Part shown: in pieces, positions 1 to 38,587 of the stretch | Position numbering within the stretch: the stretch's first letter is position 1 | How the letters are laid out: each line of letters starts with the position of its first letter | IMG/VR virus record: IMGVR_UViG_3300029650_000167 | Direction: 5' to 3' (one strand) | Origin: a virus | Lineage: Duplodnaviria > Heunggongvirae > Uroviricota > Caudoviricetes | Length of the DNA: 38,587 nt | Translations under genes and position numbers: made by a program | The notes under the pieces: model-generated | Databases searched by the model: none | Told to the model about the DNA's origin: nothing | The model's input: the letters and a program-made list of their open reading frames with translations, nothing else

Positions 1-483
1 CTATCTGGTCAGGGTGTCGTACTGTTTTTCACAGACTCTTCCGGCTTCGGCTGCCCGGTCAGCATACTCTGCCAGTTGTCTGTTTCTCTCGAGAGATTTA
101 CTGAGCACGTCGGCAAGCAAAACTCCGGTGTCTGCGGCTGACGTCCCAGCGCCGACAATGGCGTTATACTGCCTGAGCTGCTCACGGATGGCAACGAGCT
201 GTTGCTGCAACCTGCCAGCGCGAGCGGCAGCATCAAGAGCATCATTGCGCGCCTGGTCGATCCTCTGCTGCGCTTCACGTTCATTGATCGCTTTCTCCTG
301 TTCGTAGTGCTGACGAATTCTCTCATCTTCGGTTTTGCGGTCTTCTTTCGCCTGCGCATACCCGGCGTCGTACTGACGACTGCCGTGTACACTCCAGGCA
401 ACAACTCCTGATATGACCAGAACAGCAAGCACCGCCATGATAATCAACTGTTTCCGGTATGCTTTTACGAATGCCAAGATCAT
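1..483 (-). CDS. i-spanin (Rz-like) lysis protein
   Basis: 160 aa with N-terminal TM segment then charged coiled-coil; start ATG overlaps endolysin stop (ATGA); a lipoprotein ORF is embedded in another frame. Confidence 0.6.
9..245 (-). CDS. o-spanin (Rz1-like) outer-membrane lipoprotein, embedded in Rz
   Basis: Internal start [13 protein letters not shown] gives a signal peptide with lipobox LAGC, followed by a Pro/Ser-rich short mature region; entirely inside the Rz ORF. Confidence 0.5.
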   Translation of the reverse strand: MMLLMLPLALAGCSNSSLPSVSSSGSITPLSALGRQPQTPEFCLPTCSVNLSRETDNWQSMLTGQPKPEESVKNSTTP

Positions 484-1109
484 ACCGCCAGCACCTTACT
501 GGCATTGATGTATCGCGCGCGCCGGTCGTCGATGCCGTTCCGGCCACCATTGATAATCAGAGTTACACGTGCAATATCGCCGGTATACTTCATGCATCCT
601 TTGCTGGCAAAGAACCACGCCGCGCTACGAGCCGCGTATTCGTCCTGCGCCAGCAGTTCAGGACTCTCCAGCAGGTCAACCTTAAGACCGTTTCCACAGT
701 CACGATAGTTATTCAAACCGGTAACCTGGATAAGCCCGCGCCCACGGTAGTTCCAGCCATCACCAGGGGCATTGTTCCCCATGCGTTTGCTGTACACCAG
801 ATTGGCAATCGCTCTCTGGCGCTCAAGTGGCAATGGTGGTTCGCCTGCACGTCGCCCCAATGCGTTGGCCTGTCCCTGAGTGAGACGCCCAGCCCGAACA
901 AAGTTAGCCAGTCCGCTGACGCTGTAGTTGAAATTCTCCTGCAACCGGGTGAAGCCTCCAGACTCATGCCCGACCTGAGCAATAAACATAGCCTGATCTT
1001 CTGGTTTGCTGATACCAAACTCTTTCATCGCAGAAGTTATATGCGAGAACCAGCGTGCGGCCAGTGCCTCGCTGATACCAGCAGCTCGCTGGAATTGTTT
1101 AATCTCCAT
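480..1109 (-). CDS. endolysin, glycoside hydrolase family 19 (chitinase-like lysozyme)
   Basis: 209 aa with motifs [12 protein letters not shown] and [13 protein letters not shown] typical of GH19 phage endolysins; sits between holin-like and spanin genes. Confidence 0.8.
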
Positions 1110-1407
1110 GTTTAGACCTCGATACTTTGAAAATTTGAACGACGTTACCGCGCGTTTTAATAACCGCAGCTAGCATGACAGCGTTGATAATGACCTCAGA
1201 TAAATCCACAGCCATTGGCGTACGTAACCAGATTGCATAGGCGACACGAACAGGAATACTGGCCGCAGCAACAATCAGGAAATAAGCAAGCCATCCTCCC
1301 CACCTTCGGTGTTGAGAGCCGTTACGCCGGAATGTGACAACGCGAATTGCTATGCCAGTGCAAATAACTGCATTGGTGATAAGCAAAAAAAACTCATGCG
1401 TTACCAT
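1099..1407 (-). CDS. holin/antiholin-like small membrane protein
   Basis: 102 aa with two to three hydrophobic segments and a charged C-terminus, directly upstream of and overlapping the endolysin. Confidence 0.45.
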
Positions 1408-1798
1408 CGTCTTTTCTCCCCGGAATTAACTCGCGTGGATTATCGGAACGGTGATAGAGCCATATACCAATACGCACAGCGACAATTGCTGACACGAATG
1501 CGCCTGCAGAGAAAACAATCCCTTTTTCAAAAGAGTCCTGCGTGATGGTAGGGATCAGGCTGGCTATGCCGATAAGAATTGATGCTGCTGGTTTGTAAAA
1601 GAGAAGGCCGCAAAGAAAGCTGAGCATCGACAGGAGCACCCGGCGACGGATGGGGTACTCTACTGCAGAGGTAACAAAAATTACCGCTCCAGCCAAAGCA
1701 CCCAAAGCAACCTCAGGAGGAACTCCTGCTATCACCGCCGCCAGAGAACTCATGCTAAGCCACTGATTTAAAGTTTCACTGGTTAGTTGAGCTGACAT
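1394..1798 (-). CDS. holin-like membrane protein
   Basis: About 134 aa from ATG at 1798 (SD GGTGGA upstream); three predicted TM segments and charged C-terminal tail; first gene of the lysis cassette. Confidence 0.45.
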   Translation of the reverse strand: MSAQLTSETLNQWLSMSSLAAVIAGVPPEVALGALAGAVIFVTSAVEYPIRRRVLLSMLSFLCGLLFYKPAASILIGIASLIPTITQDSFEKGIVFSAGAFVSAIVAVRIGIWLYHRSDNPRELIPGRKDDGNA

Positions 1799-2000
1799 GT
1801 TTTCCACCGTTTATATGCATAACAACCTCCTGAACAGTAAAGCATTACGCATAATAAACCATTTATGGTTTTTTGTTACTTTAACATCGTCAATTCCCTG
1901 TTTTTCATGCCGAGAATAAAGCTCACCTTTTACATGACTCTGAAGAAACAAACAGTGAAGAGCAGGTTGAATACCGCACCATTTAATGGCGCGGTAGCAG

Positions 2001-2297
2001 TCAAATAGAGAAATAAACACAAAAACAAAAAACAACAGGAACAGCAAAATCCAACAGACTTCCCACATCCCACACGCGTGGATCAAAACCTCCCCACCAC
2101 GGCATGTTGATACGTTTCCCTTTCCCAAACTTTTCTATCCAGCGATATTCTGCCTGGGTGTGTTCACGCGCAATGAAGAACGTACAACCGGCTATCGCAC
2201 CGTAAGCCCAGTTTCCGGTAAAAATACCAACCAGTACCTGAGCCACAAAAGCGCAAAGCGAGTGAAGAAATGGAGTGACATCAATGCTCTTAATCAT
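2001..2297 (-). CDS. small membrane protein, translationally coupled to tailspike
   Basis: 98 aa hydrophobic protein; start ATG overlaps tailspike stop (ATGA); AT-rich; function not recognised. Confidence 0.4.
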   Translation of the reverse strand: MIKSIDVTPFLHSLCAFVAQVLVGIFTGNWAYGAIAGCTFFIAREHTQAEYRWIEKFGKGKRINMPWWGGFDPRVWDVGSLLDFAVPVVFCFCVYFSI

Positions 2298-4483
2298 GAA
2301 ACTTCCCCATTGGTTGAAAATATGGCTCCTCCAACGCCAAGTGTATTTCGTGTTGTGCTCAACCTCAGAGGGCTGGAGTCAGAATTAGAATATCCTGTAG
2401 CAGAAATAAAAGATCCTCCACTAATAGTCAACTGCGGAACATCGGCTATATCTGAATAAGTTCTGTCAGCAACAGTATTATTTATAGCCACATATGATCC
2501 AAAAAAACTTCTTATTGTTTGGTTTTTAACTTTACTTCCTTCAATGGTTATCCTACTACCACAGTCGGCAATAAATCCTGAATCTGCATCCAGCGTTGCA
2601 TTCATAAAAGAAGCTTCAGATCTCTCTACATCAATCCATCTAATATCTTTTGTGGGATTTGCACCAAATACATGACAAATATTAGAGTTAAACCTTACAC
2701 CATCTTGGAGGTGCATTAATTTTTTTATATCTGTACCCCATAGCCTTGGAAAATTAACAGATGCTCCTGCATGGCAATCAAATCCCAGCTCAGCCCCTGA
2801 GATATCTACAGCCTTTCCTGAAATAACAGCACCAGTGTCTGCATTAACGGCTGTTCCACAATTGCGCATATCATTACCAGCAACATCAACGCAACCCGCA
2901 CCATCAATACGCACACCAAGTGCACATCCATAAAAACCTTTTTCAATATTTGGTTCAAGGACTTTACCACTTGTTTCTGCATCACTTTCTTCAACGTCAT
3001 GTCGTCTTGCATCAACATATGCTGTATGAATGCAGGTTAATCCACGATATGAGCAATGTATAGTTTTATGGTCGCGTATATTAACATTTGAACCATCTCT
3101 TACATTCCATCCTATATAACAATAGCTTGCACTTGACCCCTGAAAATCTGCTTTAACATTATAAATACAATTAACTGACGCAACCGTACTCTCTGTGCAC
3201 CGTTCAAACTTGCTTACAGGCATTGATGCCTTGACATTATTTACCAGTTGCAGGGAAGAGTATCTGCTATAAGAAAAATCACATACGTAATACCCTTCTG
3301 GCATATATGCAGCAACACTTTCCTCATCAGGAGCACATCCGGTATGATATGCACTAATTTTTGCACCAAAACTACCATGAATTCCAACGTAGAACTTTCG
3401 AGCACCTGAATACGGATAGAAATTAAGTTCAGCTTTTTGAGTTACAATAAATGCACAAACATCGCTATCATCTCTATTTTCTTCGATCTGAATAGCAAAT
3501 ACAGGACTTTTTGCTGCATCGCAAATGTAAAATAAATACTTGTATTCGTAATACGTTCTAACGATTTTAGTAAACAAACGAGTGTCAGAGAAAACCACTG
3601 AGTCTTCTGATGTTATTTTAATCCAAGACAAATCAACACCTGAACTGAATTCAATTTGATAGTTGATAATATGCCCGGTCTTAATTCTTATTTCGCAGAA
3701 AGCATTACCACCATCCCACATAGGTCTCATTGACTGGGCTGCAATGATTGCATCTTTGAGTGTAGGGTAATCACCCCATTCGCCAACAGTAATAACAAAA
3801 GTATAATATGAGTTAAAAACAGCGGCATTTTTGCCTTTGGATATCAACTCCTTAATCATAAAAATATTATCTTCGTAATCACAAGGAGAAATTATATCCC
3901 TCATTTTGCTTTGAAATGTTCGTTGTCTTGCCCCGCTTCCTGACGGTATAAACCAACCAAAACCACCAACAACCCCGGCGATTGCAGCATCGACATAATT
4001 ACGCATTGAGCGATTATTTACAGCGTCCTGCTCAAATGATGGATCTGCAAGGTTAGAAATTTTGTTTTGCTTTGCATCGTAATATTTTGCAAGCAAAGAT
4101 GGTTTCATCAATGCACGTCTGAACCACCCAAAACATCGCTGGATCAGCATCGTCAGGTAGTCAAATGCATCTTCATGAACTTCGGGGAAAAATTTTCCCT
4201 GATTGCGAAGATCAGTCTCCTGCACCACATCAAGCACACGCTCTATCGTAATTCGCCAGCCAGCAGCAAGCGGCGACGGGAGAACCACAGAACCGCCACT
4301 ATAAGTGCCCGCCCCAGTTACCGTATAACCGGTATCCAGAACCAATTCTGTTACGTTCCCGTTCAGGTCAGACACCTGAACAACCAGGTCTGATTTTTTG
4401 AAAATACGGAAGGTATACGGAAACGATGTCGTAACGCCGTTACCGGTGTATTCGTTGTGGTCAACTTCGGTTGAGACCGTCAT
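2294..4483 (-). CDS. tailspike / receptor-binding protein with beta-helix-like C-terminal region
   Basis: 729 aa; SD GGAG 8 nt before ATG; N-terminal about 110 aa in typical GC composition, remainder AT-rich with Gly/Asn/Ser/Thr-rich repeats suggesting a beta-helix depolymerase-type domain. Confidence 0.7.
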   Translation of the reverse strand: MTVSTEVDHNEYTGNGVTTSFPYTFRIFKKSDLVVQVSDLNGNVTELVLDTGYTVTGAGTYSGGSVVLPSPLAAGWRITIERVLDVVQETDLRNQGKFFPEVHEDAFDYLTMLIQRCFGWFRRALMKPSLLAKYYDAKQNKISNLADPSFEQDAVNNRSMRNYVDAAIAGVVGGFGWFIPSGSGARQRTFQSKMRDIISPCDYEDNIFMIKELISKGKNAAVFNSYYTFVITVGEWGDYPTLKDAIIAAQSMRPMWDGGNAFCEIRIKTGHIINYQIEFSSGVDLSWIKITSEDSVVFSDTRLFTKIVRTYYEYKYLFYICDAAKSPVFAIQIEENRDDSDVCAFIVTQKAELNFYPYSGARKFYVGIHGSFGAKISAYHTGCAPDEESVAAYMPEGYYVCDFSYSRYSSLQLVNNVKASMPVSKFERCTESTVASVNCIYNVKADFQGSSASYCYIGWNVRDGSNVNIRDHKTIHCSYRGLTCIHTAYVDARRHDVEESDAETSGKVLEPNIEKGFYGCALGVRIDGAGCVDVAGNDMRNCGTAVNADTGAVISGKAVDISGAELGFDCHAGASVNFPRLWGTDIKKLMHLQDGVRFNSNICHVFGANPTKDIRWIDVERSEASFMNATLDADSGFIADCGSRITIEGSKVKNQTIRSFFGSYVAINNTVADRTYSDIADVPQLTISGGSFISATGYSNSDSSPLRLSTTRNTLGVGGAIFSTNGEVS

Positions 4484-4587
4484 GTTAAATCTCCAGATAG
4501 TCGCAGCACCCGTTGCGCCGCATATCTGGTTATTCTATTACCTGAAAAACCACATATGGATAGAAAGACTGTGAATACGAATAGATA

Positions 4588-4602
4588 TTACCTTTCAGGT
4601 AA
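4588..4602. promoter_or_regulatory. operator-like palindrome TTACC-TTTCA-GGTAA
   Basis: Perfect 15-bp inverted repeat in the divergent region between tailspike and the LexA-box gene; on minus strand flanked by TTGCAA and TATCTA at -35/-10 spacing. Confidence 0.6.
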
Positions 4603-4641
4603 TTTGCAAAACGTGCTGGATAGCAAACAAATTATTTGCTA

Positions 4642-4657
4642 CTGTATAAATATACAG
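4642..4657 (+). promoter_or_regulatory. LexA box (SOS box) CTGT-N8-ACAG
   Basis: TACTGTATAAATATACAGTT at 4640-4659 matches the enterobacterial LexA consensus TACTGTATATATATACAGTA at 18 of 20 positions; overlaps an extended -10-like TGtATAAAT; 22 nt upstream of SD GGAG. Confidence 0.75.
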
Positions 4658-4678
4658 TTATTGCATGGAGAAGATAAG

Positions 4679-4936
4679 ATGCAGCAGTATCACTATCCAC
4701 TGGAAGACGGATTTACCGAAAGGATTCACACGCCGGGAGGCGTCAGGTCACTGGTGGAGGGATCGCATTTGATGAAATTACTCCGGGATCTCGATAAGGA
4801 TGGATTTAATGTCGATGGCCCACTTGCCGAACTGACTGCACTGATTAACTACGTCACCAGCTCACAGATGTCTATGCAGGATCTGCAAACACATCTCGAC
4901 TATTGTGCCGAACAATTACGAAAGCAAACCAGATAA
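4679..4936 (+). CDS. small LexA-controlled protein, antirepressor-like domain (paralog of Bro-N protein C-terminus)
   Basis: 85 aa; SD GGAG 8 nt upstream; residues HTPGGVRSLVEGSHLMKLL...DGFNVDGPLAELT...QTH align with the C-terminus of ORF 5252-5962. Confidence 0.5.
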   Translation: MQQYHYPLEDGFTERIHTPGGVRSLVEGSHLMKLLRDLDKDGFNVDGPLAELTALINYVTSSQMSMQDLQTHLDYCAEQLRKQTR

Positions 4937-4967
4937 GGTTTGCAATTACCAAGTGGAGTGCTTATAT

Positions 4968-4982
4968 TTACCTTTGCGGTAA
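4968..4982. promoter_or_regulatory. operator-like palindrome TTACC-TTTGC-GGTAA
   Basis: Perfect match to the dispersed 15-bp motif, between the small LexA-box gene and the Bro-N gene. Confidence 0.5.
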
Positions 4983-5062
4983 ATTTACATCGCACTCCTC
5001 TTGTGCCATAGTAATCAGGCACTGGCAAAATCCAGTGCCGGGATTGGCGTCCCGAGTTACTA

Positions 5063-5085
5063 AGTGGCGCATACCACGCCAGACG
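5063..5085 (+). terminator. rho-independent terminator-like hairpin
   Basis: Stem ACCACG/CGTGGT with 5-nt loop followed by seven T. Confidence 0.45.
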
Positions 5086-5251
5086 TGGTTTTTTTATGCG
5101 TTAAGCACAGCTATATCCGAATTATGGTGGGCTGGGCAGGGGTCCGAAAGGACGCCGGTACCACTTAGGCCGGTACGCCAACCTTGTCCAGTTCACCACC
5201 AGTAATTGGCGTTGCGGTGGTGATTAAAATCACTAAGTGGAGATAACCACC

Positions 5252-5962
5252 ATGGCTAATGCTCAAACTGCCATCTTCAAATTTGAATCTGTTAACCCTA
5301 TCCGTTCCATCATTATCGATGGCCAACCATGGTTTGTAGCCCAAGACGTTTGTAGTGCGCTGCGCATCCAAAACGTCACCCAAGCACTTGAAAAACTGGA
5401 TGATGATGAAAGGTCTATGTTCAACATAGGGCATGAACATCGTGCAATTTTTGACAGCCGAGTAAAAGAGATCAACATCATCTCCGAGTCAGGCCTCTAC
5501 ACACTGATCCTCCGCTGCCGCGACGCAGTGACACCAGGCACTATCCCCTACCGCTTTCGTAAATGGGTTACAGGTGAGGTTCTTCCTCAGATCCGCCGCA
5601 CCGGAAGTTACATTAAAAACTCGCTCCCGCAGGAAGAACGCATAAAGATGGTTGCCGACCAGGTAGCCAACGCCACGGCGTCAGCAGTAATGCAGGCGAT
5701 GAAGATAGAGAACAAAACCTACAGTGCCCCACTGAAGCCCGGCTACCGTAGCCTGATTCATTCGCCGTCTGGTGTTCTCGGCCTGACGGAGAACTCACTG
5801 CTGATGAATCTGCTGAACCAGTTACAGGAAGACGGGCACGACGTATCGGGCGCGGCGGCGGAGCTGACCACCATGTTCTGCTACATCGTCGGTGTGAGCA
5901 AATGCCTGCGTGATATCCAGACCCACGCGGAGTACATCAACGACAAGGCTGGGTTCTTCTGA
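5252..5962 (+). CDS. Bro-N domain protein, putative antirepressor
   Basis: 236 aa from ATG 5252 (SD GGAG 9 nt upstream; track shows GTG at 5237); N-terminal FKFE...IDGQPWFVAQDVCSAL...ESGLYTLILRC resembles Bro-N/KilA-N; C-terminal about 70 aa paralogous to ORF 4679-4936. Confidence 0.6.
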   Translation: MANAQTAIFKFESVNPIRSIIIDGQPWFVAQDVCSALRIQNVTQALEKLDDDERSMFNIGHEHRAIFDSRVKEINIISESGLYTLILRCRDAVTPGTIPYRFRKWVTGEVLPQIRRTGSYIKNSLPQEERIKMVADQVANATASAVMQAMKIENKTYSAPLKPGYRSLIHSPSGVLGLTENSLLMNLLNQLQEDGHDVSGAAAELTTMFCYIVGVSKCLRDIQTHAEYINDKAGFF

Positions 5963-5999
5963 CGGGCGGCGGCACAGGGATGTGCCTTTAAAATAATCA

Positions 6000-6029
6000 T
6001 TGGCGATGTGATGTAGATTCGCGTAATAT
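6000..6029 (+). promoter_or_regulatory. sigma70-like promoter (TTGGCG - 18 bp - TAATAT)
   Basis: -35 and -10 hexamers at canonical spacing immediately followed by the operator palindrome at 6029. Confidence 0.4.
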
Positions 6030-6043
6030 TACCTTAAAGGTAA
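6029..6043. promoter_or_regulatory. operator-like palindrome TTACC-TTAAA-GGTAA
   Basis: Perfect motif directly after the -10 and directly before SD AGGAGG of ORF 6056. Confidence 0.55.
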
Positions 6044-6055
6044 AGGAGGCGCGAT

Positions 6056-6223
6056 ATGACAGCGTTGAAAAATCGTACTCAGCACAATGAACAAGCCAAG
6101 CAATGCTGGGATGTCATTGGAAAAGTTATGCTTGGCCGCGCAAGCAAAGAGCGCGACAAGGATATGGTTTACCAGACAGGAACATCTTTCAGCGACTTCA
6201 AGGCGGCATTTCGCTCCAAATAG
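6056..6223 (+). CDS. small hypothetical protein (55 aa)
   Basis: Strong SD AGGAGG 6 nt before ATG; below the ORF-track size cutoff; basic, no TM segment. Confidence 0.4.
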   Translation: MTALKNRTQHNEQAKQCWDVIGKVMLGRASKERDKDMVYQTGTSFSDFKAAFRSK

Positions 6224-6243
6224 AAGCACATCAGGAGTTTTCC

Positions 6244-6684
6244 TTGAAGTTTAACATTAGAATATCTAATAGTTTTCTACATGGGGAAAGCAACACCCCT
6301 TTCGCTGTAGACGGACCTTTCCTTACTGATGATGAAATAAAAATCATACAAAGTTTTTTAGAGGATGTTGCCAATGGAAGGGCGCTTGTTGGAAAAAACA
6401 AGCCCTCATGGGTTGATGATAACCATGATAAAATTCCCGGCTCAGACAATTATGAGCAAGAGAATTATTGGCATTATCATTGTGGGCCAACATGGTATCC
6501 AAACACATTTAAGAATTATACCATTAACTTAAATTTCAACCCTAGCGGAAGGCATTCTAATGAATGCATTCATTATGCAAAAAATGATAATGAAATTGTC
6601 ATTGTTGGATTTTCAAGAGAACACATACCTTTCCTTTCATCAGATGGAAACAACAATCCGCTTTTTAATGATGAAGAAGAATAG
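6244..6684 (+). CDS. hypothetical protein, AT-rich moron (start uncertain, possibly TTG)
   Basis: Open frame from 6103 to 6684; no internal ATG after the upstream small ORF ends, TTG at 6244 is preceded by GGAG; about 33 percent GC versus about 52 percent for the phage; followed by a strong terminator. Confidence 0.4.
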   Translation: MKFNIRISNSFLHGESNTPFAVDGPFLTDDEIKIIQSFLEDVANGRALVGKNKPSWVDDNHDKIPGSDNYEQENYWHYHCGPTWYPNTFKNYTINLNFNPSGRHSNECIHYAKNDNEIVIVGFSREHIPFLSSDGNNNPLFNDEEE

Positions 6685-6704
6685 CCCGCGCTGCGGGCTT
6701 TTTT
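6683..6704 (+). terminator. rho-independent terminator
   Basis: AGCCCGC-GCT-GCGGGCT hairpin followed by TTTTTT. Confidence 0.7.
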
Positions 6705-6776
6705 GTGGACGAAACAAAAGTCAGTGCTACACTCATTGACGCCACATTGAGGTGGCTTATAGATGGAAATTTCACA

Positions 6777-6938
6777 ATGAAAAAAGCATTTGCTGCACTG
6801 TTCGTTTTGTTGTCTCTGGTAGCTTCAACTCAGGCCTTTGCCGGTCGTTGTCAGCACGACAGCGACACTGCCGCTGACGGCTCCCGCTGCGGTGGGCGTT
6901 CTGCGGATTCCCGCCCGGGCGGCGGTGGCATTCGTTAA
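6777..6938 (+). CDS. small secreted peptide (signal peptide plus about 31-aa Gly/Arg/Asp-rich mature region with two Cys)
   Basis: MKKAFAALFVLLSLVASTQAFA looks like a Sec signal peptide ending at an AxA site; internal ATG of the track ORF 6705-6938. Confidence 0.4.
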   Translation: MKKAFAALFVLLSLVASTQAFAGRCQHDSDTAADGSRCGGRSADSRPGGGGIR

Positions 6939-6960
6939 AAACAAGGCCGCGAAAGCGGCC
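6934..6960 (-). terminator. rho-independent terminator for the minus-strand membrane-protein gene
   Basis: GGCCGC-GAAA-GCGGCC hairpin; on the minus strand it is followed by TTGTTTTT. Confidence 0.5.
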
Positions 6961-6961
6961 T

Positions 6962-6973
6962 GTGACATGTCAC
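6962..6973. other. perfect 12-bp palindrome GTGACATGTCAC (copy 1 of 3)
   Basis: Identical 12-mer also at 24567 and 26832; overlaps the TGA stop of the minus-strand ORF 6970-7266. Confidence 0.5.
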
Positions 6974-7266
6974 GTCCCTTTTCTGAATGATAGCCATTCG
7001 AAAAATGATGACATTCCACCGCAGACAATAGCAAAGATGATCCCACCAAAGAAGAGAAGGCCAGCCTGCCACCACTCCCACCGCCATACATCCACAGCGC
7101 CAACCATACCAACAATCGCTCCAACAAATGGAATATAGCTCACGATGAAAGCAATGGGGGCTGCAATTATCCAGTGCAATCCCCACCATGATTCAAGCCC
7201 AGCCATAATTGCTGCCAACTGAAAAAGACCAACGACGATATAAACAATGAATCCTATAGCTTGCAT
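6970..7266 (-). CDS. small integral membrane protein
   Basis: 98 aa with three hydrophobic segments and several Trp; function unknown. Confidence 0.45.
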   Translation of the reverse strand: MQAIGFIVYIVVGLFQLAAIMAGLESWWGLHWIIAAPIAFIVSYIPFVGAIVGMVGAVDVWRWEWWQAGLLFFGGIIFAIVCGGMSSFFEWLSFRKGT

Positions 7267-7278
7267 GTAGTCACCTAT

Positions 7279-7458
7279 TTACCCAGTAAAAATAAGAGGC
7301 CTCCCCTCAATAAGGCTTGCAACAAGAACTACTCCCTGCACAACAAAGATGAACCAGCAAATAGCTTGAGTCTGAGGGTTAAGAAAATATTTGTAGCGGT
7401 CAATAAATAACAATCCACCAGAAATTATCACACTCAAAATAATTAAAAACACAACACT
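7279..7458 (-). CDS. possible small membrane protein (GTG/TTG start)
   Basis: 59-codon hydrophobic ORF in the same frame as, and immediately after, the stop of the 824-aa gene; no clear RBS. Confidence 0.2.
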   Translation of the reverse strand, partial: SVVFLIILSVIISGGLLFIDRYKYFLNPQTQAICWFIFVVQGVVLVASLIEGRPLIFTG

Positions 7459-7461
7459 TCC

Positions 7462-9936
7462 TTATTGCGGAGTGACATCCTGAGGTCGCCACCAGTATGT
7501 CTGGTTAAACTCTTTCTTCGAACGTTGCTCCATTTTACGCAAATAGCCTGGTGAAAAATACTCCTGCATCTGATTAAAGATCATGTGATCGAGAGCCGCC
7601 TTCAAGTACCAGAGATTCGCACCTGGCATCAAACCTTTCCCCAGCTTCACCAGATCACCACCAGTCTGCTCACTCTTCCCTTCCACAGCATTTAGCGGTA
7701 TGCCCTGAGCTATCTTCACTACGTCATCAACCAGACCAGCTACCGGGCCAAGCATCGACGCCAGCGCGCCGCTCCCGTACCTAGTGTGATCTGACAATAA
7801 AAAGTCACCGTAAAGGCCAAGACCACCACCTTTCAGTAGAGCACCAAGCCAAAATTTAGCAGCATCTTCTCCTGTCATCTCTCGAGGATTACGACCAGAC
7901 GCAAGGTCGTTAAGTTGTTGCGACAAAGCGCCAAGAATGGTCGTACTGGCAATAAACGTCGCAATATATGCCGCACGCCCACCAGCAGACGGCATACCCA
8001 TAGCGCGTGACCAGTGACGCATAACAACCGAGATAGGGAACGATTTAAACAGGAAAACACTTCTCGTTAATTCACCTTTCCATGTTCCACGCTGAATACC
8101 AGAACCGGTTATCAGTTGCTCACGTGCTCCCGGTGTAATAACAGCCATATCAACTTCTTCAGTTACGGCACCGAGCAGTTTACGCATTGCCTCAAATTTC
8201 ACGCGTTCAGGCTCACCAAGATGTTTAACTGCTGAATCAGGGATACGCATAATGCTTTCCGGTGTCAGCATCGTATTATTACCGTTCCCCCAGTCCTCCT
8301 GTTGCGCCAACTTCCATACGCTCCAGTCTGTGTCAGTAATCCCTTTGCTTTTCAGGATACGAAAATCAGAGTCATCGAGGCGACGAAGGTCTGGTGTCCG
8401 TGACACTACTTCTCCCAGGCTTCCCATCATGGTTACGCCATAGGCGCGCTTGTGCGCATCTGACCATGCTGTAAGCCCACTGGCACGCATTACCGCCGTT
8501 GCAGCCCAACGAGACACAGACGGCCCCATATTATCCATCGCCCAGCGGTTAACGCTGCCAAGTAGAGATTCCATCGCCAGACCAGCGCGGCGCGCCCGCG
8601 CAAGTTCTGTACGGTTCGTTGGGTCCATAGCTTCAAGCTGGTTGCGGAATAACTGGTTCATTGGAAGGTTGGTAACCTTCGCAGACAGATACATGGTTCC
8701 AAGATCAGAGAACGATGACAGCAACGCGGATCCGAGTCTGCTGGCAACCAGCCAGTTGCGGATATTGTCAGACCATCGCGCGATGTGCGGATTCGCTACA
8801 GGCTGTGTCTTTCCGGAAATAAAGTTGTACAGATTCTCTGTGTTGTTCGCCAGCCGCTCGACTTTACCGGTTTTACTCGGGTTAGCTGTTGCCGTTTCTG
8901 CCTTCACCTGATCAAGAAGAGAGCGGAAAACATGATCGGGGTTTGGACCATATGTTTCCACCAGTGCAATATCTTTACTGATACCTTCCAGGTGACCGAC
9001 CATGATTTCCCATAGAGAGCGATCGCCATAAAGTTGCTGATATTGCAGATAGGAATCTGCATCTTTGAAATGTATCTGTCGTGATGCATTACCACGGTTA
9101 GCACGTGCGCCGGAAATTCGCATTCCGGTATCAGTAAGCTTATTCAGCCCACCAGTAGCGATCGTGTTATAAGCCTCTCCAAGAAATGCAGACAACTCGG
9201 CATCGTTCATCAGTTGTCCATCGGCTCGGGTATAATATTTGCGATCCAGCTTACCTATAACATCGCTAACCCATTTATCTTTTGATACCGCCCCAACCTT
9301 TTCCATAGAATGATGTTGAGGGATCCCCCAGTTTTCGAGATAGCCAATGTCCCCACCAGCATCATTAAACCGGCGGCGCAGTAGCTCTGTCACTTCTCTC
9401 CACGCCTTAGCACCTTTTCTTGCTTTAGCATTGCCAGTATTTTGCCCCCGCATTTCATATACCAGGTCACGTACGCCAGCTTCATCTTCAAACAGACCAA
9501 AAAAGCGAGGATCAACTGCTTCGAATGCCTCCTGCAATTGACTCAATGCATAATCACGGGTGGCTTTTGTTCTGGATTCAACAGAGAGGAAATTCGATTT
9601 ACCGTCTGCATTAAAAGCAATAGTACGGTTAAGAGCGCCAAGTTTCCCATCAGCCCCTTGATAGCTATTGATAAATTTATCCAATCTCTGACGTGCGGCT
9701 ATAGTGAGGGCCACACGACGTTTCTTTAATGCCGCTTCTCGCTGTAATTCTTCAGATGCCAATTGTGCTGCACGATACAGCCGCTCTGATTCGGAAAGTT
9801 GTCGCCACGACATCGGGTCATCACGAGCAATGGAGCGCATATTTCGATAAATGCGGTCTTCAATGTTCTGTATTTCTCGCGCCGTTAACGTGCGCTGCGC
9901 CGCCTGCTGGACCGCTTGTATACATTCCTGTCTCAT
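7462..9936 (-). CDS. internal virion / ejection protein (large)
   Basis: 824 aa, last large gene of the core series before the moron island; assignment by size and synteny with T7 gp16-like proteins, no motif recognised. Confidence 0.5.
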   Translation of the reverse strand: MRQECIQAVQQAAQRTLTAREIQNIEDRIYRNMRSIARDDPMSWRQLSESERLYRAAQLASEELQREAALKKRRVALTIAARQRLDKFINSYQGADGKLGALNRTIAFNADGKSNFLSVESRTKATRDYALSQLQEAFEAVDPRFFGLFEDEAGVRDLVYEMRGQNTGNAKARKGAKAWREVTELLRRRFNDAGGDIGYLENWGIPQHHSMEKVGAVSKDKWVSDVIGKLDRKYYTRADGQLMNDAELSAFLGEAYNTIATGGLNKLTDTGMRISGARANRGNASRQIHFKDADSYLQYQQLYGDRSLWEIMVGHLEGISKDIALVETYGPNPDHVFRSLLDQVKAETATANPSKTGKVERLANNTENLYNFISGKTQPVANPHIARWSDNIRNWLVASRLGSALLSSFSDLGTMYLSAKVTNLPMNQLFRNQLEAMDPTNRTELARARRAGLAMESLLGSVNRWAMDNMGPSVSRWAATAVMRASGLTAWSDAHKRAYGVTMMGSLGEVVSRTPDLRRLDDSDFRILKSKGITDTDWSVWKLAQQEDWGNGNNTMLTPESIMRIPDSAVKHLGEPERVKFEAMRKLLGAVTEEVDMAVITPGAREQLITGSGIQRGTWKGELTRSVFLFKSFPISVVMRHWSRAMGMPSAGGRAAYIATFIASTTILGALSQQLNDLASGRNPREMTGEDAAKFWLGALLKGGGLGLYGDFLLSDHTRYGSGALASMLGPVAGLVDDVVKIAQGIPLNAVEGKSEQTGGDLVKLGKGLMPGANLWYLKAALDHMIFNQMQEYFSPGYLRKMEQRSKKEFNQTYWWRPQDVTPQ

Positions 9937-9941
9937 TTAAT

Positions 9942-11744
9942 TTAACCTCTCAAGAAACACGCCACAGCAACATCAAACAGGCTGGAATCCTGTATTGCCT
10001 GCTCACTTTCCCTGTTCGCTTCATCCAGTACTTCACGCGCACTGCGCGATTGTGGATTACCATCATCATCCAGCACGGTGATTATCATGTCAGGTGATTC
10101 AAGCAGCGAGTCTTCAGCTATACGCAGATCAATATCTCCTGCCGGATCTGCCATCATTTTTTGTTCTGTCTGTTGCAATATCTTACCGGGCTCAAAAGGA
10201 GCTACTTCTTCTGGCGTCCTGACCTCTGCTGTTTTATAGAATGAAACAGCCTGAGCATTAAGTTCACTTTCTGCCTGCTGTCGTCGTGCCAGTTCTGCTC
10301 GAGCTTCAAAAAACTGACCTCCAGGCTCGTGCGGCGCCAACGCGTTACGAGAAAATTCCAGGCGTTCTTGTGCCTGCCGGATTCGTTGGTCAATATCGCG
10401 AAGTCTGGCCTGTTTATCTGATCGAGCACGAGATAAAGCCTTACCGCTACCGGTTGGCTCTTCTGCAAGAATTTGTGCGCGCTGTTCAGTGAGATTTTCA
10501 ATAATTCGTTGGCTATTAGCGATTTCAGACTGGTAAACCTTTCTATCGCCACGCGACAAAAGCTGCGCGGCCTGTTCTTCAAGCAACCGATTTTCTATAG
10601 CGCGCGCCGTTACTCCATCATCTACAGATGACAGAGCCTCATTAACTGCCTGAGACAGCAGACTCTTGCGCCCAGGAATTTCACTGAAAGATGCAGACTC
10701 AACAATGCTGGCAACGTCTACAGGTCTCCCCTGGCTAACATCAGACATGGCTTTTCGCAGAGCCTGAATGTGCGAATTACGCGAAAGCACGTTGATCGGA
10801 ACGCCGGGAGCAATATCAATTTCAGCATGATGAGCGGCATTCGCCGCCAGTGCAGCATCAATATCAACTGGTGAAAAATTTGGTGCGCTTGTAGACTCGC
10901 CGCGAGAGTTAATAAATCTGCCGACACCACCAAACGCCACCCCAAGAACAGCATCAATAGCAATTGCCTGTCGATCCAACACATCATACTGGTTAGCCAT
11001 TTCGCTATAGCCACCATCACGAAGCGTTTTTGCAGTAAGCCCACGCTGTGCCATACCGAACGCAATATTTGTACCTGCGGCATAGGCAATATCTGGCGTT
11101 GCACGTACTGCTGTTGCTGCGGCGCGTCGCACTGAACTTTCACCCGTCCGCGCAAGCTGAGCCGCCACACCTTCCGCCAGCGCACCACCAGCACGTAACC
11201 CGAGGCTCATAGGGATCAGTGTTCCGGCACCAGCAGTAATACCCTGCACTAATCCCGCTTCCTGCGCCGTCCTGAAATCAACACCCTGTGCTGTCAACCG
11301 TTCAAACTCAGAAAAACCCTGTAGAGAAGTTACCGCCGCAGCACCTCCGACCGGACCACCGAGCGTTGTACCGACAACAGCCTGCCCGCCCATATCGAAC
11401 AACCCATAAAGGACCTGCCCGGCGGTTCCGGTTGTCGCGGCATCAGGCGTCAGCCGCTTAACCTGCTGCTCTGCTAGTTTTCTCTGCTCAGCAATGTATG
11501 AAACTGAAGTGTCATTGAGCGAGGTGTTTTCGTTAACAAGCTGAGCAATCGGGGATACGATTTTATCCATCCCTGCCCATAGCAACTGATCTGGCTTTGC
11601 CACCAGCCCGGAGTACAAACCAGACAATGCCGCTCCTACAGCATTGTCGAAAAAACCAACATCGCTGTTAAAGCCAACTGGATTTGATGCTGCTTCGTCA
11701 AGCTGCTGATTCTGGTTTACTGGATTAAGGCCAAAGTAACTCAT
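9942..11744 (-). CDS. internal virion / ejection protein
   Basis: 600 aa, Gly/Ala-rich N-terminal half and coiled-coil C-terminal half; synteny-based. Confidence 0.45.
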   Translation of the reverse strand: MSYFGLNPVNQNQQLDEAASNPVGFNSDVGFFDNAVGAALSGLYSGLVAKPDQLLWAGMDKIVSPIAQLVNENTSLNDTSVSYIAEQRKLAEQQVKRLTPDAATTGTAGQVLYGLFDMGGQAVVGTTLGGPVGGAAAVTSLQGFSEFERLTAQGVDFRTAQEAGLVQGITAGAGTLIPMSLGLRAGGALAEGVAAQLARTGESSVRRAAATAVRATPDIAYAAGTNIAFGMAQRGLTAKTLRDGGYSEMANQYDVLDRQAIAIDAVLGVAFGGVGRFINSRGESTSAPNFSPVDIDAALAANAAHHAEIDIAPGVPINVLSRNSHIQALRKAMSDVSQGRPVDVASIVESASFSEIPGRKSLLSQAVNEALSSVDDGVTARAIENRLLEEQAAQLLSRGDRKVYQSEIANSQRIIENLTEQRAQILAEEPTGSGKALSRARSDKQARLRDIDQRIRQAQERLEFSRNALAPHEPGGQFFEARAELARRQQAESELNAQAVSFYKTAEVRTPEEVAPFEPGKILQQTEQKMMADPAGDIDLRIAEDSLLESPDMIITVLDDDGNPQSRSAREVLDEANRESEQAIQDSSLFDVAVACFLRG

Positions 11745-14254
11745 TGCGGAATATCTCCGGAGAATCTCTGACGCTTCTGTGTCAGATCAAGAACAACGGG
11801 AGAACCATCATCTTTTAGCAGATAACCAGTACCAAGTTTCACCAGGTACTGACTATCGCCGTAACTTTGCAAACCATACTGACCAGGCGGTGTTTTTATC
11901 CCTGTGCCAACAACTTGTTCATTCCAAGCCTGATTAACCTGCTTATCGAATTGCTCTGCAGACATTCCCCACGGCAAAAGAACATTCCCCATTCCGTTAT
12001 AGTCATGCACGCCACCTGTAGCTACGTTAACAGCCTGTTTCCAGATATCATTGTCAATTTCGCCTGATACCACGCCTTTTTTCGCCATCACACCAGCGTA
12101 ATAGTCCTTTGCGATCTCGTATGCCATTGATGCCCCCTGAGCATCACCAGCAAATGCATTCTTCACCATGTCAGAAAACTCAAGGCGAAGATCAGCATCT
12201 TTAGGCATCGGAATACCTTTCGCGTCATCAGTACCTTTACGAGCCGCCGCGCCAGCAAGAATTGTCTGCGCAGCGGTTTCTGGAGACACGGAAACATCCG
12301 GATTAAACCAGTTTTTTTCTGCCAAAATACCACCTGGCTTATCCATCAGTATCCCGGCAACGGCAGCAGATGGAGCGTTGGCACTGATCTGCTGTAGTGC
12401 TGACATATACACCTGCCCACCACCAGTGCTCTGCCTGATGGTATCGAGATATGCTGCCTGTTGGGAAACGGGCGCATCACGAAAGAAAACACCGATCTGA
12501 TTGGCCTCGTCTTTGGAAAAGAACGTCAGTGGAGTGCCATATGACTTAGCAAGGTCACTGACCTGAGCAGCACGCAAGGCAACGCTCTGTCCAAAGTTAT
12601 CCTTATTGCTCATGTCGATAGGCTTTGCCTGTCCGGCGGCAAGAGAGAACTGTACAGGATCAGCCTGTCGCTGCTTTATCACCTGACTTGCAGCCGACAC
12701 AACGTTGTCATAAAGAGCGGCTCGTGCCGCATAACCCTCCCCTGTCTCACCAGTATCCGGGCGTAATTGCTCAACATATGCTGTAATGCTGCTTGTCGGC
12801 ATGTTGCGGAAAGAGCCTATATACTGTCCGGCGATTTGCGTATTTCTGAACTCGGTATATCGCAGGTTTCCTTCTCTTACTCCATAAGCTGCAATAAAAT
12901 CAGCCTCACCAGGTGGGTTAGGAAATTCAACGCCACGCATATACGCAGCTGTCGCATCGCGAACCTGGCTGTCAATCATCGTTTTATATTCAGCCTGCTG
13001 CTGCCGACGCAGTTGATCCGCCTGTCGCATAAAACTTGCCTGCGCCTCAGGAGATGCCGCATCGAATGCTGCATTACCGGTATAGCGTTTGGTGTTGGTT
13101 GGAATTGTTGATAAACCAAGTGCTGCACTGACACCAGCAGTTAACTGCTGATCACTGTATGGCTGGCTACCGTTCTCATGATGGATAATGGCTGCACAAA
13201 GCGCCTTCAGGGTATCAGGATTAGATGCATCGAGAGGCTCATCAGCAGAAACGCCAAGTTGTTCGCACACTGCTTTGATATACGACATAGTGTCATTTTT
13301 ATCAGCAGGCGGTGCCCAGCGATTAATTATCTCGCTGACGGTATCAATACCCTGCCTCTGATACGACATCAGGTTCCGCCCTAATGCACGAATCCCGTGT
13401 TCAGGTGTTTCGAATTTAGCAAATCGACCATCATCACCGGTCTGGCCTACCCACGGATTAGTTTTGCTGTATTCGAGATTTCCTGGGTTATTGTTGCGTA
13501 TGCCACGGGCACGCTCGGAAGAGTCACTATCTGCTACAGCACGGCGAGCTCCAGCAGCAGTATCACTTAACTCGCCATTACTTTGGATGAATGCGGTCGC
13601 ATTGTTTGCCGACCACTGGGACAATGCGGCATCAGCAACCTTCTCTTTAAACTCGATTTTCTTGGCCTGGATTTGCTCGTCGCTCCAGCCATGCGCAATG
13701 CCGTAATCCTCAATTTGCTGGAAAGTTTGCTTATTAGCCAATACGTATGCGGCGTTGTCGCCATACAATGCTGCGGCATTTTTACCATTGTTCAGCAGCG
13801 TCGCCTGAAACTGGCCTTCTTCGTAGGCATTTATTTGCCCTATCTCGTGCCGCCCGGCCTGCGTAGTGAACTGAATGCGCTGCTGCTGCGCCTGCTGCAT
13901 GAAAGCATTACGAGCCTGTTCATCCGGCAGCGACATAGCCAATTGTTCGACCTGAGCATCAAACTGCTGCGTATACTCATGGCCTTTTCCAATAGCATTT
14001 TTCCCTTTCAGGTTAAGCAATCCTGTTTCAGGATTATTCAGCAAATCACTGCTTATCTGACTGAGGTTAAGAGATGCCTCCTGAGCCAAGGCAATATTGA
14101 CACGCTGTTTTGCCTGCCCAAAAACATCAATTGCCTCTTCCCCTGCCAGAACAAAAGCATCACCAATACCTGGCTGAGAAAACGTCTGCAAGCCTGCTGA
14201 CTGAACTCCACGGCTCTCAACCTGACGTCCGGATACTGTTGGTACGACTGGCAT
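11741..14254 (-). CDS. internal virion protein (T7 gp15-like by position)
   Basis: About 837 aa from ATG at 14254, which overlaps the upstream stop as TAATG with SD GGAGG; the track ORF starts further upstream at 14329. Confidence 0.45.
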   Translation of the reverse strand: MPVVPTVSGRQVESRGVQSAGLQTFSQPGIGDAFVLAGEEAIDVFGQAKQRVNIALAQEASLNLSQISSDLLNNPETGLLNLKGKNAIGKGHEYTQQFDAQVEQLAMSLPDEQARNAFMQQAQQQRIQFTTQAGRHEIGQINAYEEGQFQATLLNNGKNAAALYGDNAAYVLANKQTFQQIEDYGIAHGWSDEQIQAKKIEFKEKVADAALSQWSANNATAFIQSNGELSDTAAGARRAVADSDSSERARGIRNNNPGNLEYSKTNPWVGQTGDDGRFAKFETPEHGIRALGRNLMSYQRQGIDTVSEIINRWAPPADKNDTMSYIKAVCEQLGVSADEPLDASNPDTLKALCAAIIHHENGSQPYSDQQLTAGVSAALGLSTIPTNTKRYTGNAAFDAASPEAQASFMRQADQLRRQQQAEYKTMIDSQVRDATAAYMRGVEFPNPPGEADFIAAYGVREGNLRYTEFRNTQIAGQYIGSFRNMPTSSITAYVEQLRPDTGETGEGYAARAALYDNVVSAASQVIKQRQADPVQFSLAAGQAKPIDMSNKDNFGQSVALRAAQVSDLAKSYGTPLTFFSKDEANQIGVFFRDAPVSQQAAYLDTIRQSTGGGQVYMSALQQISANAPSAAVAGILMDKPGGILAEKNWFNPDVSVSPETAAQTILAGAAARKGTDDAKGIPMPKDADLRLEFSDMVKNAFAGDAQGASMAYEIAKDYYAGVMAKKGVVSGEIDNDIWKQAVNVATGGVHDYNGMGNVLLPWGMSAEQFDKQVNQAWNEQVVGTGIKTPPGQYGLQSYGDSQYLVKLGTGYLLKDDGSPVVLDLTQKRQRFSGDIPQ

Positions 14255-14799
14255 TATAATCCTCCGGGTAATCTGGTTCCTGCTGCTGCCCCGATTGGCG
14301 CAGGAGTGCTTTGAGTAAACGGACTCCACGTCCCACCAAACATCTGGTACGCACCGTATGCCTTCAGAGGCGCAGTGAGCAATGTTGTTGCTGCTCCCAC
14401 ATTCCCCTGTTTACGGGCTGAACTGGCTTCTGCTTTATAGTTAGCAGCCTGCATCTGATAACCGTAAGCCTCGCGTTGCGCATTATTCACCGTCGTCAGA
14501 GAATCAAGAGCGCCAAACTGAGCTGTGTCGCCAAATATATCCAGCGCGTTACCGGTAGATAAATCGGCGCCGGTCGCCCCCATTGTCGCCGCCTGTGTAC
14601 CAAGCCGCTGTCGGGTCTCTCTGCGCCGTTGCTCAGCTTCAGCGTTACCTCTGTTTATTGCATCATTTGCCTGAGCTGTGGCTATATCTGCGTTCGCTTC
14701 TGCAACCTTCGAGGCATACTTTCCCTGTTGGTACTGGGTGTATGCCTGAATGCCACTCATGGCGAGCATTGCGCCACCAGCAATAACCGGATCGCACAT
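14254..14799 (-). CDS. internal virion protein (T7 gp14-like by position)
   Basis: 181 aa, Ala/Gln-rich; TAATG coupling to both neighbours. Confidence 0.4.
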   Translation of the reverse strand: MCDPVIAGGAMLAMSGIQAYTQYQQGKYASKVAEANADIATAQANDAINRGNAEAEQRRRETRQRLGTQAATMGATGADLSTGNALDIFGDTAQFGALDSLTTVNNAQREAYGYQMQAANYKAEASSARKQGNVGAATTLLTAPLKAYGAYQMFGGTWSPFTQSTPAPIGAAAGTRLPGGL

Positions 14800-15263
14800 T
14801 ATTTTCTCTCCATGTGAAATCTGTGGAAATTAAGACCAAGAGCACCATAAGGCGCGGCTTCTTCAAGCCTGAATCCAAGCCAGTGCAGCCATGCTTTGGC
14901 AACATGGTTTCGCTCGTCGACATAGTTTTCCAGGCGCGGATAAACTGCCAGCATCTGCTGCAATACAGGGCGGCAGTGGCGAAGAAATGTCTTCTGATAT
15001 TTTTCGATACGGCTGGTTCCGACCAGCCAGGGCGTACCATTGCCACCGATCATTGACGCCGGAGATACGCCAAACATGGTTACCAGTTCTCCGTTCGCAA
15101 ATCCTGACCAGGCCATAGTCGCAGTACGCAGACCAACACGCAGCGCATCTTCGGTAGTCATCAGTGATACCGCATACAGTTCGTCAATATCAGCCTGACG
15201 AACATCCGGCAAAATCATCTGAAGATGCTCTTCGGTTGCGGGAATAATTTGAACATCGATCAT
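14799..15263 (-). CDS. virion protein (T7 gp13-like by position)
   Basis: 154 aa; start overlaps the upstream stop (TGATG). Confidence 0.4.
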   Translation of the reverse strand: MIDVQIIPATEEHLQMILPDVRQADIDELYAVSLMTTEDALRVGLRTATMAWSGFANGELVTMFGVSPASMIGGNGTPWLVGTSRIEKYQKTFLRHCRPVLQQMLAVYPRLENYVDERNHVAKAWLHWLGFRLEEAAPYGALGLNFHRFHMERK

Positions 15264-17734
15264 CAGAATCCCCCAACAGTAAGGCGAGGAATAACGGCAA
15301 GAACAGACAGCGGCAACGGATCAAGCTGACGGATTTTTACACGTCCGTTTTTGCCCCAGTTACTGTCCAGTTTCACTTCTACTTTTCCGGTAGCATCATC
15401 AACAGGATCATCGTAGAACTCGAATTCACGCTGTGGATATTCGTACCATTTACCGCCGGGCGTAGTCGCCCAGATGCCGCGACTGGCATTCACAACCAGA
15501 GTAACGGAGGGGATCACCTGTTTTTTGTCCAGCAGCGTTTCCTGTCCGTTAATGTTGATATCCAGTGTTTCGAATTCAGCAGTTATTGGCAGGCCGATGT
15601 GCACTACAGCCCCCGGAGATTCCAGCGTGACGGCACCTCTGGAAACCACTTTCTGTGGTTCCACGTTCGCATCAGAGAGAATGTTTACGGTCTGGCCTTC
15701 AAGATGAGACAGGCCTCCAAATGTCCGGCGCGCCATCTGCCAGTTCGTGGTGGCCACATTCCTGAGGGATGGCGGGACGTTCCTGTTAGCACGAACCACT
15801 ACAGCGGTATTGCTGGTTACAGAAATAATGTCGCAACGTAATTCTTTTGACACTTCATCGCCAGTATCAGGATCAGTTCCGGTATAAGGGAACTGTAGTT
15901 GCGCGCCGACATCACTACTGGTGAAGTACGCACCACCAGAAACACTGATTGTATATTCCGCACGGTAATCCCATTCACCAGAACCACCAGTGATGGTCAT
16001 CGTTCTGTCAGACGTATTTCTTCCATCATAGCTAAGGCCAGAATCAACAAAGAAAGCATCTTCATCGCTGGTAAATAAACGGCTGGACAGTCTCTCGATG
16101 TATCTCACTGTTTGCCCGTTAACGGTTCTGTTAACGACGAAATACACCGCATCTTCATTGCCTTCGCTGATACTGCATGTGCTTTCATATTTTCCGGTAC
16201 TGGATTGTGGTGCCCATGCAAAAACCTGCTGATCACGCAAATAGGTCATCACCAGTAATTTACCGTCATCACGAATGCAGAAGGCACTGGAGTAAGGGAC
16301 AATCGAGAAGCACCAGTCAACAATGCTGTGCTTCTGAAAAAGATGATTGGCAAGGATAGTAAGGTCGTTCCCCTGATAGCCGTCAACATCGAATGAATAG
16401 GCCAGATCACGGACAACACTGCCTTTCTCCTGGACGAACAGAGCAATATTCGCCACGGCAATTGGTGGGACGTTGCTTGAGCCATTTGATCCCTGAGAGC
16501 TGAATGCAAATGATGATGGGGTTAACACTTTGTTCTGGTCGCCGGTGATGACGTACTCACCTCCGGAAGTCAGCGCCACCAGCGAACCAACATCAATCAG
16601 GTGGCGGATCTCATTAACCTGACGCCCGGCATAGGTGTAGATAATTCTATCGTCATCCTGCGTAGGATTGCTTTTGCCAAAATCCTTATAATCCCCAGTA
16701 CGGCTGGCCCAGATAGTCTGAGGGAACGCAGTCGATGCGGCGAAGTAAAGACGCTGTTGATAATAAACAACAGTGCCAGGATAACCATTAACACTGTTCC
16801 AGGCATATTTAGCCCATTTATAGCTGGCATTATCCTCGCCAACGACCTGCGAAGGGATATAGGAAATCACCTCAGCAGTTGCAGTAGTGCCATTTACAGC
16901 AGTTATACGGGCAATGCCAAAACCACTGTGCAGATACTCCCACTCAATGCCAGTATCATCATCACCGGAGCCGCCCCAGCCATCCCATGATGTGCCTTCT
17001 GTATGCGAAGGGCGCAAAGTGCCTGTTTTGCCTGCTGTAACGGCGCGATAGTAGTTACTGTCTGCACGGCGAATATCGCCAATCGACGTACTCTTACTGG
17101 TTTCCCATACCGGTACTGAATCCACTGCTGGCTGTTCCAGATAGAACAATTTGCCTACCTGCTCCGCGCCAAAAATAGAGGCGCTTGCCGTTAACGTAAT
17201 TGTCCCGATGCTGGCGCTGGCATAAACCGTCACTGACTCGTCAATATTGATATCTTCAAATGGCCCGTTCTTCGTTACCACATCAACCAGTTGCCAGTTG
17301 TCATGCGCATAGCGGCGCAACTCTTTCGGCGGGTATGCCGGATGAACCAGCGTAAGCACGTCTGCGCTTTGCGTGAATTTAATTCTGAACAGATCGGCTT
17401 CAGTATATGGCGTGGCAATTTCATAAATAACATTGCTGCTGTTCAGCACCAACGCACCATCTTTGATAACGCGCATGTACTGGTGTCCGAACTCCAGAGC
17501 ATAAGTCTGAACCGTCGAGAACTGGAACGGGATCAGGCGGCATTTCCGATTTGGGTATTTGGCGGCACCGACAAAACGCGTACCAGGTCGATTCTCAACG
17601 CCGCCATACTGCCGCACGATAAAGTTATCGCACTTGCGCAATGCCACCTGGTACTTCGCCATGTCGATACGACCGTACAACGACGGTCCAATCTCACCAC
17701 CGGCAAAGCTGGGCTGGATCCAACTGATAGCCAT
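15263..17734 (-). CDS. tail tube/hub protein (T7 gp12-like by size and position)
   Basis: 823 aa; translationally coupled to both neighbours. Confidence 0.5.
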   Translation of the reverse strand: MAISWIQPSFAGGEIGPSLYGRIDMAKYQVALRKCDNFIVRQYGGVENRPGTRFVGAAKYPNRKCRLIPFQFSTVQTYALEFGHQYMRVIKDGALVLNSSNVIYEIATPYTEADLFRIKFTQSADVLTLVHPAYPPKELRRYAHDNWQLVDVVTKNGPFEDINIDESVTVYASASIGTITLTASASIFGAEQVGKLFYLEQPAVDSVPVWETSKSTSIGDIRRADSNYYRAVTAGKTGTLRPSHTEGTSWDGWGGSGDDDTGIEWEYLHSGFGIARITAVNGTTATAEVISYIPSQVVGEDNASYKWAKYAWNSVNGYPGTVVYYQQRLYFAASTAFPQTIWASRTGDYKDFGKSNPTQDDDRIIYTYAGRQVNEIRHLIDVGSLVALTSGGEYVITGDQNKVLTPSSFAFSSQGSNGSSNVPPIAVANIALFVQEKGSVVRDLAYSFDVDGYQGNDLTILANHLFQKHSIVDWCFSIVPYSSAFCIRDDGKLLVMTYLRDQQVFAWAPQSSTGKYESTCSISEGNEDAVYFVVNRTVNGQTVRYIERLSSRLFTSDEDAFFVDSGLSYDGRNTSDRTMTITGGSGEWDYRAEYTISVSGGAYFTSSDVGAQLQFPYTGTDPDTGDEVSKELRCDIISVTSNTAVVVRANRNVPPSLRNVATTNWQMARRTFGGLSHLEGQTVNILSDANVEPQKVVSRGAVTLESPGAVVHIGLPITAEFETLDININGQETLLDKKQVIPSVTLVVNASRGIWATTPGGKWYEYPQREFEFYDDPVDDATGKVEVKLDSNWGKNGRVKIRQLDPLPLSVLAVIPRLTVGGF

Positions 17735-18339
17735 CAGGACAACCTCGCAATGGTAAACTCGTCAACCGGTGGCTGTGGTTCCTGTGATTCATTCTGGCTA
17801 TGCGAGCCAGCACTAAGAATCACGCGATTGTACATATTGAGGGCAAACGTACCGAGGTCTGCATTCCCAGTCAGCGCCATGTTAATGGCTGCCGCAAGAC
17901 GCCAGGCCAACGCCTCCATAAAAATGGCATCAAACATGTTCACATCTGTAACGCGAGAGACATACTTGAGCCATGCCTGAGGCTGGTCTGTGTAGATCAA
18001 CTTTCCTGTTCCGTTGGTGTCTGCACCAACTTCGTACTGAACGCGCATTGCTGCTGTTGGATTGCGTACACCAGGAAGCATAATTTCAGTAATGCGCAGA
18101 CAATCTGACGGGTACTGGTACGCGTATTCCCAGTCAGGCGGTGGATTGCTCGTATCTGCAAGCGCCACGCGTTTGGTAGCAAAGTTCCAGTCAAAATCAG
18201 AAAGAACAGCATCACGGCAGGCCTCAAAGTGCAGCGAACATTCCCCCGCTTCCTTGCTGGCTTCCGTCAGGCTGTTAATGCTGCGGCTGTTGCCAATATT
18301 GGACAACGCACGATTGCAGATCTCTACTACAGAGGCCAT
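17734..18339 (-). CDS. tail adaptor / tail tubular protein A-like
   Basis: 201 aa immediately upstream of the 823-aa tail protein; synteny-based. Confidence 0.4.
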   Translation of the reverse strand: MASVVEICNRALSNIGNSRSINSLTEASKEAGECSLHFEACRDAVLSDFDWNFATKRVALADTSNPPPDWEYAYQYPSDCLRITEIMLPGVRNPTAAMRVQYEVGADTNGTGKLIYTDQPQAWLKYVSRVTDVNMFDAIFMEALAWRLAAAINMALTGNADLGTFALNMYNRVILSAGSHSQNESQEPQPPVDEFTIARLS

Positions 18340-18662
18340 TACTCCCCCCCATTGCCGTACAGAGTTTCAGCCGCTGATTTTTCTACATCCCCGGAAACAG
18401 GAGCGATCGCCATATCAGTGATCTGCAGATCGGCGCTGCGATTAACACCATCGTCAGTTTCTCTGGCAGACAGGCCTCGAATAACAGCCTTTGCAGTTAT
18501 CATCACTTCTGTTCCGACGCCCTGAGGTTGCGCCTTCAGCTTATTCAATGTGTCGTTATTAAGAGTGATGCACAGCCCCCACGGGTATTCATCGCGAGTT
18601 CTGGTTTCTCCGCTCTCATCCTGGTAGCTGTCAGTGCCGGTTTTAAGGTTTACGAGTTCCAT
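18339..18662 (-). CDS. hypothetical virion-associated protein
   Basis: About 107 aa from ATG 18662 with SD GGAG; follows an intergenic hairpin. Confidence 0.4.
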   Translation of the reverse strand: MELVNLKTGTDSYQDESGETRTRDEYPWGLCITLNNDTLNKLKAQPQGVGTEVMITAKAVIRGLSARETDDGVNRSADLQITDMAIAPVSGDVEKSAAETLYGNGGE

Positions 18663-18678
18663 ATACACTCCTGCAATA

Positions 18679-18696
18679 AAGGGGCCGAAGCCCCTT
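18679..18696 (-). terminator. GC-rich hairpin with UUCG loop, terminator/attenuator-like
   Basis: Minus-strand transcript reads AAGGGGC-UUCG-GCCCCUU followed by UAUUG; lies between two structural genes. Confidence 0.4.
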
Positions 18697-18712
18697 GTCT
18701 GATTCGCGAGGC

Positions 18713-19048
18713 TTACACGCCCAGTTCTTTACGCTTATCTGCGATCTTCTCGCGGAGCGTTTCGGCTTTAGCGTTATGGTGTGGCTTCTCGTTAAAGAGC
18801 AATTCGTACTCTTCACGGAGCTTATCCAGTTCACCATCATCTGACACATCGTTGATGATTTTGGTGCTGGTTGCTGCCATTGACACCTTTCCTGCAACTT
18901 TTGCTTTTGCCTGTCTGGCTGCATCGTTAACAGGTTCCAGTGCGCTACCAGGCTCACCTTCGTATTCGATTTCTGCCCCCTCCGGCCACAGAGTGTTATG
19001 GATATGAGAGAGGCGCAGAACGCGGTATCTTGGTTTCTCACCTGACAT
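18713..19048 (-). CDS. small virion protein (possible capsid accessory)
   Basis: About 111 aa from ATG 19048 with SD AGGTGA; charged, coiled-coil-like C-terminus. Confidence 0.4.
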   Translation of the reverse strand: MSGEKPRYRVLRLSHIHNTLWPEGAEIEYEGEPGSALEPVNDAARQAKAKVAGKVSMAATSTKIINDVSDDGELDKLREEYELLFNEKPHHNAKAETLREKIADKRKELGV

Positions 19049-19058
19049 CGATATCACC

Positions 19059-19496
19059 TTAACCAGTTACTTTTGAGCGGATCGGATACGGCGTATTGGC
19101 ATCAACATCAAGACTGATACCAGCAGTGAATTCGCCAGCCGTTAGTGGGCCAGTTGCGACGGAGTAGTTAACACGCAGATATCGCTGAACACCGGCAGGC
19201 ACCTTTGCAGAAACAACTCGTTTACCTGCTGTCAGGGTAGCCTTTGCCAGTGCGCCACTATCATAAATAGTGGACCATGAGCTGTTATTCTCACTCGTCT
19301 GCAACTGGATGTTTACAGTTGCCTCACCACTTGCCGTGGCGGCTTCGTTAACCAGCACCCAAAACTCAAGCGGATAACCCACGCCGATATCGCGACGGTT
19401 TCCATCAATTGGACCGAGATCGATTACGTCAGTAGAAGCCGCGGTATTCGTAACCGCCTGAGCTTCGGAGAACATCAACAGTTTGTCGGTGATCAT
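19059..19496 (-). CDS. capsid decoration/auxiliary protein (putative)
   Basis: 145 aa, Thr/Ser/Ala-rich beta-like sequence directly after the major capsid gene; SD GGAG. Confidence 0.4.
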   Translation of the reverse strand: MITDKLLMFSEAQAVTNTAASTDVIDLGPIDGNRRDIGVGYPLEFWVLVNEAATASGEATVNIQLQTSENNSSWSTIYDSGALAKATLTAGKRVVSAKVPAGVQRYLRVNYSVATGPLTAGEFTAGISLDVDANTPYPIRSKVTG

Positions 19497-19511
19497 CTTC
19501 TTTCTCCATTA

Positions 19512-19531
19512 GTGGGTCTGTTACGACCCAC
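19512..19531 (-). other. intergenic stem-loop after major capsid gene
   Basis: GTGGGTC-N6-GACCCAC 7-bp stem between capsid stop and the next RBS. Confidence 0.35.
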
Positions 19532-19547
19532 AGGTTAATAACAGGCG

Positions 19548-20540
19548 TTACACCACGCGGGCTTCTGTTTCCAGAAGCGCATCAGTTTCACGGATTGGTA
19601 CACCACGGAATGACGTCCACCACTCGCCTTCAGTCTCTTTTACGCTAATCGCCAGAGATGTTTTCTCCAGAGACTGCAAATCAAGAGCCTGGCCTACAGT
19701 GCGGTTCATGTAGAACACCGGGCGACCCATGCCACGGTTTGGAATGCGATGCAGTGCTTTAACCATCAACTTCGCAATATTTGCGGCAGAGGAAGGTTCT
19801 GAAAGATTGCTGACATCGATGTTTGCAATGCGAACAACATAACGCCAGTCACGCAGAGCAAGTCCGTTGTCCCATTTGTAATGGGTACGGTAGCCTTCGT
19901 ACTTGCCGCCATTAGCATCTTCCAGTGTCACCTGGCCTTTATCTTCCATCTGAATGCCAGCCTTCTGCCCTTTCGGGAAGATGCCATGCACGGTGTTTTC
20001 GCCCCACACCACTAACCAGATTGAGGTGTTATCTGTACCCGTGCCACCAGCATCAATGATGTTCTGAGCATTACCTGCAGACAGGCTGGAATAGCGGGAG
20101 GACAGTCCCATAAACTGCTGAGGGTTAACGCTGGAATCACCATAAAACAGCGTCTGCGCCATCTGCTGATTCATCGCTTCAATAAATGCGCGGTCTTCAG
20201 ACAGGCGGAATTCGGCGGTATTGCCGTTCAGATCAGCCAGTGACTTATCGACTTCAGCATAGGTTTCCAGCATGCCAACGGAATCGGTTACCTGCACTGT
20301 GGTTGATTTGCTTGGCTGTACGCCATAGTTCAGCAAACGCCAGGTAGCTGAAGGTAAACCAGAACGAATGGTGGTTCGGTGTCCGGTAGGAAGGTTCCCT
20401 TCGACAAAAGGCATATCCTGAAGGATCGGGTTAGTTTGACCGAGAAGCTCGATAATCTTATCGACTTTCCCGTTTGGATCGACGCGCTTACCCCAGTCAG
20501 CCAGCGTTAGCGCAGTTAAGCCTTTAACAGCCATTGTCAT
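19548..20540 (-). CDS. major capsid protein
   Basis: 330 aa, directly after the scaffold gene and before decoration-like genes; size and position typical of a podovirus major capsid protein. Confidence 0.7.
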   Translation of the reverse strand: MTMAVKGLTALTLADWGKRVDPNGKVDKIIELLGQTNPILQDMPFVEGNLPTGHRTTIRSGLPSATWRLLNYGVQPSKSTTVQVTDSVGMLETYAEVDKSLADLNGNTAEFRLSEDRAFIEAMNQQMAQTLFYGDSSVNPQQFMGLSSRYSSLSAGNAQNIIDAGGTGTDNTSIWLVVWGENTVHGIFPKGQKAGIQMEDKGQVTLEDANGGKYEGYRTHYKWDNGLALRDWRYVVRIANIDVSNLSEPSSAANIAKLMVKALHRIPNRGMGRPVFYMNRTVGQALDLQSLEKTSLAISVKETEGEWWTSFRGVPIRETDALLETEARVV

Positions 20541-20548
20541 TTCCTCTC

Positions 20549-21244
20549 TTAGTTGCCATAGAGCACTTCGGCCGCACTACGCTGGCCTTCATTACCACCG
20601 GTGACCATGCCATCTTCAGACATCGCCTTTCCGATTTTCACGAACGTTTTGACCAGATCAGGGTGATTACCCAGCCCGGTGGTGTTCAGATATTCTTTGA
20701 GTTCAGGTGTCCCGAACTGGTCAAGCGCACGCTGTGCGGCGCTAAGGTTAGAAATCAACTTGTCGCCACCGATTTCTTTGTCAGCTTTTACATCCGCAGC
20801 CCACTGCTCGGTTGTTTTCTGCCAGGCTTCTACCTGGCGCTGCTGAACACCTGCCAGAATCTTCGGATAAGCATCAACCAGCTTTTGCGCTTGCTCGTTG
20901 GTCAGGTTTAGTTCTCGCGCCACCGGCTCGAATTCCTTCAACGCTTCTGTATCCAGCTCTACGCCTTCGGCAGCCTGAAACTCGTACTTCTCAGGCGCAC
21001 CCTCTGGTTTATCGCCGTCCTTTTTTTCATCCTGCTTATCGTTTTCAGGATTTTTGTCATCAGCAGGTTTATCGCCATCAGCAACAGGTTGTGACTTATC
21101 ACCTTCCGGTTGTGATGGATCACCAACTGGAGCATGGTTATCACCTGCAGGCGCTGACGGTTCTGACGCAGCCGGAGCTGCTCCACCATCGACTGGTTGC
21201 TCATTGCAAAGACGGCGATACAGCAAACGCTCAAATAAATTCAT
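20549..21244 (-). CDS. scaffolding protein
   Basis: About 231 aa from ATG 21244 with SD AGGAG; highly acidic low-complexity N-terminal half (Asp/Glu/Lys/Pro-rich), helical C-terminal half. Confidence 0.55.
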   Translation of the reverse strand: MNLFERLLYRRLCNEQPVDGGAAPAASEPSAPAGDNHAPVGDPSQPEGDKSQPVADGDKPADDKNPENDKQDEKKDGDKPEGAPEKYEFQAAEGVELDTEALKEFEPVARELNLTNEQAQKLVDAYPKILAGVQQRQVEAWQKTTEQWAADVKADKEIGGDKLISNLSAAQRALDQFGTPELKEYLNTTGLGNHPDLVKTFVKIGKAMSEDGMVTGGNEGQRSAAEVLYGN

Positions 21245-21246
21245 GA

Positions 21247-21543
21247 TCACTCCTGTTCACTGGCCTCTTTGGCCATCTTCAAATACTGTTCAGGGCAATG
21301 CGCCATAACGCGCTGAAACAGTTCCAGCGCCAGATTGCGTTGCCCCTCATTAAATGCCATTGCCATAGCGTCCATCGGTGAGATAGCGGAAAACACACGG
21401 CCTTTCTCCAGCACCGACCAGACAACGCGACGCCCCTGTTCACTGCTCATGACAAAGCGAATGTCATCAATTTCACGCTGCGCCATGTCACGTTGCTTAC
21501 GGGCGTTTTCTTCTTTCAGTTGATCGTCTTCGTAATCTGTCAT
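21247..21543 (-). CDS. hypothetical head-morphogenesis protein
   Basis: 98 aa, ATGA-coupled to the portal stop. Confidence 0.4.
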   Translation of the reverse strand: MTDYEDDQLKEENARKQRDMAQREIDDIRFVMSSEQGRRVVWSVLEKGRVFSAISPMDAMAMAFNEGQRNLALELFQRVMAHCPEQYLKMAKEASEQE

Positions 21544-23219
21544 TGTGATTGCCCACCCTGACCACTAACTGCATTCGCCATAGCTGACAACACACTCGGA
21601 TCCGAAGTTTTAGCTTCGCTTAGCGTCTTGGCCCCCTGTGCCGCCGCCATCCCCATCGCCATCATTTGTTGCTGCTGTTGTTGCTGTGCCCGTTGCTGGC
21701 GAGCCTGCTCAACCTGTTCCTGCGGAACAATGACGGTTGGAGACACTCCGGACATATCAGCGAATGCATCGATCGCCTGATCAACATTGAGTTTGTCGAG
21801 AGCTTCTGGTTTCGCTTGCGCAAGTTGACCAATGAAGTTGACCGTAGACGCCAGACTGGACAGGCCGATAGACTTCTGCGCCTGAGCCATGACAGAAATG
21901 TATTCGACCTTCAGGGGCATACCTTCCATCGCGTCAGGCGGTGGCGGCAGCATGTTTTTACGCACCATCATCGAGAAAGCGCGGTCAATGAGAGGATTAA
22001 GACATTCGTCGTTCAGACGCTCCAGAACCGGCCCCAACATCAGAAGTTTTTCTTCTTTCATTTCGATCACCGCTTCAACAGGCATCGAGCGGGTATTGAT
22101 GTTCTGCAACATCATGAACAGATCGACAAAGTAGGCGCTGTTAATGATTTGGCGGGTGTCCTGAATGTCTGCTACCAGATCTGCTGTACTGGGGTTAACC
22201 AGATAAGCAGGCCTGAAACCATCCTGACCAGTAATCTGATCGATATACGTGATGTCGCCAGGAAGAAGGGAGGCGCGCTGATTCTTGAGGGAAGTCGGAG
22301 CAACCATCGGCGGATTGGTGGCTTTATCAATCAACTGCGACTTGCGCTTCTGGAGAAGCTGCAATGCCTTAACAGGTCCAAGCGCCAGCATACCCGGGCA
22401 TGATGATCCATAAACATCTTCGCCGTTAACTTCCCAGCGCGGAGCCATAATTGGAAACTCATCGAATCCGGACTCACGCAACAACTTGTCGTTATCGCCA
22501 CCAACCTCGTAATAAACCGATTTGAATGGCTTGTTCTTGCTATCCAGCTTCGATGTATCGCGGTCAATGTTCGGGTAAACCGAATGCATCACTTCAATCC
22601 ACTTCTCGTAGGTGCCGCTTTCCCACATGCTTTTTACGGATTCGCTGACGTTATTTAGCCCGAACTCCTGAACAAGCTGACGAACAGTCATAGAGAACTT
22701 GCGAAAACAGGTGTCCACACTGCCACGAGGTGAGTTAGCTAGGTAGTAACTGCCTATCGGGAATGGCATTGTGCGAATGATGTCCTCGTCATCCTCCAGC
22801 ACTGCCATTGCACCAGTGCTGTATGTGCCGAGGCTTCCGTATAACTGCGGCAGAGACTGATAGAGATTCGACTTATTGAACATATCGTTCATGCGGTTCT
22901 GCACCGCCTCAAGCCACAACTTAACAGGGCCATAATCCATCATTTCAGGATCTGGCGTAGCCAGGCGAAACCACGGACGCGCGGGGCTTGTGATGCCTGA
23001 CATCATGCCGCTGGCGAGAGTGCGCGCCGCCATAGTCCCGGTCGAATCAATAATGCGTGTATTGCGTCGATCGTTACGGTTGACCTCAGAAGTCAGAAAG
23101 CGGGAACCACGTGGGTTGATGTAATCACTCAACTCGCGCCAGTGCGGCTCGAACGACTGACGCTCGCTTTCAAGTTGTGCGAACTGTTTGTTCAATCGCT
23201 CTTTAGTTGTTTCCGCCAT
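21540..23219 (-). CDS. portal protein
   Basis: 559 aa directly downstream of terminase in the late operon; Gln-rich C-terminal tail. Confidence 0.7.
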   Translation of the reverse strand: MAETTKERLNKQFAQLESERQSFEPHWRELSDYINPRGSRFLTSEVNRNDRRNTRIIDSTGTMAARTLASGMMSGITSPARPWFRLATPDPEMMDYGPVKLWLEAVQNRMNDMFNKSNLYQSLPQLYGSLGTYSTGAMAVLEDDEDIIRTMPFPIGSYYLANSPRGSVDTCFRKFSMTVRQLVQEFGLNNVSESVKSMWESGTYEKWIEVMHSVYPNIDRDTSKLDSKNKPFKSVYYEVGGDNDKLLRESGFDEFPIMAPRWEVNGEDVYGSSCPGMLALGPVKALQLLQKRKSQLIDKATNPPMVAPTSLKNQRASLLPGDITYIDQITGQDGFRPAYLVNPSTADLVADIQDTRQIINSAYFVDLFMMLQNINTRSMPVEAVIEMKEEKLLMLGPVLERLNDECLNPLIDRAFSMMVRKNMLPPPPDAMEGMPLKVEYISVMAQAQKSIGLSSLASTVNFIGQLAQAKPEALDKLNVDQAIDAFADMSGVSPTVIVPQEQVEQARQQRAQQQQQQQMMAMGMAAAQGAKTLSEAKTSDPSVLSAMANAVSGQGGQSQ

Positions 23220-23233
23220 TTCAATGACTCCGG

Positions 23234-23440
23234 TTACTGACCAAGCAGCGTTTTACCGCTGGTCTTAGCGGTTGATGTGTCGCCCTGAGAACCGGTAAGC
23301 AGCGTAGAACTACGACCAGCAGCAGCGCGACGGCGACGAGTTTCTTCGTCGCGGGCATCAACAACGGCGGCATCCTGCTCCTGTGGTGCTGCCTGAACTT
23401 CTGGTGTTGCAGGCACTGATGGTGAGCTACCCATGCACAT
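23234..23440 (-). CDS. small Ser/Thr/Ala-rich protein upstream of portal
   Basis: 68 aa with SD GGAG 8 nt upstream; low complexity. Confidence 0.3.
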   Translation of the reverse strand: MCMGSSPSVPATPEVQAAPQEQDAAVVDARDEETRRRRAAAGRSSTLLTGSQGDTSTAKTSGKTLLGQ

Positions 23441-23508
23441 ATCAATGACTCCGTACGCAATTAAATTATTACCAATTTAACCATATATGATTTATTTATC
23501 GTAGATAG

Positions 23509-23545
23509 TTGACATTTAACGCGCGAATTATTACCTTTCAGGTAA
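23509..23545 (+). promoter_or_regulatory. promoter (-35 TTGACA) with overlapping operator palindrome TTACC-TTTCA-GGTAA
   Basis: Consensus TTGACA at 23509-23514, 16 bp later the perfect operator motif (23531-23545) occupies the -10/+1 region; points toward the tRNA. Confidence 0.5.
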
Positions 23546-23867
23546 CTAAAGAGTTCATTCCGGTTACTAACCTGACTGGCCTGTCGTTAAATTGAACAGG
23601 TGGAGTGAGCTTTTATTTTGAGCAGTACGGCGTATGGCACATGCGACGATAGCGGTCTGGATACGTTTAAGTGGCACCCTCCCTTGCTCGGGCAAACGAA
23701 CCAGGTAGCCGGAATGTGCAAGTCGAGCGGTTTTATTCCGCGCACGGGGATTCACCATCCCGGCGATTCGGTGTGACGCCTCGGAAGAGACGAGGGTACA
23801 ACGATGAGAGCATTTATGGAGCCGCGACAAAGTGTGGCGCCTTAACAGGCTAAGTGCTCTCAGCGTT

Positions 23868-23944
23868 GTGGCATTAGCTCAGTTGGACAGAGCAACCGCC
23901 TTCTAAGCGGTTGGTCGCAGGTTCGAATCCTGCATGCCACGCCA
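23868..23944 (+). tRNA. tRNA-Arg (anticodon UCU, reads AGA)
   Basis: Hand-folded cloverleaf: acceptor GTGGCAT/ATGCCAC, D-arm GCTC/GAGC, anticodon stem ACCGC/GCGGT with loop CTTCTAA, T-arm GCAGG-TTCGAAT-CCTGC, discriminator G and encoded CCA. Confidence 0.85.
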
Positions 23945-23987
23945 GAATCACGCCTAAGGACCGTGATACCAGAAGTTCCAGGTGCTT

Positions 23988-24029
23988 GGCGGTGATAGTT
24001 TCCCTTGAAGGACTATCACCGCCCTTTTT
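23988..24029 (+). terminator. rho-independent terminator after tRNA
   Basis: 12-bp stem GGCGGTGATAGT/ACTATCACCGCC followed by CTTTTT. Confidence 0.75.
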
Positions 24030-24107
24030 ACAGCAGGACGCCATTGCGATGACTTCATGCTGTAAACCCGTACAGCCACGGAAGGCATAACTCATTGCTT
24101 CCAGTTC

Positions 24108-24131
24108 GCCCGGTTCGCCGGGCATTTTTTT
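24108..24131 (+). terminator. second rho-independent terminator/attenuator
   Basis: GCCCGG-TTCG-CCGGGC hairpin followed by seven T, ending 11 nt before the SD of ORF 24143. Confidence 0.65.
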
Positions 24132-24142
24132 AAGGTGAGATC

Positions 24143-24562
24143 ATGAAGACAATTGATATGTTGGCTAAGTATCTAAATGAATGGCCATTAAAATATTCTC
24201 GTATCGTTCAGGCTGAAGACTGCATTTTTTATGGCGTTTTTGCTGATAATGAAATGCATTACGAAGTAATTCAGAGTGAGGGACTGGCCGGGTTAACTCT
24301 TAGCGAAGACCATGGTACTAGCGTTACGTTCCATGACTGGATAACAGCACAACGTTCTGAAATGGAAAAAGGCGATGTGTTTGATATTTCTCGCGCTGTT
24401 TACGCTAAAGCAAAAAGTGATAATGATTACATGAGCGAACACTTATACAACATGAAGTTACAATGCCTGCATGCGGCGCTTATTCAGAATGGGCACTTCG
24501 ATAAAACAAGTGCCATCAATATTGCGGAAGCCATCAACGCTGGATTTAATGCCATTAAATAA
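24143..24562 (+). CDS. hypothetical protein, AT-rich orphan moron
   Basis: 139 aa with SD AAGGTGAG; opposite orientation to flanking terminase/portal genes; low GC. Confidence 0.5.
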   Translation: MKTIDMLAKYLNEWPLKYSRIVQAEDCIFYGVFADNEMHYEVIQSEGLAGLTLSEDHGTSVTFHDWITAQRSEMEKGDVFDISRAVYAKAKSDNDYMSEHLYNMKLQCLHAALIQNGHFDKTSAINIAEAINAGFNAIK

Positions 24563-24566
24563 CACC

Positions 24567-24578
24567 GTGACATGTCAC
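24567..24578. other. perfect 12-bp palindrome GTGACATGTCAC (copy 2 of 3)
   Basis: 5 nt after the stop of ORF 24143-24562 and before its terminator. Confidence 0.5.
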
Positions 24579-24582
24579 AAAC

Positions 24583-24609
24583 AGCCAGCCGATGAGCTGG
24601 CTTTGTTTT
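24583..24609 (+). terminator. rho-independent terminator
   Basis: AGCCAGC-N6-GCTGGCT hairpin followed by TTGTTTT. Confidence 0.65.
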
Positions 24610-24652
24610 ATCCTCATCAGAGGATATCAACGACATTATCCCCACCAGCGGA

Positions 24653-26128
24653 TTAAGCATAGGGATCGTAATCTGTGATGGCCTTGCCTTGCTGGTTCTG
24701 CTGCCCGGGAATTCGCAGACGCTTCGACACAGGGAAAGCAAACGTCAGCAGTAGCGCATCGCCTTTACCCGGCGAACGCCCAAGTCGTTCTTTGATATCT
24801 TCCTTCGGTTCGATAACGATTTTACCGTCCACGCGAACTTTGTACTCTGCCGCCGACAGATCGTCCGCTGTTTCCTGGTCATCCAGCATCCCGCCCAACC
24901 TCAGCCATGTCTTGCATGAGTTGAACATCTCCCCGCGCTTGTTGAGCATCTGAGGGTCAGTTGACGCACCACCGAACGGAACAAGTTGCCATGTGCGCCC
25001 CCAGCCGTCACCGATTGACTTCAGACCGGTTCCGTAACCGAAGTCGATGAACACCGCGTCAGCCTGATACTGGTCTTCAAAGTCAGCGATACGCTTCGCC
25101 ATAATCAGATCGTCAGTGGTCTTGTTGCCAGTCCATAGCACCTTACTATGCAACCCCTGCCGCAGGTATATCACCGCGTCATCAACGCCTGAATATGCCG
25201 GGTCAACACCGATTATCACCGGAGCATGAGCCACCTGCGCAGCGGTTACCACCCGTTTCATTGCCTCATCAGTAAGACCGGTAGGGATAAACTGCAATTC
25301 AGATGCATCAGGGAATATGCCGCGCACACGGATTTTAACGAAGTCGCTGTCTTCCCCGTAGTCATCAACCCATTTCTGCAACTGCTGTTTGTTAGTACCT
25401 TCCACCGTCCGGCTGTCAATCTGCGCAGTTTTCCAGCGGTGTTTGTATTTGCGGAAACATTCGCGAAAACGCCCGGTATTACGTGTAGGGTTTCCGAACG
25501 CCACCCAGATAATCTCAGTGTCTTCGTCCGTAAGCGCACCCTCAGCAACTTCCCACACCAGATCCGCAATGTTCGACGCTTCATCGAATACCACGATGAT
25601 GCGTTTGCGCTCGTTGTGTAGTCCGGCGAATGCCTCAGTGTTGTGCTCAGACCAGGGGATTGCGTCAGCTCGCCACCGCTTGTCGTGCCCAGGATCATTG
25701 CTGTACATCGCGGTAGCGGTACAGGTAAACCAGTCTTTCGTGATGGCAAGGTTCGACCACTTGATAATTTCCGGCCAGGTCTTCGTTCGTAGCTGGTTGT
25801 CGGTGTTGGCGGTCACCACAACCTTACAATCCTCGCAAGTGGACATGCCCCAGTTGATCAGCATTGAGATGAATGCGGATTTACCAATACCATGACCAGA
25901 AGCACGTGCCAGCATAAGCGGCTGATAGCGCGTCTCTGGATTCTGCAGGTGATCACGTATCTCTCGGAACGCATCAGCCTGCCACTTACGTGGACCGGTG
26001 GCATGTGCTAATTCAGTCCCCTCTTCCCCCCACGGGAACGCATAGAGGGCATAGCCAAGCGGATCGTGAGTGAACCCTGCAATATCCTCGATCAACTGCT
26101 CTTCAGGAGATAACGCTGTATCTGTCAC
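24653..26128 (-). CDS. terminase large subunit
   Basis: 491 aa with Walker A-like GHGIGKS near the N-terminus and acidic nuclease-like C-terminal region; GTG start overlapping the small-subunit stop. Confidence 0.85.
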   Translation of the reverse strand: MTDTALSPEEQLIEDIAGFTHDPLGYALYAFPWGEEGTELAHATGPRKWQADAFREIRDHLQNPETRYQPLMLARASGHGIGKSAFISMLINWGMSTCEDCKVVVTANTDNQLRTKTWPEIIKWSNLAITKDWFTCTATAMYSNDPGHDKRWRADAIPWSEHNTEAFAGLHNERKRIIVVFDEASNIADLVWEVAEGALTDEDTEIIWVAFGNPTRNTGRFRECFRKYKHRWKTAQIDSRTVEGTNKQQLQKWVDDYGEDSDFVKIRVRGIFPDASELQFIPTGLTDEAMKRVVTAAQVAHAPVIIGVDPAYSGVDDAVIYLRQGLHSKVLWTGNKTTDDLIMAKRIADFEDQYQADAVFIDFGYGTGLKSIGDGWGRTWQLVPFGGASTDPQMLNKRGEMFNSCKTWLRLGGMLDDQETADDLSAAEYKVRVDGKIVIEPKEDIKERLGRSPGKGDALLLTFAFPVSKRLRIPGQQNQQGKAITDYDPYA

Positions 26129-26721
26129 TGATTACCATCCTGACGTTCTTTGAGTCGCTTCCTGGCTGCTGCTATGCGATCAGCAATTGTCACATTCACA
26201 TTAACATCCAGACGTTCTTTGAACGCGTTGACATCAACATGCTTACCAATCAGTTCTAGGTTCTTCACCTTGTCAGGCCATTTAATTTTTTTGAGGATTG
26301 TCTCTATCGAATCCTCGTTCATGTTCATGATGGTCGATGACAGATCAAAGCCACTAAGCGTAGTGCGCCAGATTTTCGGCCACTCACGGATTGGTTTAAG
26401 GCTCCCATCGTCGTTGAGGATGTCGATCACGTCCATCTGGTCGATCTCCACCAGGCGCATGAGAACGTAATCAGCACTGACGCGCATTCGTTTGTTGCGC
26501 TCCTCCATCAACTCGGCAATCCGTTTTTGAATGCGTTCATCGCGCATCATGACGCTGGCTTTAACTGCCGCTGTATTTGGGGAGAATCCTGCGTTAATCG
26601 CAGCCTGAGTCTGGTTTTCAGGCGTTTTGATGTATGACTGGCAATAAGCCTCCTGCATTGCTGTGAGCGGCTTAAATTGCGTTGATTTGCGTTTATAGGT
26701 TTTAGGTTCAGCAGGCATCAT
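26125..26721 (-). CDS. terminase small subunit
   Basis: About 198 aa from ATG 26721 (SD GGTGG); basic N-terminal region; the track ORF start at 26799 would translate the operator and terminator region. Confidence 0.6.
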   Translation of the reverse strand: MMPAEPKTYKRKSTQFKPLTAMQEAYCQSYIKTPENQTQAAINAGFSPNTAAVKASVMMRDERIQKRIAELMEERNKRMRVSADYVLMRLVEIDQMDVIDILNDDGSLKPIREWPKIWRTTLSGFDLSSTIMNMNEDSIETILKKIKWPDKVKNLELIGKHVDVNAFKERLDVNVNVTIADRIAAARKRLKERQDGNQ

Positions 26722-26738
26722 AACCACCGTGGTAATTG

Positions 26739-26753
26739 TTACCGTTGTGGTAA
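26739..26753. promoter_or_regulatory. operator-like palindrome TTACC-GTTGT-GGTAA upstream of terS
   Basis: Perfect motif 18 bp upstream of the terS start, flanked by additional GGTAA/TACC half-sites. Confidence 0.5.
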
Positions 26754-26760
26754 TAATACC

Positions 26761-26790
26761 ATGCAAAATAAAGCCGCCATAGTTGGCGGC
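26761..26790 (-). terminator. rho-independent terminator between early-left operon and late operon
   Basis: On the minus strand GCCGCC-AACTAT-GGCGGC followed by TTTATTTTG. Confidence 0.55.
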
Positions 26791-26831
26791 AGTATTCAAA
26801 CCCCATCAAATTCATCATGCATAATCTACTC

Positions 26832-26843
26832 GTGACATGTCAC
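26832..26843. other. perfect 12-bp palindrome GTGACATGTCAC (copy 3 of 3)
   Basis: Overlaps the TGA stop of ORF 26840-27181, about 90 bp upstream of the late operon. Confidence 0.5.
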
Positions 26844-27181
26844 ACTATTAATTTCGTTTCATGCCAGCCTTTAGTCACCCAGCATTGCGAGTCACCATCA
26901 CACGGGCATGAATTCACAGGAACTCTCTCGCCGCACTTACCGCAACGTTTTCTGCTGATCGATTTTATACGCCCGTGCACGCGTGCATCATCCTGGCGGA
27001 TCAGTAACGCTATATACTCACCAAATTCGTAAGGCGCACGCCCGGGGCGACGCGTGGCACAGTTACGCTCCAGCATTTCAATTTCCTGAGCATCAAGCAC
27101 AATTTCCAGCTTACGCACACCAGATGCAGCTTGTCTGGCTCTCTGAGCGGCTTTGCGCTCTGCTGCTGATTTAGCCATCAA
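26840..27181 (-). CDS. zinc-ribbon protein at the Q-equivalent position (candidate late regulator)
   Basis: 113 aa, basic N-terminus, C-terminal CGKCGERVPVNSCPCDG cysteine cluster; last gene before the terminator and terS. Confidence 0.4.
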   Translation of the reverse strand: MMAKSAAERKAAQRARQAASGVRKLEIVLDAQEIEMLERNCATRRPGRAPYEFGEYIALLIRQDDARVHGRIKSISRKRCGKCGERVPVNSCPCDGDSQCWVTKGWHETKLIV

Positions 27182-27452
27182 TATTCACCTTTATCGCGAA
27201 CACCTTTACCGGTTTATCTCCGAAGTGCGGATGTGTGATTGTCTTGATTTCATACCCTTCATACGGGACGTCTATTCTGCGACTGGAGTCGTCGCGCTTC
27301 GGATATCCCTTTGTGATAATCAGGCGGTCATATTCCCGGAACATGATTCGCTTATTCCAGTAGTCATTACACAAGCGATACTCTTCCGTTTTCTCCCCGC
27401 GAATCATGGCATCGAAGTATTCACCTTTGACGGCAAGTTGCAGGTTAGCCAT
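27171..27452 (-). CDS. small beta-barrel protein (ASCH/DUF3850-like)
   Basis: 93 aa; pattern KGEYFDAM..GEKTEEYR resembles ASCH-like phage proteins; recalled from memory, not searched. Confidence 0.4.
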   Translation of the reverse strand: MANLQLAVKGEYFDAMIRGEKTEEYRLCNDYWNKRIMFREYDRLIITKGYPKRDDSSRRIDVPYEGYEIKTITHPHFGDKPVKVFAIKVNIDG

Positions 27453-27732
27453 TACCTTCCTCCTTTGGCTTGTGAATTTGTATCGTCATGCCGCTTTGAG
27501 TGGTGACTACAACGACAGAACCAGGCTGAAGACTGTTAAGATTGAATGCTTCGTAAAACGAAGCCAAGGCCAGCGCTTTTTTATTCTTTCGGTTCCACCA
27601 ACGCCATCCATTGCTACAGGCTACACTGACAATCCACTGTCCACTCCTGTAAGCCATATAAAACCAGATGAGCAAAACCTGAATGAATGCTATCCAGTCA
27701 ATAATCGTATATTTCGCGAAGGAGACCATCAA
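27445..27732 (-). CDS. hypothetical membrane-anchored protein
   Basis: 95 aa with one N-terminal hydrophobic segment. Confidence 0.4.
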   Translation of the reverse strand: MMVSFAKYTIIDWIAFIQVLLIWFYMAYRSGQWIVSVACSNGWRWWNRKNKKALALASFYEAFNLNSLQPGSVVVVTTQSGMTIQIHKPKEEGNG

Positions 27733-28457
27733 TTAACCTCCTGCGGCGGTTCTGGTAGAGGCATCCAGTGAGTTACATGTGCCCCGTAATGATTCCAGAA
27801 CGACGCAACTGGCGCACTGTCTCCATCAGGGACAACCCAGTAATCGTGATGAACTTTATTATTAAGCCCATCAAACACCAGATACTCTTTACAACTTCCG
27901 GGAATGTTCTCAGGCATTCGCTCACTACAGCTTATCCAACCATCCGGAGTTACCGGAAGCGAGAACGGCAGCACATCTCTGTGAACAAGTTTTTGCTGTG
28001 ACAGGTTATCCAGAACTTTCTGTACTGCTGCATCACCGAATACACCAAGCGCATCTGCCATAACTCCTACAACCTGATAAGCCTCAGCGCATACCGTGGA
28101 TAAACCATCCGGAATTACCGGAGAGTTGCCATTTACATCGAAGTTTGGCTCTGCGTCCTGAACCAGGAGGATGTAACCATTCTTGGCTGTATCAAGTTCT
28201 AACGCCTCGGTGACGGTGCCGAAATAGCGATTACCTAAATCAGCATCACAAGTGCTTACATCAATGGAAACTTCCATGCCCTCGATTAATTCTGGCAAGT
28301 TGTAAGTTTGGCTTACAGGCTCTGCTTCCAGCGATGCCAGAGCAATCCGTGCCAGTTCTTCCGCTTCTTCTGCTGGCAGTACAACGTTGCTACCAGGTCC
28401 GTATGTTTCGCGCCACTGCTTGATTGTCAGTAGTCGCTCTTTGGTTATAGTGGTCAT
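27729..28457 (-). CDS. hypothetical protein with DUF551-like C-terminal region
   Basis: 242 aa; C-terminal Trp/Pro-rich segment ending WMPLPEPP typical of a conserved enterobacterial prophage domain. Confidence 0.45.
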   Translation of the reverse strand: MTTITKERLLTIKQWRETYGPGSNVVLPAEEAEELARIALASLEAEPVSQTYNLPELIEGMEVSIDVSTCDADLGNRYFGTVTEALELDTAKNGYILLVQDAEPNFDVNGNSPVIPDGLSTVCAEAYQVVGVMADALGVFGDAAVQKVLDNLSQQKLVHRDVLPFSLPVTPDGWISCSERMPENIPGSCKEYLVFDGLNNKVHHDYWVVPDGDSAPVASFWNHYGAHVTHWMPLPEPPQEVN

Positions 28458-28969
28458 GCCGCGTTTCCTTCTTTCTTATTAACAATTACACCGTCATATA
28501 TTTCATTAAGGTGCCCTCTCAACTCCATGCGCCTTAATGCAGATAACATGTAATCGCATTCAACCTGCTTATTTCCAGTAAATGGCTTATCGTCAGGATT
28601 ACCCCAACAGCAATTACCCTTGGGCCACCCATGTACTTTCCGTACTCTTCCGTTAACAACGTGAAGTAATCCCCAGCCAGGTGGTAAATCCTCAATTGAA
28701 ATAATTCCCGGCTCACTAATAAAGAATCGCCAGTCGCCCATTCCAAGAGACGGATTTTTACGAAAACGCTTTTTTCTATCTGCTAACAAGTCAGCACGAG
28801 AACACTTCGCTTCTATCAGGCATGATGCTGAATTTCTGAATCCCATAGCATCTGGCTGTTCTCCGGTACTGGTTACAGCTATAAAGCGGTCATGAAAACA
28901 AACCTTGAACCCGTTGCGCTTAAGGAACTTGTACGCAATCTGACAGAGTTCGCGGTGTGTTAACGCCAT
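28454..28969 (-). CDS. putative PD-(D/E)xK-fold nuclease
   Basis: About 172 aa from ATG 28969 (MALTHREL); motifs QPDAMGF and LIEAKCS at the spacing expected for the D...ExK catalytic core. Confidence 0.4.
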   Translation of the reverse strand: MALTHRELCQIAYKFLKRNGFKVCFHDRFIAVTSTGEQPDAMGFRNSASCLIEAKCSRADLLADRKKRFRKNPSLGMGDWRFFISEPGIISIEDLPPGWGLLHVVNGRVRKVHGWPKGNCCWGNPDDKPFTGNKQVECDYMLSALRRMELRGHLNEIYDGVIVNKKEGNAA

Positions 28970-28970
28970 A

Positions 28971-29531
28971 TCACTCTCCTTTGATGCGAATGCCAGTGGC
29001 GCGTGGCACATTAACTTCCACGATGCGCACTGTTGGTTTGTACATCTCAATTGCTGTCAGCCAGTCAGCGCCGGTCATGCGCTTTTCCGCATCGCCATTA
29101 GTCCACTGAACCGGTACACCAATAGCCTTCATCGCGATTTCTATTTCCCCGGCAATGGCGCTTTTTCCGCAACCAGTAAAACCAGAAACAACGACAAGAA
29201 CTTCGCCTTTGGCTGGTTTTATTTCCCGTGCTTCCAGTTCTGCAATGCGCTTTTTTGCTGCTTCCAGCTCGTCCAGCAGTGTCAGCACGGTAGCCGGATT
29301 GGCTGCGGCGATGAATTCAGCATTGGCCTGCTGTTCCATTTGGAAATCTTCATCGAAACCGCTTTCAGGATGCGCTCCTTCAATTCTGCAAATGGGAAGA
29401 TATCCAACAACTTCACGATGAATTAGCGCATCACCAGCATCAAATCTCTCCTCTCCATATTCGAGCGACCACTCACCACACGTTGCTTTCTCTGCTGCCT
29501 CACGCAGAGCCTGATAGTTAATCTCGCTCAC
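28971..29531 (-). CDS. Ead/Ea22-like early protein
   Basis: 186 aa beginning MSEINYQALREAAEKAT..GEW, the characteristic N-terminus of lambdoid Ead/Ea22 proteins; GTG start overlapping the upstream stop. Confidence 0.5.
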   Translation of the reverse strand: MSEINYQALREAAEKATCGEWSLEYGEERFDAGDALIHREVVGYLPICRIEGAHPESGFDEDFQMEQQANAEFIAAANPATVLTLLDELEAAKKRIAELEAREIKPAKGEVLVVVSGFTGCGKSAIAGEIEIAMKAIGVPVQWTNGDAEKRMTGADWLTAIEMYKPTVRIVEVNVPRATGIRIKGE

Positions 29532-30049
29532 TGGTTGCCTCCTTTGCGAAGCTGGGCAGCAAAGTCAACTAACCACTCAGTCATTTCAACCTTCCCTACC
29601 AAGTCTGAACCAGGGTGCATACAGCAATCACTCTGCGCCGCTTTGAAATCCTTATACTCATATTCTTGGGCCACCAGATTTTTTGCAGCTTCTATAGCAG
29701 CATCCACCCCCTGCGCCCGCACTTCAGACAGGAAAGCATCGGTGTCTGTGGTTTCGATATCGTTAATTTCAGGAAGAATCTCTTCCCATGTAGCGATATC
29801 GCCATTCAAATGCCATCCGGCAATTCCACTGGAGTTATCCGCAACACTGCGAACAGCTTCAATAGTTTCATGCATTGCCGCATTCTCCGCCGCCAGCGCA
29901 TTAGCACGCGCCAGTTGCACTTCCAGTTGCGTTGCCAAATCGCTGATCAGCTTTGCCACACTGCGCATATCAACGGCACCACATTCTGCTTTCAGTTCCG
30001 AAGCCATCTCATGCCCGGCGGCAACTAACCATTTGATATTACTTTCCAT
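29528..30049 (-). CDS. hypothetical early protein with coiled-coil
   Basis: 173 aa, SD GAGGG 5 nt upstream. Confidence 0.45.
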   Translation of the reverse strand: MESNIKWLVAAGHEMASELKAECGAVDMRSVAKLISDLATQLEVQLARANALAAENAAMHETIEAVRSVADNSSGIAGWHLNGDIATWEEILPEINDIETTDTDAFLSEVRAQGVDAAIEAAKNLVAQEYEYKDFKAAQSDCCMHPGSDLVGKVEMTEWLVDFAAQLRKGGNQ

Positions 30050-30110
30050 CTTTACCCTCGCTTATCCACATAACTTATTGATAACATTGATAACTAAAAA
30101 GATCGTCGAT

Positions 30111-30455
30111 TCAGAACTCTTCGATGTTCCAGCCACCACCTGCTTTCTTTGGTTTAACCGTTACCCCGATGATTCGGAACGGATACTGATCTGCGGCGAC
30201 TTTGGTTTTCACTCTGGCGTCGTCGGTCCAGAAACCTTTCACTTCGTGCAGTTCCATCTCGCCGGTGGCGAGCATCACAGCAAAATCGGGCGTATAGAAC
30301 GTGTTGTCAGCTAACCGCAGCTTGATACCCTCGAATCGATACCAGGCGATTTCCCCTGCACGTTTACGCTGCTCAAGGTGCTGGCAATACGCAGATTCTG
30401 TTTTGTTCATCTGACCTGTTTTGAGTCGACCAAGAGCCTGTATCTGTTTTCTCAT
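30111..30455 (-). CDS. DUF1064-like protein (putative PD-(D/E)xK recombination nuclease)
   Basis: 114 aa with pattern YTPDF...GE.E.HEVKG...K.K....YP; first gene of the nin-like operon. Confidence 0.45.
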   Translation of the reverse strand: MRKQIQALGRLKTGQMNKTESAYCQHLEQRKRAGEIAWYRFEGIKLRLADNTFYTPDFAVMLATGEMELHEVKGFWTDDARVKTKVAADQYPFRIIGVTVKPKKAGGGWNIEEF

Positions 30456-30458
30456 GAT

Positions 30459-30473
30459 TTACCTCTGAGGTAA
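30459..30473. promoter_or_regulatory. operator-like palindrome TTACC-TCTGA-GGTAA
   Basis: Perfect motif overlapping the 5' UTR and SD of gene 30111-30455. Confidence 0.5.
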
Positions 30474-30520
30474 TTAAAAACCACATAAGACACGAAATCA
30501 ATAGATTTTAGAATATTTTA

Positions 30521-30535
30521 TTACCTAACAGGTAA
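30521..30535. promoter_or_regulatory. operator-like palindrome TTACC-TAACA-GGTAA inside a promoter spacer
   Basis: On the minus strand TCGACA - operator - TAAAAT, so the palindrome fills the 16-bp spacer between -35 and -10. Confidence 0.6.
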
Positions 30536-30572
30536 TTGTCGAGGCGTAAAAAAATGCGCTATCGCGCTGGTA

Positions 30573-31373
30573 TTACTTGATAAATCCTGCCGCCTTTCCC
30601 CGCCTGTATTCCTCCATCAGCCACTGCGCCGGTGTTATTCCCCCAAGGGTGGCGGCGTTAGGCATGCACCCGAAACTTCGCCCTGGTGGATGGTAAACGT
30701 CTCTCCCTGTGTCCGGAGGCGTACTCATGGGCTCTGGCTTTGCCTGTATGCTGATCACCGGATCGGGTATCTGCTGTCCGGAAGCCACCTTTTTCGCCCA
30801 ATCATCGAGCAGCCTGCGTGCGTGTTTCTCAACCTCAATCTCGCTAAGCTGGCGCTGATACATTGCACGGCGGGTATCACATACGACCCAGTACATAACC
30901 GGATGTCGCCACGGGAATCTTTCGGGACCACCAGGATATAAACTTTTTTCCTTGCTGTACCGGTGAAACTCCGCCATCACATCGTCAATGGTGACGCCAA
31001 GAACCATCTTGCTGTCTTTGCACCACTTGATAAATTGCCCTGGAGACGGCCAGAACGGAGATTCACTGGCGCGGGCGTGGCGCATACCAGCAGAAACCTG
31101 TTCACGGGTTCGGATCCCCCCTTCGGCAAACGCAGCAATCCACTGCTGTTTTGCAGCAACTTCCTGCTCTGGCGTCTTCAGGTTGGTTACCACTGCCGCC
31201 GGAAACAGTTGTTTCAGCTGTTTAAAAAGGGCATCAACAAGCCTCTCTGCTGACATGTTCACCACATTGTCATTGTTGACGTACTGATGCTCATAACCTG
31301 ACATGCGAGAAAGGGCTTCTCCGTCACGGTTTTGTATCGCGGTAAAAACGTTGTTCACAAGAAATCCTCCCAT
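30573..31373 (-). CDS. replication protein P-like (helicase loader)
   Basis: 266 aa; QWIAAFAEGGIRTREQVSAGMRHARASESPFWPSPGQFIKWCKD aligns with lambda P QWVLAFRENGITTMEQVNAGMRVARRQNRPFLPSPGQFVAWCRE (recalled). Confidence 0.75.
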   Translation of the reverse strand: MGGFLVNNVFTAIQNRDGEALSRMSGYEHQYVNNDNVVNMSAERLVDALFKQLKQLFPAAVVTNLKTPEQEVAAKQQWIAAFAEGGIRTREQVSAGMRHARASESPFWPSPGQFIKWCKDSKMVLGVTIDDVMAEFHRYSKEKSLYPGGPERFPWRHPVMYWVVCDTRRAMYQRQLSEIEVEKHARRLLDDWAKKVASGQQIPDPVISIQAKPEPMSTPPDTGRDVYHPPGRSFGCMPNAATLGGITPAQWLMEEYRRGKAAGFIK

Positions 31374-32152
31374 GCTTCAGGGCTGTTCCAGTGCGGAACG
31401 TTGTTATCAGGTAATGTTGATTGCTTCTGTCTGCTAATCTGCAGCCGCCTTGCCAGCTTCTGCTCCCACTGTGCCTGATGGTATGCCTTACCCTCAGCCA
31501 TCCAGTAAATTCTGAACTCTGCAAGTTCCTGTGCCGTTGGCAGACTGTCCAGGTAGATCCCCTGCAATGAGCTTTTCCGAAGAAAGTCATCTGATGGCTG
31601 CCATTGTTCATGCATGACAAATTTGCCTAATTGCCCTGGCCCACCAGGAGGAACAAAGTTATTCATCACGGCGTTGTTTGCTCCGGGGTCATGAGGCACA
31701 GAATCCCCGCTTTTTGTCCTGCTCTCCCTCTCTTGGTTAAATGACTGGTTATATGACTGGTTCTGGATCCCGTTTTTGGGATCATTCAACATCCCGTTTT
31801 TGGGATCATTCAACATCCCGTTTTTGGGTATATTCCCGTTTTCGGGTTCATTGCCCCCCTCCCGGTTGCCTTTAATGTTCCCGTTTTTGGTTATATTAAG
31901 AGAGAAAACCCGCACTCTTTTTGTCGCTCCCTTTCTCTCTCCGGTATCTGAAATAAGCCCCATTTTCATGAGCGATATAAGCCCGGCCTGCACGGTTTTT
32001 TTATTCAGGCAAGTGTCTTTAACGAGGCGTTCTATGCTGGGGTAGCAGAGGTTATATTCATCGGCTCTGTCAGCCATCGAGAGCAGTATGAGCTTTAATG
32101 ATGAGCTACCTGGATCTGTCTCCCAGGCCCAATCTGTTGCATGTCTGCTCAT
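31355..32152 (-). CDS. replication initiator (O-like) with N-terminal winged-HTH and internal origin repeats
   Basis: 265 aa; N-terminal DWAWE...LKLILLSMADRADE...CYPSIERL HTH; central repeats PKNGMLNDPKNG encoded by iterons; SD GGAG. Confidence 0.7.
   Translation of the reverse strand: MSRHATDWAWETDPGSSSLKLILLSMADRADEYNLCYPSIERLVKDTCLNKKTVQAGLISLMKMGLISDTGERKGATKRVRVFSLNITKNGNIKGNREGGNEPENGNIPKNGMLNDPKNGMLNDPKNGIQNQSYNQSFNQERESRTKSGDSVPHDPGANNAVMNNFVPPGGPGQLGKFVMHEQWQPSDDFLRKSSLQGIYLDSLPTAQELAEFRIYWMAEGKAYHQAQWEQKLARRLQISRQKQSTLPDNNVPHWNSPEAWEDFL
31768..31890. repeat. origin iterons, five copies of TCCCGTTTTTGGG-like repeat
   Basis: Copies at 31768, 31792, 31816 (24-bp period), 31834 and 31879; each is an imperfect inverted repeat; located inside the O-like gene. 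Confidence 0.65.
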
Positions 32153-32167
32153 GATTAATCTCCGCTA

Positions 32168-32368
32168 TCAGCTTGAATGTTGTGGGGAGGAATTAATCAT
32201 GATCTGCTTAATCTCTGCCCTGATACGACGGTTTGATTCCATGGTGCACTCAACACAGTGTCCGTTGTAAACCCAGCGTTCACTGTCATGTCCGTGCTTA
32301 CATGTTTTTCCGGTGTAGTAGCGTTTAAGTCCGCGCTTTGCGGCATCAATACGTGTAATGATTTCCAT
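32168..32368 (-). CDS. small zinc-finger protein
   Basis: About 66 aa from ATG 32368; CKHGH...HCVEC metal-binding pattern; occupies the cII-equivalent position. Confidence 0.35.
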   Translation of the reverse strand: MEIITRIDAAKRGLKRYYTGKTCKHGHDSERWVYNGHCVECTMESNRRIRAEIKQIMINSSPQHSS

Positions 32369-32448
32369 GGTAAGCCCTGTTATTAGTATTAGGATTACGG
32401 TTATTTTGTGCTGACACAAAAAAAAGATCAACCATATTTGGTTTTTTA

Positions 32449-32463
32449 TTACCTTTGAGGTAC
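32449..32463. promoter_or_regulatory. operator-like palindrome (imperfect) TTACC-TTTGA-GGTAC
   Basis: 9 of 10 match; between the cro-side terminator and the zinc-finger/O/P genes. Confidence 0.4.
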
Positions 32464-32470
32464 GAATAGA

Positions 32471-32497
32471 TATGAAAAGACCGCCGGATGGCGGTCT
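32471..32497 (-). terminator. rho-independent terminator downstream of cro-like gene (tR1-like)
   Basis: On the minus strand AGACCGCC-ATCC-GGCGGTCT followed by TTTTCAT. Confidence 0.55.
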
Positions 32498-32518
32498 ACA
32501 GAGGGTTGTGGCTGGATA

Positions 32519-32749
32519 TCATGAGTAGAAGAAGTATGCCAGTTCTGCTTTTGAGCGCAGCCATTGTCTTGATTTACAGGCTTTAAAAAGCCCATCCATC
32601 AATACCTTACCTGGCATTTTGCGCTTACCTGTTAAGTGAGTCTGGATATAGTGACTCGTCGTTCCGGCTTCCTGTGCGAAGGCTTCACGCTCATCCGGAG
32701 TAAGTGCAAGCCAGTGCTTTTTGAAATCGAAATGTCCGTTATCGCTCAT
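32519..32749 (-). CDS. Cro-like HTH regulator
   Basis: 76 aa, divergent from the repressor gene; HTH-like stretch EAFAQEAGTTSHYIQTHLTG. Confidence 0.5.
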   Translation of the reverse strand: MSDNGHFDFKKHWLALTPDEREAFAQEAGTTSHYIQTHLTGKRKMPGKVLMDGLFKACKSRQWLRSKAELAYFFYS

Positions 32750-32785
32750 AGCTATTGCCTGATATTTATTTCAGATAATAAATAT

Positions 32786-32800
32786 TCACCTATAAGGTAA
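32786..32800. promoter_or_regulatory. operator OR-like site A (TCACC-TATAA-GGTAA)
   Basis: 9 of 10 match; in the divergent cro/repressor region, inside the spacer of a minus-strand TTGATT...GAATAT promoter. Confidence 0.5.
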
Positions 32801-32816
32801 CAAAAATCAAGGATAG

Positions 32817-32831
32817 TTACCCACGAGGTGC
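32817..32831. promoter_or_regulatory. operator OR-like site B (TTACC-CACGA-GGTGC, weak)
   Basis: 8 of 10 match, 17 bp from site A and abutting site C. Confidence 0.3.
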
Positions 32832-32833
32832 AT

Positions 32834-32848
32834 TTACCTGTTGGGTAA
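32834..32848. promoter_or_regulatory. operator OR-like site C (TTACC-TGTTG-GGTAA)
   Basis: Perfect motif about 55 bp upstream of the repressor start. Confidence 0.55.
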
Positions 32849-32903
32849 TATTGCTTTAAATTGAATCATCTTCTGATTCAGATATGAGGCGATTTTCCAG
32901 AAA

Positions 32904-33488
32904 ATGAAAAGTATCCAGGACGTCCGCAGGCAAAATCTCAACGACTTGATCGACCGTGAATTCAATGGTGTTCAGACGCGGATGGCTGAAAAACTTGGAA
33001 CTCAGGCAAATCTGGTAAACCGCTGGGCTCTTGGCAAGAAGGTTATCGGCGACCAGGTTGCACGAAAAATTGAAGCTGCCGCCAATAAACCCCGTAACTG
33101 GCTTGATATCGATCGCTCGCTTTCTCAGGAAGGTTTTCAGCCTGTCGGCCCAAGCGACATTGGCCAGCTGGCGGCTCACAACCTGGAACGCTGGATGAGC
33201 GAAAGCCGCGACCTTTCAACACAGGGAAAACTTCACCGCGCATCCGGCGTAGCCCAGGTGACAATCAGCCGCCTGTTAAACAATGAGGTCAGCGTTTCCA
33301 TTTCCACCCTGGAGAATGTTGCATCCGCATTCGGGCGTCACGGCTATGAATTACTGATTCACCCGCACGACCCTGCGACCATCAACTATGATCGCTCGCG
33401 CTACGCATTGTTACCCGAAACCGAGAAAGCAAAGATCGAAAGTTACATTGAATTTGTCATCAACCAGAACGAAAAAAACAAACAATAA
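32904..33488 (+). CDS. prophage repressor with tandem XRE-type HTH domains, no peptidase domain
   Basis: 194 aa; two HTH-like segments (TRMAEKLGTQANLVNRWALGKK and ASGVAQVTISRLLNNEVSVSISTLENVA); no Ser/Lys S24 autocleavage motif; divergent from cro-like gene. Confidence 0.7.
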   Translation: MKSIQDVRRQNLNDLIDREFNGVQTRMAEKLGTQANLVNRWALGKKVIGDQVARKIEAAANKPRNWLDIDRSLSQEGFQPVGPSDIGQLAAHNLERWMSESRDLSTQGKLHRASGVAQVTISRLLNNEVSVSISTLENVASAFGRHGYELLIHPHDPATINYDRSRYALLPETEKAKIESYIEFVINQNEKNKQ

Positions 33489-33509
33489 AACCATATTTTT
33501 CAGTAAGTA

Positions 33510-33533
33510 AGCCGCCTTATGGCGGCTTTTTTA
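33510..33533 (+). terminator. rho-independent terminator after repressor gene
   Basis: AGCCGCC-TTAT-GGCGGCT hairpin followed by TTTTTT. Confidence 0.8.
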
Positions 33534-33545
33534 TTGCCTATTCGA

Positions 33546-33560
33546 TTACCTAACAGGTAA
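33546..33560. promoter_or_regulatory. operator OL-like site (TTACC-TAACA-GGTAA)
   Basis: Perfect motif 20 bp upstream of a TTGACA -35 hexamer. Confidence 0.55.
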
Positions 33561-33579
33561 TTTTTTTAACTCATATCTA

Positions 33580-33607
33580 TTGACATCAAACCATATACGC
33601 ATAATTA
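33580..33607 (+). promoter_or_regulatory. PL-like promoter (TTGACA - 16 bp - TAATTA)
   Basis: Consensus -35 and AT-rich -10 at canonical spacing, immediately followed by an operator palindrome. Confidence 0.5.
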
Positions 33608-33622
33608 TTACCTCAACGGTAA
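33608..33622. promoter_or_regulatory. operator OL-like site (TTACC-TCAAC-GGTAA)
   Basis: Perfect motif at the predicted transcription start of the plus-strand early operon. Confidence 0.55.
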
Positions 33623-33641
33623 CAGACCGAGGTAACAAGTT

Positions 33642-33794
33642 ATGCAGTGGAAAATCATCAACGGTTGGTACTGCGTTACTGCATGCGGATTCATGAGCTG
33701 GAAGTTCCGCACCTTACAGGAAGGCATTAAGTGGGCTTTCGTCAGCAAAGAAGCTCGCGATGTGGCCAACGATAACGAGATATGGGAGGGCTGA
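33642..33794 (+). CDS. small protein, possibly cIII-like
   Basis: 50 aa, SD GAGGT 9 nt upstream; MQWKIINGW..C and RTLQEGIKWAF loosely resemble lambda CIII (recalled); below the ORF-track cutoff. Confidence 0.3.
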   Translation: MQWKIINGWYCVTACGFMSWKFRTLQEGIKWAFVSKEARDVANDNEIWEG

Positions 33795-33796
33795 TA

Positions 33797-34096
33797 ATGA
33801 ACGTTAATCAGCAGAAAAATCTTCAAAAAATCATGCTGGCATTCGACAAGGACTACCGCCTGTCAGAACAGCTATATGACCGACAAGTTGAACTGATTGA
33901 GAGCATCCGACTTCATCAACTGTCCTCAACTTTCGACGTTGTAACAGGCAAAGGCGTTCGTCAGGAAGTACTGGAGGCTGCTAAAGACAGCCCTGAGTTC
34001 GAAGAACTGATGGATGCCTATCGGCGAGAGGCAATGGCAATTATCGCCCGCTGGGATCTGGCGGATCAGCTTGATGGACAGAGGGACGCGGCATGA
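33797..34096 (+). CDS. hypothetical early protein
   Basis: 99 aa from ATG 33797 with SD GGGAGGG; precedes the exonuclease gene. Confidence 0.4.
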   Translation: MNVNQQKNLQKIMLAFDKDYRLSEQLYDRQVELIESIRLHQLSSTFDVVTGKGVRQEVLEAAKDSPEFEELMDAYRREAMAIIARWDLADQLDGQRDAA

Positions 34097-34914
34097 AACC
34101 GGGAATTTATTTCGACATCAGCAACGAAGACTACCACGCCGGTGACGGAGTGAGTAAGTCGCAACTGGACATGGTTGCCAAGAATCCGGCGCTTCTTAAA
34201 TGGGTTCAGGCAGCACCAGAAGACGAAGAGAAAAAGTCTGCACTGGATATGGGAACCGCATTGCACTGTCTGCTTCTGGAGCCTGGAGAGTTCGACAAAC
34301 GCTTCATTGTTTCACCGAAATTCGATCGTCGGACGAAACAAGGTAAAGCTGACGAAGAGGCATTTCTTCGTGATGTGGCGGATATGGGGATTACGGTACT
34401 TGATGCCGAGCAGTGGCGGAAACTGGAGCTGATGCGTGATAGCGCAATGGCTCACCCGGCGGCACGCTGGATGCTGGAAGCCCCTGGTTACTGCGAAGCA
34501 TCAATGTACTGGAACGATGAAGATACTGGTGAGTTGTGCCGCATTCGTCCAGACAAATGGCTGAACGAGCACAACGTGATCGTCGACGTGAAAAAGGTTG
34601 CAGATATGGACCGTTTTGCACGCCACATCGAGGAATTCCGCTACCACGTGCAGGACGCAATGTACCGCGAAGGCGCAATGAGGGTTACTGGTCAGCCGCA
34701 TGGTTTTTTCTTTCTTGCCGTGAGCGAAAGCATTGATTGTGGTCGATATCCGGTACGCGTGTTCGAGCTGGATGCGCCGGATGTCGATGCCGGGCACGCT
34801 CTGTTCCGCCGGGATCTGAATACCTATCACGAATGCCGCATCAATGATGAATGGGGCGGCGTGGAAATTATTAAACGCCCTGACTGGGCACGTAAACAGG
34901 ATATGTACGTATGA
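34093..34914 (+). CDS. exodeoxyribonuclease VIII-like (RecE-type) recombination exonuclease
   Basis: 273 aa beginning MKPGIYFDISNEDYHAGDGVSKSQLD, characteristic of the short phage RecE-family nuclease; overlaps the RecT-like gene start. Confidence 0.75.
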   Translation: MKPGIYFDISNEDYHAGDGVSKSQLDMVAKNPALLKWVQAAPEDEEKKSALDMGTALHCLLLEPGEFDKRFIVSPKFDRRTKQGKADEEAFLRDVADMGITVLDAEQWRKLELMRDSAMAHPAARWMLEAPGYCEASMYWNDEDTGELCRIRPDKWLNEHNVIVDVKKVADMDRFARHIEEFRYHVQDAMYREGAMRVTGQPHGFFFLAVSESIDCGRYPVRVFELDAPDVDAGHALFRRDLNTYHECRINDEWGGVEIIKRPDWARKQDMYV

Positions 34915-35792
34915 GCAATGATATCGCAATCACATCACAACCAGGCGCAACTGTAGGTACTGCTGCGGCAATCTTCAGCCCGGAGGGCATGAATCAAATG
35001 GTGCGTTTCGCGGAGTTGATGTCACAAAGCAAAGCGACTGTACCGAAACATCTTGAAGGCAAACCTGCCGATTGTCTGGCGGTGACCATGCAGGCGGCAC
35101 AGTGGGGAATGAACCCTTTCGCCGTGGCGCAGAAAACGCATGTGGTAAACGGAACGTTAGGCTACGAAGCACAGTTGGTAAACGCGGTCGTATCCTCTTC
35201 CAGCCTGCTAGCGACACGCCTGAATTATCGCTGGAGCGGTGACTGGTCGAATGTTAACGGCAAAACAGATAAATCACCGAATCTGACGGTAACTGTGTCA
35301 GCAGTTCTTAAAGGAGAAGCAGAACCCCGTGAGCTTACCATCAGTATGGCGCAAGCCGGAGTGCGTAACTCTCCATTGTGGGAACAGGATCCGCGCCAGC
35401 AACTTGCCTATCTTTGCACGAAACGATGGGCTCGCCTGCACGCTCCTGATGTACTTCTCGGTGTTTACACCCCTGACGAATTACAGGAAACGGCACCGCG
35501 CGTTGAGCGAGACATTACTCCGCAAACGACCACTGCTGCGGGAATGAACAGTCTGATCAACGCTAAACCAGCGAAAAAGCCTGATGAGCAAACGCGTAAA
35601 GCGGATAGCCGTGATCCAGAACAAATGCTGATGGCCTTTACCAGCGCAGCGATGAATTACAGCACTGTCTCCGAACTGGATAAGGCTTACAAATACATTG
35701 CACAAAAACTTTCAGATGATGACGAACTGCTGGCAAAAGCCACCGACGTTTACAGCGTTCGTCGGGAAGAATTAAACGAAACATCTATGTAA
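34911..35792 (+). CDS. recT: RecT-family single-strand annealing recombinase
   Basis: 293 aa with LAVTMQAAQWGMNPFAVAQKTHVVNGTLGYEAQL region typical of RecT; coupled to the upstream exonuclease. Confidence 0.8.
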   Translation: MSNDIAITSQPGATVGTAAAIFSPEGMNQMVRFAELMSQSKATVPKHLEGKPADCLAVTMQAAQWGMNPFAVAQKTHVVNGTLGYEAQLVNAVVSSSSLLATRLNYRWSGDWSNVNGKTDKSPNLTVTVSAVLKGEAEPRELTISMAQAGVRNSPLWEQDPRQQLAYLCTKRWARLHAPDVLLGVYTPDELQETAPRVERDITPQTTTAAGMNSLINAKPAKKPDEQTRKADSRDPEQMLMAFTSAAMNYSTVSELDKAYKYIAQKLSDDDELLAKATDVYSVRREELNETSM

Positions 35793-35841
35793 CCACCACC
35801 GCGGCGCCACGCGCGCCGCACTGCAACCAAGAGAGGTATTT

Positions 35842-36090
35842 ATGAAAGGTGCATTAGGTAAGAAGGAACTCCTGGCGGTGGTGCCACTGTCATGGAGCAC
35901 TATCGACCGCATGGAGCGCGCAGGGGAATTTCCTAAACGCTGGTATATCACCGATAAACGCTGCGCATGGAACCGTGACGAAGTTGAGCGTTGGCTTGAT
36001 GAACGTCAGGCTGCAAGCCCGGCAGAGTTCCAGGGTAAAAAACCTCCTGTTCAGCAACGTGTATATCGTCCCGTGAGCAACGCTGCATGA
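35842..36090 (+). CDS. AlpA-family HTH regulator / excisionase-like
   Basis: 82 aa; LSWSTIDRMERAGEFPKRWYITDKRCAWNRDEVERW matches the AlpA/Xis pattern. Confidence 0.55.
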   Translation: MKGALGKKELLAVVPLSWSTIDRMERAGEFPKRWYITDKRCAWNRDEVERWLDERQAASPAEFQGKKPPVQQRVYRPVSNAA

Positions 36091-36199
36091 GTGTGCTGCT
36101 AAGGCACTGGAGCAAATGGTCAGGATGGTACTTATTCCTGGCCTCTGTTTCAGCATGGCTTTATCTGCTGGCATTAATTTTCAGAGAGGGTTGGATTAA

Positions 36200-36499
36200 G
36201 TGAGAAAGTTAAGCCGACTTGAAAAATATCACATGAACAAGGTTTCAATGCGCAGTCCGTCAAAGATTGTCGCCGTTACTCCTGCGGCGATAGAGATCGA
36301 AAAACGCGCGATTGAAAGAGAGAAAAAAGGGCAGTTCCGCATTGCTGCCCACCTTTGGCTTCAGTGTATGGATGTTGCTTCTGGTGATGTTGAGCGTGCA
36401 AGGATCGCGGTTCGCAGGGACCAATGTATCACAAAAGGTAACGGCCTTCGCCGTGGCGACTATAGCGGCATAGGATGTTGCGGGGTGGTTTATGACTAA
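36200..36499 (+). CDS. hypothetical protein
   Basis: 99 aa with GTG start and SD GAGGG; overlaps the methyltransferase start. Confidence 0.35.
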   Translation: MRKLSRLEKYHMNKVSMRSPSKIVAVTPAAIEIEKRAIEREKKGQFRIAAHLWLQCMDVASGDVERARIAVRRDQCITKGNGLRRGDYSGIGCCGVVYD

Positions 36500-37142
36500 G
36501 AAATACACGCTAATCTATGCAGATCCACCCTGGGCATACCGGGACAAAGCCACAGATGGTAATCGCGGTGCCGGTTTTAAATATCCGGTTATGAGTGTGC
36601 TGGATATCTGCCGCCTTCCTGTGTGGGATTTGGCCGGTGAAAACTGTCTGTTGGCCATGTGGTGGGTGCCAACACAACCACTCGAAGCACTAAAAGTTGT
36701 TGAAGCCTGGGGATTCCGTCTGATGACCATGAAGGGCTTCACGTGGATAAAATGTGGTAGTCGACAACCAGATAAACTGGTTATGGGGATGGGACACATG
36801 ACTCGCGCCAACAGTGAAGATTGCCTGTTTGCGGTAAAGGGAAAACTACCTCCGCGCATTAATGCAGGTATCGTTCAGTCATTTACCGCACCGCGGCTTG
36901 AGCATTCAAGAAAACCAGATGTCGTTCGTGAAAAACTTGTGCAATTGTTAGGCGATGTTTCTCGCATTGAACTGTTCGCCCGCCAGTCGTCTCATGGCTT
37001 CGATGTTTGGGGTAATCAGTGCGAAGACCCGGCAGTGCAACTACACCCAGGATACGCGTTGGATATTGCCGGATTAACAAATGCATTCAGCAATGCTCCG
37101 CTGTCACCAACAGACAACCAGGGGCGGGAGCGTGCAGCATGA
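36492..37142 (+). CDS. DNA N6-adenine methyltransferase, MT-A70 family
   Basis: 216 aa with catalytic DPPW motif (LIYADPPWAY). Confidence 0.8.
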   Translation: MTKKYTLIYADPPWAYRDKATDGNRGAGFKYPVMSVLDICRLPVWDLAGENCLLAMWWVPTQPLEALKVVEAWGFRLMTMKGFTWIKCGSRQPDKLVMGMGHMTRANSEDCLFAVKGKLPPRINAGIVQSFTAPRLEHSRKPDVVREKLVQLLGDVSRIELFARQSSHGFDVWGNQCEDPAVQLHPGYALDIAGLTNAFSNAPLSPTDNQGRERAA

Positions 37143-37333
37143 ACAGGGCATCACCAGCAGATTTAAGGAAATGCCTTGAAACTGCAAACATGCTTGCACA
37201 CAGCGGGATCAGGTTTGTTCCAATTCCCGCTGTCACTGATGCTGAATTTGCAACACTGTCAGCAATATTCGCAGACAAAATTGAATCACTGGCAGCAGAA
37301 GCCGAGATGGAAGAAAATCAGCAGAATAATTAA
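37140..37333 (+). CDS. small hypothetical protein coupled to methyltransferase
   Basis: 64 aa from ATG 37140 overlapping the methyltransferase stop (ATGA). Confidence 0.35.
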
Positions 37334-37336
37334 ACG

Positions 37337-38587
37337 TTATTCCCCCGCCATCCACTTCTCAAACTTCGACGGGGAGAACGGAATCAGATCCGTATGCTCC
37401 CCGTTAATCCAGGAATCAATCATATCGGCCCACTGCTGCAACATGTAGGCGCGCTGTCTGGCGTATTCCGCTTTGTTATATACGGCGCGCACACCTTTCT
37501 GCTCATGTGCCAGAGCCTTTTCAATCCAGTCTGAAGGATAACCAGCCTCATGCAACAACGTACTGGCTGTACGGCGCATATCATGTACAGTGAAGTCCTG
37601 AATATGCTCACCATCTTCATTTATTATTTTCACCGTTCTGTCGATCAGAGAGTTCAGCGCGGCATTAGATAATGGCTTCCGGAAATTGTAACGACCAGGA
37701 ACCAGATATTCACTTCCACCAGCGCACATCTGCAACCCGACCAATATATCCTGTGCCTGTTTAGGCAGGTAAATAACGTGCGCCCGGCTTCCCTTCATGC
37801 GGTCTGAAGGAATTGTCCATGTCCATTTTTTAAAATCTATTTCATCCCACGTTGCATTGGTGAATTCGCCTTTACGAACCATAGTGATAAGCACCAGCTT
37901 TAAAGCCATTTTCATAGTGCCCATAGCACCAATGGCATCCAACGTGTGGAAGAACAGGCCAATTTCTTCTGGTGTCAGTGTTCGCTCTCGTGGTTTAAAT
38001 ATGGCGATAGACGAAGGTTTAATGTCAGCCGCAGGATTAAACAAACCATGACCACGGTCATTGGCGTGACGGTATACGCTGCTGATGATCTCCCTGGCCT
38101 GCACTGCTGTTGCCCGGCCACCGCGTTCGACAATCCGGTCACACAAATCACGAACCATCGATGTGGTAATTTCGGCCATCATTTTGTTGCCAAGAACCGG
38201 AAGTATGTCACGGTCGATCACCGCCTGCTTCATTGCGCGGGTACTTTCAGCCAGGATGACGTGTTTCATATAACTGTCGGTATGTACCGCAAACGTCTCG
38301 GCACCACGAATCTTTTTGATACCGTCACGTTTAGCCGCAGCCGGCGACTGGCCTGCTTTAAGCAGCTTCTTTGCAGCAATCAGTTCTTCCCGCGCTTCTG
38401 CCAGGCTGATACCGTCACGCCCATACTGCCCGATTACCAGTGTTTCGCGGCGACCGTTGATACGGTAGTCATAGCGAAACGAGACCGTGCCTGACGTAAG
38501 CACAGCTACATACAGCCCGTCACGATCGGAGACCTTATACAGTTTGTCCTGCGGCTTGAGGTTTTTTATTTTTGTATCGGTAAGCAC
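37337..38587 (-). CDS. int: tyrosine integrase (P4-type)
   Basis: 416 aa beginning MLTDTKIKNLKP; C-terminal catalytic region with HxxR and conserved Tyr context; start codon coincides with the window edge. Confidence 0.85.
   Translation of the reverse strand: MLTDTKIKNLKPQDKLYKVSDRDGLYVAVLTSGTVSFRYDYRINGRRETLVIGQYGRDGISLAEAREELIAAKKLLKAGQSPAAAKRDGIKKIRGAETFAVHTDSYMKHVILAESTRAMKQAVIDRDILPVLGNKMMAEITTSMVRDLCDRIVERGGRATAVQAREIISSVYRHANDRGHGLFNPAADIKPSSIAIFKPRERTLTPEEIGLFFHTLDAIGAMGTMKMALKLVLITMVRKGEFTNATWDEIDFKKWTWTIPSDRMKGSRAHVIYLPKQAQDILVGLQMCAGGSEYLVPGRYNFRKPLSNAALNSLIDRTVKIINEDGEHIQDFTVHDMRRTASTLLHEAGYPSDWIEKALAHEQKGVRAVYNKAEYARQRAYMLQQWADMIDSWINGEHTDLIPFSPSKFEKWMAGE

Follow-up and report, generated by a model that had tools for sequence, protein, structure and literature searches.

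A conserved structured RNA with exchangeable tRNA cassettes behind a predicted repressor-controlled promoter in temperate phages of Enterobacteriaceae

Results

Organization of the locus

The window, i.e., the whole stretch of 38,587 nt that was analysed, is a phiV10/epsilon15-like (Uetakevirus) prophage. The following features were assigned to the locus (positions of the window):

23509..23537, + strand: predicted sigma-70-like promoter, read from the sequence
23529..23545, no strand assigned: putative repressor operator TATTACCTTTCAGGTAA, over the -10 box and +1
23546..23625, + strand: 5' leader, from the alignment to epsilon15, where the leader also occurs
23626..23800, + strand: conserved structured RNA core, 175 nt, pseudoknotted (covariance model R1)
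23799..23868, + strand: long hairpin P5, CAAC-GAU-GAGAGCA ... UGCUCUC-AGC-GUUG with a variable tip, from the minimum-free-energy fold
23868-23944, + strand: tRNA-Arg, anticodon UCU, CCA encoded (ARAGORN; Rfam tRNA model)
23947..23967, + strand: hairpin P6, AUCACG-N9-CGUGAU, kept after tRNA and non-tRNA cassettes
23988..24029, + strand: terminator T1 (hairpin 23988-24023), 14-bp stem and U-run
24033..24131, + strand: sRNA-like conserved stretch ending in T2, common to epsilon15
24108-24123, + strand: hairpin of terminator T2, terminator-like, followed by the U-run
24143..24562, + strand: ORF139 (phrog_4846, function unknown), the sole protein gene of the + strand module
24583-24602, + strand: terminator T3, directly after ORF139

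The promoter comprises the -35 box TTGACA (23509-23514), a spacer of 17 nt, and the -10 box TACCTT (23532-23537); the transcription start is predicted near A23544/A23545. The -10 box is weak, matching TATAAT at T1, A2, and T6 only, and because it keeps three of the six consensus positions, a strict consensus scan called no promoter at this site. The same build, TTGAC(A/C) followed by 17 nt and TACCTT inside the operator, was identified in three other Uetakeviruses (L065, L082, and L139). The operator sequence TATTACCTTTCAGGTAA is the inverted repeat TTACC-N5-GGTAA, of which a second identical copy is located at 4586-4602. This operator family has 23 matches in the window compared to 0.87 expected by chance, and the homologous 17-mer in the GenBank record of epsilon15 is annotated as protein_bind "repressor". 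An earlier note on this DNA had described a TTGACA box with an operator copy over the -10/+1 region, and both are indeed present. With an operator copy overlapping its -10 box and +1, the promoter is assigned to the repressor-controlled operator regulon of the phage, for which binding of the repressor (assigned to the ORF at 32904-33488) is predicted.

The tRNA-Arg(UCU) described in the same note is genuine, as the fold was accepted by ARAGORN (Arg, anticodon tct, 23868-23944) and by the Rfam model RF00005 at the same positions with 73.3 bits (gathering score 29). Its codon AGA is used 7.5 times per 1000 codons in the phage of the window, corresponding to 12% of the Arg codons, and is absent from the head genes. 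AGA is a codon rare in the host. No nuclease targeting tRNA-Arg(UCU) was identified.

Downstream of the tRNA, the two terminators noticed before were found as hairpins at 23988-24023 and 24108-24123, each with a T-run. T1 is predicted to form the 3' end of the RNA gene. Both stand between the RNA and ORF139, and no promoter was detected between them. The stretch 24033..24131 is also present in epsilon15, although this phage lacks the core and the tRNA, and the T2 stems of the two phages differ by a compensatory change. At the other end of the unit, the leader 23546..23625 resembles the GGCGGAGTGCGCTTCCAGGTG module that precedes the core in L022 and L139 and looks like a degenerate copy of a P5-type hairpin module.

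Structure and covariation of the RNA core

The core is folded into the following elements:

23628-23632 with 23644-23648, + strand: helix P1
23637-23642 with 23714-23719, + strand: pseudoknot PK1, supported by conservation
23652-23659 with 23702-23709, + strand: helix P2, closing a variable apical domain
23727-23741, + strand: variable hairpin
23747-23750 with 23758-23761, + strand: helix P3
23753-23756 with 23770-23773, + strand: pseudoknot PK2
23779-23783 with 23791-23795, + strand: helix P4, loop GAAGAGA

With the covariance model R1, one copy was detected in the window (134.4 bits, E 6e-45), and 75 other loci scored 115-161 bits. The sequences of the family were collected via exact motifs and BLAST, so that distant members are under-sampled. 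In the core family, 97.8% of the cells were paired as opposed to 89.6% in shuffles, compensatory changes were observed in 12 pairs, and the covariation score reached 0.240 compared to at most 0.066 with slid partners. The same covariation was obtained in an alignment made with MAFFT only, and the invariant blocks hold outside the collection bias as well (31/32 and 37/43). G-U pairs are abundant in the core helices on the + strand, and nucleotides that are unpaired or lie in the pseudoknots hardly vary between genera. Since PK1 is itself invariant, all of its support comes from conservation. The hairpin GGGAT-TCACC-ATCCC (23747-23761), which had already been pointed out in the earlier note, is a true helix, in which relatives carry compensatory changes. 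The copy in the window differs from its closest relatives by a G.A mismatch in P1 and by a U in place of a G in the apical domain. Folded as a single sequence, the core was unremarkable (z = -1.4 for the + strand and -2.3 for the - strand) and thus uninformative, so that the case for an RNA rests on comparison. On this comparative evidence, 23626-23800 is a member of a conserved structured-RNA family.

The earlier note had seen no convincing ORF in 23546-23867, and the non-coding nature of the stretch was confirmed: only short or overlapping ORFs cross it. A 3-periodicity is absent, the variable regions adopt every length from 13 to 46 nt, and the spacings of the invariant blocks fall uniformly into all modulo-3 classes (24/21/23 and 30/22/16), leaving no common frame. 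Neither a conserved frame nor codon periodicity was found in the core.

P5, P6, and the exchangeable cassettes

P5 directly abuts the tRNA, its last G being nucleotide +1 of the tRNA, and is present in the minimum-free-energy fold of 23790-24032 (z = -5.0). In relatives, the helix is formed by other sequences, namely GAGCGCAC/GUGCGCUC, GAUGGC/GUCAUC, and GAGAGUA/UACUCUC. Consensus folding of P5 on artificial constructs (5' strand, GAAA, 3' strand), in which register shifts of 1 nt remained ungapped, gave no supported fold; P5 therefore rests on the per-sequence folds and the list of variant stems. P6 follows non-tRNA cassettes in L041, L065, and L107 and comes directly after P5 in L039.

Depending on the phage, the P5/P6 junction is empty or holds either the tRNA-Arg(UCU) or a cassette that forms a tRNA-shaped four-way junction and has a hypervariable middle, and the exchange occurs at sharp GTTGTGG...CCACAAC boundaries. 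The cassette of mEp460, for instance, folds into a 10-bp acceptor-like stem with D-like and T-like hairpins. Its T-like loop deviates from a canonical T-loop, and the non-tRNA cassettes do not encode a CCA end. The tRNA-Arg(UCU) is an optional cassette present in 26 of the 149 family members, and 103 core copies lack any tRNA within range. Besides the core, P5, P6, and the cassette arms are conserved. The stretch upstream of the tRNA, formerly regarded as the leader of this tRNA, is consequently not private to it and turned out to be a widespread modular RNA. The tRNA is here an exchangeable cassette of a larger RNA and not a free-standing gene.

Distribution and genomic contexts

The core was found in 1840 of 5426 complete E. 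coli genomes, about a third, and none of 40 sampled E. coli matches was annotated in RefSeq. It occurs once in every listed phage record, the exception being the IMG/VR contig L023 with two copies. The phages that host it are unrelated temperate phages, i.e., Uetakeviruses, lambdoid phages, and P1/P7. Stx-converting phages and phiV10-type typing phages carry it, too. Copies in lambdoid, P1-like, Klebsiella, and other phages share approximately 75-80% identity with compensatory changes kept, and they precede other cassettes, convergent genes, or ban.

In lambdoid phages, the core immediately follows cI and, as in P1/P7, lacks a tRNA-Arg; it is preceded by a promoter under an operator and points in the direction of the early operon. 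In mEp460, two OR-like operators (TTGC-N7-GCAA) lie at the promoter upstream of the core. The core of P7 is situated inside the C1-controlled ban operon between tRNA-Ile and ban. Both P1 and P7 contain the core only, about 100 nt upstream of ban, without P5, P6, the terminator, and tRNA-Arg. In many lineages, promoters were detected 5-125 nt upstream of the core, often right after the terminator of the preceding gene, and terminators 280-760 nt downstream. L086-type phages carry a bidirectional terminator and a convergent gene immediately after the core. The RNA of the Klebsiella phage SopranoGao is located after the lysis genes, near the end of the record, and is served by a separate promoter. 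The core moves as a unit among unrelated temperate phages, always just downstream of a predicted repressor-controlled early promoter. No conserved protein partner was found; ORF139 shows no relationship to the gene that first follows the RNA in mEp460, each being of unknown function. Epsilon15, although viable, has lost the core, P5, and the tRNA, so that growth, at least under laboratory conditions, does not require the RNA.

A genome scan with the 5' motif gave 28 matches, several of them from non-enterobacterial MAGs. Roughly the same number of chance matches is expected in a collection of this size by our own information-content estimate. When seven non-enterobacterial MAG loci were scored with R1, three were weak (14-16.5 bits), three gave no match, and L151, a contig of a Bacillota MAG, reached approximately 160 bits. 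This contig is probably mis-binned enterobacterial phage DNA.

Searches against known RNA families

The covariance scan of the leader region recovered the tRNA, but no Rfam family for the leader or core: none of the 4227 models of Rfam 15 matched 23546-23867 at the gathering score. At E <= 10, a lone chance-level match to the lncRNA model ZEB2_AS1_2 (23534-23596, 11.4 bits, E 6.9) was obtained, and 15 related loci gave no meaningful match in leader or core. The Rfam models detected no homology to GOLLD or ROOL in the window and the related loci. An RNA of the C4/isrK/P4 CI type was not recognised in the leader, the C4 and isrK models matching the window only at 5019-5203, outside of it. Part 24000-31000 of the HK022 record, where PL, PR, and the two put sites are expected to lie (none of them is marked in the record), gave at most 3.9 bits with R1, i.e., no homology to the put sequences. 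A lambda-type boxA (GCTCTTTAACAA-like, at least 10/13) downstream of the core is absent in 132 of 136 distinct copies, including that of the window. In 3-4 lineages, the boxA-like GCTCTTTAACAA was considered as a nut site and rejected, because it sits in the bidirectional terminator module of the convergent gene.

No description of the RNA family was found in the literature searched, including searches with the invariant sequence strings, and the family is previously uncatalogued in the catalogues searched. An unnamed candidate of Fremin et al. (2023), DNAVirus_2961, which overlaps a tRNA-Arg in some cases only, may belong to the same family.

Discussion

We read 23509-24030 as a repressor-controlled, self-terminated non-coding unit of approximately 485 nt, which would produce a modular stable RNA with a captured tRNA-Arg(UCU), and assign this reading a probability of roughly 0.55. 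In the lysogen, the repressor would silence the unit, whereas it would be transcribed early upon induction or infection. Cleavage by RNase P between U23867 and G23868 would free the tRNA and leave the leader, core, and P5 as a separate folded molecule of about 320 nt. The tRNA-Arg(UCU) may aid the reading of AGA codons, and the core, working as an RNA, would address a host component shared by the Enterobacteriaceae. Such a target is suggested by the lack of a co-conserved phage protein and by the near-invariance, between genera, of the nucleotides that are unpaired or engaged in pseudoknots. The idea of an sRNA upstream of the tRNA, put forward in the earlier note, stands insofar as an RNA in its own right lies behind the operator-covered promoter and ends at the terminators; nothing suggests a classical base-pairing sRNA.

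With regard to the function of the core, a role in trans as a protein- or RNA-binding scaffold, possibly conflict-related, is the explanation that we prefer by analogy to GOLLD and ROOL, although we give it not quite even odds. GOLLD and ROOL often lie beside tRNA genes, tRNAs are sometimes found inside the GOLLD linker, and GOLLD expression is up in the lytic cycle (bioRxiv 10.1101/2024.12.08.627333). The core family is likewise phage- or prophage-borne and tRNA-associated, multi-domain, and pseudoknotted, with no known protein partner; lytic expression would follow from the operator over the promoter only. In a comparable manner, the tRNA or tRNA-shaped cassette occupies an internal junction, and the gene lies behind a predicted repressor-controlled promoter. 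In contrast to GOLLD and ROOL, the RNA is smaller (about 300-800 nt with a constant core of 175 nt), has no Rfam match, and occurs in Enterobacteriaceae, whereas GOLLD and ROOL belong to Lactobacillales and rumen or marine organisms. Assembly into RNA-only multimeric cages is a further feature of GOLLD and ROOL.

The most serious alternative, which we consider possible though rather unlikely, is a core acting in cis as a put-like leader that folds on the nascent transcript and makes the polymerase termination-resistant or otherwise promotes read-through. One repressor-controlled promoter would then serve both the RNA/tRNA and the genes past the terminators (ORF139, the early-left genes of lambdoid phages, and ban of P1). 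The HK022 put sites comprise about 70 nt with two stem-loops, occur twice per genome (putL and putR), and act alone on the RNA polymerase (PMC9378689). A dedicated phage protein is missing for the core as well, and it shares with put the location just downstream of a lambdoid repressor-controlled early promoter, with terminators and early genes behind it. The core is always promoter-proximal and co-oriented with the downstream genes. On that side of mEp460, operators are found at a single promoter, which precedes the RNA; the next genes come after a hairpin terminator (-20.7 kcal/mol), with no later operator copy. In the window, two terminators without an intervening promoter separate the RNA from ORF139. 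The retention of the core alone ahead of ban in P1/P7 points in the same direction, and near-invariant unpaired nucleotides across host genera would fit a contact with the RNA polymerase. Several of these context features suit a role in cis at least as well as one in trans.

Other observations argue against read-through in cis. The core is not a homologue of put according to the R1 scores in HK022 and differs from it in its 175 nt, its two pseudoknots, and, except in L023, its single copy per genome; antitermination by the core is hypothetical. For a polymerase-binding element, the conserved P5, P6, and cassette arms would be superfluous. Epsilon15, which lacks the core, still has T2 and gp50, the counterpart of ORF139 (annotated as similar to phiV10 p03). 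In Uetakeviruses, read-through beyond ORF139 would enter the terminase gene in antisense direction, and the position of the SopranoGao RNA, with its own promoter after the lysis genes and close to the record end, is difficult to reconcile with such a leader as well.

The core might also represent a new class of riboregulators that needs no phage protein, either a put-like, independently invented element reprogramming the RNA polymerase or a GOLLD/ROOL-like RNA-only machine, a proposal that we regard as tentative and more probably wrong than right. The former would be a large factor-independent element at the first position of early operons. In the latter case, the RNA may display tRNAs or tRNA-shaped cassettes to a host target, for example a tRNA-directed defence nuclease.

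It is very unlikely that the stretch is a mere precursor leader or processing scaffold of tRNA-Arg(UCU) whose conservation reflects recent common descent. The direct fusion to the tRNA, with P5 ending at +1, and the 97-99% identity of the phiV10-like copies would agree with this explanation, but it is already contradicted by the tRNA-less members (103 of 149 copies) and by the compensatory changes that the core retains at approximately 75-80% identity in lambdoid, P1-like, and Klebsiella phages.

Equally poor prospects are given to a structure that acts in the minus-strand late transcript (from the terminase to the portal gene) or, at the DNA level, as a site of recombination, packaging, or replication. 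An "RNaseIII" processing site is marked on the late-gene strand in the epsilon15 record, the reverse complement folds too (z = -2.3), and the cassette boundaries are sharp. The annotated site, however, lies in the leader and not in the core, which epsilon15 lacks. Many G-U and U-G pairs would become A.C mismatches on the other strand, the lambdoid and P1 elements are co-oriented with the early operon and not antisense to late genes, and no association with a recombinase or terminase is common to the differing contexts.

The least probable explanation is a small protein encoded by the minus strand (in the window an 87-aa ORF starting with TTG, 23567-23830; the equivalent region of mEp460 is annotated as a hypothetical protein): although many loci have ORFs of 60-180 aa across the core and a stop-free minus-strand frame spans it in 44 of 70 sequences, the block distances in all three modulo-3 classes, the variable lengths without codon periodicity, the compensatory substitutions in helices with G-U pairs on the + strand, and the missing RefSeq annotation at the sampled E. 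coli copies speak against it. The minus-strand "hypothetical proteins" over the element, such as mEp460_037, are probably spurious.

Operator control of a tRNA promoter, previously thought to be unusual, has a precedent in P7: according to the annotation of its record, the tRNA genes in the ban operon are under the control of the C1 operator Op(ban). As in the window, a phage repressor operator gates a promoter driving tRNA genes, and the operon holds the same core. In contrast to the window, the P1/P7 core lies downstream of its tRNA, the tRNAs are those for Asn, Thr, and Ile and not Arg, and the operon also contains protein genes including ban.

Bacterial YrlA/Y RNAs and the tRNA-like structures of plant viruses with an upstream pseudoknot also join a tRNA-like module to another domain. 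The RNA described here resembles them in linking a pseudoknotted domain to a tRNA or a tRNA-shaped four-way junction; it differs in that Rfam gave no match and a Ro/Rsr gene is absent from its vicinity. Phage tRNAs have been proposed to supplement codons and to allow the escape from anticodon nucleases (PMC10264068, PMC11555353). The tRNA-Arg(UCU) is, like these, a genuine tRNA for a host-rare codon, but in contrast to other phage-encoded tRNAs it is embedded in a larger conserved RNA and replaced by non-tRNA cassettes in relatives. Some phage tRNA genes are thus to be read anew as cassettes within a larger RNA.

No system in biology is better studied than E. coli with its temperate phages, yet the RNA is unannotated in about a third of the complete E. 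coli genomes, in P1/P7, and in Stx-converting and phiV10-type typing phages. Owing to its first transcribed position behind repressor-controlled promoters and the easy genetics, the RNA is directly testable. A role in cis would make it another way of factor-free antitermination, unrelated to the first; with a role in trans, it would be the enterobacterial counterpart of the enigmatic GOLLD and ROOL RNAs in a host where the function can be worked out. Either way, whether of the polymerase type or GOLLD/ROOL-like, the lysis-lysogeny or host-takeover programme would include an RNA that had so far been overlooked.

Promoter, operator and organization of the plus-strand module

The window represents a phiV10/epsilon15-like (Uetakevirus) prophage of Escherichia coli. 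The 801 bases around the tRNA unit share 97–99% identity with phiV10, phiv142-3, ZX5, TL-2011b, and the O157 typing phages 9 and 10; prophages of about 500 complete E. coli genomes match to the same degree. The unit forms a plus-strand module flanked by minus-strand genes and comprises a promoter, approximately 320 nt of non-coding DNA, a tRNA gene, two terminators, a 139-aa ORF of unknown function (ORF139), and a third terminator, in this order:

21540-23219, minus strand, portal gene
23234-23440, minus strand, 68-aa gene
23509-23514, plus strand, −35 box of the promoter
23546-23867, plus strand, leader, with the 175-nt core at 23626-23800
23868-23944, plus strand, tRNA-Arg(UCU)
23988-24029, plus strand, terminator T1
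24108-24123, plus strand, terminator T2
24143-24562, plus strand, ORF139
24583-24602, plus strand, terminator T3
24653-26128, minus strand, large terminase gene

Every element listed in the earlier note is present. The TTGACA −35 box was confirmed, and it is followed at a distance of 17 nt by the weak −10 box TACCTT. The latter matches the consensus at only three of six positions (T1, A2, and T6), which explains why a strict consensus scan returned no promoter. The operator described over the −10/+1 region is the 17-mer TATTACCTTTCAGGTAA (23529-23545), of which a second identical copy is located at 4586-4602; the GenBank record of epsilon15 lists its homologue of this 17-mer as a repressor-binding site. 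The corresponding family TTACC-N5-GGTAA has 23 matches in the window (0.87 expected). A promoter of the same build (TTGACA-17-AATTAT plus operator) was found at 33581, adjoining the probable repressor gene. The form ATTACC-N5-GGTAAT occurs at 12 or more dispersed sites (4588, 4968, 6029, 23531, 26739, 30459, 30521, 32449, 32786, 32834, 33546, and 33608), which resembles the multi-operator regulon of the phage P1 repressor C1 and not one single immunity region. The two strong terminators proposed downstream of the tRNA are real terminator-like hairpins (23988-24023 and 24108-24123). Since the U-run of T2 adjoins the ribosome-binding site of ORF139, any transcript of this gene has to pass through T2.

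The interval 24033-24131, located between T1 and ORF139, is conserved and sRNA-like, and contains a GGAAG...CTTCC hairpin and T2. Epsilon15 has it as well, the T2 stems of the two phages differing by a compensatory change, and in the Rfam scan it gave a weak RyhB-like match (E = 1.2). The operator copies at 4588 and 4968 accompany an isrK RNA (67 bits) and a C4 antisense RNA (66 bits) in tandem (5019-5203), immediately 5′ of a 241-aa ORF (5237-5962). Judged from its sequence, this arrangement looks like a Uetakevirus version of the phage P1 immI (c4-icd-ant) module for antirepressor control; the isrK/C4 pair recurs in the lambdoid loci L001 (mEp460) and L024. Within the ORF 31355-32152, a direct repeat of about 24 nt (ATCCCGTTTTTGGGATCATTCAAC) occurs five times (31767-31897); the array is iteron-like and probably marks a replication origin inside the initiator gene.

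A conserved core in unrelated phages

The leader of about 320 nt, which the earlier note had described as upstream of the tRNA, indeed appears to be non-coding RNA; BLAST and covariance model searches additionally revealed conservation far outside this phage family. With 23540-23870 as the query, BLAST detected DNA of about 75–83% identity in lambdoid phages (mEp460, cdtI, 2H10, Ayreon, Stx2c and Stx2a phages, and mEp390), in P1-type phages (P1, P7, D6, SJ46, and RCS47), in the Klebsiella phage SopranoGao, and in a phage recorded as infecting Stenotrophomonas. The matched DNA is almost always unannotated, and each listed phage record holds one copy. The 175-nt core alone was detected in 2471 places, distributed over 1840 of the 5426 complete E. 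coli genomes; 554 of these places are on plasmids, and no annotated feature coincided with any of 40 sampled matches. An invariant 16-mer was present in at least 120 IMG/VR contigs, and a one-genome-per-species scan returned prophages of Kosakonia, Phytobacter, Citrobacter, Klebsiella, Kluyvera, Enterobacter, Erwinia, and others; some of its matches were due to chance. The family was collected by exact motifs and BLAST, so that divergent members are missing. A core copy of 160 bits lies on a Bacillota MAG contig of 1.7 kb (L151, JAIIAN010000430.1), which probably represents wrongly binned phage DNA of enterobacterial origin. Of the six remaining motif-scan matches in non-enterobacterial MAGs or genomes, three scored 14–16.5 bits with R1, the covariance model of the core, and three gave no match.

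R1 was built from 27 MAFFT-aligned sequences. The window copy (23626-23800) scored 134 bits, and no second copy was detected in the window by the R1 scan. A model of six helices, including two pseudoknots, was tested on 74 distinct sequences:

P1, local hairpin
PK1, P1 loop GCACAU with AUGUGC about 70 nt downstream
P2, closes the variable apical domain
P3, the GGGAT-TCACC-ATCCC hairpin already noticed in the leader
PK2, P3 loop CACC with GGUG
P4, hairpin with a GAAGAGA loop

In this model, 97.8% of the cells were paired compared to 89.6% in shuffles, the alignment used for the pair count having been fitted to the model; compensatory changes occurred at 12 pairs, and an unfitted alignment gave the same changes. 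The covariation score was 0.240 (at most 0.066 with the partners slid). Dozens of G-U pairs on the plus strand would be A·C mismatches if read from the opposite strand. According to these sequence comparisons, the core is a structured RNA read from the plus strand. PK1 never varies and is thus assigned by conservation only; parts of P2 are likewise invariant. The window copy has a G·A mismatch in P1. The 16-mer was still present in 31 of 32 copies collected without using it, and the two invariant blocks are therefore no collection artefact.

The column variability showed no 3-periodicity, in agreement with the previous judgment that the leader contains no convincing ORF. Every length from 13 to 46 nt is represented in the variable regions of the core, and the spacings of the invariant blocks spread evenly over the three classes modulo 3. 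For these three reasons, minus-strand ORFs across the core, including one annotated in mEp460, were rejected as spurious. The "hypothetical proteins" mEp460_037 (L001, 2443-2811) and the related UTI89_C5094, annotated on the strand opposite the core, are probably annotation artefacts.

Modules surrounding the core

In most members, P4 is followed by the long hairpin P5 (CAAC...GAGAGCA.../...UGCUCUC...GUUG), whose upper stem shows compensatory changes between lineages and whose tip is hypervariable. The P5 tips of L009, L097, and L101 contain T-arm-like hairpins (CTGGTTCAATTCCAG, GGCGGTTCGATTCCGCC), and that of L101 holds what appears to be the decayed remnant of an entire tRNA, so that tRNA-like inserts seem to be accepted at a second site of the RNA as well. 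P5 is followed by UGG and an exchangeable cassette, which is tRNA-Arg(UCU) in 26 of 149 copies and an element of 85–200 nt in most others. The best-sampled cassette family (120–150 nt) is closed by a GUUGUGGUG/CACCACAAC stem; its D-like and T-like hairpins are conserved, its middle is interchangeable, and it is predicted to fold as a tRNA-shaped four-way junction. The cassette is absent altogether in L039. The unit ends with the conserved P6 hairpin (AUCACG...CGUGAU), followed by a strong terminator. The cassette swap points have sharp inverted-repeat boundaries (GTTGTGG...CCACAAC, e.g., window 23865-23871 and L001 ~2735-2870) that form an acceptor-like stem. They are loosely similar to integron core sites (GTTRRRY/RYYYAAC) without matching them, and no integrase is associated.

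The last nucleotide of P5 in the window is position +1 of the tRNA, and the predicted fold of 23790-24032 is much more stable than those of shuffled controls (z = −5.0). Epsilon15 shares the 80 nt from the start site to the core, which resemble a P5-type module in degenerate form. It retains the leader and P1; the remainder of the core has been lost there, as have P5, the tRNA, and T1.

Genomic context in other lineages

In Uetakeviruses, the unit is always found at this location, behind a TTGAC(A/C)-17-TACCTT promoter inside an operator. In lambdoid phages, the RNA lies 110–170 nt past the stop codon of the cI-like repressor gene in the same direction. Past the cI terminator of mEp460, two TTGC-N7-GCAA operators of the type found in its OR region overlap a TTGCAT-17-TATCTT promoter, and no further operator copy was found downstream; transcription from the early-left promoter is therefore predicted to begin with this RNA. 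Several other lineages have the terminator of the upstream gene and then a good sigma-70 promoter 5–125 nt before the core. In P7, the core alone lies between tRNA-Ile and ban, and the P7 record places the ban operon, including its tRNA genes, under the C1 operator Op(ban). Operator control of a tRNA promoter, previously regarded as unusual, thus has a documented precedent in P1/P7.

The 3′ neighbor of the core varies: P5 plus cassette, the ban gene, a small ORF, or a convergent gene preceded by a bidirectional terminator. In L086, L043, and L029, the core is directly followed by such a terminator and a boxA-like GCTCTTTAACAA. L023 (IMG/VR contig 2791355294_000005, 3995-4959, minus strand) has two core copies about 800 nt apart, with a convergent homologue of the superinfection exclusion protein SieB (PF14163, E = 1e-19) between them. 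No protein co-conserved with the core was found across the contexts compared.

tRNA-Arg(UCU) and AGA codons

ARAGORN and Rfam both place the expected tRNA-Arg(UCU) at 23868-23944, and it is already annotated in several relatives. AGA accounts for 7.5 per 1000 codons and 12% of the Arg codons in the window phage; in E. coli K-12, the frequency is roughly 2 per 1000. No AGA codon occurs in the head and packaging genes (19059-26799, from the 145-aa ORF at 19059 through the small terminase gene); AGA is concentrated in gene 2294-4483 (13 codons) and in tail and early genes (several each). The tRNA would therefore be of importance to some genes and not to others.

Proposed function and classification

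The comparisons establish the anatomy, covariation, and modularity of the RNA and its constant placement behind repressor-controlled promoters. In the lysogen, the unit would be silent, with early transcription after derepression. RNase P cleavage at 23867/23868 would release the tRNA, which may contribute to AGA reading, and a leader-core-P5 RNA of about 320 nt.

We tentatively favor a trans-acting, host-directed stable RNA (probability roughly 0.45) because of its own promoter and terminator, conserved extra domains, hypervariable periphery and cassette, exclusion-gene neighbors, and the lack of a phage protein partner. Its profile resembles those of GOLLD and ROOL, which are phage-borne, tRNA-associated, and induced in lysis (bioRxiv 10.1101/2024.12.08.627333). 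The main alternative, a put-like cis element, is considered somewhat less likely. In its favor, a promoter always lies close to the core, the genes downstream have the same orientation and are separated from it by terminators, and phage P1 keeps the core alone before ban. However, the core showed no homology to put in the HK022 stretch searched (record 24000-31000), is 2.5 times larger, and is single-copy in the listed phage records, whereas HK022 has putL and putR (PMC9378689); moreover, epsilon15 retains T2 and the ORF139 counterpart (gp50) without the core. That the core represents a new mechanism is a serious, although less than even, possibility.

The tRNA annotation in relatives, the epsilon15 operator, and operator-controlled tRNA genes in P1/P7 are already known. 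A full-text literature search, invariant sequence strings included, did not find the structured RNA. Among the 10,006 viral csRNAs of a published catalogue, the unnamed candidate DNAVirus_2961 "only sometimes" overlaps a tRNA-Arg and may cover part of it. A covariance model scan of Rfam 15 gave no meaningful match to the structured RNA even at E ≤ 10. Because epsilon15 has lost most of it, the RNA seems to be accessory and not essential to these phages. Since it is not in Rfam 15, is unannotated at the 40 sampled RefSeq copies, and was not found in the literature searched, we class it as a putative new family of a known general kind, the large modular tRNA-associated phage ncRNAs.

Follow-up and report, generated by a model that had tools for sequence, protein, structure and literature searches.

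Morons, in the concept developed for HK97 and HK022, are promoter-gene-terminator insertions between conserved phage genes, and expression from the prophage is their hallmark. In Stx phages the order is pR'-tR'-tRNA-stx, where the Q protein, acting at the late promoter, allows read-through. The closest precedent for the locus studied here is the dicBF operon of the cryptic prophage Qin in E. coli K-12, which consists of a DicA-repressed promoter, ydfABC, the DicF sRNA with its intrinsic terminator and then, downstream of dicF, dicB. [quoted passage not shown] The put RNAs of HK022 (putL and putR) have two stem-loops in about 70 nt, and putL sits just downstream of PL (PMC9378689).

The DNA analysed here (the window, 38,587 nt, IMG/VR record IMGVR_UViG_3300029650_000167) is that of a phiV10/epsilon15-like temperate podophage. 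Its portal (21540-23219), TerL (24653-26128) and TerS (26125-26799) genes, assigned with Pfam, are all on the - strand. Between terminase and portal, and antisense to all three, lies an ORF on the + strand (the cargo), which a first-pass annotation had described as an orphan gene accessible only by read-through of two terminators. The cargo appears to be part of one + strand transcription unit embedded antisense in the long - strand operon of this phage, with the following features in window coordinates:

23509-23545, + strand: promoter and palindrome (TTGACA at 23509-23514, 17-nt spacer, TACCTT at 23532-23537; palindrome TTACCTTTCAGGTAA at 23531-23545)
23628-23798, + strand: leader RNA core, five helices including a pseudoknot (CACC at 23752-23755 with GGTG at 23769-23772), with unpaired invariant blocks GGTAGCCGGAATGTGCAAG and GGAAGAG
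23799-23867, + strand: leader 3' module, a long-range stem CAACGATGAGAGCA ... TGCTCTCAGCGTTG around a variable insert, abutting the 5' end of the tRNA
23868-23944, + strand: tRNA-Arg, anticodon UCU, reading AGA (ARAGORN; Rfam tRNA 73.3 bits)
23977-24029, + strand: T1, a DicF-like element, hairpin 23988-24023 plus CTTTTT (terminator scan)
24027-24066, + strand: spacer hairpin, stem TTTACAGCA ... TGCTGTAAA, loop CGCCATTGCGATGAC
24049-24090, + strand: short upstream ORF (uORF), MTSCCKPVQPRKA, starting within the loop of the spacer hairpin
24108-24131, + strand: T2, GCCCGG-TTCG-CCGGGC (24108-24123) followed by A and U7 (ATTTTTTT), directly abutting the Shine-Dalgarno sequence
24132-24139, + strand: Shine-Dalgarno sequence (SD) AAGGTGAG, 3 nt 5' of the cargo ATG and common to unrelated cargo genes
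24143-24562, + strand: cargo ORF (from the ORF list), 139 aa, ATG start, pI 5.1
24583-24611, + strand: T3, hairpin 24583-24602 plus TTGTTTT, in the conserved downstream flank of the slot

The two terminators reported ahead of the ORF and the one behind it were all recovered, as a scan of 23200-24700 gave exactly three terminator-like sites, all on the + strand. The hairpin energies of T1 and T2 are about -23 and -13 kcal/mol, and both are present in the minimum free energy fold of 23945-24160.

The unit resembles dicBF in several ways: a single promoter that would be under a CI-like repressor (the window has a candidate operator), within the unit, an sRNA whose 3' end is a GGCGGT...CCGCCCTTTTT hairpin, and a small protein gene that follows the sRNA terminator with no internal promoter. 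The unit also contains blocks (CCTGTCGTTAAATT; ACGC.TAAG.GAC) that Qin has ahead of dicF. The two differ in that Qin lacks the 170-nt RNA core and the tRNA, has ydfABC before dicF and has no second terminator, whereas the window unit lies inside a podophage late region and not in an early-left position, and its downstream protein, by position the putative counterpart of DicB, is unrelated to it. The Rfam DicF model (RF00039) aligns over its full length with the T1 element at 16.9 bits, below the gathering score of 48, which places the element outside curated DicF membership and leaves a resemblance. T1, K-12 dicF and the lambdoid-phage versions of the element can be aligned over a common TTGGCGGT..AGTT..CCGC.CTTTTTA.

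Like a moron, the cargo sits between otherwise adjacent genes, is absent or replaced in relatives, and combines a deviant GC content with a terminator, although T3 is part of the conserved surroundings (the platform). Unlike a moron, it has no promoter of its own, and the sequence before it, SD included, belongs to the platform. Since the one promoter upstream has its -10 overlapped by an operator-like palindrome, the platform is probably repressed in the lysogen and prophage expression would not be expected. With Stx phages the unit shares tRNA genes and terminators between a promoter and an accessory gene that needs read-through, but its direction is opposite to that of the late operon, and it has the operator-type palindrome.

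The slot and its genes

The window, phiV10 and PAS61 are nearly identical as far as GGGCATTTTTTTAAGGTGAGATCA, and the near-identity resumes at the stop codon TAA; between those flanks the ORFs are unrelated (phrog_4846 versus phrog_322). The upstream flank, through the SD inclusive, is identical in phages with unrelated cargo, and the cargo is exchanged exactly from start to stop codon between the conserved flanks T2 plus SD and T3. Among IMG/VR loci the slot holds at least five unrelated cargos with the SD only, and its genes differ in phiV10, L031, L090 and others. A further class has its own -35/-10 and the same palindrome after T2 (L007, L111, L119, L126 and L031), and L064 and L100 hold almost nothing in the slot.

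In 73 of the 78 loci retrieved by protein similarity alone, the leader RNA lies upstream on the same strand. T2 precedes the gene in about 70 of these 78 family members, with T2, U7 and AAGGTGA directly 5' of the ATG. The T2 stem covaries across phages (GCCCGG/CCGGGC, GCCCAC/GTGGGC, GCCCGCC/GGCGGGC). Since the whole arrangement is kept in about 70 independent loci, it is not due to chance. Downstream, phiV10 and PAS61 are identical from the cargo stop codon on, and T3 is kept in the near-empty slot of L064; T3, which acts on the + strand only, shields the terminase gene from antisense transcription. The idea of an autonomous single-gene cargo with its own attenuator does not survive this comparison, since T1 and T2 belong to a conserved platform that is also present in the near-empty L064 and L100.

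The cargo was rightly described as an antisense ORF with a good ribosome binding site, low GC and a terminator: it has AAGGTGAG, T3, neighbours on the - strand, and a GC content of 39.5% (window 49.0%, neighbours 52-54%). It is, however, no orphan but a member of a conserved family tied to the slot: the phrog_4846 profile matches residues 1-139 on positions 1-139 of 140 (E=2.9e-88). We found 102 homologous clusters, with full-length homologues in more than 100 from Escherichia, Salmonella, Citrobacter, Klebsiella and Leclercia, and phrog_4846 is a small enterobacterial family found almost only in this slot. Values of dN/dS between 0.15 and 0.5, with dS up to about 1.9, indicate purifying selection and hence a real gene; together with the full-length conservation they contradict the pseudogene remnant that had been considered for it.

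A first AF2 model of the protein was poor (pLDDT 67) and a second one good (mean pLDDT 83). An N-terminal alpha/beta domain (1-75), a disordered linker and a C-terminal helical hairpin (93-137) are predicted, and with no transmembrane segment apparent on inspection the model suggests a cytoplasmic, two-domain protein. Searches of Pfam, NCBIfam and PADLOC gave no match, the sequence profile retrieved nothing significant from the PDB (best E=0.69), a fold search found no match, and BFVD gave only a sequence relative. The homology and structure search that had been proposed thus returned a family and no match of fold or function. A 2042-aa repeat protein from an exhaustive search (P0127) was judged spurious. 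With low confidence, we would guess at an early factor that modulates host or defence functions, whose variable N-terminal domain might give specificity and whose shared C-terminal hairpin, also present in 123-aa relatives, might serve oligomerisation or a common partner.

Promoter, palindrome and leader RNA

The promoter at 23509 had the top score within 23440-23560. Its -10 is weak (TACCTT, three of six consensus positions), and a consensus scan of 23200-24700 did not call it. Leclercia and Klebsiella relatives keep the -35 and the palindrome but vary in the spacer. The window has 13 copies of the palindrome, TTACC-N5-GGTAA, where 0.7 would be expected, and none of 100 shuffles reached that number. 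Two copies (32786 and 32834) are found in the interval between the cro-like gene and the HTH repressor gene (194 aa, 32904-33488), and two more (33546 and 33608) a short way downstream of the latter, at a promoter with TTGACA-17-AATTAT. From this position and over-representation it is likely the operator of the repressor, although an activator site would fit the same palindrome; read as operator, it predicts early expression. A homologue of the repressor blocks lytic growth in phage ZX5 (PMC9782041). A promoter at 23509 had been proposed before as that of the tRNA, and this holds as far as the promoter goes; an operator-like palindrome overlaps it, however, and its first product would be a 170-nt RNA, followed by the tRNA and the DicF-like sRNA.

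A covariance model of the leader (R1) scores 136 bits on the window. Across 22 diverse sequences, 93.7% of the cells are paired, versus 28-51% with slid partners, and compensatory changes are seen at 11 pairs. The pairing of the 3' module was read from aligned representatives, and other phages have a different hairpin in place of the tRNA after its stem; in the window, RNase P cleavage at 23868 would set the 3' end of the leader. Small ORFs overlap the leader on both strands (one is annotated in phiV10 over the tRNA), and we treat them as spurious because the compensatory changes and the pattern of indels fit an RNA. Against Rfam, 23628-23798 had no family at E<=10, and only the adjoining tRNA was matched. 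Three other readings were discarded: R1 finds no match to put in the HK022 genome (best 3.6 bits), against a boxA/nut reading, a boxA-like site is nearby in only 2 of 36 representatives, and the core of a hammerhead suggested by CGATGAG is not conserved on inspection.

A leader 19-mer is present in more than 120 IMG/VR contigs. Three groups of phages carry the RNA: epsilon15/phiV10-like, lambdoid cdtI/Stx2c-like and P1-like. In the lambdoid phages of cdtI and Stx2c type it is the first element of the early-left operon, and in P1 it lies between trnI and ban, whose operon is presumably c1-controlled. It is absent from CPS-53 and Qin of K-12. Its conserved 16- and 17-mers had no match in the searchable literature, where a search on put-like RNAs and the P1 ban leader also found nothing relevant. 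As for the tRNA, AGA codons cluster in an early O-like gene for replication, and the late genes sampled have none, which we count in favour of an early role of the unit.

Routes past the terminators

No promoter was found between T1 and the ORF by the consensus scan (23200-24700), and a relaxed scan of 24024-24150 gave only poor candidates lacking key -10 positions. In PAS61 the gene persists although 33 bp of the T1-T2 spacer (24076-24108) are deleted. This deletion, the identity of the upstream flank in phages with unrelated cargo, and the cargos that bring their own promoter together leave read-through from 23509 as the only route supported by the sequence. The absence of a dedicated promoter in the interval between tRNA and ORF, and the reliance on terminator read-through, are thus upheld from the first-pass annotation.

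From the anatomy, the conservation and the promoter scans, which are established at the sequence level, we infer repressor control, read-through and timing, and on balance we favour the following mechanism. A sigma-70 promoter at 23509, with its -10 and start site within a likely operator, would drive a unit ordered as leader RNA with its 3' stem module, tRNA-Arg(UCU), DicF-like sRNA/T1, hairpin and T2. The region behind T2 and before T3 would be a docking slot that takes different small genes in different phages. Because the cargo would supply only a start codon and borrow the SD of the platform, its mRNA would come only from polymerases begun at 23509 that pass T1 and T2. In the lysogen the cargo would be silent; early after induction or infection it would be made at a low, terminator-limited level while the three non-coding RNAs are abundant, and later convergent late transcription would shut it off. 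Such an arrangement would mean that temperate phages can swap accessory genes as bare ORFs, via recombination in two terminator flanks, and that the platform and not the cargo sets the level and timing of expression. These genes would then probably be better read as early, repressor-controlled, low-dose functions than as lysogenic-conversion morons. Against this mechanism, the start site and the read-through are sequence predictions, the -10 at 23509 is weak, and two good consecutive terminators might leave the gene effectively silent unless termination is actively suppressed.

Active suppression is possible, if doubtful. The leader would then be a cis-acting, processive antiterminator in the manner of put, T1 and T2 would insulate only against unmodified polymerases, and the cargo would be made efficiently instead of through passive leak. 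As with put, a structured RNA stands at the very start of what would be a repressor-controlled early transcript, with terminators to be passed. In lambdoid phages the leader core follows directly behind a cI-proximal promoter, about 8 nt after the -10 (L012 and L042), a position like that of putL in HK022 (PMC9378689). Strong T1-type hairpins come between the leader and xis/int or other early-left genes, including a DUF2303/YfdQ-family gene, and on sequence grounds must be passed to reach them. Phage cdtI has no annotated N gene, the leader is always found in units read as repressor-controlled (lambdoid, P1 ban and the window), and its invariant unpaired blocks suggest contact with a protein or with RNA polymerase.

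On the other hand, the leader has no sequence or structural homology to put, with 170 nt and a pseudoknot instead of two stem-loops in about 70 nt, and antitermination is a candidate function for it. The window and cdtI each have a single copy, but HK022 has both putL and putR. A terminator-resistant polymerase would also cross T3 into the antisense terminase gene; the P1-type locus L008 has no convincing terminator between leader and ban; and the leader could equally be a stand-alone stable ncRNA freed by RNase P at the tRNA 5' end. The broader proposal, that the leader (23628-23798) is a new class of cis-acting RNA in three unrelated groups of enterobacterial temperate phages, licensing polymerase past T1 and T2 and making the slot a plug-in site, we regard as unlikely. 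The RNA was not found in Rfam or the searchable literature; if it does control termination, it would join put as a second antitermination system made of RNA alone, and would bear on how toxin-converting prophages begin their lytic programme.

A promoter hidden between T1 and the start codon, either a weak sigma-70 promoter or one dependent on a phage factor, is improbable. The T1-T2 spacer does hold a strongly conserved block (CGCCATTGCGATGAC, most of which is kept in all three aligned phages), and our scans are blind to non-canonical promoters, whether phage-modified or read by an alternative sigma factor. But that block is the loop of a covarying hairpin, no candidate has a usable -35 plus a -10 bearing A2/T6, the gene is kept in PAS61 without 24076-24108, and cargos that need a promoter bring their own after T2, which speaks against one being offered by the platform.

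Translational control is quite improbable. Ribosomes on the uORF at 24049 would melt T2 (as in pyrBI) and translation would be coupled into the cargo. The ATG of the uORF lies in the conserved loop, with AGGA 10 nt upstream; the Klebsiella-type uORF crosses T2 and stops in an ATGA overlapping the cargo start, the Leclercia-type is in frame with the cargo, and the PAS61 deletion is a multiple of three. A pyrBI-type leader ORF is, however, translated across the terminator, and in the window, as in every E. coli-type locus, the stop codon of the uORF (24088-24090) lies 18 nt ahead of the T2 stem, which begins at 24108. Relatives end theirs at different places, with three different frames through T2, and by chance alone about a third of such frames would stay open for some 20 more codons. 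The peptide varies (TSCC versus TLRC) where the spacer stem is preserved, so that selection acts on the RNA. As for the label "attenuator-like", the sequence does not establish a true attenuator, in which a regulated switch picks one of several alternative structures: the only candidate leader peptide stops short of T2, and no frame through T2 is conserved.

Finally, that the ORF is a mere passenger, silent or in decay and in effect not expressed behind two good terminators with no promoter, is very improbable given dN/dS of 0.15-0.5 over dS up to about 1.9, full-length homologues in more than 100 clusters and five genera, a strong conserved SD and a confident fold prediction. About 2% of complete E. 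coli genomes have exactly the cargo of the window, and about 20% have a partial match to a 1.5-kb query around it.

An exchangeable gene between terminase and portal

Nucleotide searches assigned the region to the phiV10/epsilon15-like temperate podophages (genus Uetakevirus). Prophages in many E. coli genomes also match it: 23200-24700 has a partial match in 1106 of 5426 E. coli genomes and a match of at least 80% coverage in 114. The features of the region are the following.

21540-23219, - strand: T7-type portal gene (Pfam, E=1.6e-187)
23509, + strand: promoter TTGACA-17-TACCTT, position of TTGACA (promoter scan)
23628-23798, + strand: core of a structured leader RNA (our covariance model R1, 136 bits, one copy in the window)
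23799-23867, + strand: leader 3' stem module, adjoining the tRNA
23868-23944, + strand: tRNA-Arg(UCU) (tRNA search and Rfam)
23988-24023, + strand: terminator T1, about -23 kcal/mol
24049-24090: short upstream ORF, uORF (MTSCCKPVQPRKA), starting in the conserved loop of the T1-T2 hairpin
24108-24123, + strand: terminator T2, about -13 kcal/mol, followed by AT7
24143-24562, + strand: cargo ORF, 139 aa (ORF list)
24583-24602, + strand: terminator T3
between portal and small terminase: large terminase, 491-aa ORF (annotation in relatives)
26125-26799, - strand: small-terminase gene (Pfam)

The first-pass annotation had described the cargo ORF as an orphan with a good RBS, low GC and its own terminator. 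The last three hold: the RBS AAGGTGAG lies 3 nt 5' of the ATG, at 39.5% the GC content is below that of the window (49%) and that of terminase and portal (52-54%), and T3 follows the gene. The ORF is, however, a real gene and not an orphan, since the whole length of the protein aligns with phrog_4846 (E=2.9e-88) and it has 102 homologous clusters, from Escherichia, Salmonella, Citrobacter, Klebsiella, Leclercia and Cronobacter. That full-length match and a dN/dS of 0.15-0.5 against true homologues (dS up to about 1.9) also speak against a pseudogene remnant. The family is narrow, as an exhaustive profile search found only 28 clusters among 1.84 billion representatives. The homology and structure search that had been proposed thus gave a family but no function or fold: family, defence-system and structural searches with the protein returned no match.

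In the AlphaFold model (deeper alignment, mean pLDDT 83), residues 1-75 form an N-terminal alpha/beta domain and residues 93-137 a helical hairpin at the C-terminus, with a disordered linker connecting the two. In 123-aa relatives this hairpin (…HLYNMKLQCLHAALIQ…IAEAINAGFDAIK) is joined to a different, unrelated N-terminal domain, and some family members carry a third domain (…VIKWLAQNVHPHHSVIIDSTHAELL…) after the hairpin, which appears to correspond to a separate downstream 90-aa gene in Klebsiella. Domain shuffling is seen in proteins P0090-P0099, P0012, P0068 and P0109, and at 6503-6775 of contig L005.

When the window is aligned with phiV10 and PAS61, the three are near-identical through …GCCCGGTTCGCCGGGCATTTTTTTAAGGTGAGATCA inclusive; identity restarts exactly at the cargo stop codon and extends across T3. 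In phiV10 the slot so delimited holds an unrelated ORF, Sf6 gp66-like (phrog_322). A survey of loci sharing the platform around this slot revealed three classes of content. The first comprises cargos preceded by a Shine-Dalgarno sequence only, of at least five unrelated types, and the second cargos with their own promoter right after T2, for example TTTTTTTGCTTGATGACCGCAAATTACCTTAAAGGTATAATCATG, which holds a TATAAT box and a TTACC-N5-GGTAA-type palindrome. In the third the slot is near-empty: T3 comes next after T2 in L064, and the terminase gene does in L100. Conversely, among 78 viral contigs chosen solely by similarity to the cargo protein, the leader RNA is present upstream, in the same orientation, in 73, and in about 70 the start codon directly follows the T2 hairpin, its U-run and AAGGTGA. 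The cargo is a family-typical exchangeable gene whose conserved slot closes a unit of ncRNA, tRNA and DicF-like sRNA that probably bears an operator; it is no self-contained orphan that brings an attenuator with it. The gene and its slot are a new variation on two known themes, moron hot spots and operons of dicBF type.

Terminators and probable transcription from upstream

A terminator scan of 23200-24700 found exactly three sites, T1 to T3, all on the + strand, and none on the - strand of the island. The minimum-energy fold contains both the T1 and T2 hairpins (z-score -4.1). The T2 stem covaries across lineages (GCCCGG/CCGGGC, GCCCAC/GTGGGC, GCCCGCC/GGCGGGC), indicating that the hairpin itself is under selection. 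In three contigs with the same cargo downstream (L135, L136 and L145), the 5' arm of T2 carries changes that leave a weaker hairpin, of -4 to -7 kcal/mol compared with -12.9 otherwise; these contigs could serve as natural read-through mutants.

Promoter scans of 24024-24150 gave no candidate with a usable -10, in agreement with the first-pass annotation. In PAS61, 33 bp of the T1-T2 spacer are gone (window 24076-24108) and the cargo gene is retained. The conserved flanks, the promoter-bearing cargos, the link between cargo family and platform, the covariation of T2 and the PAS61 deletion together point to a platform that has no promoter here, and argue that the 139-aa gene relies on transcription from upstream. 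The tRNA promoter at 23509, beyond the two terminators, is the only good upstream one, so the central claim of the first-pass annotation, that expression would require read-through, is upheld at the level of sequence.

The route best supported by the sequence is that transcripts initiated at 23509 would cross T1 and T2 to reach the cargo gene. The gene would then be the last cistron of an early unit that is mostly non-coding, and would be expressed at low dose. T3 would end the transcript before its antisense overlap with terminase, and convergent - strand late transcription would later oppose it. Instead of a passive leak, read-through could be actively promoted by the leader RNA, which stands at the head of early operons that contain terminators; against this, the RNA has no homology to put (the cis-acting antiterminator RNA of HK022), occurs in a single copy per genome, and would have to leave T3 functional. 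A leader-peptide mechanism via the uORF is unlikely in this phage, as the uORF lies in the loop of a conserved hairpin, stops 18 nt before T2, and has a frame through T2 that differs among relatives. In Klebsiella- and Leclercia-type relatives the uORF does cross T2, overlapping the cargo start (ATGA) or in frame with the cargo, and gene callers consequently predict fusion proteins of 172-173 aa.

The upstream promoter and an operator-like palindrome

TTACCTTTCAGGTAA (23531-23545) contains both the -10 of the 23509 promoter and its predicted start site. A search of the window for TTACC-N5-GGTAA with up to one mismatch gave 13 sites, against a mean of 0.7 in shuffled sequences (0 of 100 shuffles reached 13).

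4588, 4968, 6029, 23531, 26721, 26739, 30459, 30521, 32449, 32786, 32834, 33546, 33608: palindromes (pattern search of the window)
5019-5095, + strand: isrK Hfq-binding RNA (Rfam, above threshold)
5120-5203, + strand: C4 antisense RNA (Rfam, above threshold)
32519-32749, - strand: cro-like ORF
32904-33488, + strand: gene for a 194-aa HTH protein

Two palindromes lie between the cro-like ORF and the HTH gene, and two just downstream of the latter, around the TTGACA-17-AATTAT promoter that heads the exonuclease/RecT operon; others stand ahead of the isrK/C4 region (4588 and 4968 being just upstream of these RNAs), the replication genes and the small-terminase gene. We take the isrK and C4 matches at 5019-5203 to suggest a P1/P7 immI-type antirepressor control region. 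The distribution is as would be expected for the operator of a phage repressor, and suggests one repressor acting on many dispersed promoters, like C1 in P1. Leclercia and Klebsiella relatives keep both the -35 and the palindrome, with a variable spacer in between. Overproduction of the homologous repressor blocks lytic growth in ZX5, a related phage (PMC9782041). From these observations the upstream promoter is probably repressor-controlled, and we infer that the whole + strand unit would be off in the lysogen and fire early. The literature searched reported no mapped operator for the epsilon15/phiV10-like group.

AATTATTACC forms an exact direct repeat (23464-23473 and 23526-23535, 62 bp apart). 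A third copy, at 33603, adjoins the early-left promoter. The more upstream member of the pair falls in AT-rich DNA, where a 68-aa gene and the + strand promoter diverge, and might act as an UP-like element or a half-operator. The small-terminase ORF is listed with a TTG start at 26799, which places two palindromes (26721-26753) inside its 5' end. Translation probably begins further in, at the ATG opening MPAEPKTY, which would put the palindromes upstream of the gene; the packaging genes would then be under repressor control from their head.

The leader RNA, the tRNA and a DicF-like terminator

The roughly 330 nt separating the 23509 promoter from the tRNA are not mere spacer. Over 120 viral contigs, which form 36 clusters at 93% identity, contain the 19-mer GGTAGCCGGAATGTGCAAG (23704). 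A structure of five helices including a pseudoknot was tested on 22 diverse sequences: 93.7% of it is paired, and shifting the 3' partners by 1-3 columns lowers this figure to 28-51%. Compensatory double changes occur in 11 pairs, and 0 of 500 shuffles matched the observed values on four of five measures. An Rfam search gave no family match, and the conserved words are absent from the searchable literature.

R1 finds a single copy in P1 (L127 1525-1701, between trnI and ban, 134 bits) and a single copy in phage cdtI (L128 2502-2671, directly behind cI, 144 bits), where it heads the early-left operon including a YfdQ-family gene and xis. Across contigs (also L007-L126) the contexts are the lambdoid cdtI/Stx2c-type early-left head, the P1-like trnI-ban interval and the epsilon15-like position upstream of tRNA-Arg. 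In several lambdoid contigs (L012, L042) the core starts about 8 nt past the -10 of the cI-proximal promoter, and in other phages a different hairpin replaces the tRNA after the 3' stem module. Identity with put was rejected, R1 finding no copy in HK022. The RNA may act as an antiterminator in the manner of put, or may be a stable ncRNA that RNase P sets free. This family is the most unusual item found, and lies outside the coordinates of the original finding.

Eight of the nine AGA codons in 11 sampled ORFs fall in early replication genes, six of them in the O-like replication gene (31355-32152, - strand), which has 14 Arg codons in all. No AGA was present in the sampled structural and packaging genes (portal, terminase, scaffold-like gene). 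The phage tRNA-Arg(UCU) may thus serve early rather than late translation, consistent with early firing of the unit.

The Rfam DicF model aligns over its full length with 23977-24024 at 16.9 bits, against a gathering score of 48, and because this curated threshold is unmet we do not file the T1 element as DicF. T1, K-12 dicF and a lambdoid element have common blocks (TTGGCGGT, AGTT and CCGC.CTTTTTA) plus sequence upstream, and in lambdoid contexts a T1-type hairpin with a covarying stem follows the leader RNA and precedes xis/int or early-left genes. By this resemblance T1 (23977-24029) would be a DicF relative. The closest known arrangement to the whole unit is the dicBF operon of the K-12 Qin prophage, in which dicF precedes dicB. 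A DicA-repressed promoter gives rise to the transcript from which DicF is processed, and no internal promoter was found (bioRxiv 10.1101/2023.04.14.536235). Finally, PhiV10p04 (L001 2675-2926), annotated in phiV10 on the opposite strand across the tRNA-Arg and T1 region, is most likely a spurious gene call.

Follow-up and report, generated by a model that had tools for sequence, protein, structure and literature searches.

The DNA considered here, referred to as the window, is a stretch of 38,587 nucleotides from a temperate E. coli phage of the epsilon15/phiV10-like type (Uetakevirus), the relatives of which are podophages. A megablast search with positions 26100-28500 matched vB_EcoP_PAS61 (97%), TL-2011b, phiV10, ZX5, and phiv142-3. 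Prophages of this type are frequent in E. coli, Salmonella, Klebsiella, and related bacteria, and such phages serve as reporter phages; to our knowledge, the timing of their late genes has not been worked out. The papers on ZX5 and Kapi1 do not address late control, a literature search for Uetakevirus transcriptomes returned nothing relevant, and the annotation of epsilon15 and phiV10 contains no recognised late regulator of the Q, Ogr, or Mu C kind.

At the junction between the early operon and the packaging genes, all genes, as well as the terminator and promoter features described below, are carried on the minus strand, in the order Ea22-like gene, 198-aa gene, DUF551, DUF4752, 93-aa gene, 112-aa gene, terS, and terL. 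In the usual orientation of epsilon15, the same operon is the rightward early operon that enters the late genes. The terS gene (26125-26718; Pfam Terminase_2, E=1e-29) heads the late operon and encodes 197 aa from its second ATG, a start that agrees with the annotation of TL-2011b. The 112-aa gene, a member of the family of epsilon15 gp49, is the last gene of the early operon and overlaps the stop of the gene upstream of it (27171-27452) by 8 nt. The first-pass annotation of the window had described a 113-aa gene at 26840-27181 with a C-terminal cysteine cluster, lying at the end of the early operon where lambda has Q and separated from terS by a palindrome copy, a terminator, and an operator. 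The gene is real, its position is as described, and the intervening elements are present, with the refinements given below. Translation from the TTG at 27181 gives 113 aa; the likely start is the ATG at 27178 (gene 26840-27178), given that hundreds of homologues are likewise 112 aa long.

Most of the junction is ordinary, and much of it had been annotated before in epsilon15. In the RefSeq record NC_004775.2, gp49 is labelled 'transcriptional regulator; similar to N15 gp46', the sequence closes with a rho-independent terminator, and a protein_bind feature 'repressor' is located at 12-27, upstream of terS, with more repressor sites flanking the repressor gene; a remark in the same record states that the structure of the SPC32H Rep protein has been solved. 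The epsilon15 junction shares its gene order, palindrome, hairpin, and operator half-sites with the window, which is of the phiV10/PAS61 type and differs in carrying a mini-ORF remnant between palindrome and terminator and in reading TATTAT where epsilon15 has TACTAT. The palindrome, the promoter, and the second operator are not annotated in the epsilon15 record, and as far as could be found, the extended -10 assignment and the gene-plus-palindrome module discussed here are undescribed.

The early operon would end at an intrinsic terminator predicted at 26764-26790, for which the earlier span of 26761-26790 was essentially right. A GC-rich hairpin with a 7-bp stem and a 4-nt loop (GCCGCCA-ACUA-UGGCGGC, 26790-26773) is followed by the U-tract UUUAUUUU, which extends to about 26765 and contains U at 7 of 8 positions. 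The hairpin is calculated at -13.8 kcal/mol (z = -3.8 against shuffles), a stability reached by none of 200 shuffled sequences. For comparison, 16 junctions were aligned, drawn from phiV10, epsilon15, SPC32H, PAT1, BUCT554, a Klebsiella prophage, and species-level prophages found in a genome scan. The terminator is conserved as a structure among these relatives: 90% of the cells are paired, with some G-U variants, and in Rahnella-type sequences the outer G-C pair of the stem is changed to A-U by a double change, the loops being different. It is present in 13 of the 16 junctions and absent from BUCT554, L097, and L103, in which a moron ends directly at the promoter and the promoter and operators are kept without it. 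Because of these three cases, the predicted element is regarded as an insulator that is conserved yet can be dispensed with, and not as a checkpoint that late transcription has to pass, and its main effect would be to shield terS from upstream transcription.

Immediately after the U-tract, the minus strand reads gcaTGgTATTATTACCACAACGGTAA, which contains TG-g-TATTAT (26753-26761), a putative sigma-70 extended -10 promoter of terS (P_terS) with a predicted start near 26746; the last T of the -10 element is at the same time the first T of an operator. The promoter has no -35 element because the terminator occupies that position. Among the 16 aligned junctions, which have a mean column identity of 70%, the columns that never vary are exactly TG, TA, AT, TTAC, and GGTAA, so that a TG one base upstream of TAnnnT recurs at a conserved position. 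Variation at P_terS affects hexamer positions 3 and 4 and the base that follows TG (g, t, or a), where the extended -10 consensus tolerates it. The fusion of a -10 element with an operator is found again at 33608 (TTGACA-17-AATTAT|TACC) and 30473 (TTGATT-17-TTTAAT|TACC), both of which have a -35, and the more distant prophages of Providencia, Proteus, and Morganella carry TTGAAT/G-17-CATAAT before terS at the same distance. The earlier statement that no convincing -35/-10 pair precedes terS stands insofar as a promoter scan finds only GTGACA-18-CATGAT, a weak match that lies upstream of the terminator, overlaps the palindrome, and is absent from epsilon15-type relatives; the extended -10 at 26761-26753 had been missed. 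The late packaging operon would start at this element, directly after the terminator.

Two adjacent dyads are superimposed on this candidate promoter. Operator O1, TTACCACAACGGTAA (26739-26753), is a perfect TTACC-N5-GGTAA and corresponds to the epsilon15 site annotated as protein_bind 'repressor'; it had been recorded correctly in the first-pass annotation, which overlooked the second copy. This copy, O2, TTACCACGGTGGTTA (26721-26735), has one mismatch, covers the Shine-Dalgarno sequence and start codon of terS, and is conserved in epsilon15, SPC32H, and phiV10. With a spacing of 18 bp centre-to-centre, the two operators would cover P_terS from about -7 to about +26. Sites of the TTACC-N5-GGTAA type occur 13 times in the window against 0.71 expected, a count attained in 0 of 100 shuffles, and their arrangement is syntenic in the window, epsilon15, SPC32H, and phiV10: two precede terS, single sites are located between the portal block and a moron and in the divergent region between ant and the tailspike gene, and others flank rep or precede the ea-gene block. 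The presumed binder is the prophage repressor Rep, encoded on the plus strand at 32904-33488 between flanking operators and 42% identical over its full length to the Rep protein of the SPC32H Rep-Ant switch (E=2e-53). The over-representation and synteny of the dyad, together with the Rep homologue, assign these sites to the SPC32H/epsilon15 type of Rep operator. It is most likely that terS has its own Rep-repressed promoter, and conservation of the element makes a separate terS promoter probable in the compared relatives too. In the lysogen, Rep bound to O1 and O2 would directly shut off the packaging and head operon, and once Rep is removed, RNA polymerase would start at P_terS, downstream of the terminator.

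The mini-ORF at 26796-26822 on the minus strand (ATG CAT GAT GAA TTT GAT GGG GTT TGA, encoding MHDEFDGV before its stop) ends 5 nt before the terminator stem and gives rise to a different and very unlikely explanation, according to which terS has no separate late promoter and is transcribed by read-through, the terminator being leaky or suppressed by ribosomes and the operators serving in the lysogen as nothing more than a roadblock. With translation of the mini-ORF ending 5 nt before the hairpin, the ribosome would in that case cover the 5' arm of the stem. In agreement with this, the window and seven relatives (L096, L099, L100, L102, L105, L106, and KpST512) each have an ORF whose stop is located 4-8 nt ahead of the stem, the peptide MxDEFDG(F/V) and the stop after it are conserved in L099, L100, L105, and L106 with third-position changes, and P_terS has no -35. 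However, epsilon15, SPC32H, PAT1, and L098 keep the terminator though no ORF ends beside its stem, the strong hairpin and its U-tract speak against read-through, and read-through leaves the invariant TG/TA/AT pattern unexplained. The mini-ORF itself is probably the deletion remnant of a moron that is present at this place in relatives and shares GATGAATTT with it. Where the full moron is retained at the junction, it carries a LexA box, and its insertion point lies immediately after the palindrome.

If transcription starts downstream of the terminator from a Rep-repressed promoter, neither Q-type antitermination nor a dedicated activator would be required. The earlier suggestion that late transcription needs either antitermination through the terminator or activation by the zinc protein consequently finds no support: a conserved extended -10 lies between terminator and terS, three relatives do without the terminator, distant relatives have a complete -35/-10 promoter, and Q or Ogr is present in some phages that encode a homologue of the protein, as described below. 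A qualification is that P_terS, which lacks a -35 and matches the hexamer at five of six positions, may have low activity, in which case an activator could yet be needed. Operator sites also occur close to where the portal block (23531) and the tailspike block (4588) begin, which suggests a late region composed of consecutive units, each under its own control by Rep. Such an architecture would be unlike the lambda cascade, in that the prophage repressor would have operators at all transcription units, among them the packaging operon, with terminators insulating the units from one another. The junction does resemble the lambda Q/PR'/tR' arrangement in having a small early-operon protein encoded just upstream of the late genes and a terminator between early and late regions, and lambda Q also binds zinc; it differs in that the proposed promoter lies downstream of the terminator and is equipped with repressor operators, and in that the protein has no homology to Q.

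The 112-aa protein is very probably a DNA-binding regulator. An AlphaFold model computed from 51 diverse homologues (pLDDT 93) has helices at 5-19, 30-42, 52-74, and 100-108, with an extended segment (20-29) after the first of them and a cysteine knuckle before the last; the order strand-helix-helix is that of the ribbon-helix-helix (RHH; MetJ/Arc/CopG) superfamily. The protein as modelled is thus composed of a basic N-terminal helix, an RHH domain, a Cys4 knuckle, and a C-terminal helix. In the 51 homologues, C79 and C82 are invariant, C99 is present in at least 90%, and another cysteine stands at 91 or 93, so that the cysteine cluster pointed out in the first-pass annotation is a conserved feature with the spacing C-x2-C-x8-C-x7-C. 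Database comparisons yielded a match to PHROG 536 'transcriptional regulator', a weak NCBIfam match to the LexA-regulated protein YbfE (E=0.05), and no Pfam family at E<=0.01. A search of the PDB with the single sequence gave no match; with a profile, the C-terminal half weakly matches the DksA/TraR zinc fingers YbiI and TraR (E 0.08-0.1; hhalign 79%), a resemblance that fold searches left unconfirmed.

Homology to Q or to Ogr/Delta, for which a profile comparison had been proposed, was rejected because no match appears even at E<=10 with the Q profiles Phage_antitermQ (PF06530) and Phage_antiter_Q (PF06323) or the Ogr profile PF04606, which as positive controls recognised N15 gene 40 (PF06323, 1e-110) and Yersinia phage gp54 (PF04606, 4e-21). 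P2 Ogr and P4 Delta are likewise small Cys4 proteins of temperate phages, but Ogr has the spacing C-x2-C-x22-C-x4-C, and the gp49 family combines its different spacing with an RHH domain. The family is small, comprising 151 clusters at 50% identity, and a scan of viral contigs with the single protein of the window recovered only relatives at least 96% identical to it.

The palindrome GTGACATGTCAC occupies 26832-26843, where it overlaps the stop codon (TGA) of the gp49-family gene. A second exact copy (24567-24578) is located 4 nt past the stop of a plus-strand moron gene and adjoins a bidirectional hairpin at 24582-24610, downstream of terL, and a third (6962-6973) follows the last gene of the tail block, 1 nt before a strong minus-strand terminator at 6943-6960. 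These two copies are syntenic in SPC32H and phiV10, and neither place has room for a promoter. In all three cases the palindrome separates a stop codon from a hairpin on the late transcription path, the hairpin being 41, 3, and 1 nt away, and three exact copies of the 12-mer compare with about 0.002 expected in 38.6 kb (38587/4^12). The number recurs in other phages: the window, SPC32H, ZF40, and N15 each contain their own 12-mer exactly three times, and phiV10 has two exact copies and one with a single mismatch.

A much larger sample ties the palindrome to the gene. Among 80 species-level loci, which cover 39-81% protein identity and several phage types, a perfect GTGAC-N2-GTCAC is found within -30 to +80 of the stop of the homologue in 45, against about 0.01 expected (80 x 111 x 4^-10). 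Its usual position is -1 relative to the stop, or +5 to +9 after TAA or TAG. The rest of the 412 kb in these loci holds only 19 matches, even with one mismatch allowed, and in the 62 loci outside the Uetakeviruses the motif hardly occurs except at the stop of this gene, one of roughly ten gene ends in each 5-kb locus. In Pectobacterium phage ZF40, TGTGACATGTCACA lies 1 nt past the stop of the homologue; in N15, GTGACTGGTCAC, with a centre of its own, spans the stop; and in a Yersinia P2-like phage, TTGTGACGCGTCACAA spans the stop and is the single perfect copy in the genome. An origin of the palindrome as a by-product of coding sequence is discarded, as many loci have TAA or TAG stops and carry it 5-14 nt downstream of them.

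Judged from this co-location, GTGAC-N2-GTCAC is probably the binding site of the gp49-family protein itself. A 12-bp dyad is typical of the site of an RHH dimer or tetramer (Arc/MetJ/CopG family). Across the loci, the GTGAC and GTCAC half-sites are constant and the central pair varies, with no compensatory changes, and this lack of covariation between half-sites points to recognition by a protein rather than to an RNA stem. No covariation of the RHH strand residues with the presence of the palindrome was seen across the loci, so the specificity of the proposed protein-palindrome binding draws no support from that comparison.

The junctions that contain a LexA-box moron (BUCT554, KpST512, L096, L097, L102, and L103) show how the elements are partitioned: the palindrome stays with the gp49-family gene, and the promoter, the operators, and, where present, the terminator stay with terS. 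The junction would accordingly comprise two separable modules, one of terminator, promoter, and operators that travels with terS, and another of the 112-aa gene and its palindrome. The same junctions bear on the idea that the palindrome is an upstream activator site of the terS promoter, which is ruled out by the insertion of morons between the two and by a palindrome-to-promoter distance that varies by 13 nt to >400 nt among relatives.

The contexts in which homologues occur extend this separation. A Uetakevirus-type terS follows the homologue in only 18 of the 80 loci. In ZF40, the homologue is located after two methyltransferase genes and before NinB, an HNH gene, and a gene annotated as Q-like, the product of which (gp25) is Q-like according to its record, yet had no Pfam match here. 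N15 carries it as gene 46, a long way downstream of Q (the PF06323 match given above), and in the Yersinia P2-like phage it follows gpA, the same phage having a true Ogr (the PF04606 match). Lambdoid prophages carry it upstream of DUF1367 and a Q-family gene, with Phage_antitermQ found in L104; in prophages of Pantoea and Erwinia it is followed by xis-int or by the end of the prophage; and in Xenorhabdus and Providencia it stands in P2-like contexts. The trait common to these loci is that the homologue is the last gene of an early operon, not that it precedes terS, and the family coexists with both classical late regulators, Q and Ogr. The gene-plus-palindrome module is portable and ends early operons in at least five phage types.

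These observations weigh on the possibility that the 112-aa zinc protein is the late regulator, binding the GTGACATGTCAC sites ahead of the terminators at every junction of the late region and either giving read-through of these terminators, in a Q-like manner with loading at a DNA site, or activating a weak P_terS. The gene is the last early gene before terS, the missing -35 of P_terS would suit an activator, and the C-terminal half weakly resembles the RNA polymerase-binding TraR/YbiI zinc finger. The absence of a recognised Q or Ogr in the annotation of epsilon15 and phiV10, the position of all three palindromes beside hairpins on the late path, and a palindrome copy 31 nt before terS in Vibrio phage K308 are the reasons for which this possibility, unlikely as it is, keeps an appreciable chance. 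It is opposed by the lack of Q or Ogr homology, by homologues that coexist with Q or Ogr and sit far from late operons, by the retention of the palindrome with the gene and not with terS when a moron intervenes, by the variable palindrome-promoter distance, and by the dispensability of the terminator in three relatives. Moreover, the further copies in ZF40 and N15 lie inside coding regions of early genes, not at late promoters.

It is likewise conceivable, at a rather low probability, that the palindrome is an element of cassette boundaries or of processing, such as a joint for moron recombination or an RNA-level signal, that merely travels with the gene. The other two Uetakevirus copies are found at the 3' ends of unrelated genes beside morons, the LexA-box moron is inserted immediately after the palindrome, and RHH strand residues do not covary with the site, all of which speaks for such an element. 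On the other hand, the near confinement of the motif to the stop of one gene in the 62 non-Uetakevirus loci and the copies of ZF40 and N15 inside coding regions count against it, the invariant half-sites around a variable centre speak against an RNA stem, and a dyad of 12 bp is what RHH proteins typically bind.

The reading favoured here, with a probability of about 0.6 as a whole, is that of a terminator followed by an extended -10 P_terS operated by Rep, separately controlled late blocks, and a distinct RHH-zinc regulator acting at the palindromes. The protein would regulate transcription at operon junctions through these putative sites, and a role as repressor or roadblock is favoured over that of a late activator, because repression is the usual activity of RHH proteins and the sites are found either next to terminators where operons end or just upstream of a moron promoter. 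A part in late expression may still fall to it in the phages of the window type, in which no Q, Ogr, or Mu C is recognised; the lack of an annotated late regulator leaves room for gp49 or for a PerC-like early protein, and the palindromes beside terminators on the late path, together with the K308 copy, also fit a role in late transcription. A bolder and rather improbable proposal is that the gp49 family represents a new class of regulator, combining RHH and Cys4 elements and carried as a portable cassette of gene and site, that recognises GTGAC-N2-GTCAC where operons end and there either lets RNA polymerase pass the adjacent terminators in a site-dependent way or enforces termination at them, possibly through a TraR-like contact with RNA polymerase, and that it is the missing late switch of the Uetakeviruses. 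The gene-plus-site module is a modestly novel and testable lead, and the candidate site offers a handle on the function of a widespread, uncharacterised family of about 150 clusters at 50% identity.

Comparison with other regulators places the family further. The RinA/ArpU late activators of Gram-positive siphophages are encoded by the last early gene immediately upstream of terS, an analogous position; their fold is unrelated, no homology was found, and the gp49-family gene is mostly not beside terS. Sequence similarity of the family to any characterised RHH protein is below significance. Relative to the RHH regulators P22 Arc and Mnt, CopG, AmrZ, TacA/ParD, and YbfE, the gp49 family adds an N-terminal helix and a C-terminal Cys4 knuckle with its helix, and its putative site lies at the 3' end of its own gene and not in the promoter of that gene.

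Between the GTGAC-N2-GTCAC palindrome, the candidate binding site of the gp49-family protein, and the terS promoter lies an SOS-controlled site of moron insertion. Among the collected relatives, a small gene is inserted at this position in L093 (BUCT554, 783-1189), L094 (the Klebsiella prophage KpST512, 890-1221), L096, L097, L102, and L103, bringing its own TTGACT promoter together with a LexA box (TACTGT-N8-ACAGTA). The identity of the inserted gene varies by phage, corresponding to a UmuD-like PHROG in BUCT554 and to PHROG 2100, of unknown function, in the Klebsiella prophage.

At the same site, the window carries a minus-strand mini-ORF encoding MHDEFDGV (26796-26822), the stop codon of which lies 5 nt upstream of the terminator stem. 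The pattern MxDEFDG(F/V)-stop is retained with third-position changes in four species-level relatives (L099, L100, L105, and L106). Because the peptide resembles the C-terminus (..DDEFKLI-stop) of the moron occupying this site in other relatives, the mini-ORF may be a deletion remnant of such a moron. The 5' arm of the terminator hairpin could be masked by a ribosome halting at the mini-ORF stop.

Another moron (23509-24610) separates terL from the portal block and lies on the plus strand, opposite to its neighbours. Its TTGACA promoter is overlapped by a predicted operator of the prophage repressor Rep (23531-23545), and it contains a tRNA-Arg(tct) (23868-23944) and a 139-aa gene assigned to PHROG 4846, of unknown function, the end of which lies 4 nt ahead of the second palindrome and a terminator.

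Two more promoters of the window (30459-30535 and 33546-33622) have the -10 hexamer fused to a Rep operator, with another operator located 62 bp upstream in both cases. Several units, each under Rep control of its own and set apart by terminators, thus make up the early operon. In addition, a Rep operator (4588-4602) and a LexA box (TACTGTATAAATATACAGTT, 4640-4659) are placed 38 nt apart between the tailspike gene and plus-strand genes, an arrangement resembling that of SPC32H, in which ant is reportedly under dual LexA/Rep control.

ZF40 (L176; 5125, 7622, and 14944) and N15 (L177; 28550, 33237, and 39269) each have a form of the 12-mer palindrome particular to that phage, which occurs in exactly three places in the genome. 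Whereas the Uetakevirus palindromes are terminator-adjacent, the two extra copies in ZF40 and in N15 are differently placed, flanking the immunity and replication region on both sides, and some of these are intragenic (ZF40 gp08 and the cII-like gp12; N15 repA). Some homologues without GTGAC-N2-GTCAC, from Xenorhabdus (L132, L146, and L152), possess a conserved GTGTTGCGTAT(A/T/G)ACGCGGCAT element just past the stop codon, which includes a GCGT-N3-ACGC dyad; the RHH strand residues of these homologues are identical to those of the palindrome-bearing relatives.

In non-Uetakevirus prophages, the gp49-family gene often directly adjoins DNA methyltransferase genes, such as ZF40 gp20-21 and those at 489-2501 in L104/L109, 1747-2508 in L114, and 3643-4821 in L144.

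What the first reader, a model, noticed from the sequence alone, without database searches (positions are those of the whole stretch)
31768..31890. Replication origin embedded in the O-like initiator gene
Five copies of TCCCGTTTTTGGG-like iterons, three at an exact 24-bp period, lie inside the coding sequence of the O-like protein, where they encode the repeated peptide PKNGMLNDPKNG. This is the classical lambda ori-in-O arrangement. The iteron sequence and spacing differ from lambda's 18-bp repeats as I recall them, so the initiator specificity is probably distinct.
Basis: partly seen in the sequence, partly recalled or inferred. Interest (0 to 1): 0.35.

Follow-up and report, generated by a model that had tools for sequence, protein, structure and literature searches.

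The report
Iteron replication origin inside phage initiator gene
A phiV10-like E. coli phage carries five repeated binding-site-like DNA motifs inside its own replication-initiator gene, which is very probably its replication origin built on the same plan as phage lambda's but using a different initiator protein; this is an ordinary, though previously unannotated, example of a textbook arrangement.

Summary
Five TCCCGTTTTTGGG-type repeats lie at 31768-31891, three of them at an exact 24-bp period. They sit inside the minus-strand initiator gene (31355-32152) and encode PKNGMLNDPKNG.

The DNA is what is conserved, not the peptide:
- Homologous initiators from over 20 bacterial genera and several phages carry the same CCC(A/G)AAAACGG(G) core just after the N-terminal HTH domain.
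- The spacing is often 17 bp, so the core falls in all three reading frames.
- The core uses rare CCC and GGG codons.

Relatives that swapped the N-terminal domain lack the motif. Edwardsiella phage GF-2 joins this N-domain and iteron cassette to a genuine lambda-O C-terminal domain and lambda ori-right DNA. The cassette therefore occupies lambda's iteron slot.

The initiator is not a lambda-O family member. It combines an HTH_36 domain with a DnaT-like ssDNA-binding domain, and a lambda-P-type loader gene follows it. The adjacent A-rich flank is much less AT-rich than lambda's.

No record or searchable paper annotates this origin. Verdict: a new member of a known kind, of modest interest. Origin function is inferred, not demonstrated.

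The parts
31767..31891 (.). Iteron array. It holds five 13-16-bp units with + strand cores at 31768-31780, 31792-31804, 31816-31828, 31834-31846 and 31879-31891. The coding-strand consensus is ATCCCAAAAACGGGAT, and all units point the same way.
   Evidence: Searches give the repeats and their uniqueness in the window. Searches show the same core in homologues in all three frames. One search shows a 5-9 copy range in 78 related contigs.
31727..31766 (.). Flank immediately downstream of the last iteron in the coding direction. The coding strand is A-rich, and the flank includes the 12-bp tandem AACCAGTCATWT (31734-31762). It is the candidate DNA-unwinding element.
   Evidence: Searches show the 12-bp repeat. 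In one search, 31727-31766 is 57.5% AT with A 0.40 and T 0.175 on the coding strand. In one search, the 40 nt after the last iteron are 60% AT against 52% for the gene. In phiV10, which has 3 copies, this is the least stable 30-mer of the gene. The signal is weaker than in lambda (78% AT), so this assignment is inferred.
31355..32152 (-). Replication initiator gene (265 aa). It encodes an N-terminal HTH_36 winged-helix-type domain (aa 18-67, nt 32101-31952), a low-complexity linker that carries the iterons (aa ~88-128), and a DnaT-like C-terminal domain (aa 174-259, nt 31633-31376).
   Evidence: One search gives Pfam HTH_36 at 1.7e-10 and DnaT at 1.1e-15. One search gives PHROG 1032 'replication initiation protein' at 1.4e-106. 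One search matches E. coli DnaT C-terminal domain structures at E=6e-21.
30573..31373 (-). Lambda-P-type helicase loader gene. It overlaps the end of the initiator gene. phiV10 annotates a GTG start 15 nt further in, overlapping the initiator's TGA.
   Evidence: One search gives PF06992 at 1.5e-56. One search gives phrog_109 'P-like helicase loader'. One search gives the phiV10 annotation.
32149..32202 (-). RNA hairpin whose 3' arm contains the Shine-Dalgarno sequence (GGAG) and the AUG of the initiator. The stop codon of the upstream small ORF (32168-32170) lies in the loop. It is a probable translational-coupling element.
   Evidence: One search reports an 11-nt perfect inverted repeat. One search gives an RNA fold of -15.5 kcal/mol with z = -2.77.
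32168..32431 (-). Small ORF upstream of the initiator. It is an epsilon15 gp40-like hypothetical protein, annotated as 66 aa in phiV10.
   Evidence: (phrog_1081).
32478..32803 (-). Early leftward control region. It holds a promoter-like site (32803-32775), a cro-like gene (32749-32519) and an intrinsic terminator (32497-32478). Transcription from here would run through the initiator gene and the iterons.
   Evidence: One search gives the consensus scans. One search gives phrog_35. One search shows the terminator annotated in phiV10. A role in origin activation is inferred from the lambda precedent only.

Best explanation
The array is the iteron part of the phage's replication origin, embedded in the linker-coding middle of the initiator gene.

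Proposed mechanism:
1. The early leftward operon expresses the initiator and the P-type loader. Initiator translation is probably coupled to the upstream small ORF.
2. The N-terminal winged-helix (HTH_36) domain of the initiator binds each dyad-symmetric iteron (ATCCC-A5C-GGGAT), probably as a dimer. Five directly repeated, A-tract-containing sites assemble a bent multi-protomer complex analogous to lambda's O-some.
3. This stresses and opens the neighbouring A-rich flank (about 31727-31766).
4. The clustered DnaT-like C-terminal domains bind the exposed single strand, as E. coli DnaT's C-terminal domain does by forming filaments on ssDNA.
5. The lambda-P-type loader then delivers host DnaB there.

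Shown: the repeats, their uniqueness, their position between the two domains, DNA-level conservation across genera, co-occurrence with the N-domain, equivalence of position with lambda's iterons, and conservation of DnaT's ssDNA-binding residues.

Inferred: binding, bending, the site of opening, the role of the C-terminal domain, and origin activity itself.
For: 1. Non-random array. There are five copies in 124 bp and none elsewhere in 38.6 kb (expected 0.88 for the whole window). TRF gives a perfect 24-bp array.

2. Position. The repeats cover aa 88-128, between HTH_36 (aa 18-67) and the DnaT-like domain (aa 174-259). A lambda-P family gene lies directly downstream.

3. DNA rather than peptide is conserved.
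- The CCC-N6-GG core occurs in frames 0, 1 and 2 in GF-2, Vibrio H8, PPompW and Bcep176.
- It occurs at 17-bp spacing in Vibrio salinus, Desulfovibrio and a Desulfovibrionaceae MAG.
- In the window, all 4 Pro codons of the array are CCC (9.3% of Pro codons elsewhere). All 5 core Gly codons are GGG (16.3% elsewhere).

4. Association with the N-domain.
- In 17 of 22 species-representative genomes encoding the domain (46-87% identity), the core clusters at gene nt 240-560. Its density there is 12.8 per kb against 0.66 per kb elsewhere in the same loci.
- The five exceptions have the most diverged N-domains. At least three of them carry a different repeated word in the same zone.
- Uetakeviruses with the same C-terminal domain and P gene but another N-domain (Tyrion, TL-2011b, ZX5, Klebsiella phages) lack the motif.

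5. Dyad arms co-vary between lineages: ATCCC/GGGAT, ACCC/GGGT and CCCCC/GGGGG.

6. Natural swap. GF-2's initiator is 54% identical to the window protein over aa 1-128, iteron linker included. It is 62% identical to lambda O residues 156-299 over its aa 137-280. Its DNA after the iterons aligns with lambda's AT-rich region and palindrome.

7. Population behaviour. In 78 related contigs the array changes only by whole 18- or 24-bp units, ranges from 5 to 9 copies, and never falls below 5.

8. DnaT's six mutationally defined ssDNA-binding residues (PMC4132743) map to Y216, W217, K222, Y224, K232 and R235. Five are identical and one is F-to-Y. Five of these positions (Y216, W217, K222, K232, R235) are unchanged in all seven phage initiators in alignment A1 that carry one of the three N-domain types other than Tyrion's; the Tyrion-type pair has N at K222.

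9. As in lambda, the 40 nt after the last iteron are A-rich on the coding strand in the window and in 5 of 6 homologues.
Against: - There is no experimental evidence of binding or of origin activity for this or any homologous cassette in the searchable literature.
- The flank is only 58-60% AT, against 78% in lambda. In the window it is not the least stable segment of the gene, so a clear unwinding element is missing.
- The initiator has no detectable pairwise similarity to lambda O. The analogy therefore rests on architecture, on shared weak PHROG profile hits and on the GF-2 chimera.
- The three perfect 24-bp copies are recent duplicates, so the within-window codon statistics overstate independence.
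- The cumulative GC-skew minimum near 31-33 kb coincides with the switch in gene orientation and cannot be counted as support.
Confidence: 0.75

Rival explanations
1. The repeats are initiator-binding sites, but they serve regulation rather than origin firing. Candidate roles are autoregulation or a roadblock to transcription of the initiator-P operon, or copy-number control by handcuffing. The true origin would lie elsewhere.
For: The DNA-level conservation and the association with the N-domain only demonstrate a cis-acting site for that domain, not unwinding. The adjacent flank is a weak AT-rich element. The sites lie inside the operon that they could regulate.
Against: No other copy of the motif exists anywhere in the window that could serve as the 'real' origin. 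In GF-2 the same cassette abuts DNA that aligns with lambda's AT-rich region and ori-right palindrome. The position and orientation match lambda's functional iterons. Iterons in known systems usually do both jobs, so this reading is a partial rival rather than an exclusive one.
Confidence: 0.12
2. The repeats are a peptide feature. A low-complexity PKNG-type flexible linker expanded by replication slippage, and the DNA motif has no function of its own.
For: In the window and its close relatives, every spacing is a multiple of 3 and the array changes by in-frame units. The encoded segment is N/G/P/K-rich, like many linkers.
Against: In homologues the same DNA core is read in all three frames and encodes unrelated peptides such as PKNG, TQKR, SQNR and DPKT. 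The synonymous third positions of CCC and GGG are fixed despite being rare codons. The dyad symmetry of the arms is maintained and co-varies between lineages. The motif disappears when the N-domain is swapped, although a linker is still present.
Confidence: 0.04
3. The array is mainly a recombination or module junction, a hotspot where N- and C-terminal initiator modules are exchanged between phages. On this reading it is a by-product of mosaicism and not a functional site.
For: The domain boundary of the mosaics lies at or near the array. Examples are window versus GF-2 versus lambda, and window versus Tyrion or TL-2011b. Unit-number changes by unequal crossing-over are frequent. At least one public assembly, O157 typing phage 9, appears to break there.
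Against: A junction alone does not explain conservation of one specific 12-bp core across Gammaproteobacteria and Desulfovibrio together with the N-domain. It also does not explain the minimum of 5 copies. In lambdoid phages, the origin lying at a module boundary is the known situation and is compatible with the main explanation.
Confidence: 0.05

Closest known systems
Phage lambda ori (four iterons inside gene O, AT-rich region, O and P proteins)
   Same: Both have direct repeats with internal dyad symmetry and an A-tract, inside the initiator gene between its two domains. In both, the flank after the repeats is A-rich on the coding strand and a P-family loader gene comes next. The iterons share the ATCCC...AAAAC...GGGA pattern.
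   Different: The arms here are 3 bp closer together (CCC-to-GGG span 12 bp against 15 bp). The spacing is 24/24/18/45 against 20/24/23. The initiator does not match Pfam Phage_rep_O and has no BLASTP similarity to O. Its C-terminal domain is DnaT-like, and hhalign gives no relation to the O C-terminal domain. The flank is 58-60% AT against 78%, and there is no clear ori-right palindrome.
Stx-phage origins (933W, P27) with six lambda-type iterons (PMC7466680)
   Same: The iteron number varies between related phages, and extra copies sit distal to the AT-rich side. The overall arrangement is the same.
   Different: Those phages use true lambda-O proteins and lambda-type iterons. In that work, binding and the requirement for the extra iterons were shown experimentally. 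Nothing has been shown experimentally here.
Edwardsiella phage GF-2 type initiators (PHROG 391, 'replication initiation O-like')
   Same: They have the same N-terminal domain (54% identity) and the same iteron family (ATCCCAAAATTGGGAT, 24-bp period) at the same place.
   Different: GF-2's C-terminal half is a lambda-O C-terminal domain (62% identity to lambda O). Its post-iteron DNA resembles lambda ori-right. The window has a DnaT-like domain instead.
E. coli DnaT (primosomal protein I), C-terminal ssDNA-binding domain
   Same: Residues 174-259 align without gaps to DnaT 85-170 (E=6e-21). Five of the six ssDNA-binding residues are identical and one is conservative.
   Different: DnaT has its own N-terminal oligomerisation domain and is recruited by PriA/PriB to abandoned forks (PMC13377028). 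Here the domain is fused to a sequence-specific origin-binding domain, and the protein falls far below the NCBIfam DnaT equivalog cut-off (85 against 201 bits).
Iteron plasmid origins (RK2 TrfA, pPS10 RepA and similar), where Rep binds dsDNA iterons and ssDNA of the DUE
   Same: The logic is the same. Winged-helix initiators sit on directly repeated sites next to an unwinding element, and the same protein contacts ssDNA (abstracts of PMC4081077 and PMC10602881, listed).
   Different: Plasmid iterons are intergenic, and their Rep proteins belong to other families (no Rep_3 or RepA hit). No DnaA boxes or plasmid-type control elements were looked for or seen here.

Membership tests
Lambda-type phage origin (ori embedded in the initiator gene of an initiator/P-loader module) | Four or more directly repeated sites with internal dyad symmetry inside the initiator ORF | tested here: met
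   There are five copies with ATCCC/GGGAT arms.
Lambda-type phage origin (ori embedded in the initiator gene of an initiator/P-loader module) | Repeats lie in the linker between the DNA-binding N-domain and the C-terminal domain | tested here: met
   The repeats cover aa 88-128, between HTH_36 (18-67) and the DnaT-like domain (174-259).
Lambda-type phage origin (ori embedded in the initiator gene of an initiator/P-loader module) | Pronounced AT-rich unwinding region directly after the last iteron | tested here: inconclusive
   The 40 nt after the last iteron are 60% AT with A 0.40 and T 0.20 on the coding strand. Lambda has 78% AT. This is the least stable 30-mer of the gene in phiV10 but not in the window.
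Lambda-type phage origin (ori embedded in the initiator gene of an initiator/P-loader module) | P-family helicase loader gene immediately downstream of the initiator | tested here: met
   PF06992 at 1.5e-56, with overlapping genes.
Lambda-type phage origin (ori embedded in the initiator gene of an initiator/P-loader module) | The initiator binds the repeats, and the segment supports initiator-dependent replication | not testable with these tools
   Only indirect evidence exists: motif and N-domain co-occurrence and co-variation, and positional equivalence in GF-2.
Lambda O protein family (Pfam PF04492 Phage_rep_O) | Match to the Phage_rep_O model above its gathering score | tested here: not met
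   There is no hit at E<=0.01. Lambda O itself scores 5.7e-36 in the same scan.
Lambda O protein family (Pfam PF04492 Phage_rep_O) | Sequence similarity to lambda O, N- or C-terminal | tested here: not met
   The best BLASTP E-value is 0.07 over 17 aa. hhalign of the C-terminal domains gives probability 0.14%. The only link is a shared match of both N-domains to phrog_678 and phrog_345.
DnaT (primosomal protein I) | C-terminal three-helix ssDNA-binding domain with its key residues | tested here: met
   Pfam DnaT at 1.1e-15. PDB DnaT chains at E=6e-21. Y, W, K, K and R are conserved and F becomes Y.
DnaT (primosomal protein I) | Full-length equivalence, including the DnaT N-terminal domain | tested here: not met
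   NCBIfam NF002770 scores 85 bits against a cut-off of 201, and only residues 175-258 match. The N-terminus is HTH_36 instead.
HTH_36-type phage replication initiators (PHROG 1032 and relatives) | Full-length match to the family profile | tested here: met
   phrog_1032 at 1.4e-106 over residues 1-263. HTH_36 at 1.7e-10.
CCC(A/G)AAAACGG iteron cassette (defined here) | Three or more copies of the core, same orientation, within about 240-560 nt of the start of a gene encoding the homologous N-domain | tested here: met
   This holds for the window, for GF-2, Vibrio H8, PPompW and Acb75, and for 16-17 of 22 species-representative genomes.

The most novel reading that the evidence does not exclude
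The initiator is a natural fusion of an origin-specific iteron-binding domain to the ssDNA-filament-forming domain of the replication-restart protein DnaT. Origin opening and helicase hand-off in these phages would then work by a restart-primosome-like step. Clustered DnaT-type domains would coat the melted strand and present it to the P-DnaB complex, in place of the protein-protein O-P contact known from lambda. If this is right, these phage proteins would be a simple, origin-addressable system for working out what the DnaT C-terminal domain does in helicase loading. The 2026 preprimosome structure paper lists that question as still unknown. The phages would also show that origin firing and fork restart share an exchangeable module.
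Probability: 0.3. Interest if true: 0.55.

Novelty: new member of a known kind. Interest (0 to 1): 0.3.

Why it matters
- It supplies a missing annotation, the probable origin, for phiV10/Uetakevirus-type phages. These are used as O157 reporter and typing phages. The same module sits in prophages of about 8% of complete E. coli genomes, where the gene is currently labelled only 'DnaT-like ssDNA-binding domain-containing protein'.
- It defines a widespread N-domain and iteron cassette (core CCC(A/G)AAAACGG) that is combined with different C-terminal partners: DnaT-like, lambda-O-like and others. This helps predict origins and replication incompatibility or specificity in prophages.
- It warns engineers that recoding or truncating this gene will also hit a cis-acting site.
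- It also flags the DnaT-like domain fusion as a tractable handle on DnaT function.

Tried and rejected
1. Homology between the DnaT-like C-terminal domain and the lambda-O C-terminal domain, suggested by a similar '...L(Q/E)I.R' ending and the shared slot next to P. hhalign of small alignments gave probability 0.14%, so I rejected it on present evidence.

2. A strong AT-rich unwinding element. Nearest-neighbour stability and AT content show only a mild signal. I kept it as a candidate only.

3. GC skew as independent origin evidence. The cumulative minimum lies at 31-33 kb but coincides with the divergent early promoters and the change of gene orientation, so it is uninformative.

4. The 'terminator-like' hits on the + strand inside the array (31777-31796, 31801-31820). 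These are just the GGGAT/ATCCC arms of neighbouring iterons followed by the T-run, antisense to the gene. I did not treat them as terminators.

5. Iterons of their own in the swapped-initiator relatives (Tyrion, Klebsiella phages, TL-2011b, ZX5). Only short or weak repeats were found (GGATCAG x3; GTAACG words), so this is inconclusive.

6. Literature searches for phiV10 or epsilon15 origins, for iterons with DnaT-like phage initiators, and for the iteron sequence itself found nothing relevant. The epsilon15 genome paper is not held. Weigel & Seitz 2006 and the phiV10 genome paper could not be checked, so a prior description there cannot be excluded.

A three-sequence alignment worked.

8. The first viral-contig scan returned only near-identical E. 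coli-type loci. I used it as a population sample instead of a diversity sample.

9. I did not run structure prediction. It would not change the verdict, and a usable alignment would have required an expensive database search.
Full report
**What the window is**

The 2-kb region around the finding is 96.5-98.5% identical, over its full length, to Escherichia phage phiV10 and to other phiV10-like (mostly Uetakevirus/epsilon15-like) phage records. The initiator gene is 99.9% identical to a prophage gene in E. coli MS 198-1. It occurs in 424 of 5,426 complete E. coli genomes, where PGAP names it 'DnaT-like ssDNA-binding domain-containing protein'. None of the annotated phage records I opened marks an origin or repeat there.

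**The observation**

- TRF finds a perfect 24-bp x 2.6 array at 31767-31828.
- TCCCGTTTTTGGG with up to 2 mismatches occurs five times, at 31768, 31792, 31816, 31834 and 31879. It occurs nowhere else in the window, against 0.88 matches expected for the whole window.
- Spacing is 24, 24, 18 and 45 bp.
- The repeats lie in the minus-strand ORF 31355-32152 and encode ...ITKNGNIKGN...PENGNIPKNGMLNDPKNGMLNDPKNGIQ....
- The full unit on the coding strand is ATCCCAAAAACGGGAT. It has 5-bp inverted arms around an A5C spacer, and all units point the same way.

Only the end coordinate differs, by one base.

**The host gene and its neighbours**

- The 265-aa protein has Pfam HTH_36 at aa 18-67 and the 'DnaT DNA-binding domain' at aa 178-246. 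It does not match Phage_rep_O.
- It is a full-length member of PHROG 1032, 'replication initiation protein'.
- It is well below the NCBIfam DnaT equivalog cut-off.
- Residues 174-259 align without gaps to E. coli DnaT 85-170 (E=6e-21; PDB 9zbt, 4ou6 and others).
- The next gene (30573-31373) is a lambda-P family helicase loader.
- Upstream on the same strand lie a small ORF, an intrinsic terminator, a cro-like gene and a promoter-like site. A divergent repressor gene lies at 32904-33488.

The layout is therefore lambda-like: repressor / cro-like / ... / initiator / loader. The iterons (aa 88-128) fall exactly in the linker between the two domains of the initiator.

**Is the DNA or the peptide under selection?**

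This is the key question, and four results answer it.

1. tblastn with the N-terminal 96 aa finds 123 phage records. In Edwardsiella GF-2, Vibrio H8, Acinetobacter Acb75, E. coli PPompW and Burkholderia Bcep176, a repeat array sits at the same distance from the start codon. All have a related core: ATCCCAAAATTGGGAT, GCCCGAAAACGGTAC, AACCCAAATTTGGGTC, CACCCAAAAACGGGAG and GTCCCAAAACCGGAAC.

2. The core occurs in all three reading frames, giving PKNG, PKIG, PENG, TQKR, SQNR and DPKT.

3. I examined 22 of the 27 loci returned from one-genome-per-species bacterial assemblies. They span Providencia, Proteus, Vibrio, Pseudoalteromonas, Marinobacterium, Wohlfahrtiimonas, Desulfovibrio and others, at 46-87% N-domain identity.
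   - An unbiased search for the most-repeated 12-mer of each 3-kb locus lands in the post-HTH zone in about 13 of 24 cases, and it is a CCCAAAAACGG-type word.
   - A degenerate core pattern is clustered at gene nt 240-560 in 17 of 22 loci. Its density there is 12.8 per kb against 0.66 per kb elsewhere.
   - Spacings of 17 bp are common there, so the sites rotate through the frames.
   - The five exceptions have the most diverged N-domains. At least three carry another repeated word in the same place.

4. In the window, the array's four Pro codons are all CCC and the five core Gly codons are all GGG. These codons make up 9.3% and 16.3% of Pro and Gly codons in the rest of the window. The three identical 24-bp units are recent duplicates, so the nominal probability is overstated, but the direction is clear.

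The arms also co-vary between lineages while keeping their symmetry: ATCCC/GGGAT, ACCC/GGGT and CCCCC/GGGGG. That pattern is expected for a symmetric dimer site.

**Specificity controls from nature**

Tyrion, two Klebsiella phages, TL-2011b and ZX5 share the DnaT-like C-terminal domain and the P-type gene with the window. They have unrelated N-terminal domains, and none has the motif.

Conversely, GF-2 has the window-type N-domain and iterons (54% identity over aa 1-128). These are fused to a lambda-O C-terminal domain (62% identity to lambda O 156-299). The DNA after GF-2's iterons aligns with lambda's AT-rich region and palindrome: CGTCCGAGAATTCTGACGAATCCTCAGAC against CGTCAGAGAATTCTGGCGAATCCTCTGAC.

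So the cassette studied here sits, in a natural chimera, in exactly the slot that lambda's own N-domain and iterons occupy in a proven origin. This is the strongest argument that the array is an origin component.

**Comparison with lambda itself**

- Lambda's annotated iterons are ATCCCTCAAAACGAGGGA-type 18-mers, spaced 20/24/23 bp at nt 349-433 of gene O. The window's lie at nt 262-386 of its gene.
- The two share ATCCC, AAAAC and GGGA, but the CCC-to-GGG span is 12 bp here against 15 bp in lambda.
- The proteins show no BLASTP similarity. Both N-domains do match phrog_678 and phrog_345, so a remote relationship between the DNA-binding domains is plausible.
- After the last iteron, the coding strand is A-rich in lambda (A 0.65, T 0.12). 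The same holds in the window (0.40/0.20) and in GF-2, Acb75, PPompW and Bcep176.
- AT content is only 60% here against 78% in lambda. Predicted duplex stability is only mildly low.
- The flank contains a 12-bp tandem, AACCAGTCATWT. It has 2 copies here and 3 in phiV10, where it is the least stable 30-mer of the gene.

**Population behaviour**

In 78 IMG/VR contigs with a 99-100% identical N-domain, I found 39 array haplotypes. All differ by whole 18- or 24-bp units. They carry 5-9 iterons, with a mode of 6, and none has fewer than 5.

The window's 5-copy arrangement (45, 18, 24, 24) is the phiV10 arrangement minus one 18-bp unit. Its fourth core (+ strand TCCCGTTTTCGGG at 31834) looks like a recombinant of phiV10's two neighbouring 18-bp-spaced copies.

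**Mechanism**

In the E. coli preprimosome, the DnaT C-terminal domain forms filaments on lagging-strand ssDNA (PMC13377028). The residues shown by mutagenesis to be needed for ssDNA binding are Y127, W128, K133, F135, K143 and R146 (PMC4132743). They correspond to Y216, W217, K222, Y224, K232 and R235 here. Five of these positions (all except Y224) are identical in all the aligned phage initiators except the Tyrion-type pair, which has N at K222.

I therefore propose these steps:
1. The N-domain docks on the iterons.
2. A multi-protomer complex bends and stresses the DNA.
3. The A-rich flank opens.
4. The clustered DnaT-like domains capture the single strand.
5. The P-type loader brings in DnaB.

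Only the sequence-level statements are shown. Binding, opening and loading are inferred from lambda (PMC7466680), from iteron plasmids and from DnaT.

**Rivals**

- A purely regulatory role for the sites cannot be excluded. It is disfavoured by the GF-2 juxtaposition and by the lack of any other motif copy in the genome.
- A peptide-only repeat is essentially excluded by the frame analysis.
- A pure recombination junction does not explain conservation of the core across phyla.

**Prior knowledge**

None of the opened records annotates an origin. Full-text searches for the phage names with origin or iterons, and for the iteron sequence itself, found nothing relevant. The epsilon15 genome paper is not held, and the phiV10 genome paper and the Weigel & Seitz review could not be read. 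The principle of an origin inside the initiator gene is textbook.

**Verdict**

The initiator is not a lambda-O family member, and its C-terminal domain is DnaT-like. This is a new, unannotated member of a known kind of origin, of modest interest. Its most interesting aspect is the fusion to the DnaT domain.

Noticed in passing
window 32149-32202 (minus strand RNA): An 11-nt perfect inverted repeat plus CCUC/GGAG pairing folds into a hairpin (-15.5 kcal/mol, z = -2.77). It sequesters the Shine-Dalgarno sequence and the AUG of the initiator. The stop codon of the upstream small ORF lies in the loop, which suggests translational coupling or limitation of initiator synthesis.
   Followed up: partly
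window 31734-31762: A 12-bp tandem repeat (coding strand AACCAGTCATWT, encoding NQSY/NQSF) lies directly after the last iteron. It has 2 copies here and in nearly all relatives and 3 in phiV10. GF-2 has a similar CAGAATCAGTCAT at the same place.
   Followed up: partly
window 31847-31878: The 45-bp gap between the first and second iteron, in coding order, contains a G-rich stretch (coding strand GGCAACCGGGAGGGGGGCAATGAA). Its length is constant in all 78 related contigs even though the rest of the array varies. Its function is unknown.
   Followed up: no
window 31355-31400; L104-L106: The initiator's C-terminal tail, VPHWNSPEAWEDFL, recurs as WNTPEAWRDFI in Providencia, Proteus and Ignatzschineria initiators that have a different C-terminal domain. 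The codons for this tail also contain the SD (GGGAGGA) and the start of the overlapping P-type gene. The conservation may therefore reflect coupling signals, a P-contact peptide, or both.
   Followed up: no
L004 (TL-2011b) nt 2322-3146; L002 (Tyrion) 3349-4116; L015 (PPompW): Initiators with other N-domains have their own short repeats in the linker: GTAACG words in TL-2011b and ZX5, and GGATCAG x3 in Tyrion and the Klebsiella phages. These are followed by a shared AAAACCCC(W)C(W)C...GCGCGCGA segment that PPompW also has. This may be the equivalent origin region of those modules.
   Followed up: partly
L006 (PP488543.1, Escherichia phage BP9, 133-138 kb): A 138-kb record classified as a lytic Vequintavirus carries the complete phiV10-type immunity and replication module at its end, 98.5% identical to the window. 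This looks like an assembly chimera or prophage contamination. The same may apply to the unannotated 115-kb 'phage PH444'.
   Followed up: no
L010 (KP869107.1, O157 typing phage 9): In this partial genome the initiator gene is split. The C-terminal part is annotated as 'dnaT primosomal protein 1' at about 38.8-39.3 kb, and the N-terminal 96 aa lie at 267-554 on the other strand. The assembly apparently broke or rearranged at or near the iteron array.
   Followed up: no
L013 (Vibrio phage H8, 1501-1968) and L113: In some relatives the gene ends right after the iterons. The protein is 149-155 aa with an N-domain only, so the array lies at the 3' end of a short HTH gene with no fused C-terminal domain. 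The partner function may be encoded separately.
   Followed up: no
window 31001-33000: The cumulative GC-skew minimum of the whole window falls here. It coincides with the divergent early promoters, where minus-strand genes on the left meet plus-strand genes on the right, so it cannot be attributed to replication.
   Followed up: yes

Follow-up and report, generated by a model that had tools for sequence, protein, structure and literature searches.

In a stretch of DNA of 38,587 nucleotides, the whole of which is called the window here, a PL-like promoter precedes ten tightly packed plus-strand genes, the last of which ends at 37333. As shown in Table 1, this early-left operon, predicted to be controlled by the prophage repressor Rep, adjoins the Rep gene and is co-directional with it, and it converges on an integrase gene (int). 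By direct reading, the final plus-strand stop codon (37331-37333) and the int stop codon (37337-37339) are separated by exactly 3 nt, as previously noted. The features described in the original prediction were all found where it had placed them. It had named six operon genes, but the operon has ten in all, and the genes for the small membrane protein, the PerC-family regulator and the DUF1382 protein had been missed.

Table 1. Features of the early-left operon and its surroundings (positions in the window).
Feature	Position	Strand	Basis
Prophage repressor Rep	32904..33488	+	Two HTH regions; Pfam HTH_3
Intrinsic terminator of repressor gene	33509..33536	+	8-bp stem, 6 GC pairs, T-run
Putative distal operator TTACCTAACAGGTAA	33546..33560	.	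Perfect dyad TTACC-N5-GGTAA, 20 bp 5' of -35
Predicted PL-like sigma-70 promoter TTGACA-17-AATTAT	33580..33608	+	10/12 consensus matches
Putative proximal operator TTACCTCAACGGTAA	33608..33622	.	Perfect dyad TTACC-N5-GGTAA
50-aa protein, epsilon15 gp37 / phiV10 p39 homologue	33642..33794	+	PHROG 898, E = 1.9e-38
99-aa protein, epsilon15 gp36 homologue	33797..34096	+	PHROG 856, E = 1.5e-55
RecE-type 5'-3' exonuclease, nuclease domain only	34093..34914	+	Pfam DUF3799/PDDEXK
RecT single-strand annealing protein	34911..35792	+	Pfam RecT, E = 1.3e-31; PHROG 561
GC-rich stem-loop	35801..35819	+	7-bp stem, no U-tract; in the operon's only real intergenic gap
AlpA-family HTH protein	35842..36090	+	Pfam Phage_AlpA, E = 3.1e-5, above curated cut-off
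Small membrane protein, 38 aa	36087..36203	+	PHROG 17484
PerC-family small regulator, 99 aa, GTG start	36200..36499	+	Pfam PerC, E = 6e-7; PHROG 868
MT-A70 family (class beta) N6-adenine methyltransferase	36492..37142	+	Pfam MT-A70, E = 2.3e-21; DPPW at aa 11-14
DUF1382 protein, lambda orf63 homologue, last operon gene	37139..37333	+	Pfam DUF1382, E = 1.3e-30
P4-type tyrosine integrase, convergent with the operon	37337..38587	-	Pfam Arm-DNA-bind_3, Phage_int_M, Phage_integrase

From its similarity to known phages, we assign the stretch to the genus Uetakevirus as the prophage of a temperate, phiV10/epsilon15-type podovirus. We compared it with the Escherichia phages phiV10 (NC_007804), vB_EcoP_ZX5 (MW722083; hereafter ZX5) and TL-2011b, and with the Salmonella phage epsilon15 (NC_004775). 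Positions 33500-38587 share 96-98% nucleotide identity with phiV10, ZX5, TL-2011b and others, and phiV10 and ZX5 have the same order of repressor, terminator, PL and operators, gp37, gp36, nuclease, RecT, AlpA, membrane protein, PerC, methyltransferase, DUF1382 and convergent int. Note that the nuclease and RecT are fused in one CDS in phiV10, whereas they are separate in the window, as in ZX5. The arrangement is known already, being annotated in phiV10, ZX5 and epsilon15, and of 5426 complete E. coli genomes, 554 contain the segment from int to the methyltransferase gene. The window runs from the Rz stop codon to the GTG start codon of int, so that the Rz-int intergenic region is the sole phage part absent, and the prophage would be inserted at the 3' end of guaA. 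We thus read 33580-37333 as an ordinary early operon under repressor control, in an E. coli prophage of the phiV10/epsilon15 type.

Rep matches the SPC32H repressor (PDB 5D50, E = 4e-42) and is 44% identical to the epsilon15 repressor at the amino acid level; no peptidase domain was detected in it. The hairpin of the terminator behind its gene (33509-33528) folds strongly (-21.1 kcal/mol, z = -6.28), is annotated as such in phiV10 too, and is predicted to insulate PL against PRM transcription. Beyond it lies, as predicted, a PL-like promoter with two operator copies (33509-33622 including the terminator). The promoter consists of TTGACA (33580-33585), a 17-nt spacer and AATTAT (33603-33608), and the proximal operator begins at the final base of the -10 element, covering the expected transcription start. 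Promoter-like matches in themselves were not above chance (5 found vs 8.0 +/- 2.9 in shuffles), so the promoter call draws its credibility from operator excess and conservation. Specifically, the window has 13 copies of TTACC-N5-GGTAA where 0.71 are expected, and when the region is aligned to its epsilon15 counterpart (69% column identity), the -35 element, ATTAT of the -10 element and the half-sites of both operators form invariant blocks amid diverged sequence, although the two repressors are just 44% identical. The equivalent sites at the epsilon15 PL are annotated as repressor-binding, and we take TTACC-N5-GGTAA to be the genus-wide repressor operator.

The genes behind PL would be transcribed as a single message of ~3.7 kb with ten translationally packed genes, in the order two small proteins, the RecE nuclease domain and RecT, AlpA, the 38-aa membrane protein, PerC, MT-A70 and the lambda orf63 homologue. 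At 6 of 9 junctions, the start of one gene overlaps the stop of the gene before it by 4-8 nt (4 nt between the nuclease stop and the recT start), and a consensus scan detected no promoter or terminator on the plus strand inside the operon. However, the 49-nt gap with the GC stem-loop before alpA could be a processing site or mark a second unit, which counts against a single unit. The stem-loop has a fold energy of -17.3 kcal/mol, yet a z of just -1.46, and its epsilon15 counterpart is annotated as "transcriptional pausing"; it is possibly a pause or processing site and not a terminator.

Among the products, the 50-aa protein (78% amino acid identity to epsilon15 gp37) has no Pfam or NCBIfam match, and the 99-aa protein, whose start was set at 33797 after the phiV10 annotation, is 51% identical to gp36. 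The exonuclease VIII-like and RecT-like pair named in the original prediction has a Rac-like arrangement, in which the gene for a RecE C-terminal domain overlaps the start of recT. The nuclease matches the C-terminal domain of E. coli exodeoxyribonuclease VIII (PDB 3H4R, E = 1.9e-77) and covers positions 606-873 of the 877 of the NCBIfam exoVIII model; unlike in Rac, the protein is limited to the nuclease domain of ~270 aa and lacks the long N-terminal RecE part. The presence of an AlpA/Xis-like gene was likewise borne out. Besides its Pfam match, its product matches PHROG 66 ("excisionase and transcriptional regulator", E = 2e-16) and the AlpA-family protein PDB 8C3T (E = 1.8e-11), is 85% identical to epsilon15 gp33, and is probably the excisionase (recombination directionality factor). 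Combining an Arm-DNA-bind_3 and Phage_integrase architecture with a small HTH protein of the AlpA/Vis family of directionality factors resembles P4-type systems. By analogy with such systems, autoregulation by Int or Xis may occur here, and the AlpA-family protein is possibly a regulator of int. The 38-aa protein (79% identity to epsilon15 gp32) has one transmembrane helix per the phiV10 record. The PerC-like protein is conserved with epsilon15 gp31 at its N-terminus from residue 1 and has a weak ANR-family match below cut-off.

The predicted MT-A70 gene is present, with its DPPW motif intact. PDB matches to ciliate MTA1-type enzymes and METTL3 align DPPW, S(R/Q)KP and E(L/I)FAR, and we consider the protein most likely an orphan early enzyme for DNA adenines. 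No evidence was found for the suggested link to the GTGACATGTCAC palindrome; its three copies in the window (0.11 expected) lie at 6962, 24567 and 26832 and none in 33580-37333. The closest studied homologues point to GATC as the target on overexpression, or to 16S rRNA (PMC10810198). An RNA (16S rRNA) N6-adenine enzyme that tunes prophage induction like that of Stx phage PA8, perhaps with another partner, is a rather unlikely alternative, yet several observations point that way. The protein is 83% identical over aa 1-187 to M.EcoPA8orf6770P of PA8, the methyltransferase and DUF1382 module is common to both phages, and the DNA homology starts at 36491, one base ahead of the ATG at 36492. Among solved structures, the nearest are those of MT-A70 enzymes that depend on a partner. 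Furthermore, the holoenzyme of M.EcoPA8orf6770P and its partner PNB-2 reportedly prefers 16S rRNA, and the subunit alone is reported to have negligible DNA activity in vitro (Gong et al., PMC10810198), which counts against a DNA target. On the other hand, the window lacks PNB-2, whose gene is present in PA8 (best tblastn match in the window, E = 8.9), the PerC-like gene upstream is unrelated to PNB-2, and the C-terminal tail, the proposed PNB-2 binder, is replaced after aa 187; the epsilon15 orthologue (192 aa) is tail-less. The genes directly upstream of homologous methyltransferase genes in HK639, Pocitis76, SPC32N and Stean differ in annotated name and size, with no conserved partner apparent by annotation, and the similar M.EcoGV methylates GATC on overexpression, according to a citation in PMC10810198. 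Whichever the substrate of this predicted DNA adenine methyltransferase, the methylome of an uninduced lysogen is likely to be uninformative, since the gene lies in a repressed operon with no internal promoter detected.

PL cannot express int because int sits on the other strand, as originally stated. The int CDS of 1251 nt is identical in extent in phiV10 and ZX5, and Int is 86% identical to epsilon15 Int at the amino acid level. Where the two units converge, no stable hairpin was found (z = 0.65 and 0.14), and PL transcripts probably continue antisense into int, because there is no terminator between the convergent units. As in P4-type systems, attP lies directly upstream of int, with its core attgagtgggaatgatt ~190 bp away (PMC9782041). 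These ~190 bp, which lie outside the window, are conserved in the relatives and in a 99%-identical E. coli prophage, and they fit the separate int promoter that had been postulated beyond the window's end. The region opens with an intrinsic terminator (10-bp stem and T-run), 3' of which lie arm-type repeats and an invariant -10-like TATACT, which reads TATAAT in epsilon15; both the terminator and the part 3' of it are conserved in 9/9 phages and prophages from four host genera. The repeated GGTGACGGTAT arm-type sequences overlap the putative int promoter, from which int would be transcribed. It is quite improbable that int lacks its own promoter and depends on read-through, which would come from guaBA in the lysogen or from the late lysis operon during phage replication. 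guaB, guaA, the attachment site and int are indeed co-directional in the 99%-identical prophage, and holin, endolysin, Rz and int share a strand in the phage, but the terminator between the attP core and int in all nine relatives would stop exactly such transcription from guaA or the lysis genes, and the TATACT element and arm-type repeats lie downstream of it. A consensus scan upstream of int in ZX5 found no sigma-70 promoter, which speaks for read-through; since nothing promoter-like is visible beyond the -10-like TATACT and a poor -35, int may depend on an activator or have very low expression. In addition, a Rep-operator-like dyad, TTACC-N5-GGTAT, overlaps the putative -10 in all relatives examined, so int may not be independent of the repressor.

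The original prediction regarded the operon as a mirror of lambda PL with a cIII-like first ORF; the layout analogy stood and the cIII likeness did not. As in lambda, the promoter abuts a co-directional repressor gene, dyad operators are in control, and general recombination and excision functions are carried. The only true homologue of a lambda PL-operon gene found is the DUF1382 gene (50% identity to orf63, E = 9e-21). No operon gene has a family match to N, cIII, Kil, Gam, Exo or Bet functions, and the 50-aa ORF, tried directly as lambda cIII or Kil, gave no BLASTP alignment even at E <= 100. Lambda has Exo/Bet with bet upstream of exo, whereas RecE/RecT are found here, nuclease before annealase as in Rac. 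Rep is an SPC32H-type repressor rather than a LexA-like cI and would be inactivated by an antirepressor, and the inverted int leaves neither PL-driven int nor sib-type retroregulation. As far as sequence goes, these differences largely refute the view that the operon truly corresponds to lambda PL by descent, with a cIII-type FtsH inhibitor as first product. This reading is very improbable, even though the operon is placed and oriented like lambda PL with respect to the repressor gene, its promoter is flanked by operators, its first ORF is similar in size to cIII and one gene is common to both. We regard the resemblance as an analogy of layout.

We give a probability of roughly 0.88 to a repressor-silenced early-left unit of ten genes in one message with a convergent, separately promoted int. 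In the lysogen, Rep would bind the two dyads bracketing the promoter, and the proximal one, spanning the -10 end and the expected start site, would keep the operon silent. The likely route of induction is that the SOS response releases LexA from its box (4642-4657) upstream of the Bro-N antirepressor gene (5237-5962), upon which Rep would be inactivated and the promoter would fire. Overexpression in ZX5 verified that the two proteins act as antirepressor and repressor (PMC9782041). The excisionase would follow repressor control and the integrase would be regulated separately, for which Stx phage Phi24B is a precedent: its inverted int has its own promoter (pInt), experimentally independent of CI, and xis is under PL (PMC3064807). 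As in Phi24B and PA8, int converges on the PL-side operon and the excisionase gene remains in the operon, and DUF1382 follows the methyltransferase in PA8 too, the pair lying just upstream there. However, the integrase type and attachment site are others, and the dyad at the putative int -10 makes independence from the repressor uncertain here.

Epsilon15 shares the layout, the convergent int and the operator half-sites with the window. It differs in a third operator, an unrelated RecE/RecT pair (17% and 27% amino acid identity), a 35-aa gene between PerC and the methyltransferase, and a serotype-conversion gene where the window has DUF1382.

The plus-strand operon at 33580-37333 is confirmed as described in the original prediction, and the interpretation attached to it is partly supported. 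It is the early-left operon of a common prophage type, Uetakevirus (phiV10/epsilon15-like), and as such already known and annotated; about one in ten complete E. coli genomes carry it. In a megablast search with 33500-38587 as the query, 16 phage records, including phiV10, vB_EcoP_ZX5 (ZX5), TL-2011b and phiv142-3, matched at 96-98% identity with at least 80% query coverage. Coverage was 100% and identity 97.5-98.4% for PH444, ZX5 and TL-2011b, the corresponding values for phiV10 were 96% and 96.5%, and Salmonella epsilon15-like phages matched at ~80% identity. The first 25 kb of the window showed the same pattern of relatives, and synteny with phiV10, ZX5 and epsilon15 held gene by gene. Of 5426 complete E. 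coli genomes, 554 contain the segment from int to the methyltransferase gene. In the best E. coli match (99.0%), guaB, guaA, the attachment site and int follow one another on a single strand, in agreement with the integration of ZX5 at the guaA 3' end, which was verified experimentally (PMC9782041). The far end of the window is the GTG start codon of int, whose 1251-nt CDS is shared with phiV10 and ZX5, and the near end is the Rz stop codon, indicating that the prophage was trimmed at gene boundaries. The Rz-int spacing of ~317 bp in the phage genome, with a terminator and attP, is missing from the window. The attP core attgagtgggaatgatt, located ~190 bp from int (PMC9782041), was accordingly seen outside the window, next to guaA in the 99%-identical E. 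coli prophage and in ZX5. As a re-description of a published and annotated phage module, the arrangement itself matters little, but correction of its labels (a first ORF that is not cIII, three missed genes and a RecE-type nuclease) can keep errors out of annotation.

Ten genes were counted in the operon in place of the six proposed, three having been missed. As shown in the table, they are tightly packed, with start/stop overlaps of 4-8 nt at six of the nine junctions. The sole real gap, 49 nt ahead of alpA, contains a GC-rich stem-loop without a U-tract, the equivalent of which was annotated as a pause site by the epsilon15 authors. Protein-level conservation of the small ORFs in epsilon15 (78-79% identity) marks them as genes and not chance ORFs. 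Between 33609 and 37333, the scan gave no internal promoter or terminator on the plus strand at its threshold, and an Rfam search gave no known RNA family within 33580-37333. Note that the 99-aa form of the PerC-family protein, with a GTG start, is backed by N-terminal conservation in epsilon15, the RefSeq version being shorter; the protein also gave a sub-threshold match to ANR (AraC negative regulator; 23.6 bits against a cut-off of 32).

Coordinates of the early-left operon genes and of features elsewhere in the window
Feature	Coordinates	Strand	Basis or remark
Rz spanin gene	1-483	minus	window opens at Rz stop codon
isrK RNA	5019-5095	plus	Rfam, above gathering score
C4 antisense RNA, P1/P7-type	5120-5203	plus	Rfam, above gathering score
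Bro-N ORF (antirepressor)	5237-5962	plus	directly downstream of isrK and C4 RNA
50-aa protein, no assigned function	33642-33794	plus	PHROG 898; 78% aa identity to epsilon15 gp37
99-aa protein, no assigned function	33797-34096	plus	PHROG 856
RecE-type nuclease	34093-34914	plus	PDB 3H4R, E = 1.9e-77
RecT	34911-35792	plus	Pfam RecT
AlpA family	35842-36090	plus	PHROG 'excisionase and transcriptional regulator'
38-aa membrane protein	36087-36203	plus	PHROG 17484
PerC family	36200-36499	plus	Pfam PerC
MT-A70 methyltransferase	36492-37142	plus	DPPW at aa 11-14
DUF1382	37139-37333	plus	lambda orf63, 50% identity

The promoter-like sequence was found as predicted, with TTGACA at 33580 separated by 17 nt from an AATTAT that ends at 33608, and so were the two operator copies, perfect TTACC-N5-GGTAA dyads at 33546-33560 and 33608-33622. 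In the extended form ATTACC-N5-GGTAAT, these operators of the prophage repressor, Rep, lie on both sides of the promoter (33546 and 33608). Promoter-like matches by themselves were non-significant in the scan (5 found, 8.0 expected); the real support for the predicted PL promoter is the operator excess and the phylogenetic footprint. The window has 13 copies of TTACC-N5-GGTAA against 0.71 expected, a number reached in none of the shuffles. In the comparison with epsilon15, the half-sites of both operators (distal and proximal), together with CTATTGACA and ATTAT, stand out as invariant blocks amid diverged sequence, and the equivalent epsilon15 sites are annotated as repressor-binding in its GenBank record. 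Rep itself is only 44% identical to the epsilon15 repressor; it is of the SPC32H type (PDB 5D50 match) with HTH domains only, and its gene has a strong terminator (fold z = -6.3). Rep operator dyads are also scattered far past the immunity region (4588, 4968, 6029, 23531, 26721/26739, 30459, 30521, 32449, 32786 and 32834), some of them beside late or accessory genes; one, upstream of the tRNA gene, follows a TTGACA at ~23509. The prophage carries a plus-strand tRNA-Arg (anticodon TCT) at 23868-23944.

The proposal that the operon mirrors lambda PL holds for the layout, which is analogous, but not for homology, which is nearly absent. As in lambda, the promoter abuts a co-directional repressor gene, operators flank the promoter, and recombination and excision genes lie downstream. 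The only genuine gene in common is DUF1382/orf63 (50% identity, E = 9e-21). The 50-aa ORF had been called cIII-like, but BLASTP against lambda cIII yielded no alignment at E ≤ 100, and a search for Kil likewise gave no alignment, and both assignments were rejected. The first two genes, where an N antiterminator might be sought, matched nothing in Pfam or NCBIfam and belong to PHROGs with no assigned function, and no family match (Pfam, PHROG, NCBIfam) for any operon gene suggested N, Gam or Kil functions. The supposed exo/bet analogues are likewise not of the lambda Exo (YqaJ-type)/Bet/Gam kind, since the nuclease belongs to the RecE type (DUF3799), the annealase matches Pfam RecT, and no match to Gam was obtained; the order is that of RecE/RecT in Rac, whereas lambda has Bet/Exo.

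This RecET module consists of a RecE nuclease domain, aligned only to positions 606-873 of the exonuclease VIII model (877 positions), and an adjacent, co-oriented recT with a 4-nt overlap. In a comparison of the recombination loci of the window (34093-35792), epsilon15 (4082-6013) and phiV10 (3094-4854), the nuclease and RecT were fused in phiV10 as a single 1761-nt CDS, in contrast to the two genes of the window. The module is mosaic, the RecE-like protein and RecT being 17% and 27% identical to those of epsilon15 and the flanking genes 77-86%. The AlpA-like HTH protein (PHROG 66 and PDB 8C3T matches) lies near a P4-type integrase with Arm-DNA-bind_3, central and catalytic domains, and its family annotation suggests that it would direct excision.

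The convergence with int was also borne out: the last plus-strand stop codon (37331-37333) is 3 nt from the int stop codon (37337-37339). Lambda PL co-transcribes xis and int, whereas here int, encoded on the minus strand, faces the operon tail-to-tail and cannot be expressed from PL, as predicted. The Stx phage Phi24B offers a characterised case in which int is inverted and has a promoter of its own while xis stays under PL (PMC3064807), and the same arrangement is visible in the Stx phage PA8. At the junction of the two units, a bidirectional terminator was considered and rejected, as only a 6-7-bp A/T hairpin (z near 0) is found there. Because no stable structure separates the convergent genes, PL transcripts would probably extend antisense into int.

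The int promoter had been placed beyond the window, and the int-upstream DNA was therefore taken from relatives (ZX5, 7610-7800; the 99%-identical E. coli prophage, 4689-4880) and aligned. This region is conserved in Uetakevirus-type elements from four host genera. After the attP core follow a terminator (10-bp stem and T-run), GGTGACGGTAT arm-type repeats in direct and inverted copies, a TTACC-N5-GGTAT dyad, and TATACT (TATAAT in epsilon15), a -10-like element 39 nt ahead of the int GTG that is overlapped by the dyad. A consensus scan found no full promoter upstream of int, suggesting that the int promoter is weak or activator-dependent, and the terminator between the attP core and int argues against read-through from guaA or the lysis genes. 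The half-sites of the dyad are invariant and its spacer variable in nine phages and prophages (E. coli, Salmonella, Enterobacter and Klebsiella); by our estimate from the window-wide chance rate, such a dyad is expected ~0.004 times per 190 bp. The epsilon15 GenBank record does not list the dyad among its repressor sites. Its resemblance to the Rep operator means that int may be under Rep control.

At the other end of the window, a perfect LexA box (4642-4657) lies near the Bro-N antirepressor gene. Repressor and antirepressor roles are backed by overexpression data from ZX5 (PMC9782041). Together with this LexA box, those data suggest that induction would proceed through the antirepressor and not by repressor cleavage. 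The 1.5 kb at 4588-6043 hold the LexA box, three Rep-operator dyads (4588, 4968 and 6029), isrK and C4, and regulation of the antirepressor seems to be layered, with LexA, Rep and an antisense RNA each taking part.

The single worthwhile lead here is the methyltransferase substrate. The MT-A70 (PF05063) profile scored 76.9 bits against a cut-off of 23.9 over the full-length domain (1-172 of 172), catalytic motif IV (IYADPPWAY, aa 8-16) aligned to the DPPW of ciliate MTA1-type and PA8 enzymes, and the DPPW, S-R-K-P and E-L-F-A-R motifs line up with those of MT-A70 enzymes of known structure, so that nothing in the sequence suggests an inactive enzyme. Its core (aa 1-187) shares 156 of 187 residues (83%) with M.EcoPA8orf6770P of the Stx2a phage PA8. 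DNA homology to PA8 runs from 36491, one base before the start codon, to 37023 and resumes weakly in DUF1382, indicating a methyltransferase and DUF1382 cassette common to both phage groups.

We consider the most likely role to be that of an early-expressed orphan DNA adenine methylase (probability about 0.55). The similar M.EcoGV, when overexpressed, methylated GATC (PMC10810198). A check for GATC avoidance (138 sites observed, ~150 expected) was uninformative about the target, and the suggested target GTGACATGTCAC, with three copies at 6962, 24567 and 26832, gained no support. Since the methyltransferase gene lies in a repressed operon, the activity would likely escape a methylome of an uninduced lysogen, and such a sample would probably give a false negative.

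The 2023 work on Stx phages provides a concrete, testable alternative, namely that the enzyme acts in RNA methylation, which we judge unlikely. M.EcoPA8orf6770P alone had almost no activity on DNA, dam- DNA included (Gong et al., PMC10810198); it forms a 1:1 complex with PNB-2, encoded upstream, and this complex prefers 16S rRNA in 30S subunits (PMC10810198). If true, this reading concerns the prophages that carry the enzyme, a very common type. PA8 has the PNB-2 gene immediately upstream, whereas the window has the PerC-like gene there, and PNB-2 has no match anywhere in the window. The C-terminal ~27 aa of the PA8 enzyme, its proposed PNB-2-binding tail, also differ here, the protein alignment stopping at aa 187. 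The swapped tail and the PerC-like gene overlapping the methyltransferase start would fit a different specificity subunit. The PerC-like protein was rejected as a PNB-2 equivalent, having no sequence similarity to it. Genes abutting homologous methyltransferases in HK639, Pocitis76, SPC32N and Stean have differing annotated names and sizes and a 4-nt start overlap, and in epsilon15 an extra gene and a 46-nt gap separate PerC from the methyltransferase. This variation and the non-adjacent PerC of epsilon15 leave PerC as a partner without specific support, and the overlap coupling looks like ordinary phage gene packing. The composite reading, a partner-dependent RNA methyltransferase with another specificity subunit and no DNA-protecting role, combined with int under the Rep-like dyad and PL antisense transcription, is improbable.

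In SPC32N (437-1504 of the comparison record), a 355-aa gene annotated as 'DNA-sulfur modification' lies directly upstream of the MT-A70 orthologue and overlaps it, an insertion which hints that the accessory genes beside this methyltransferase are variable. As for the 12-bp palindrome GTGACATGTCAC, its exact copies (6962-6973, 24567-24578 and 26832-26843; 0.11 expected) lie outside the operon, each apparently intergenic and beside a terminator-like hairpin.
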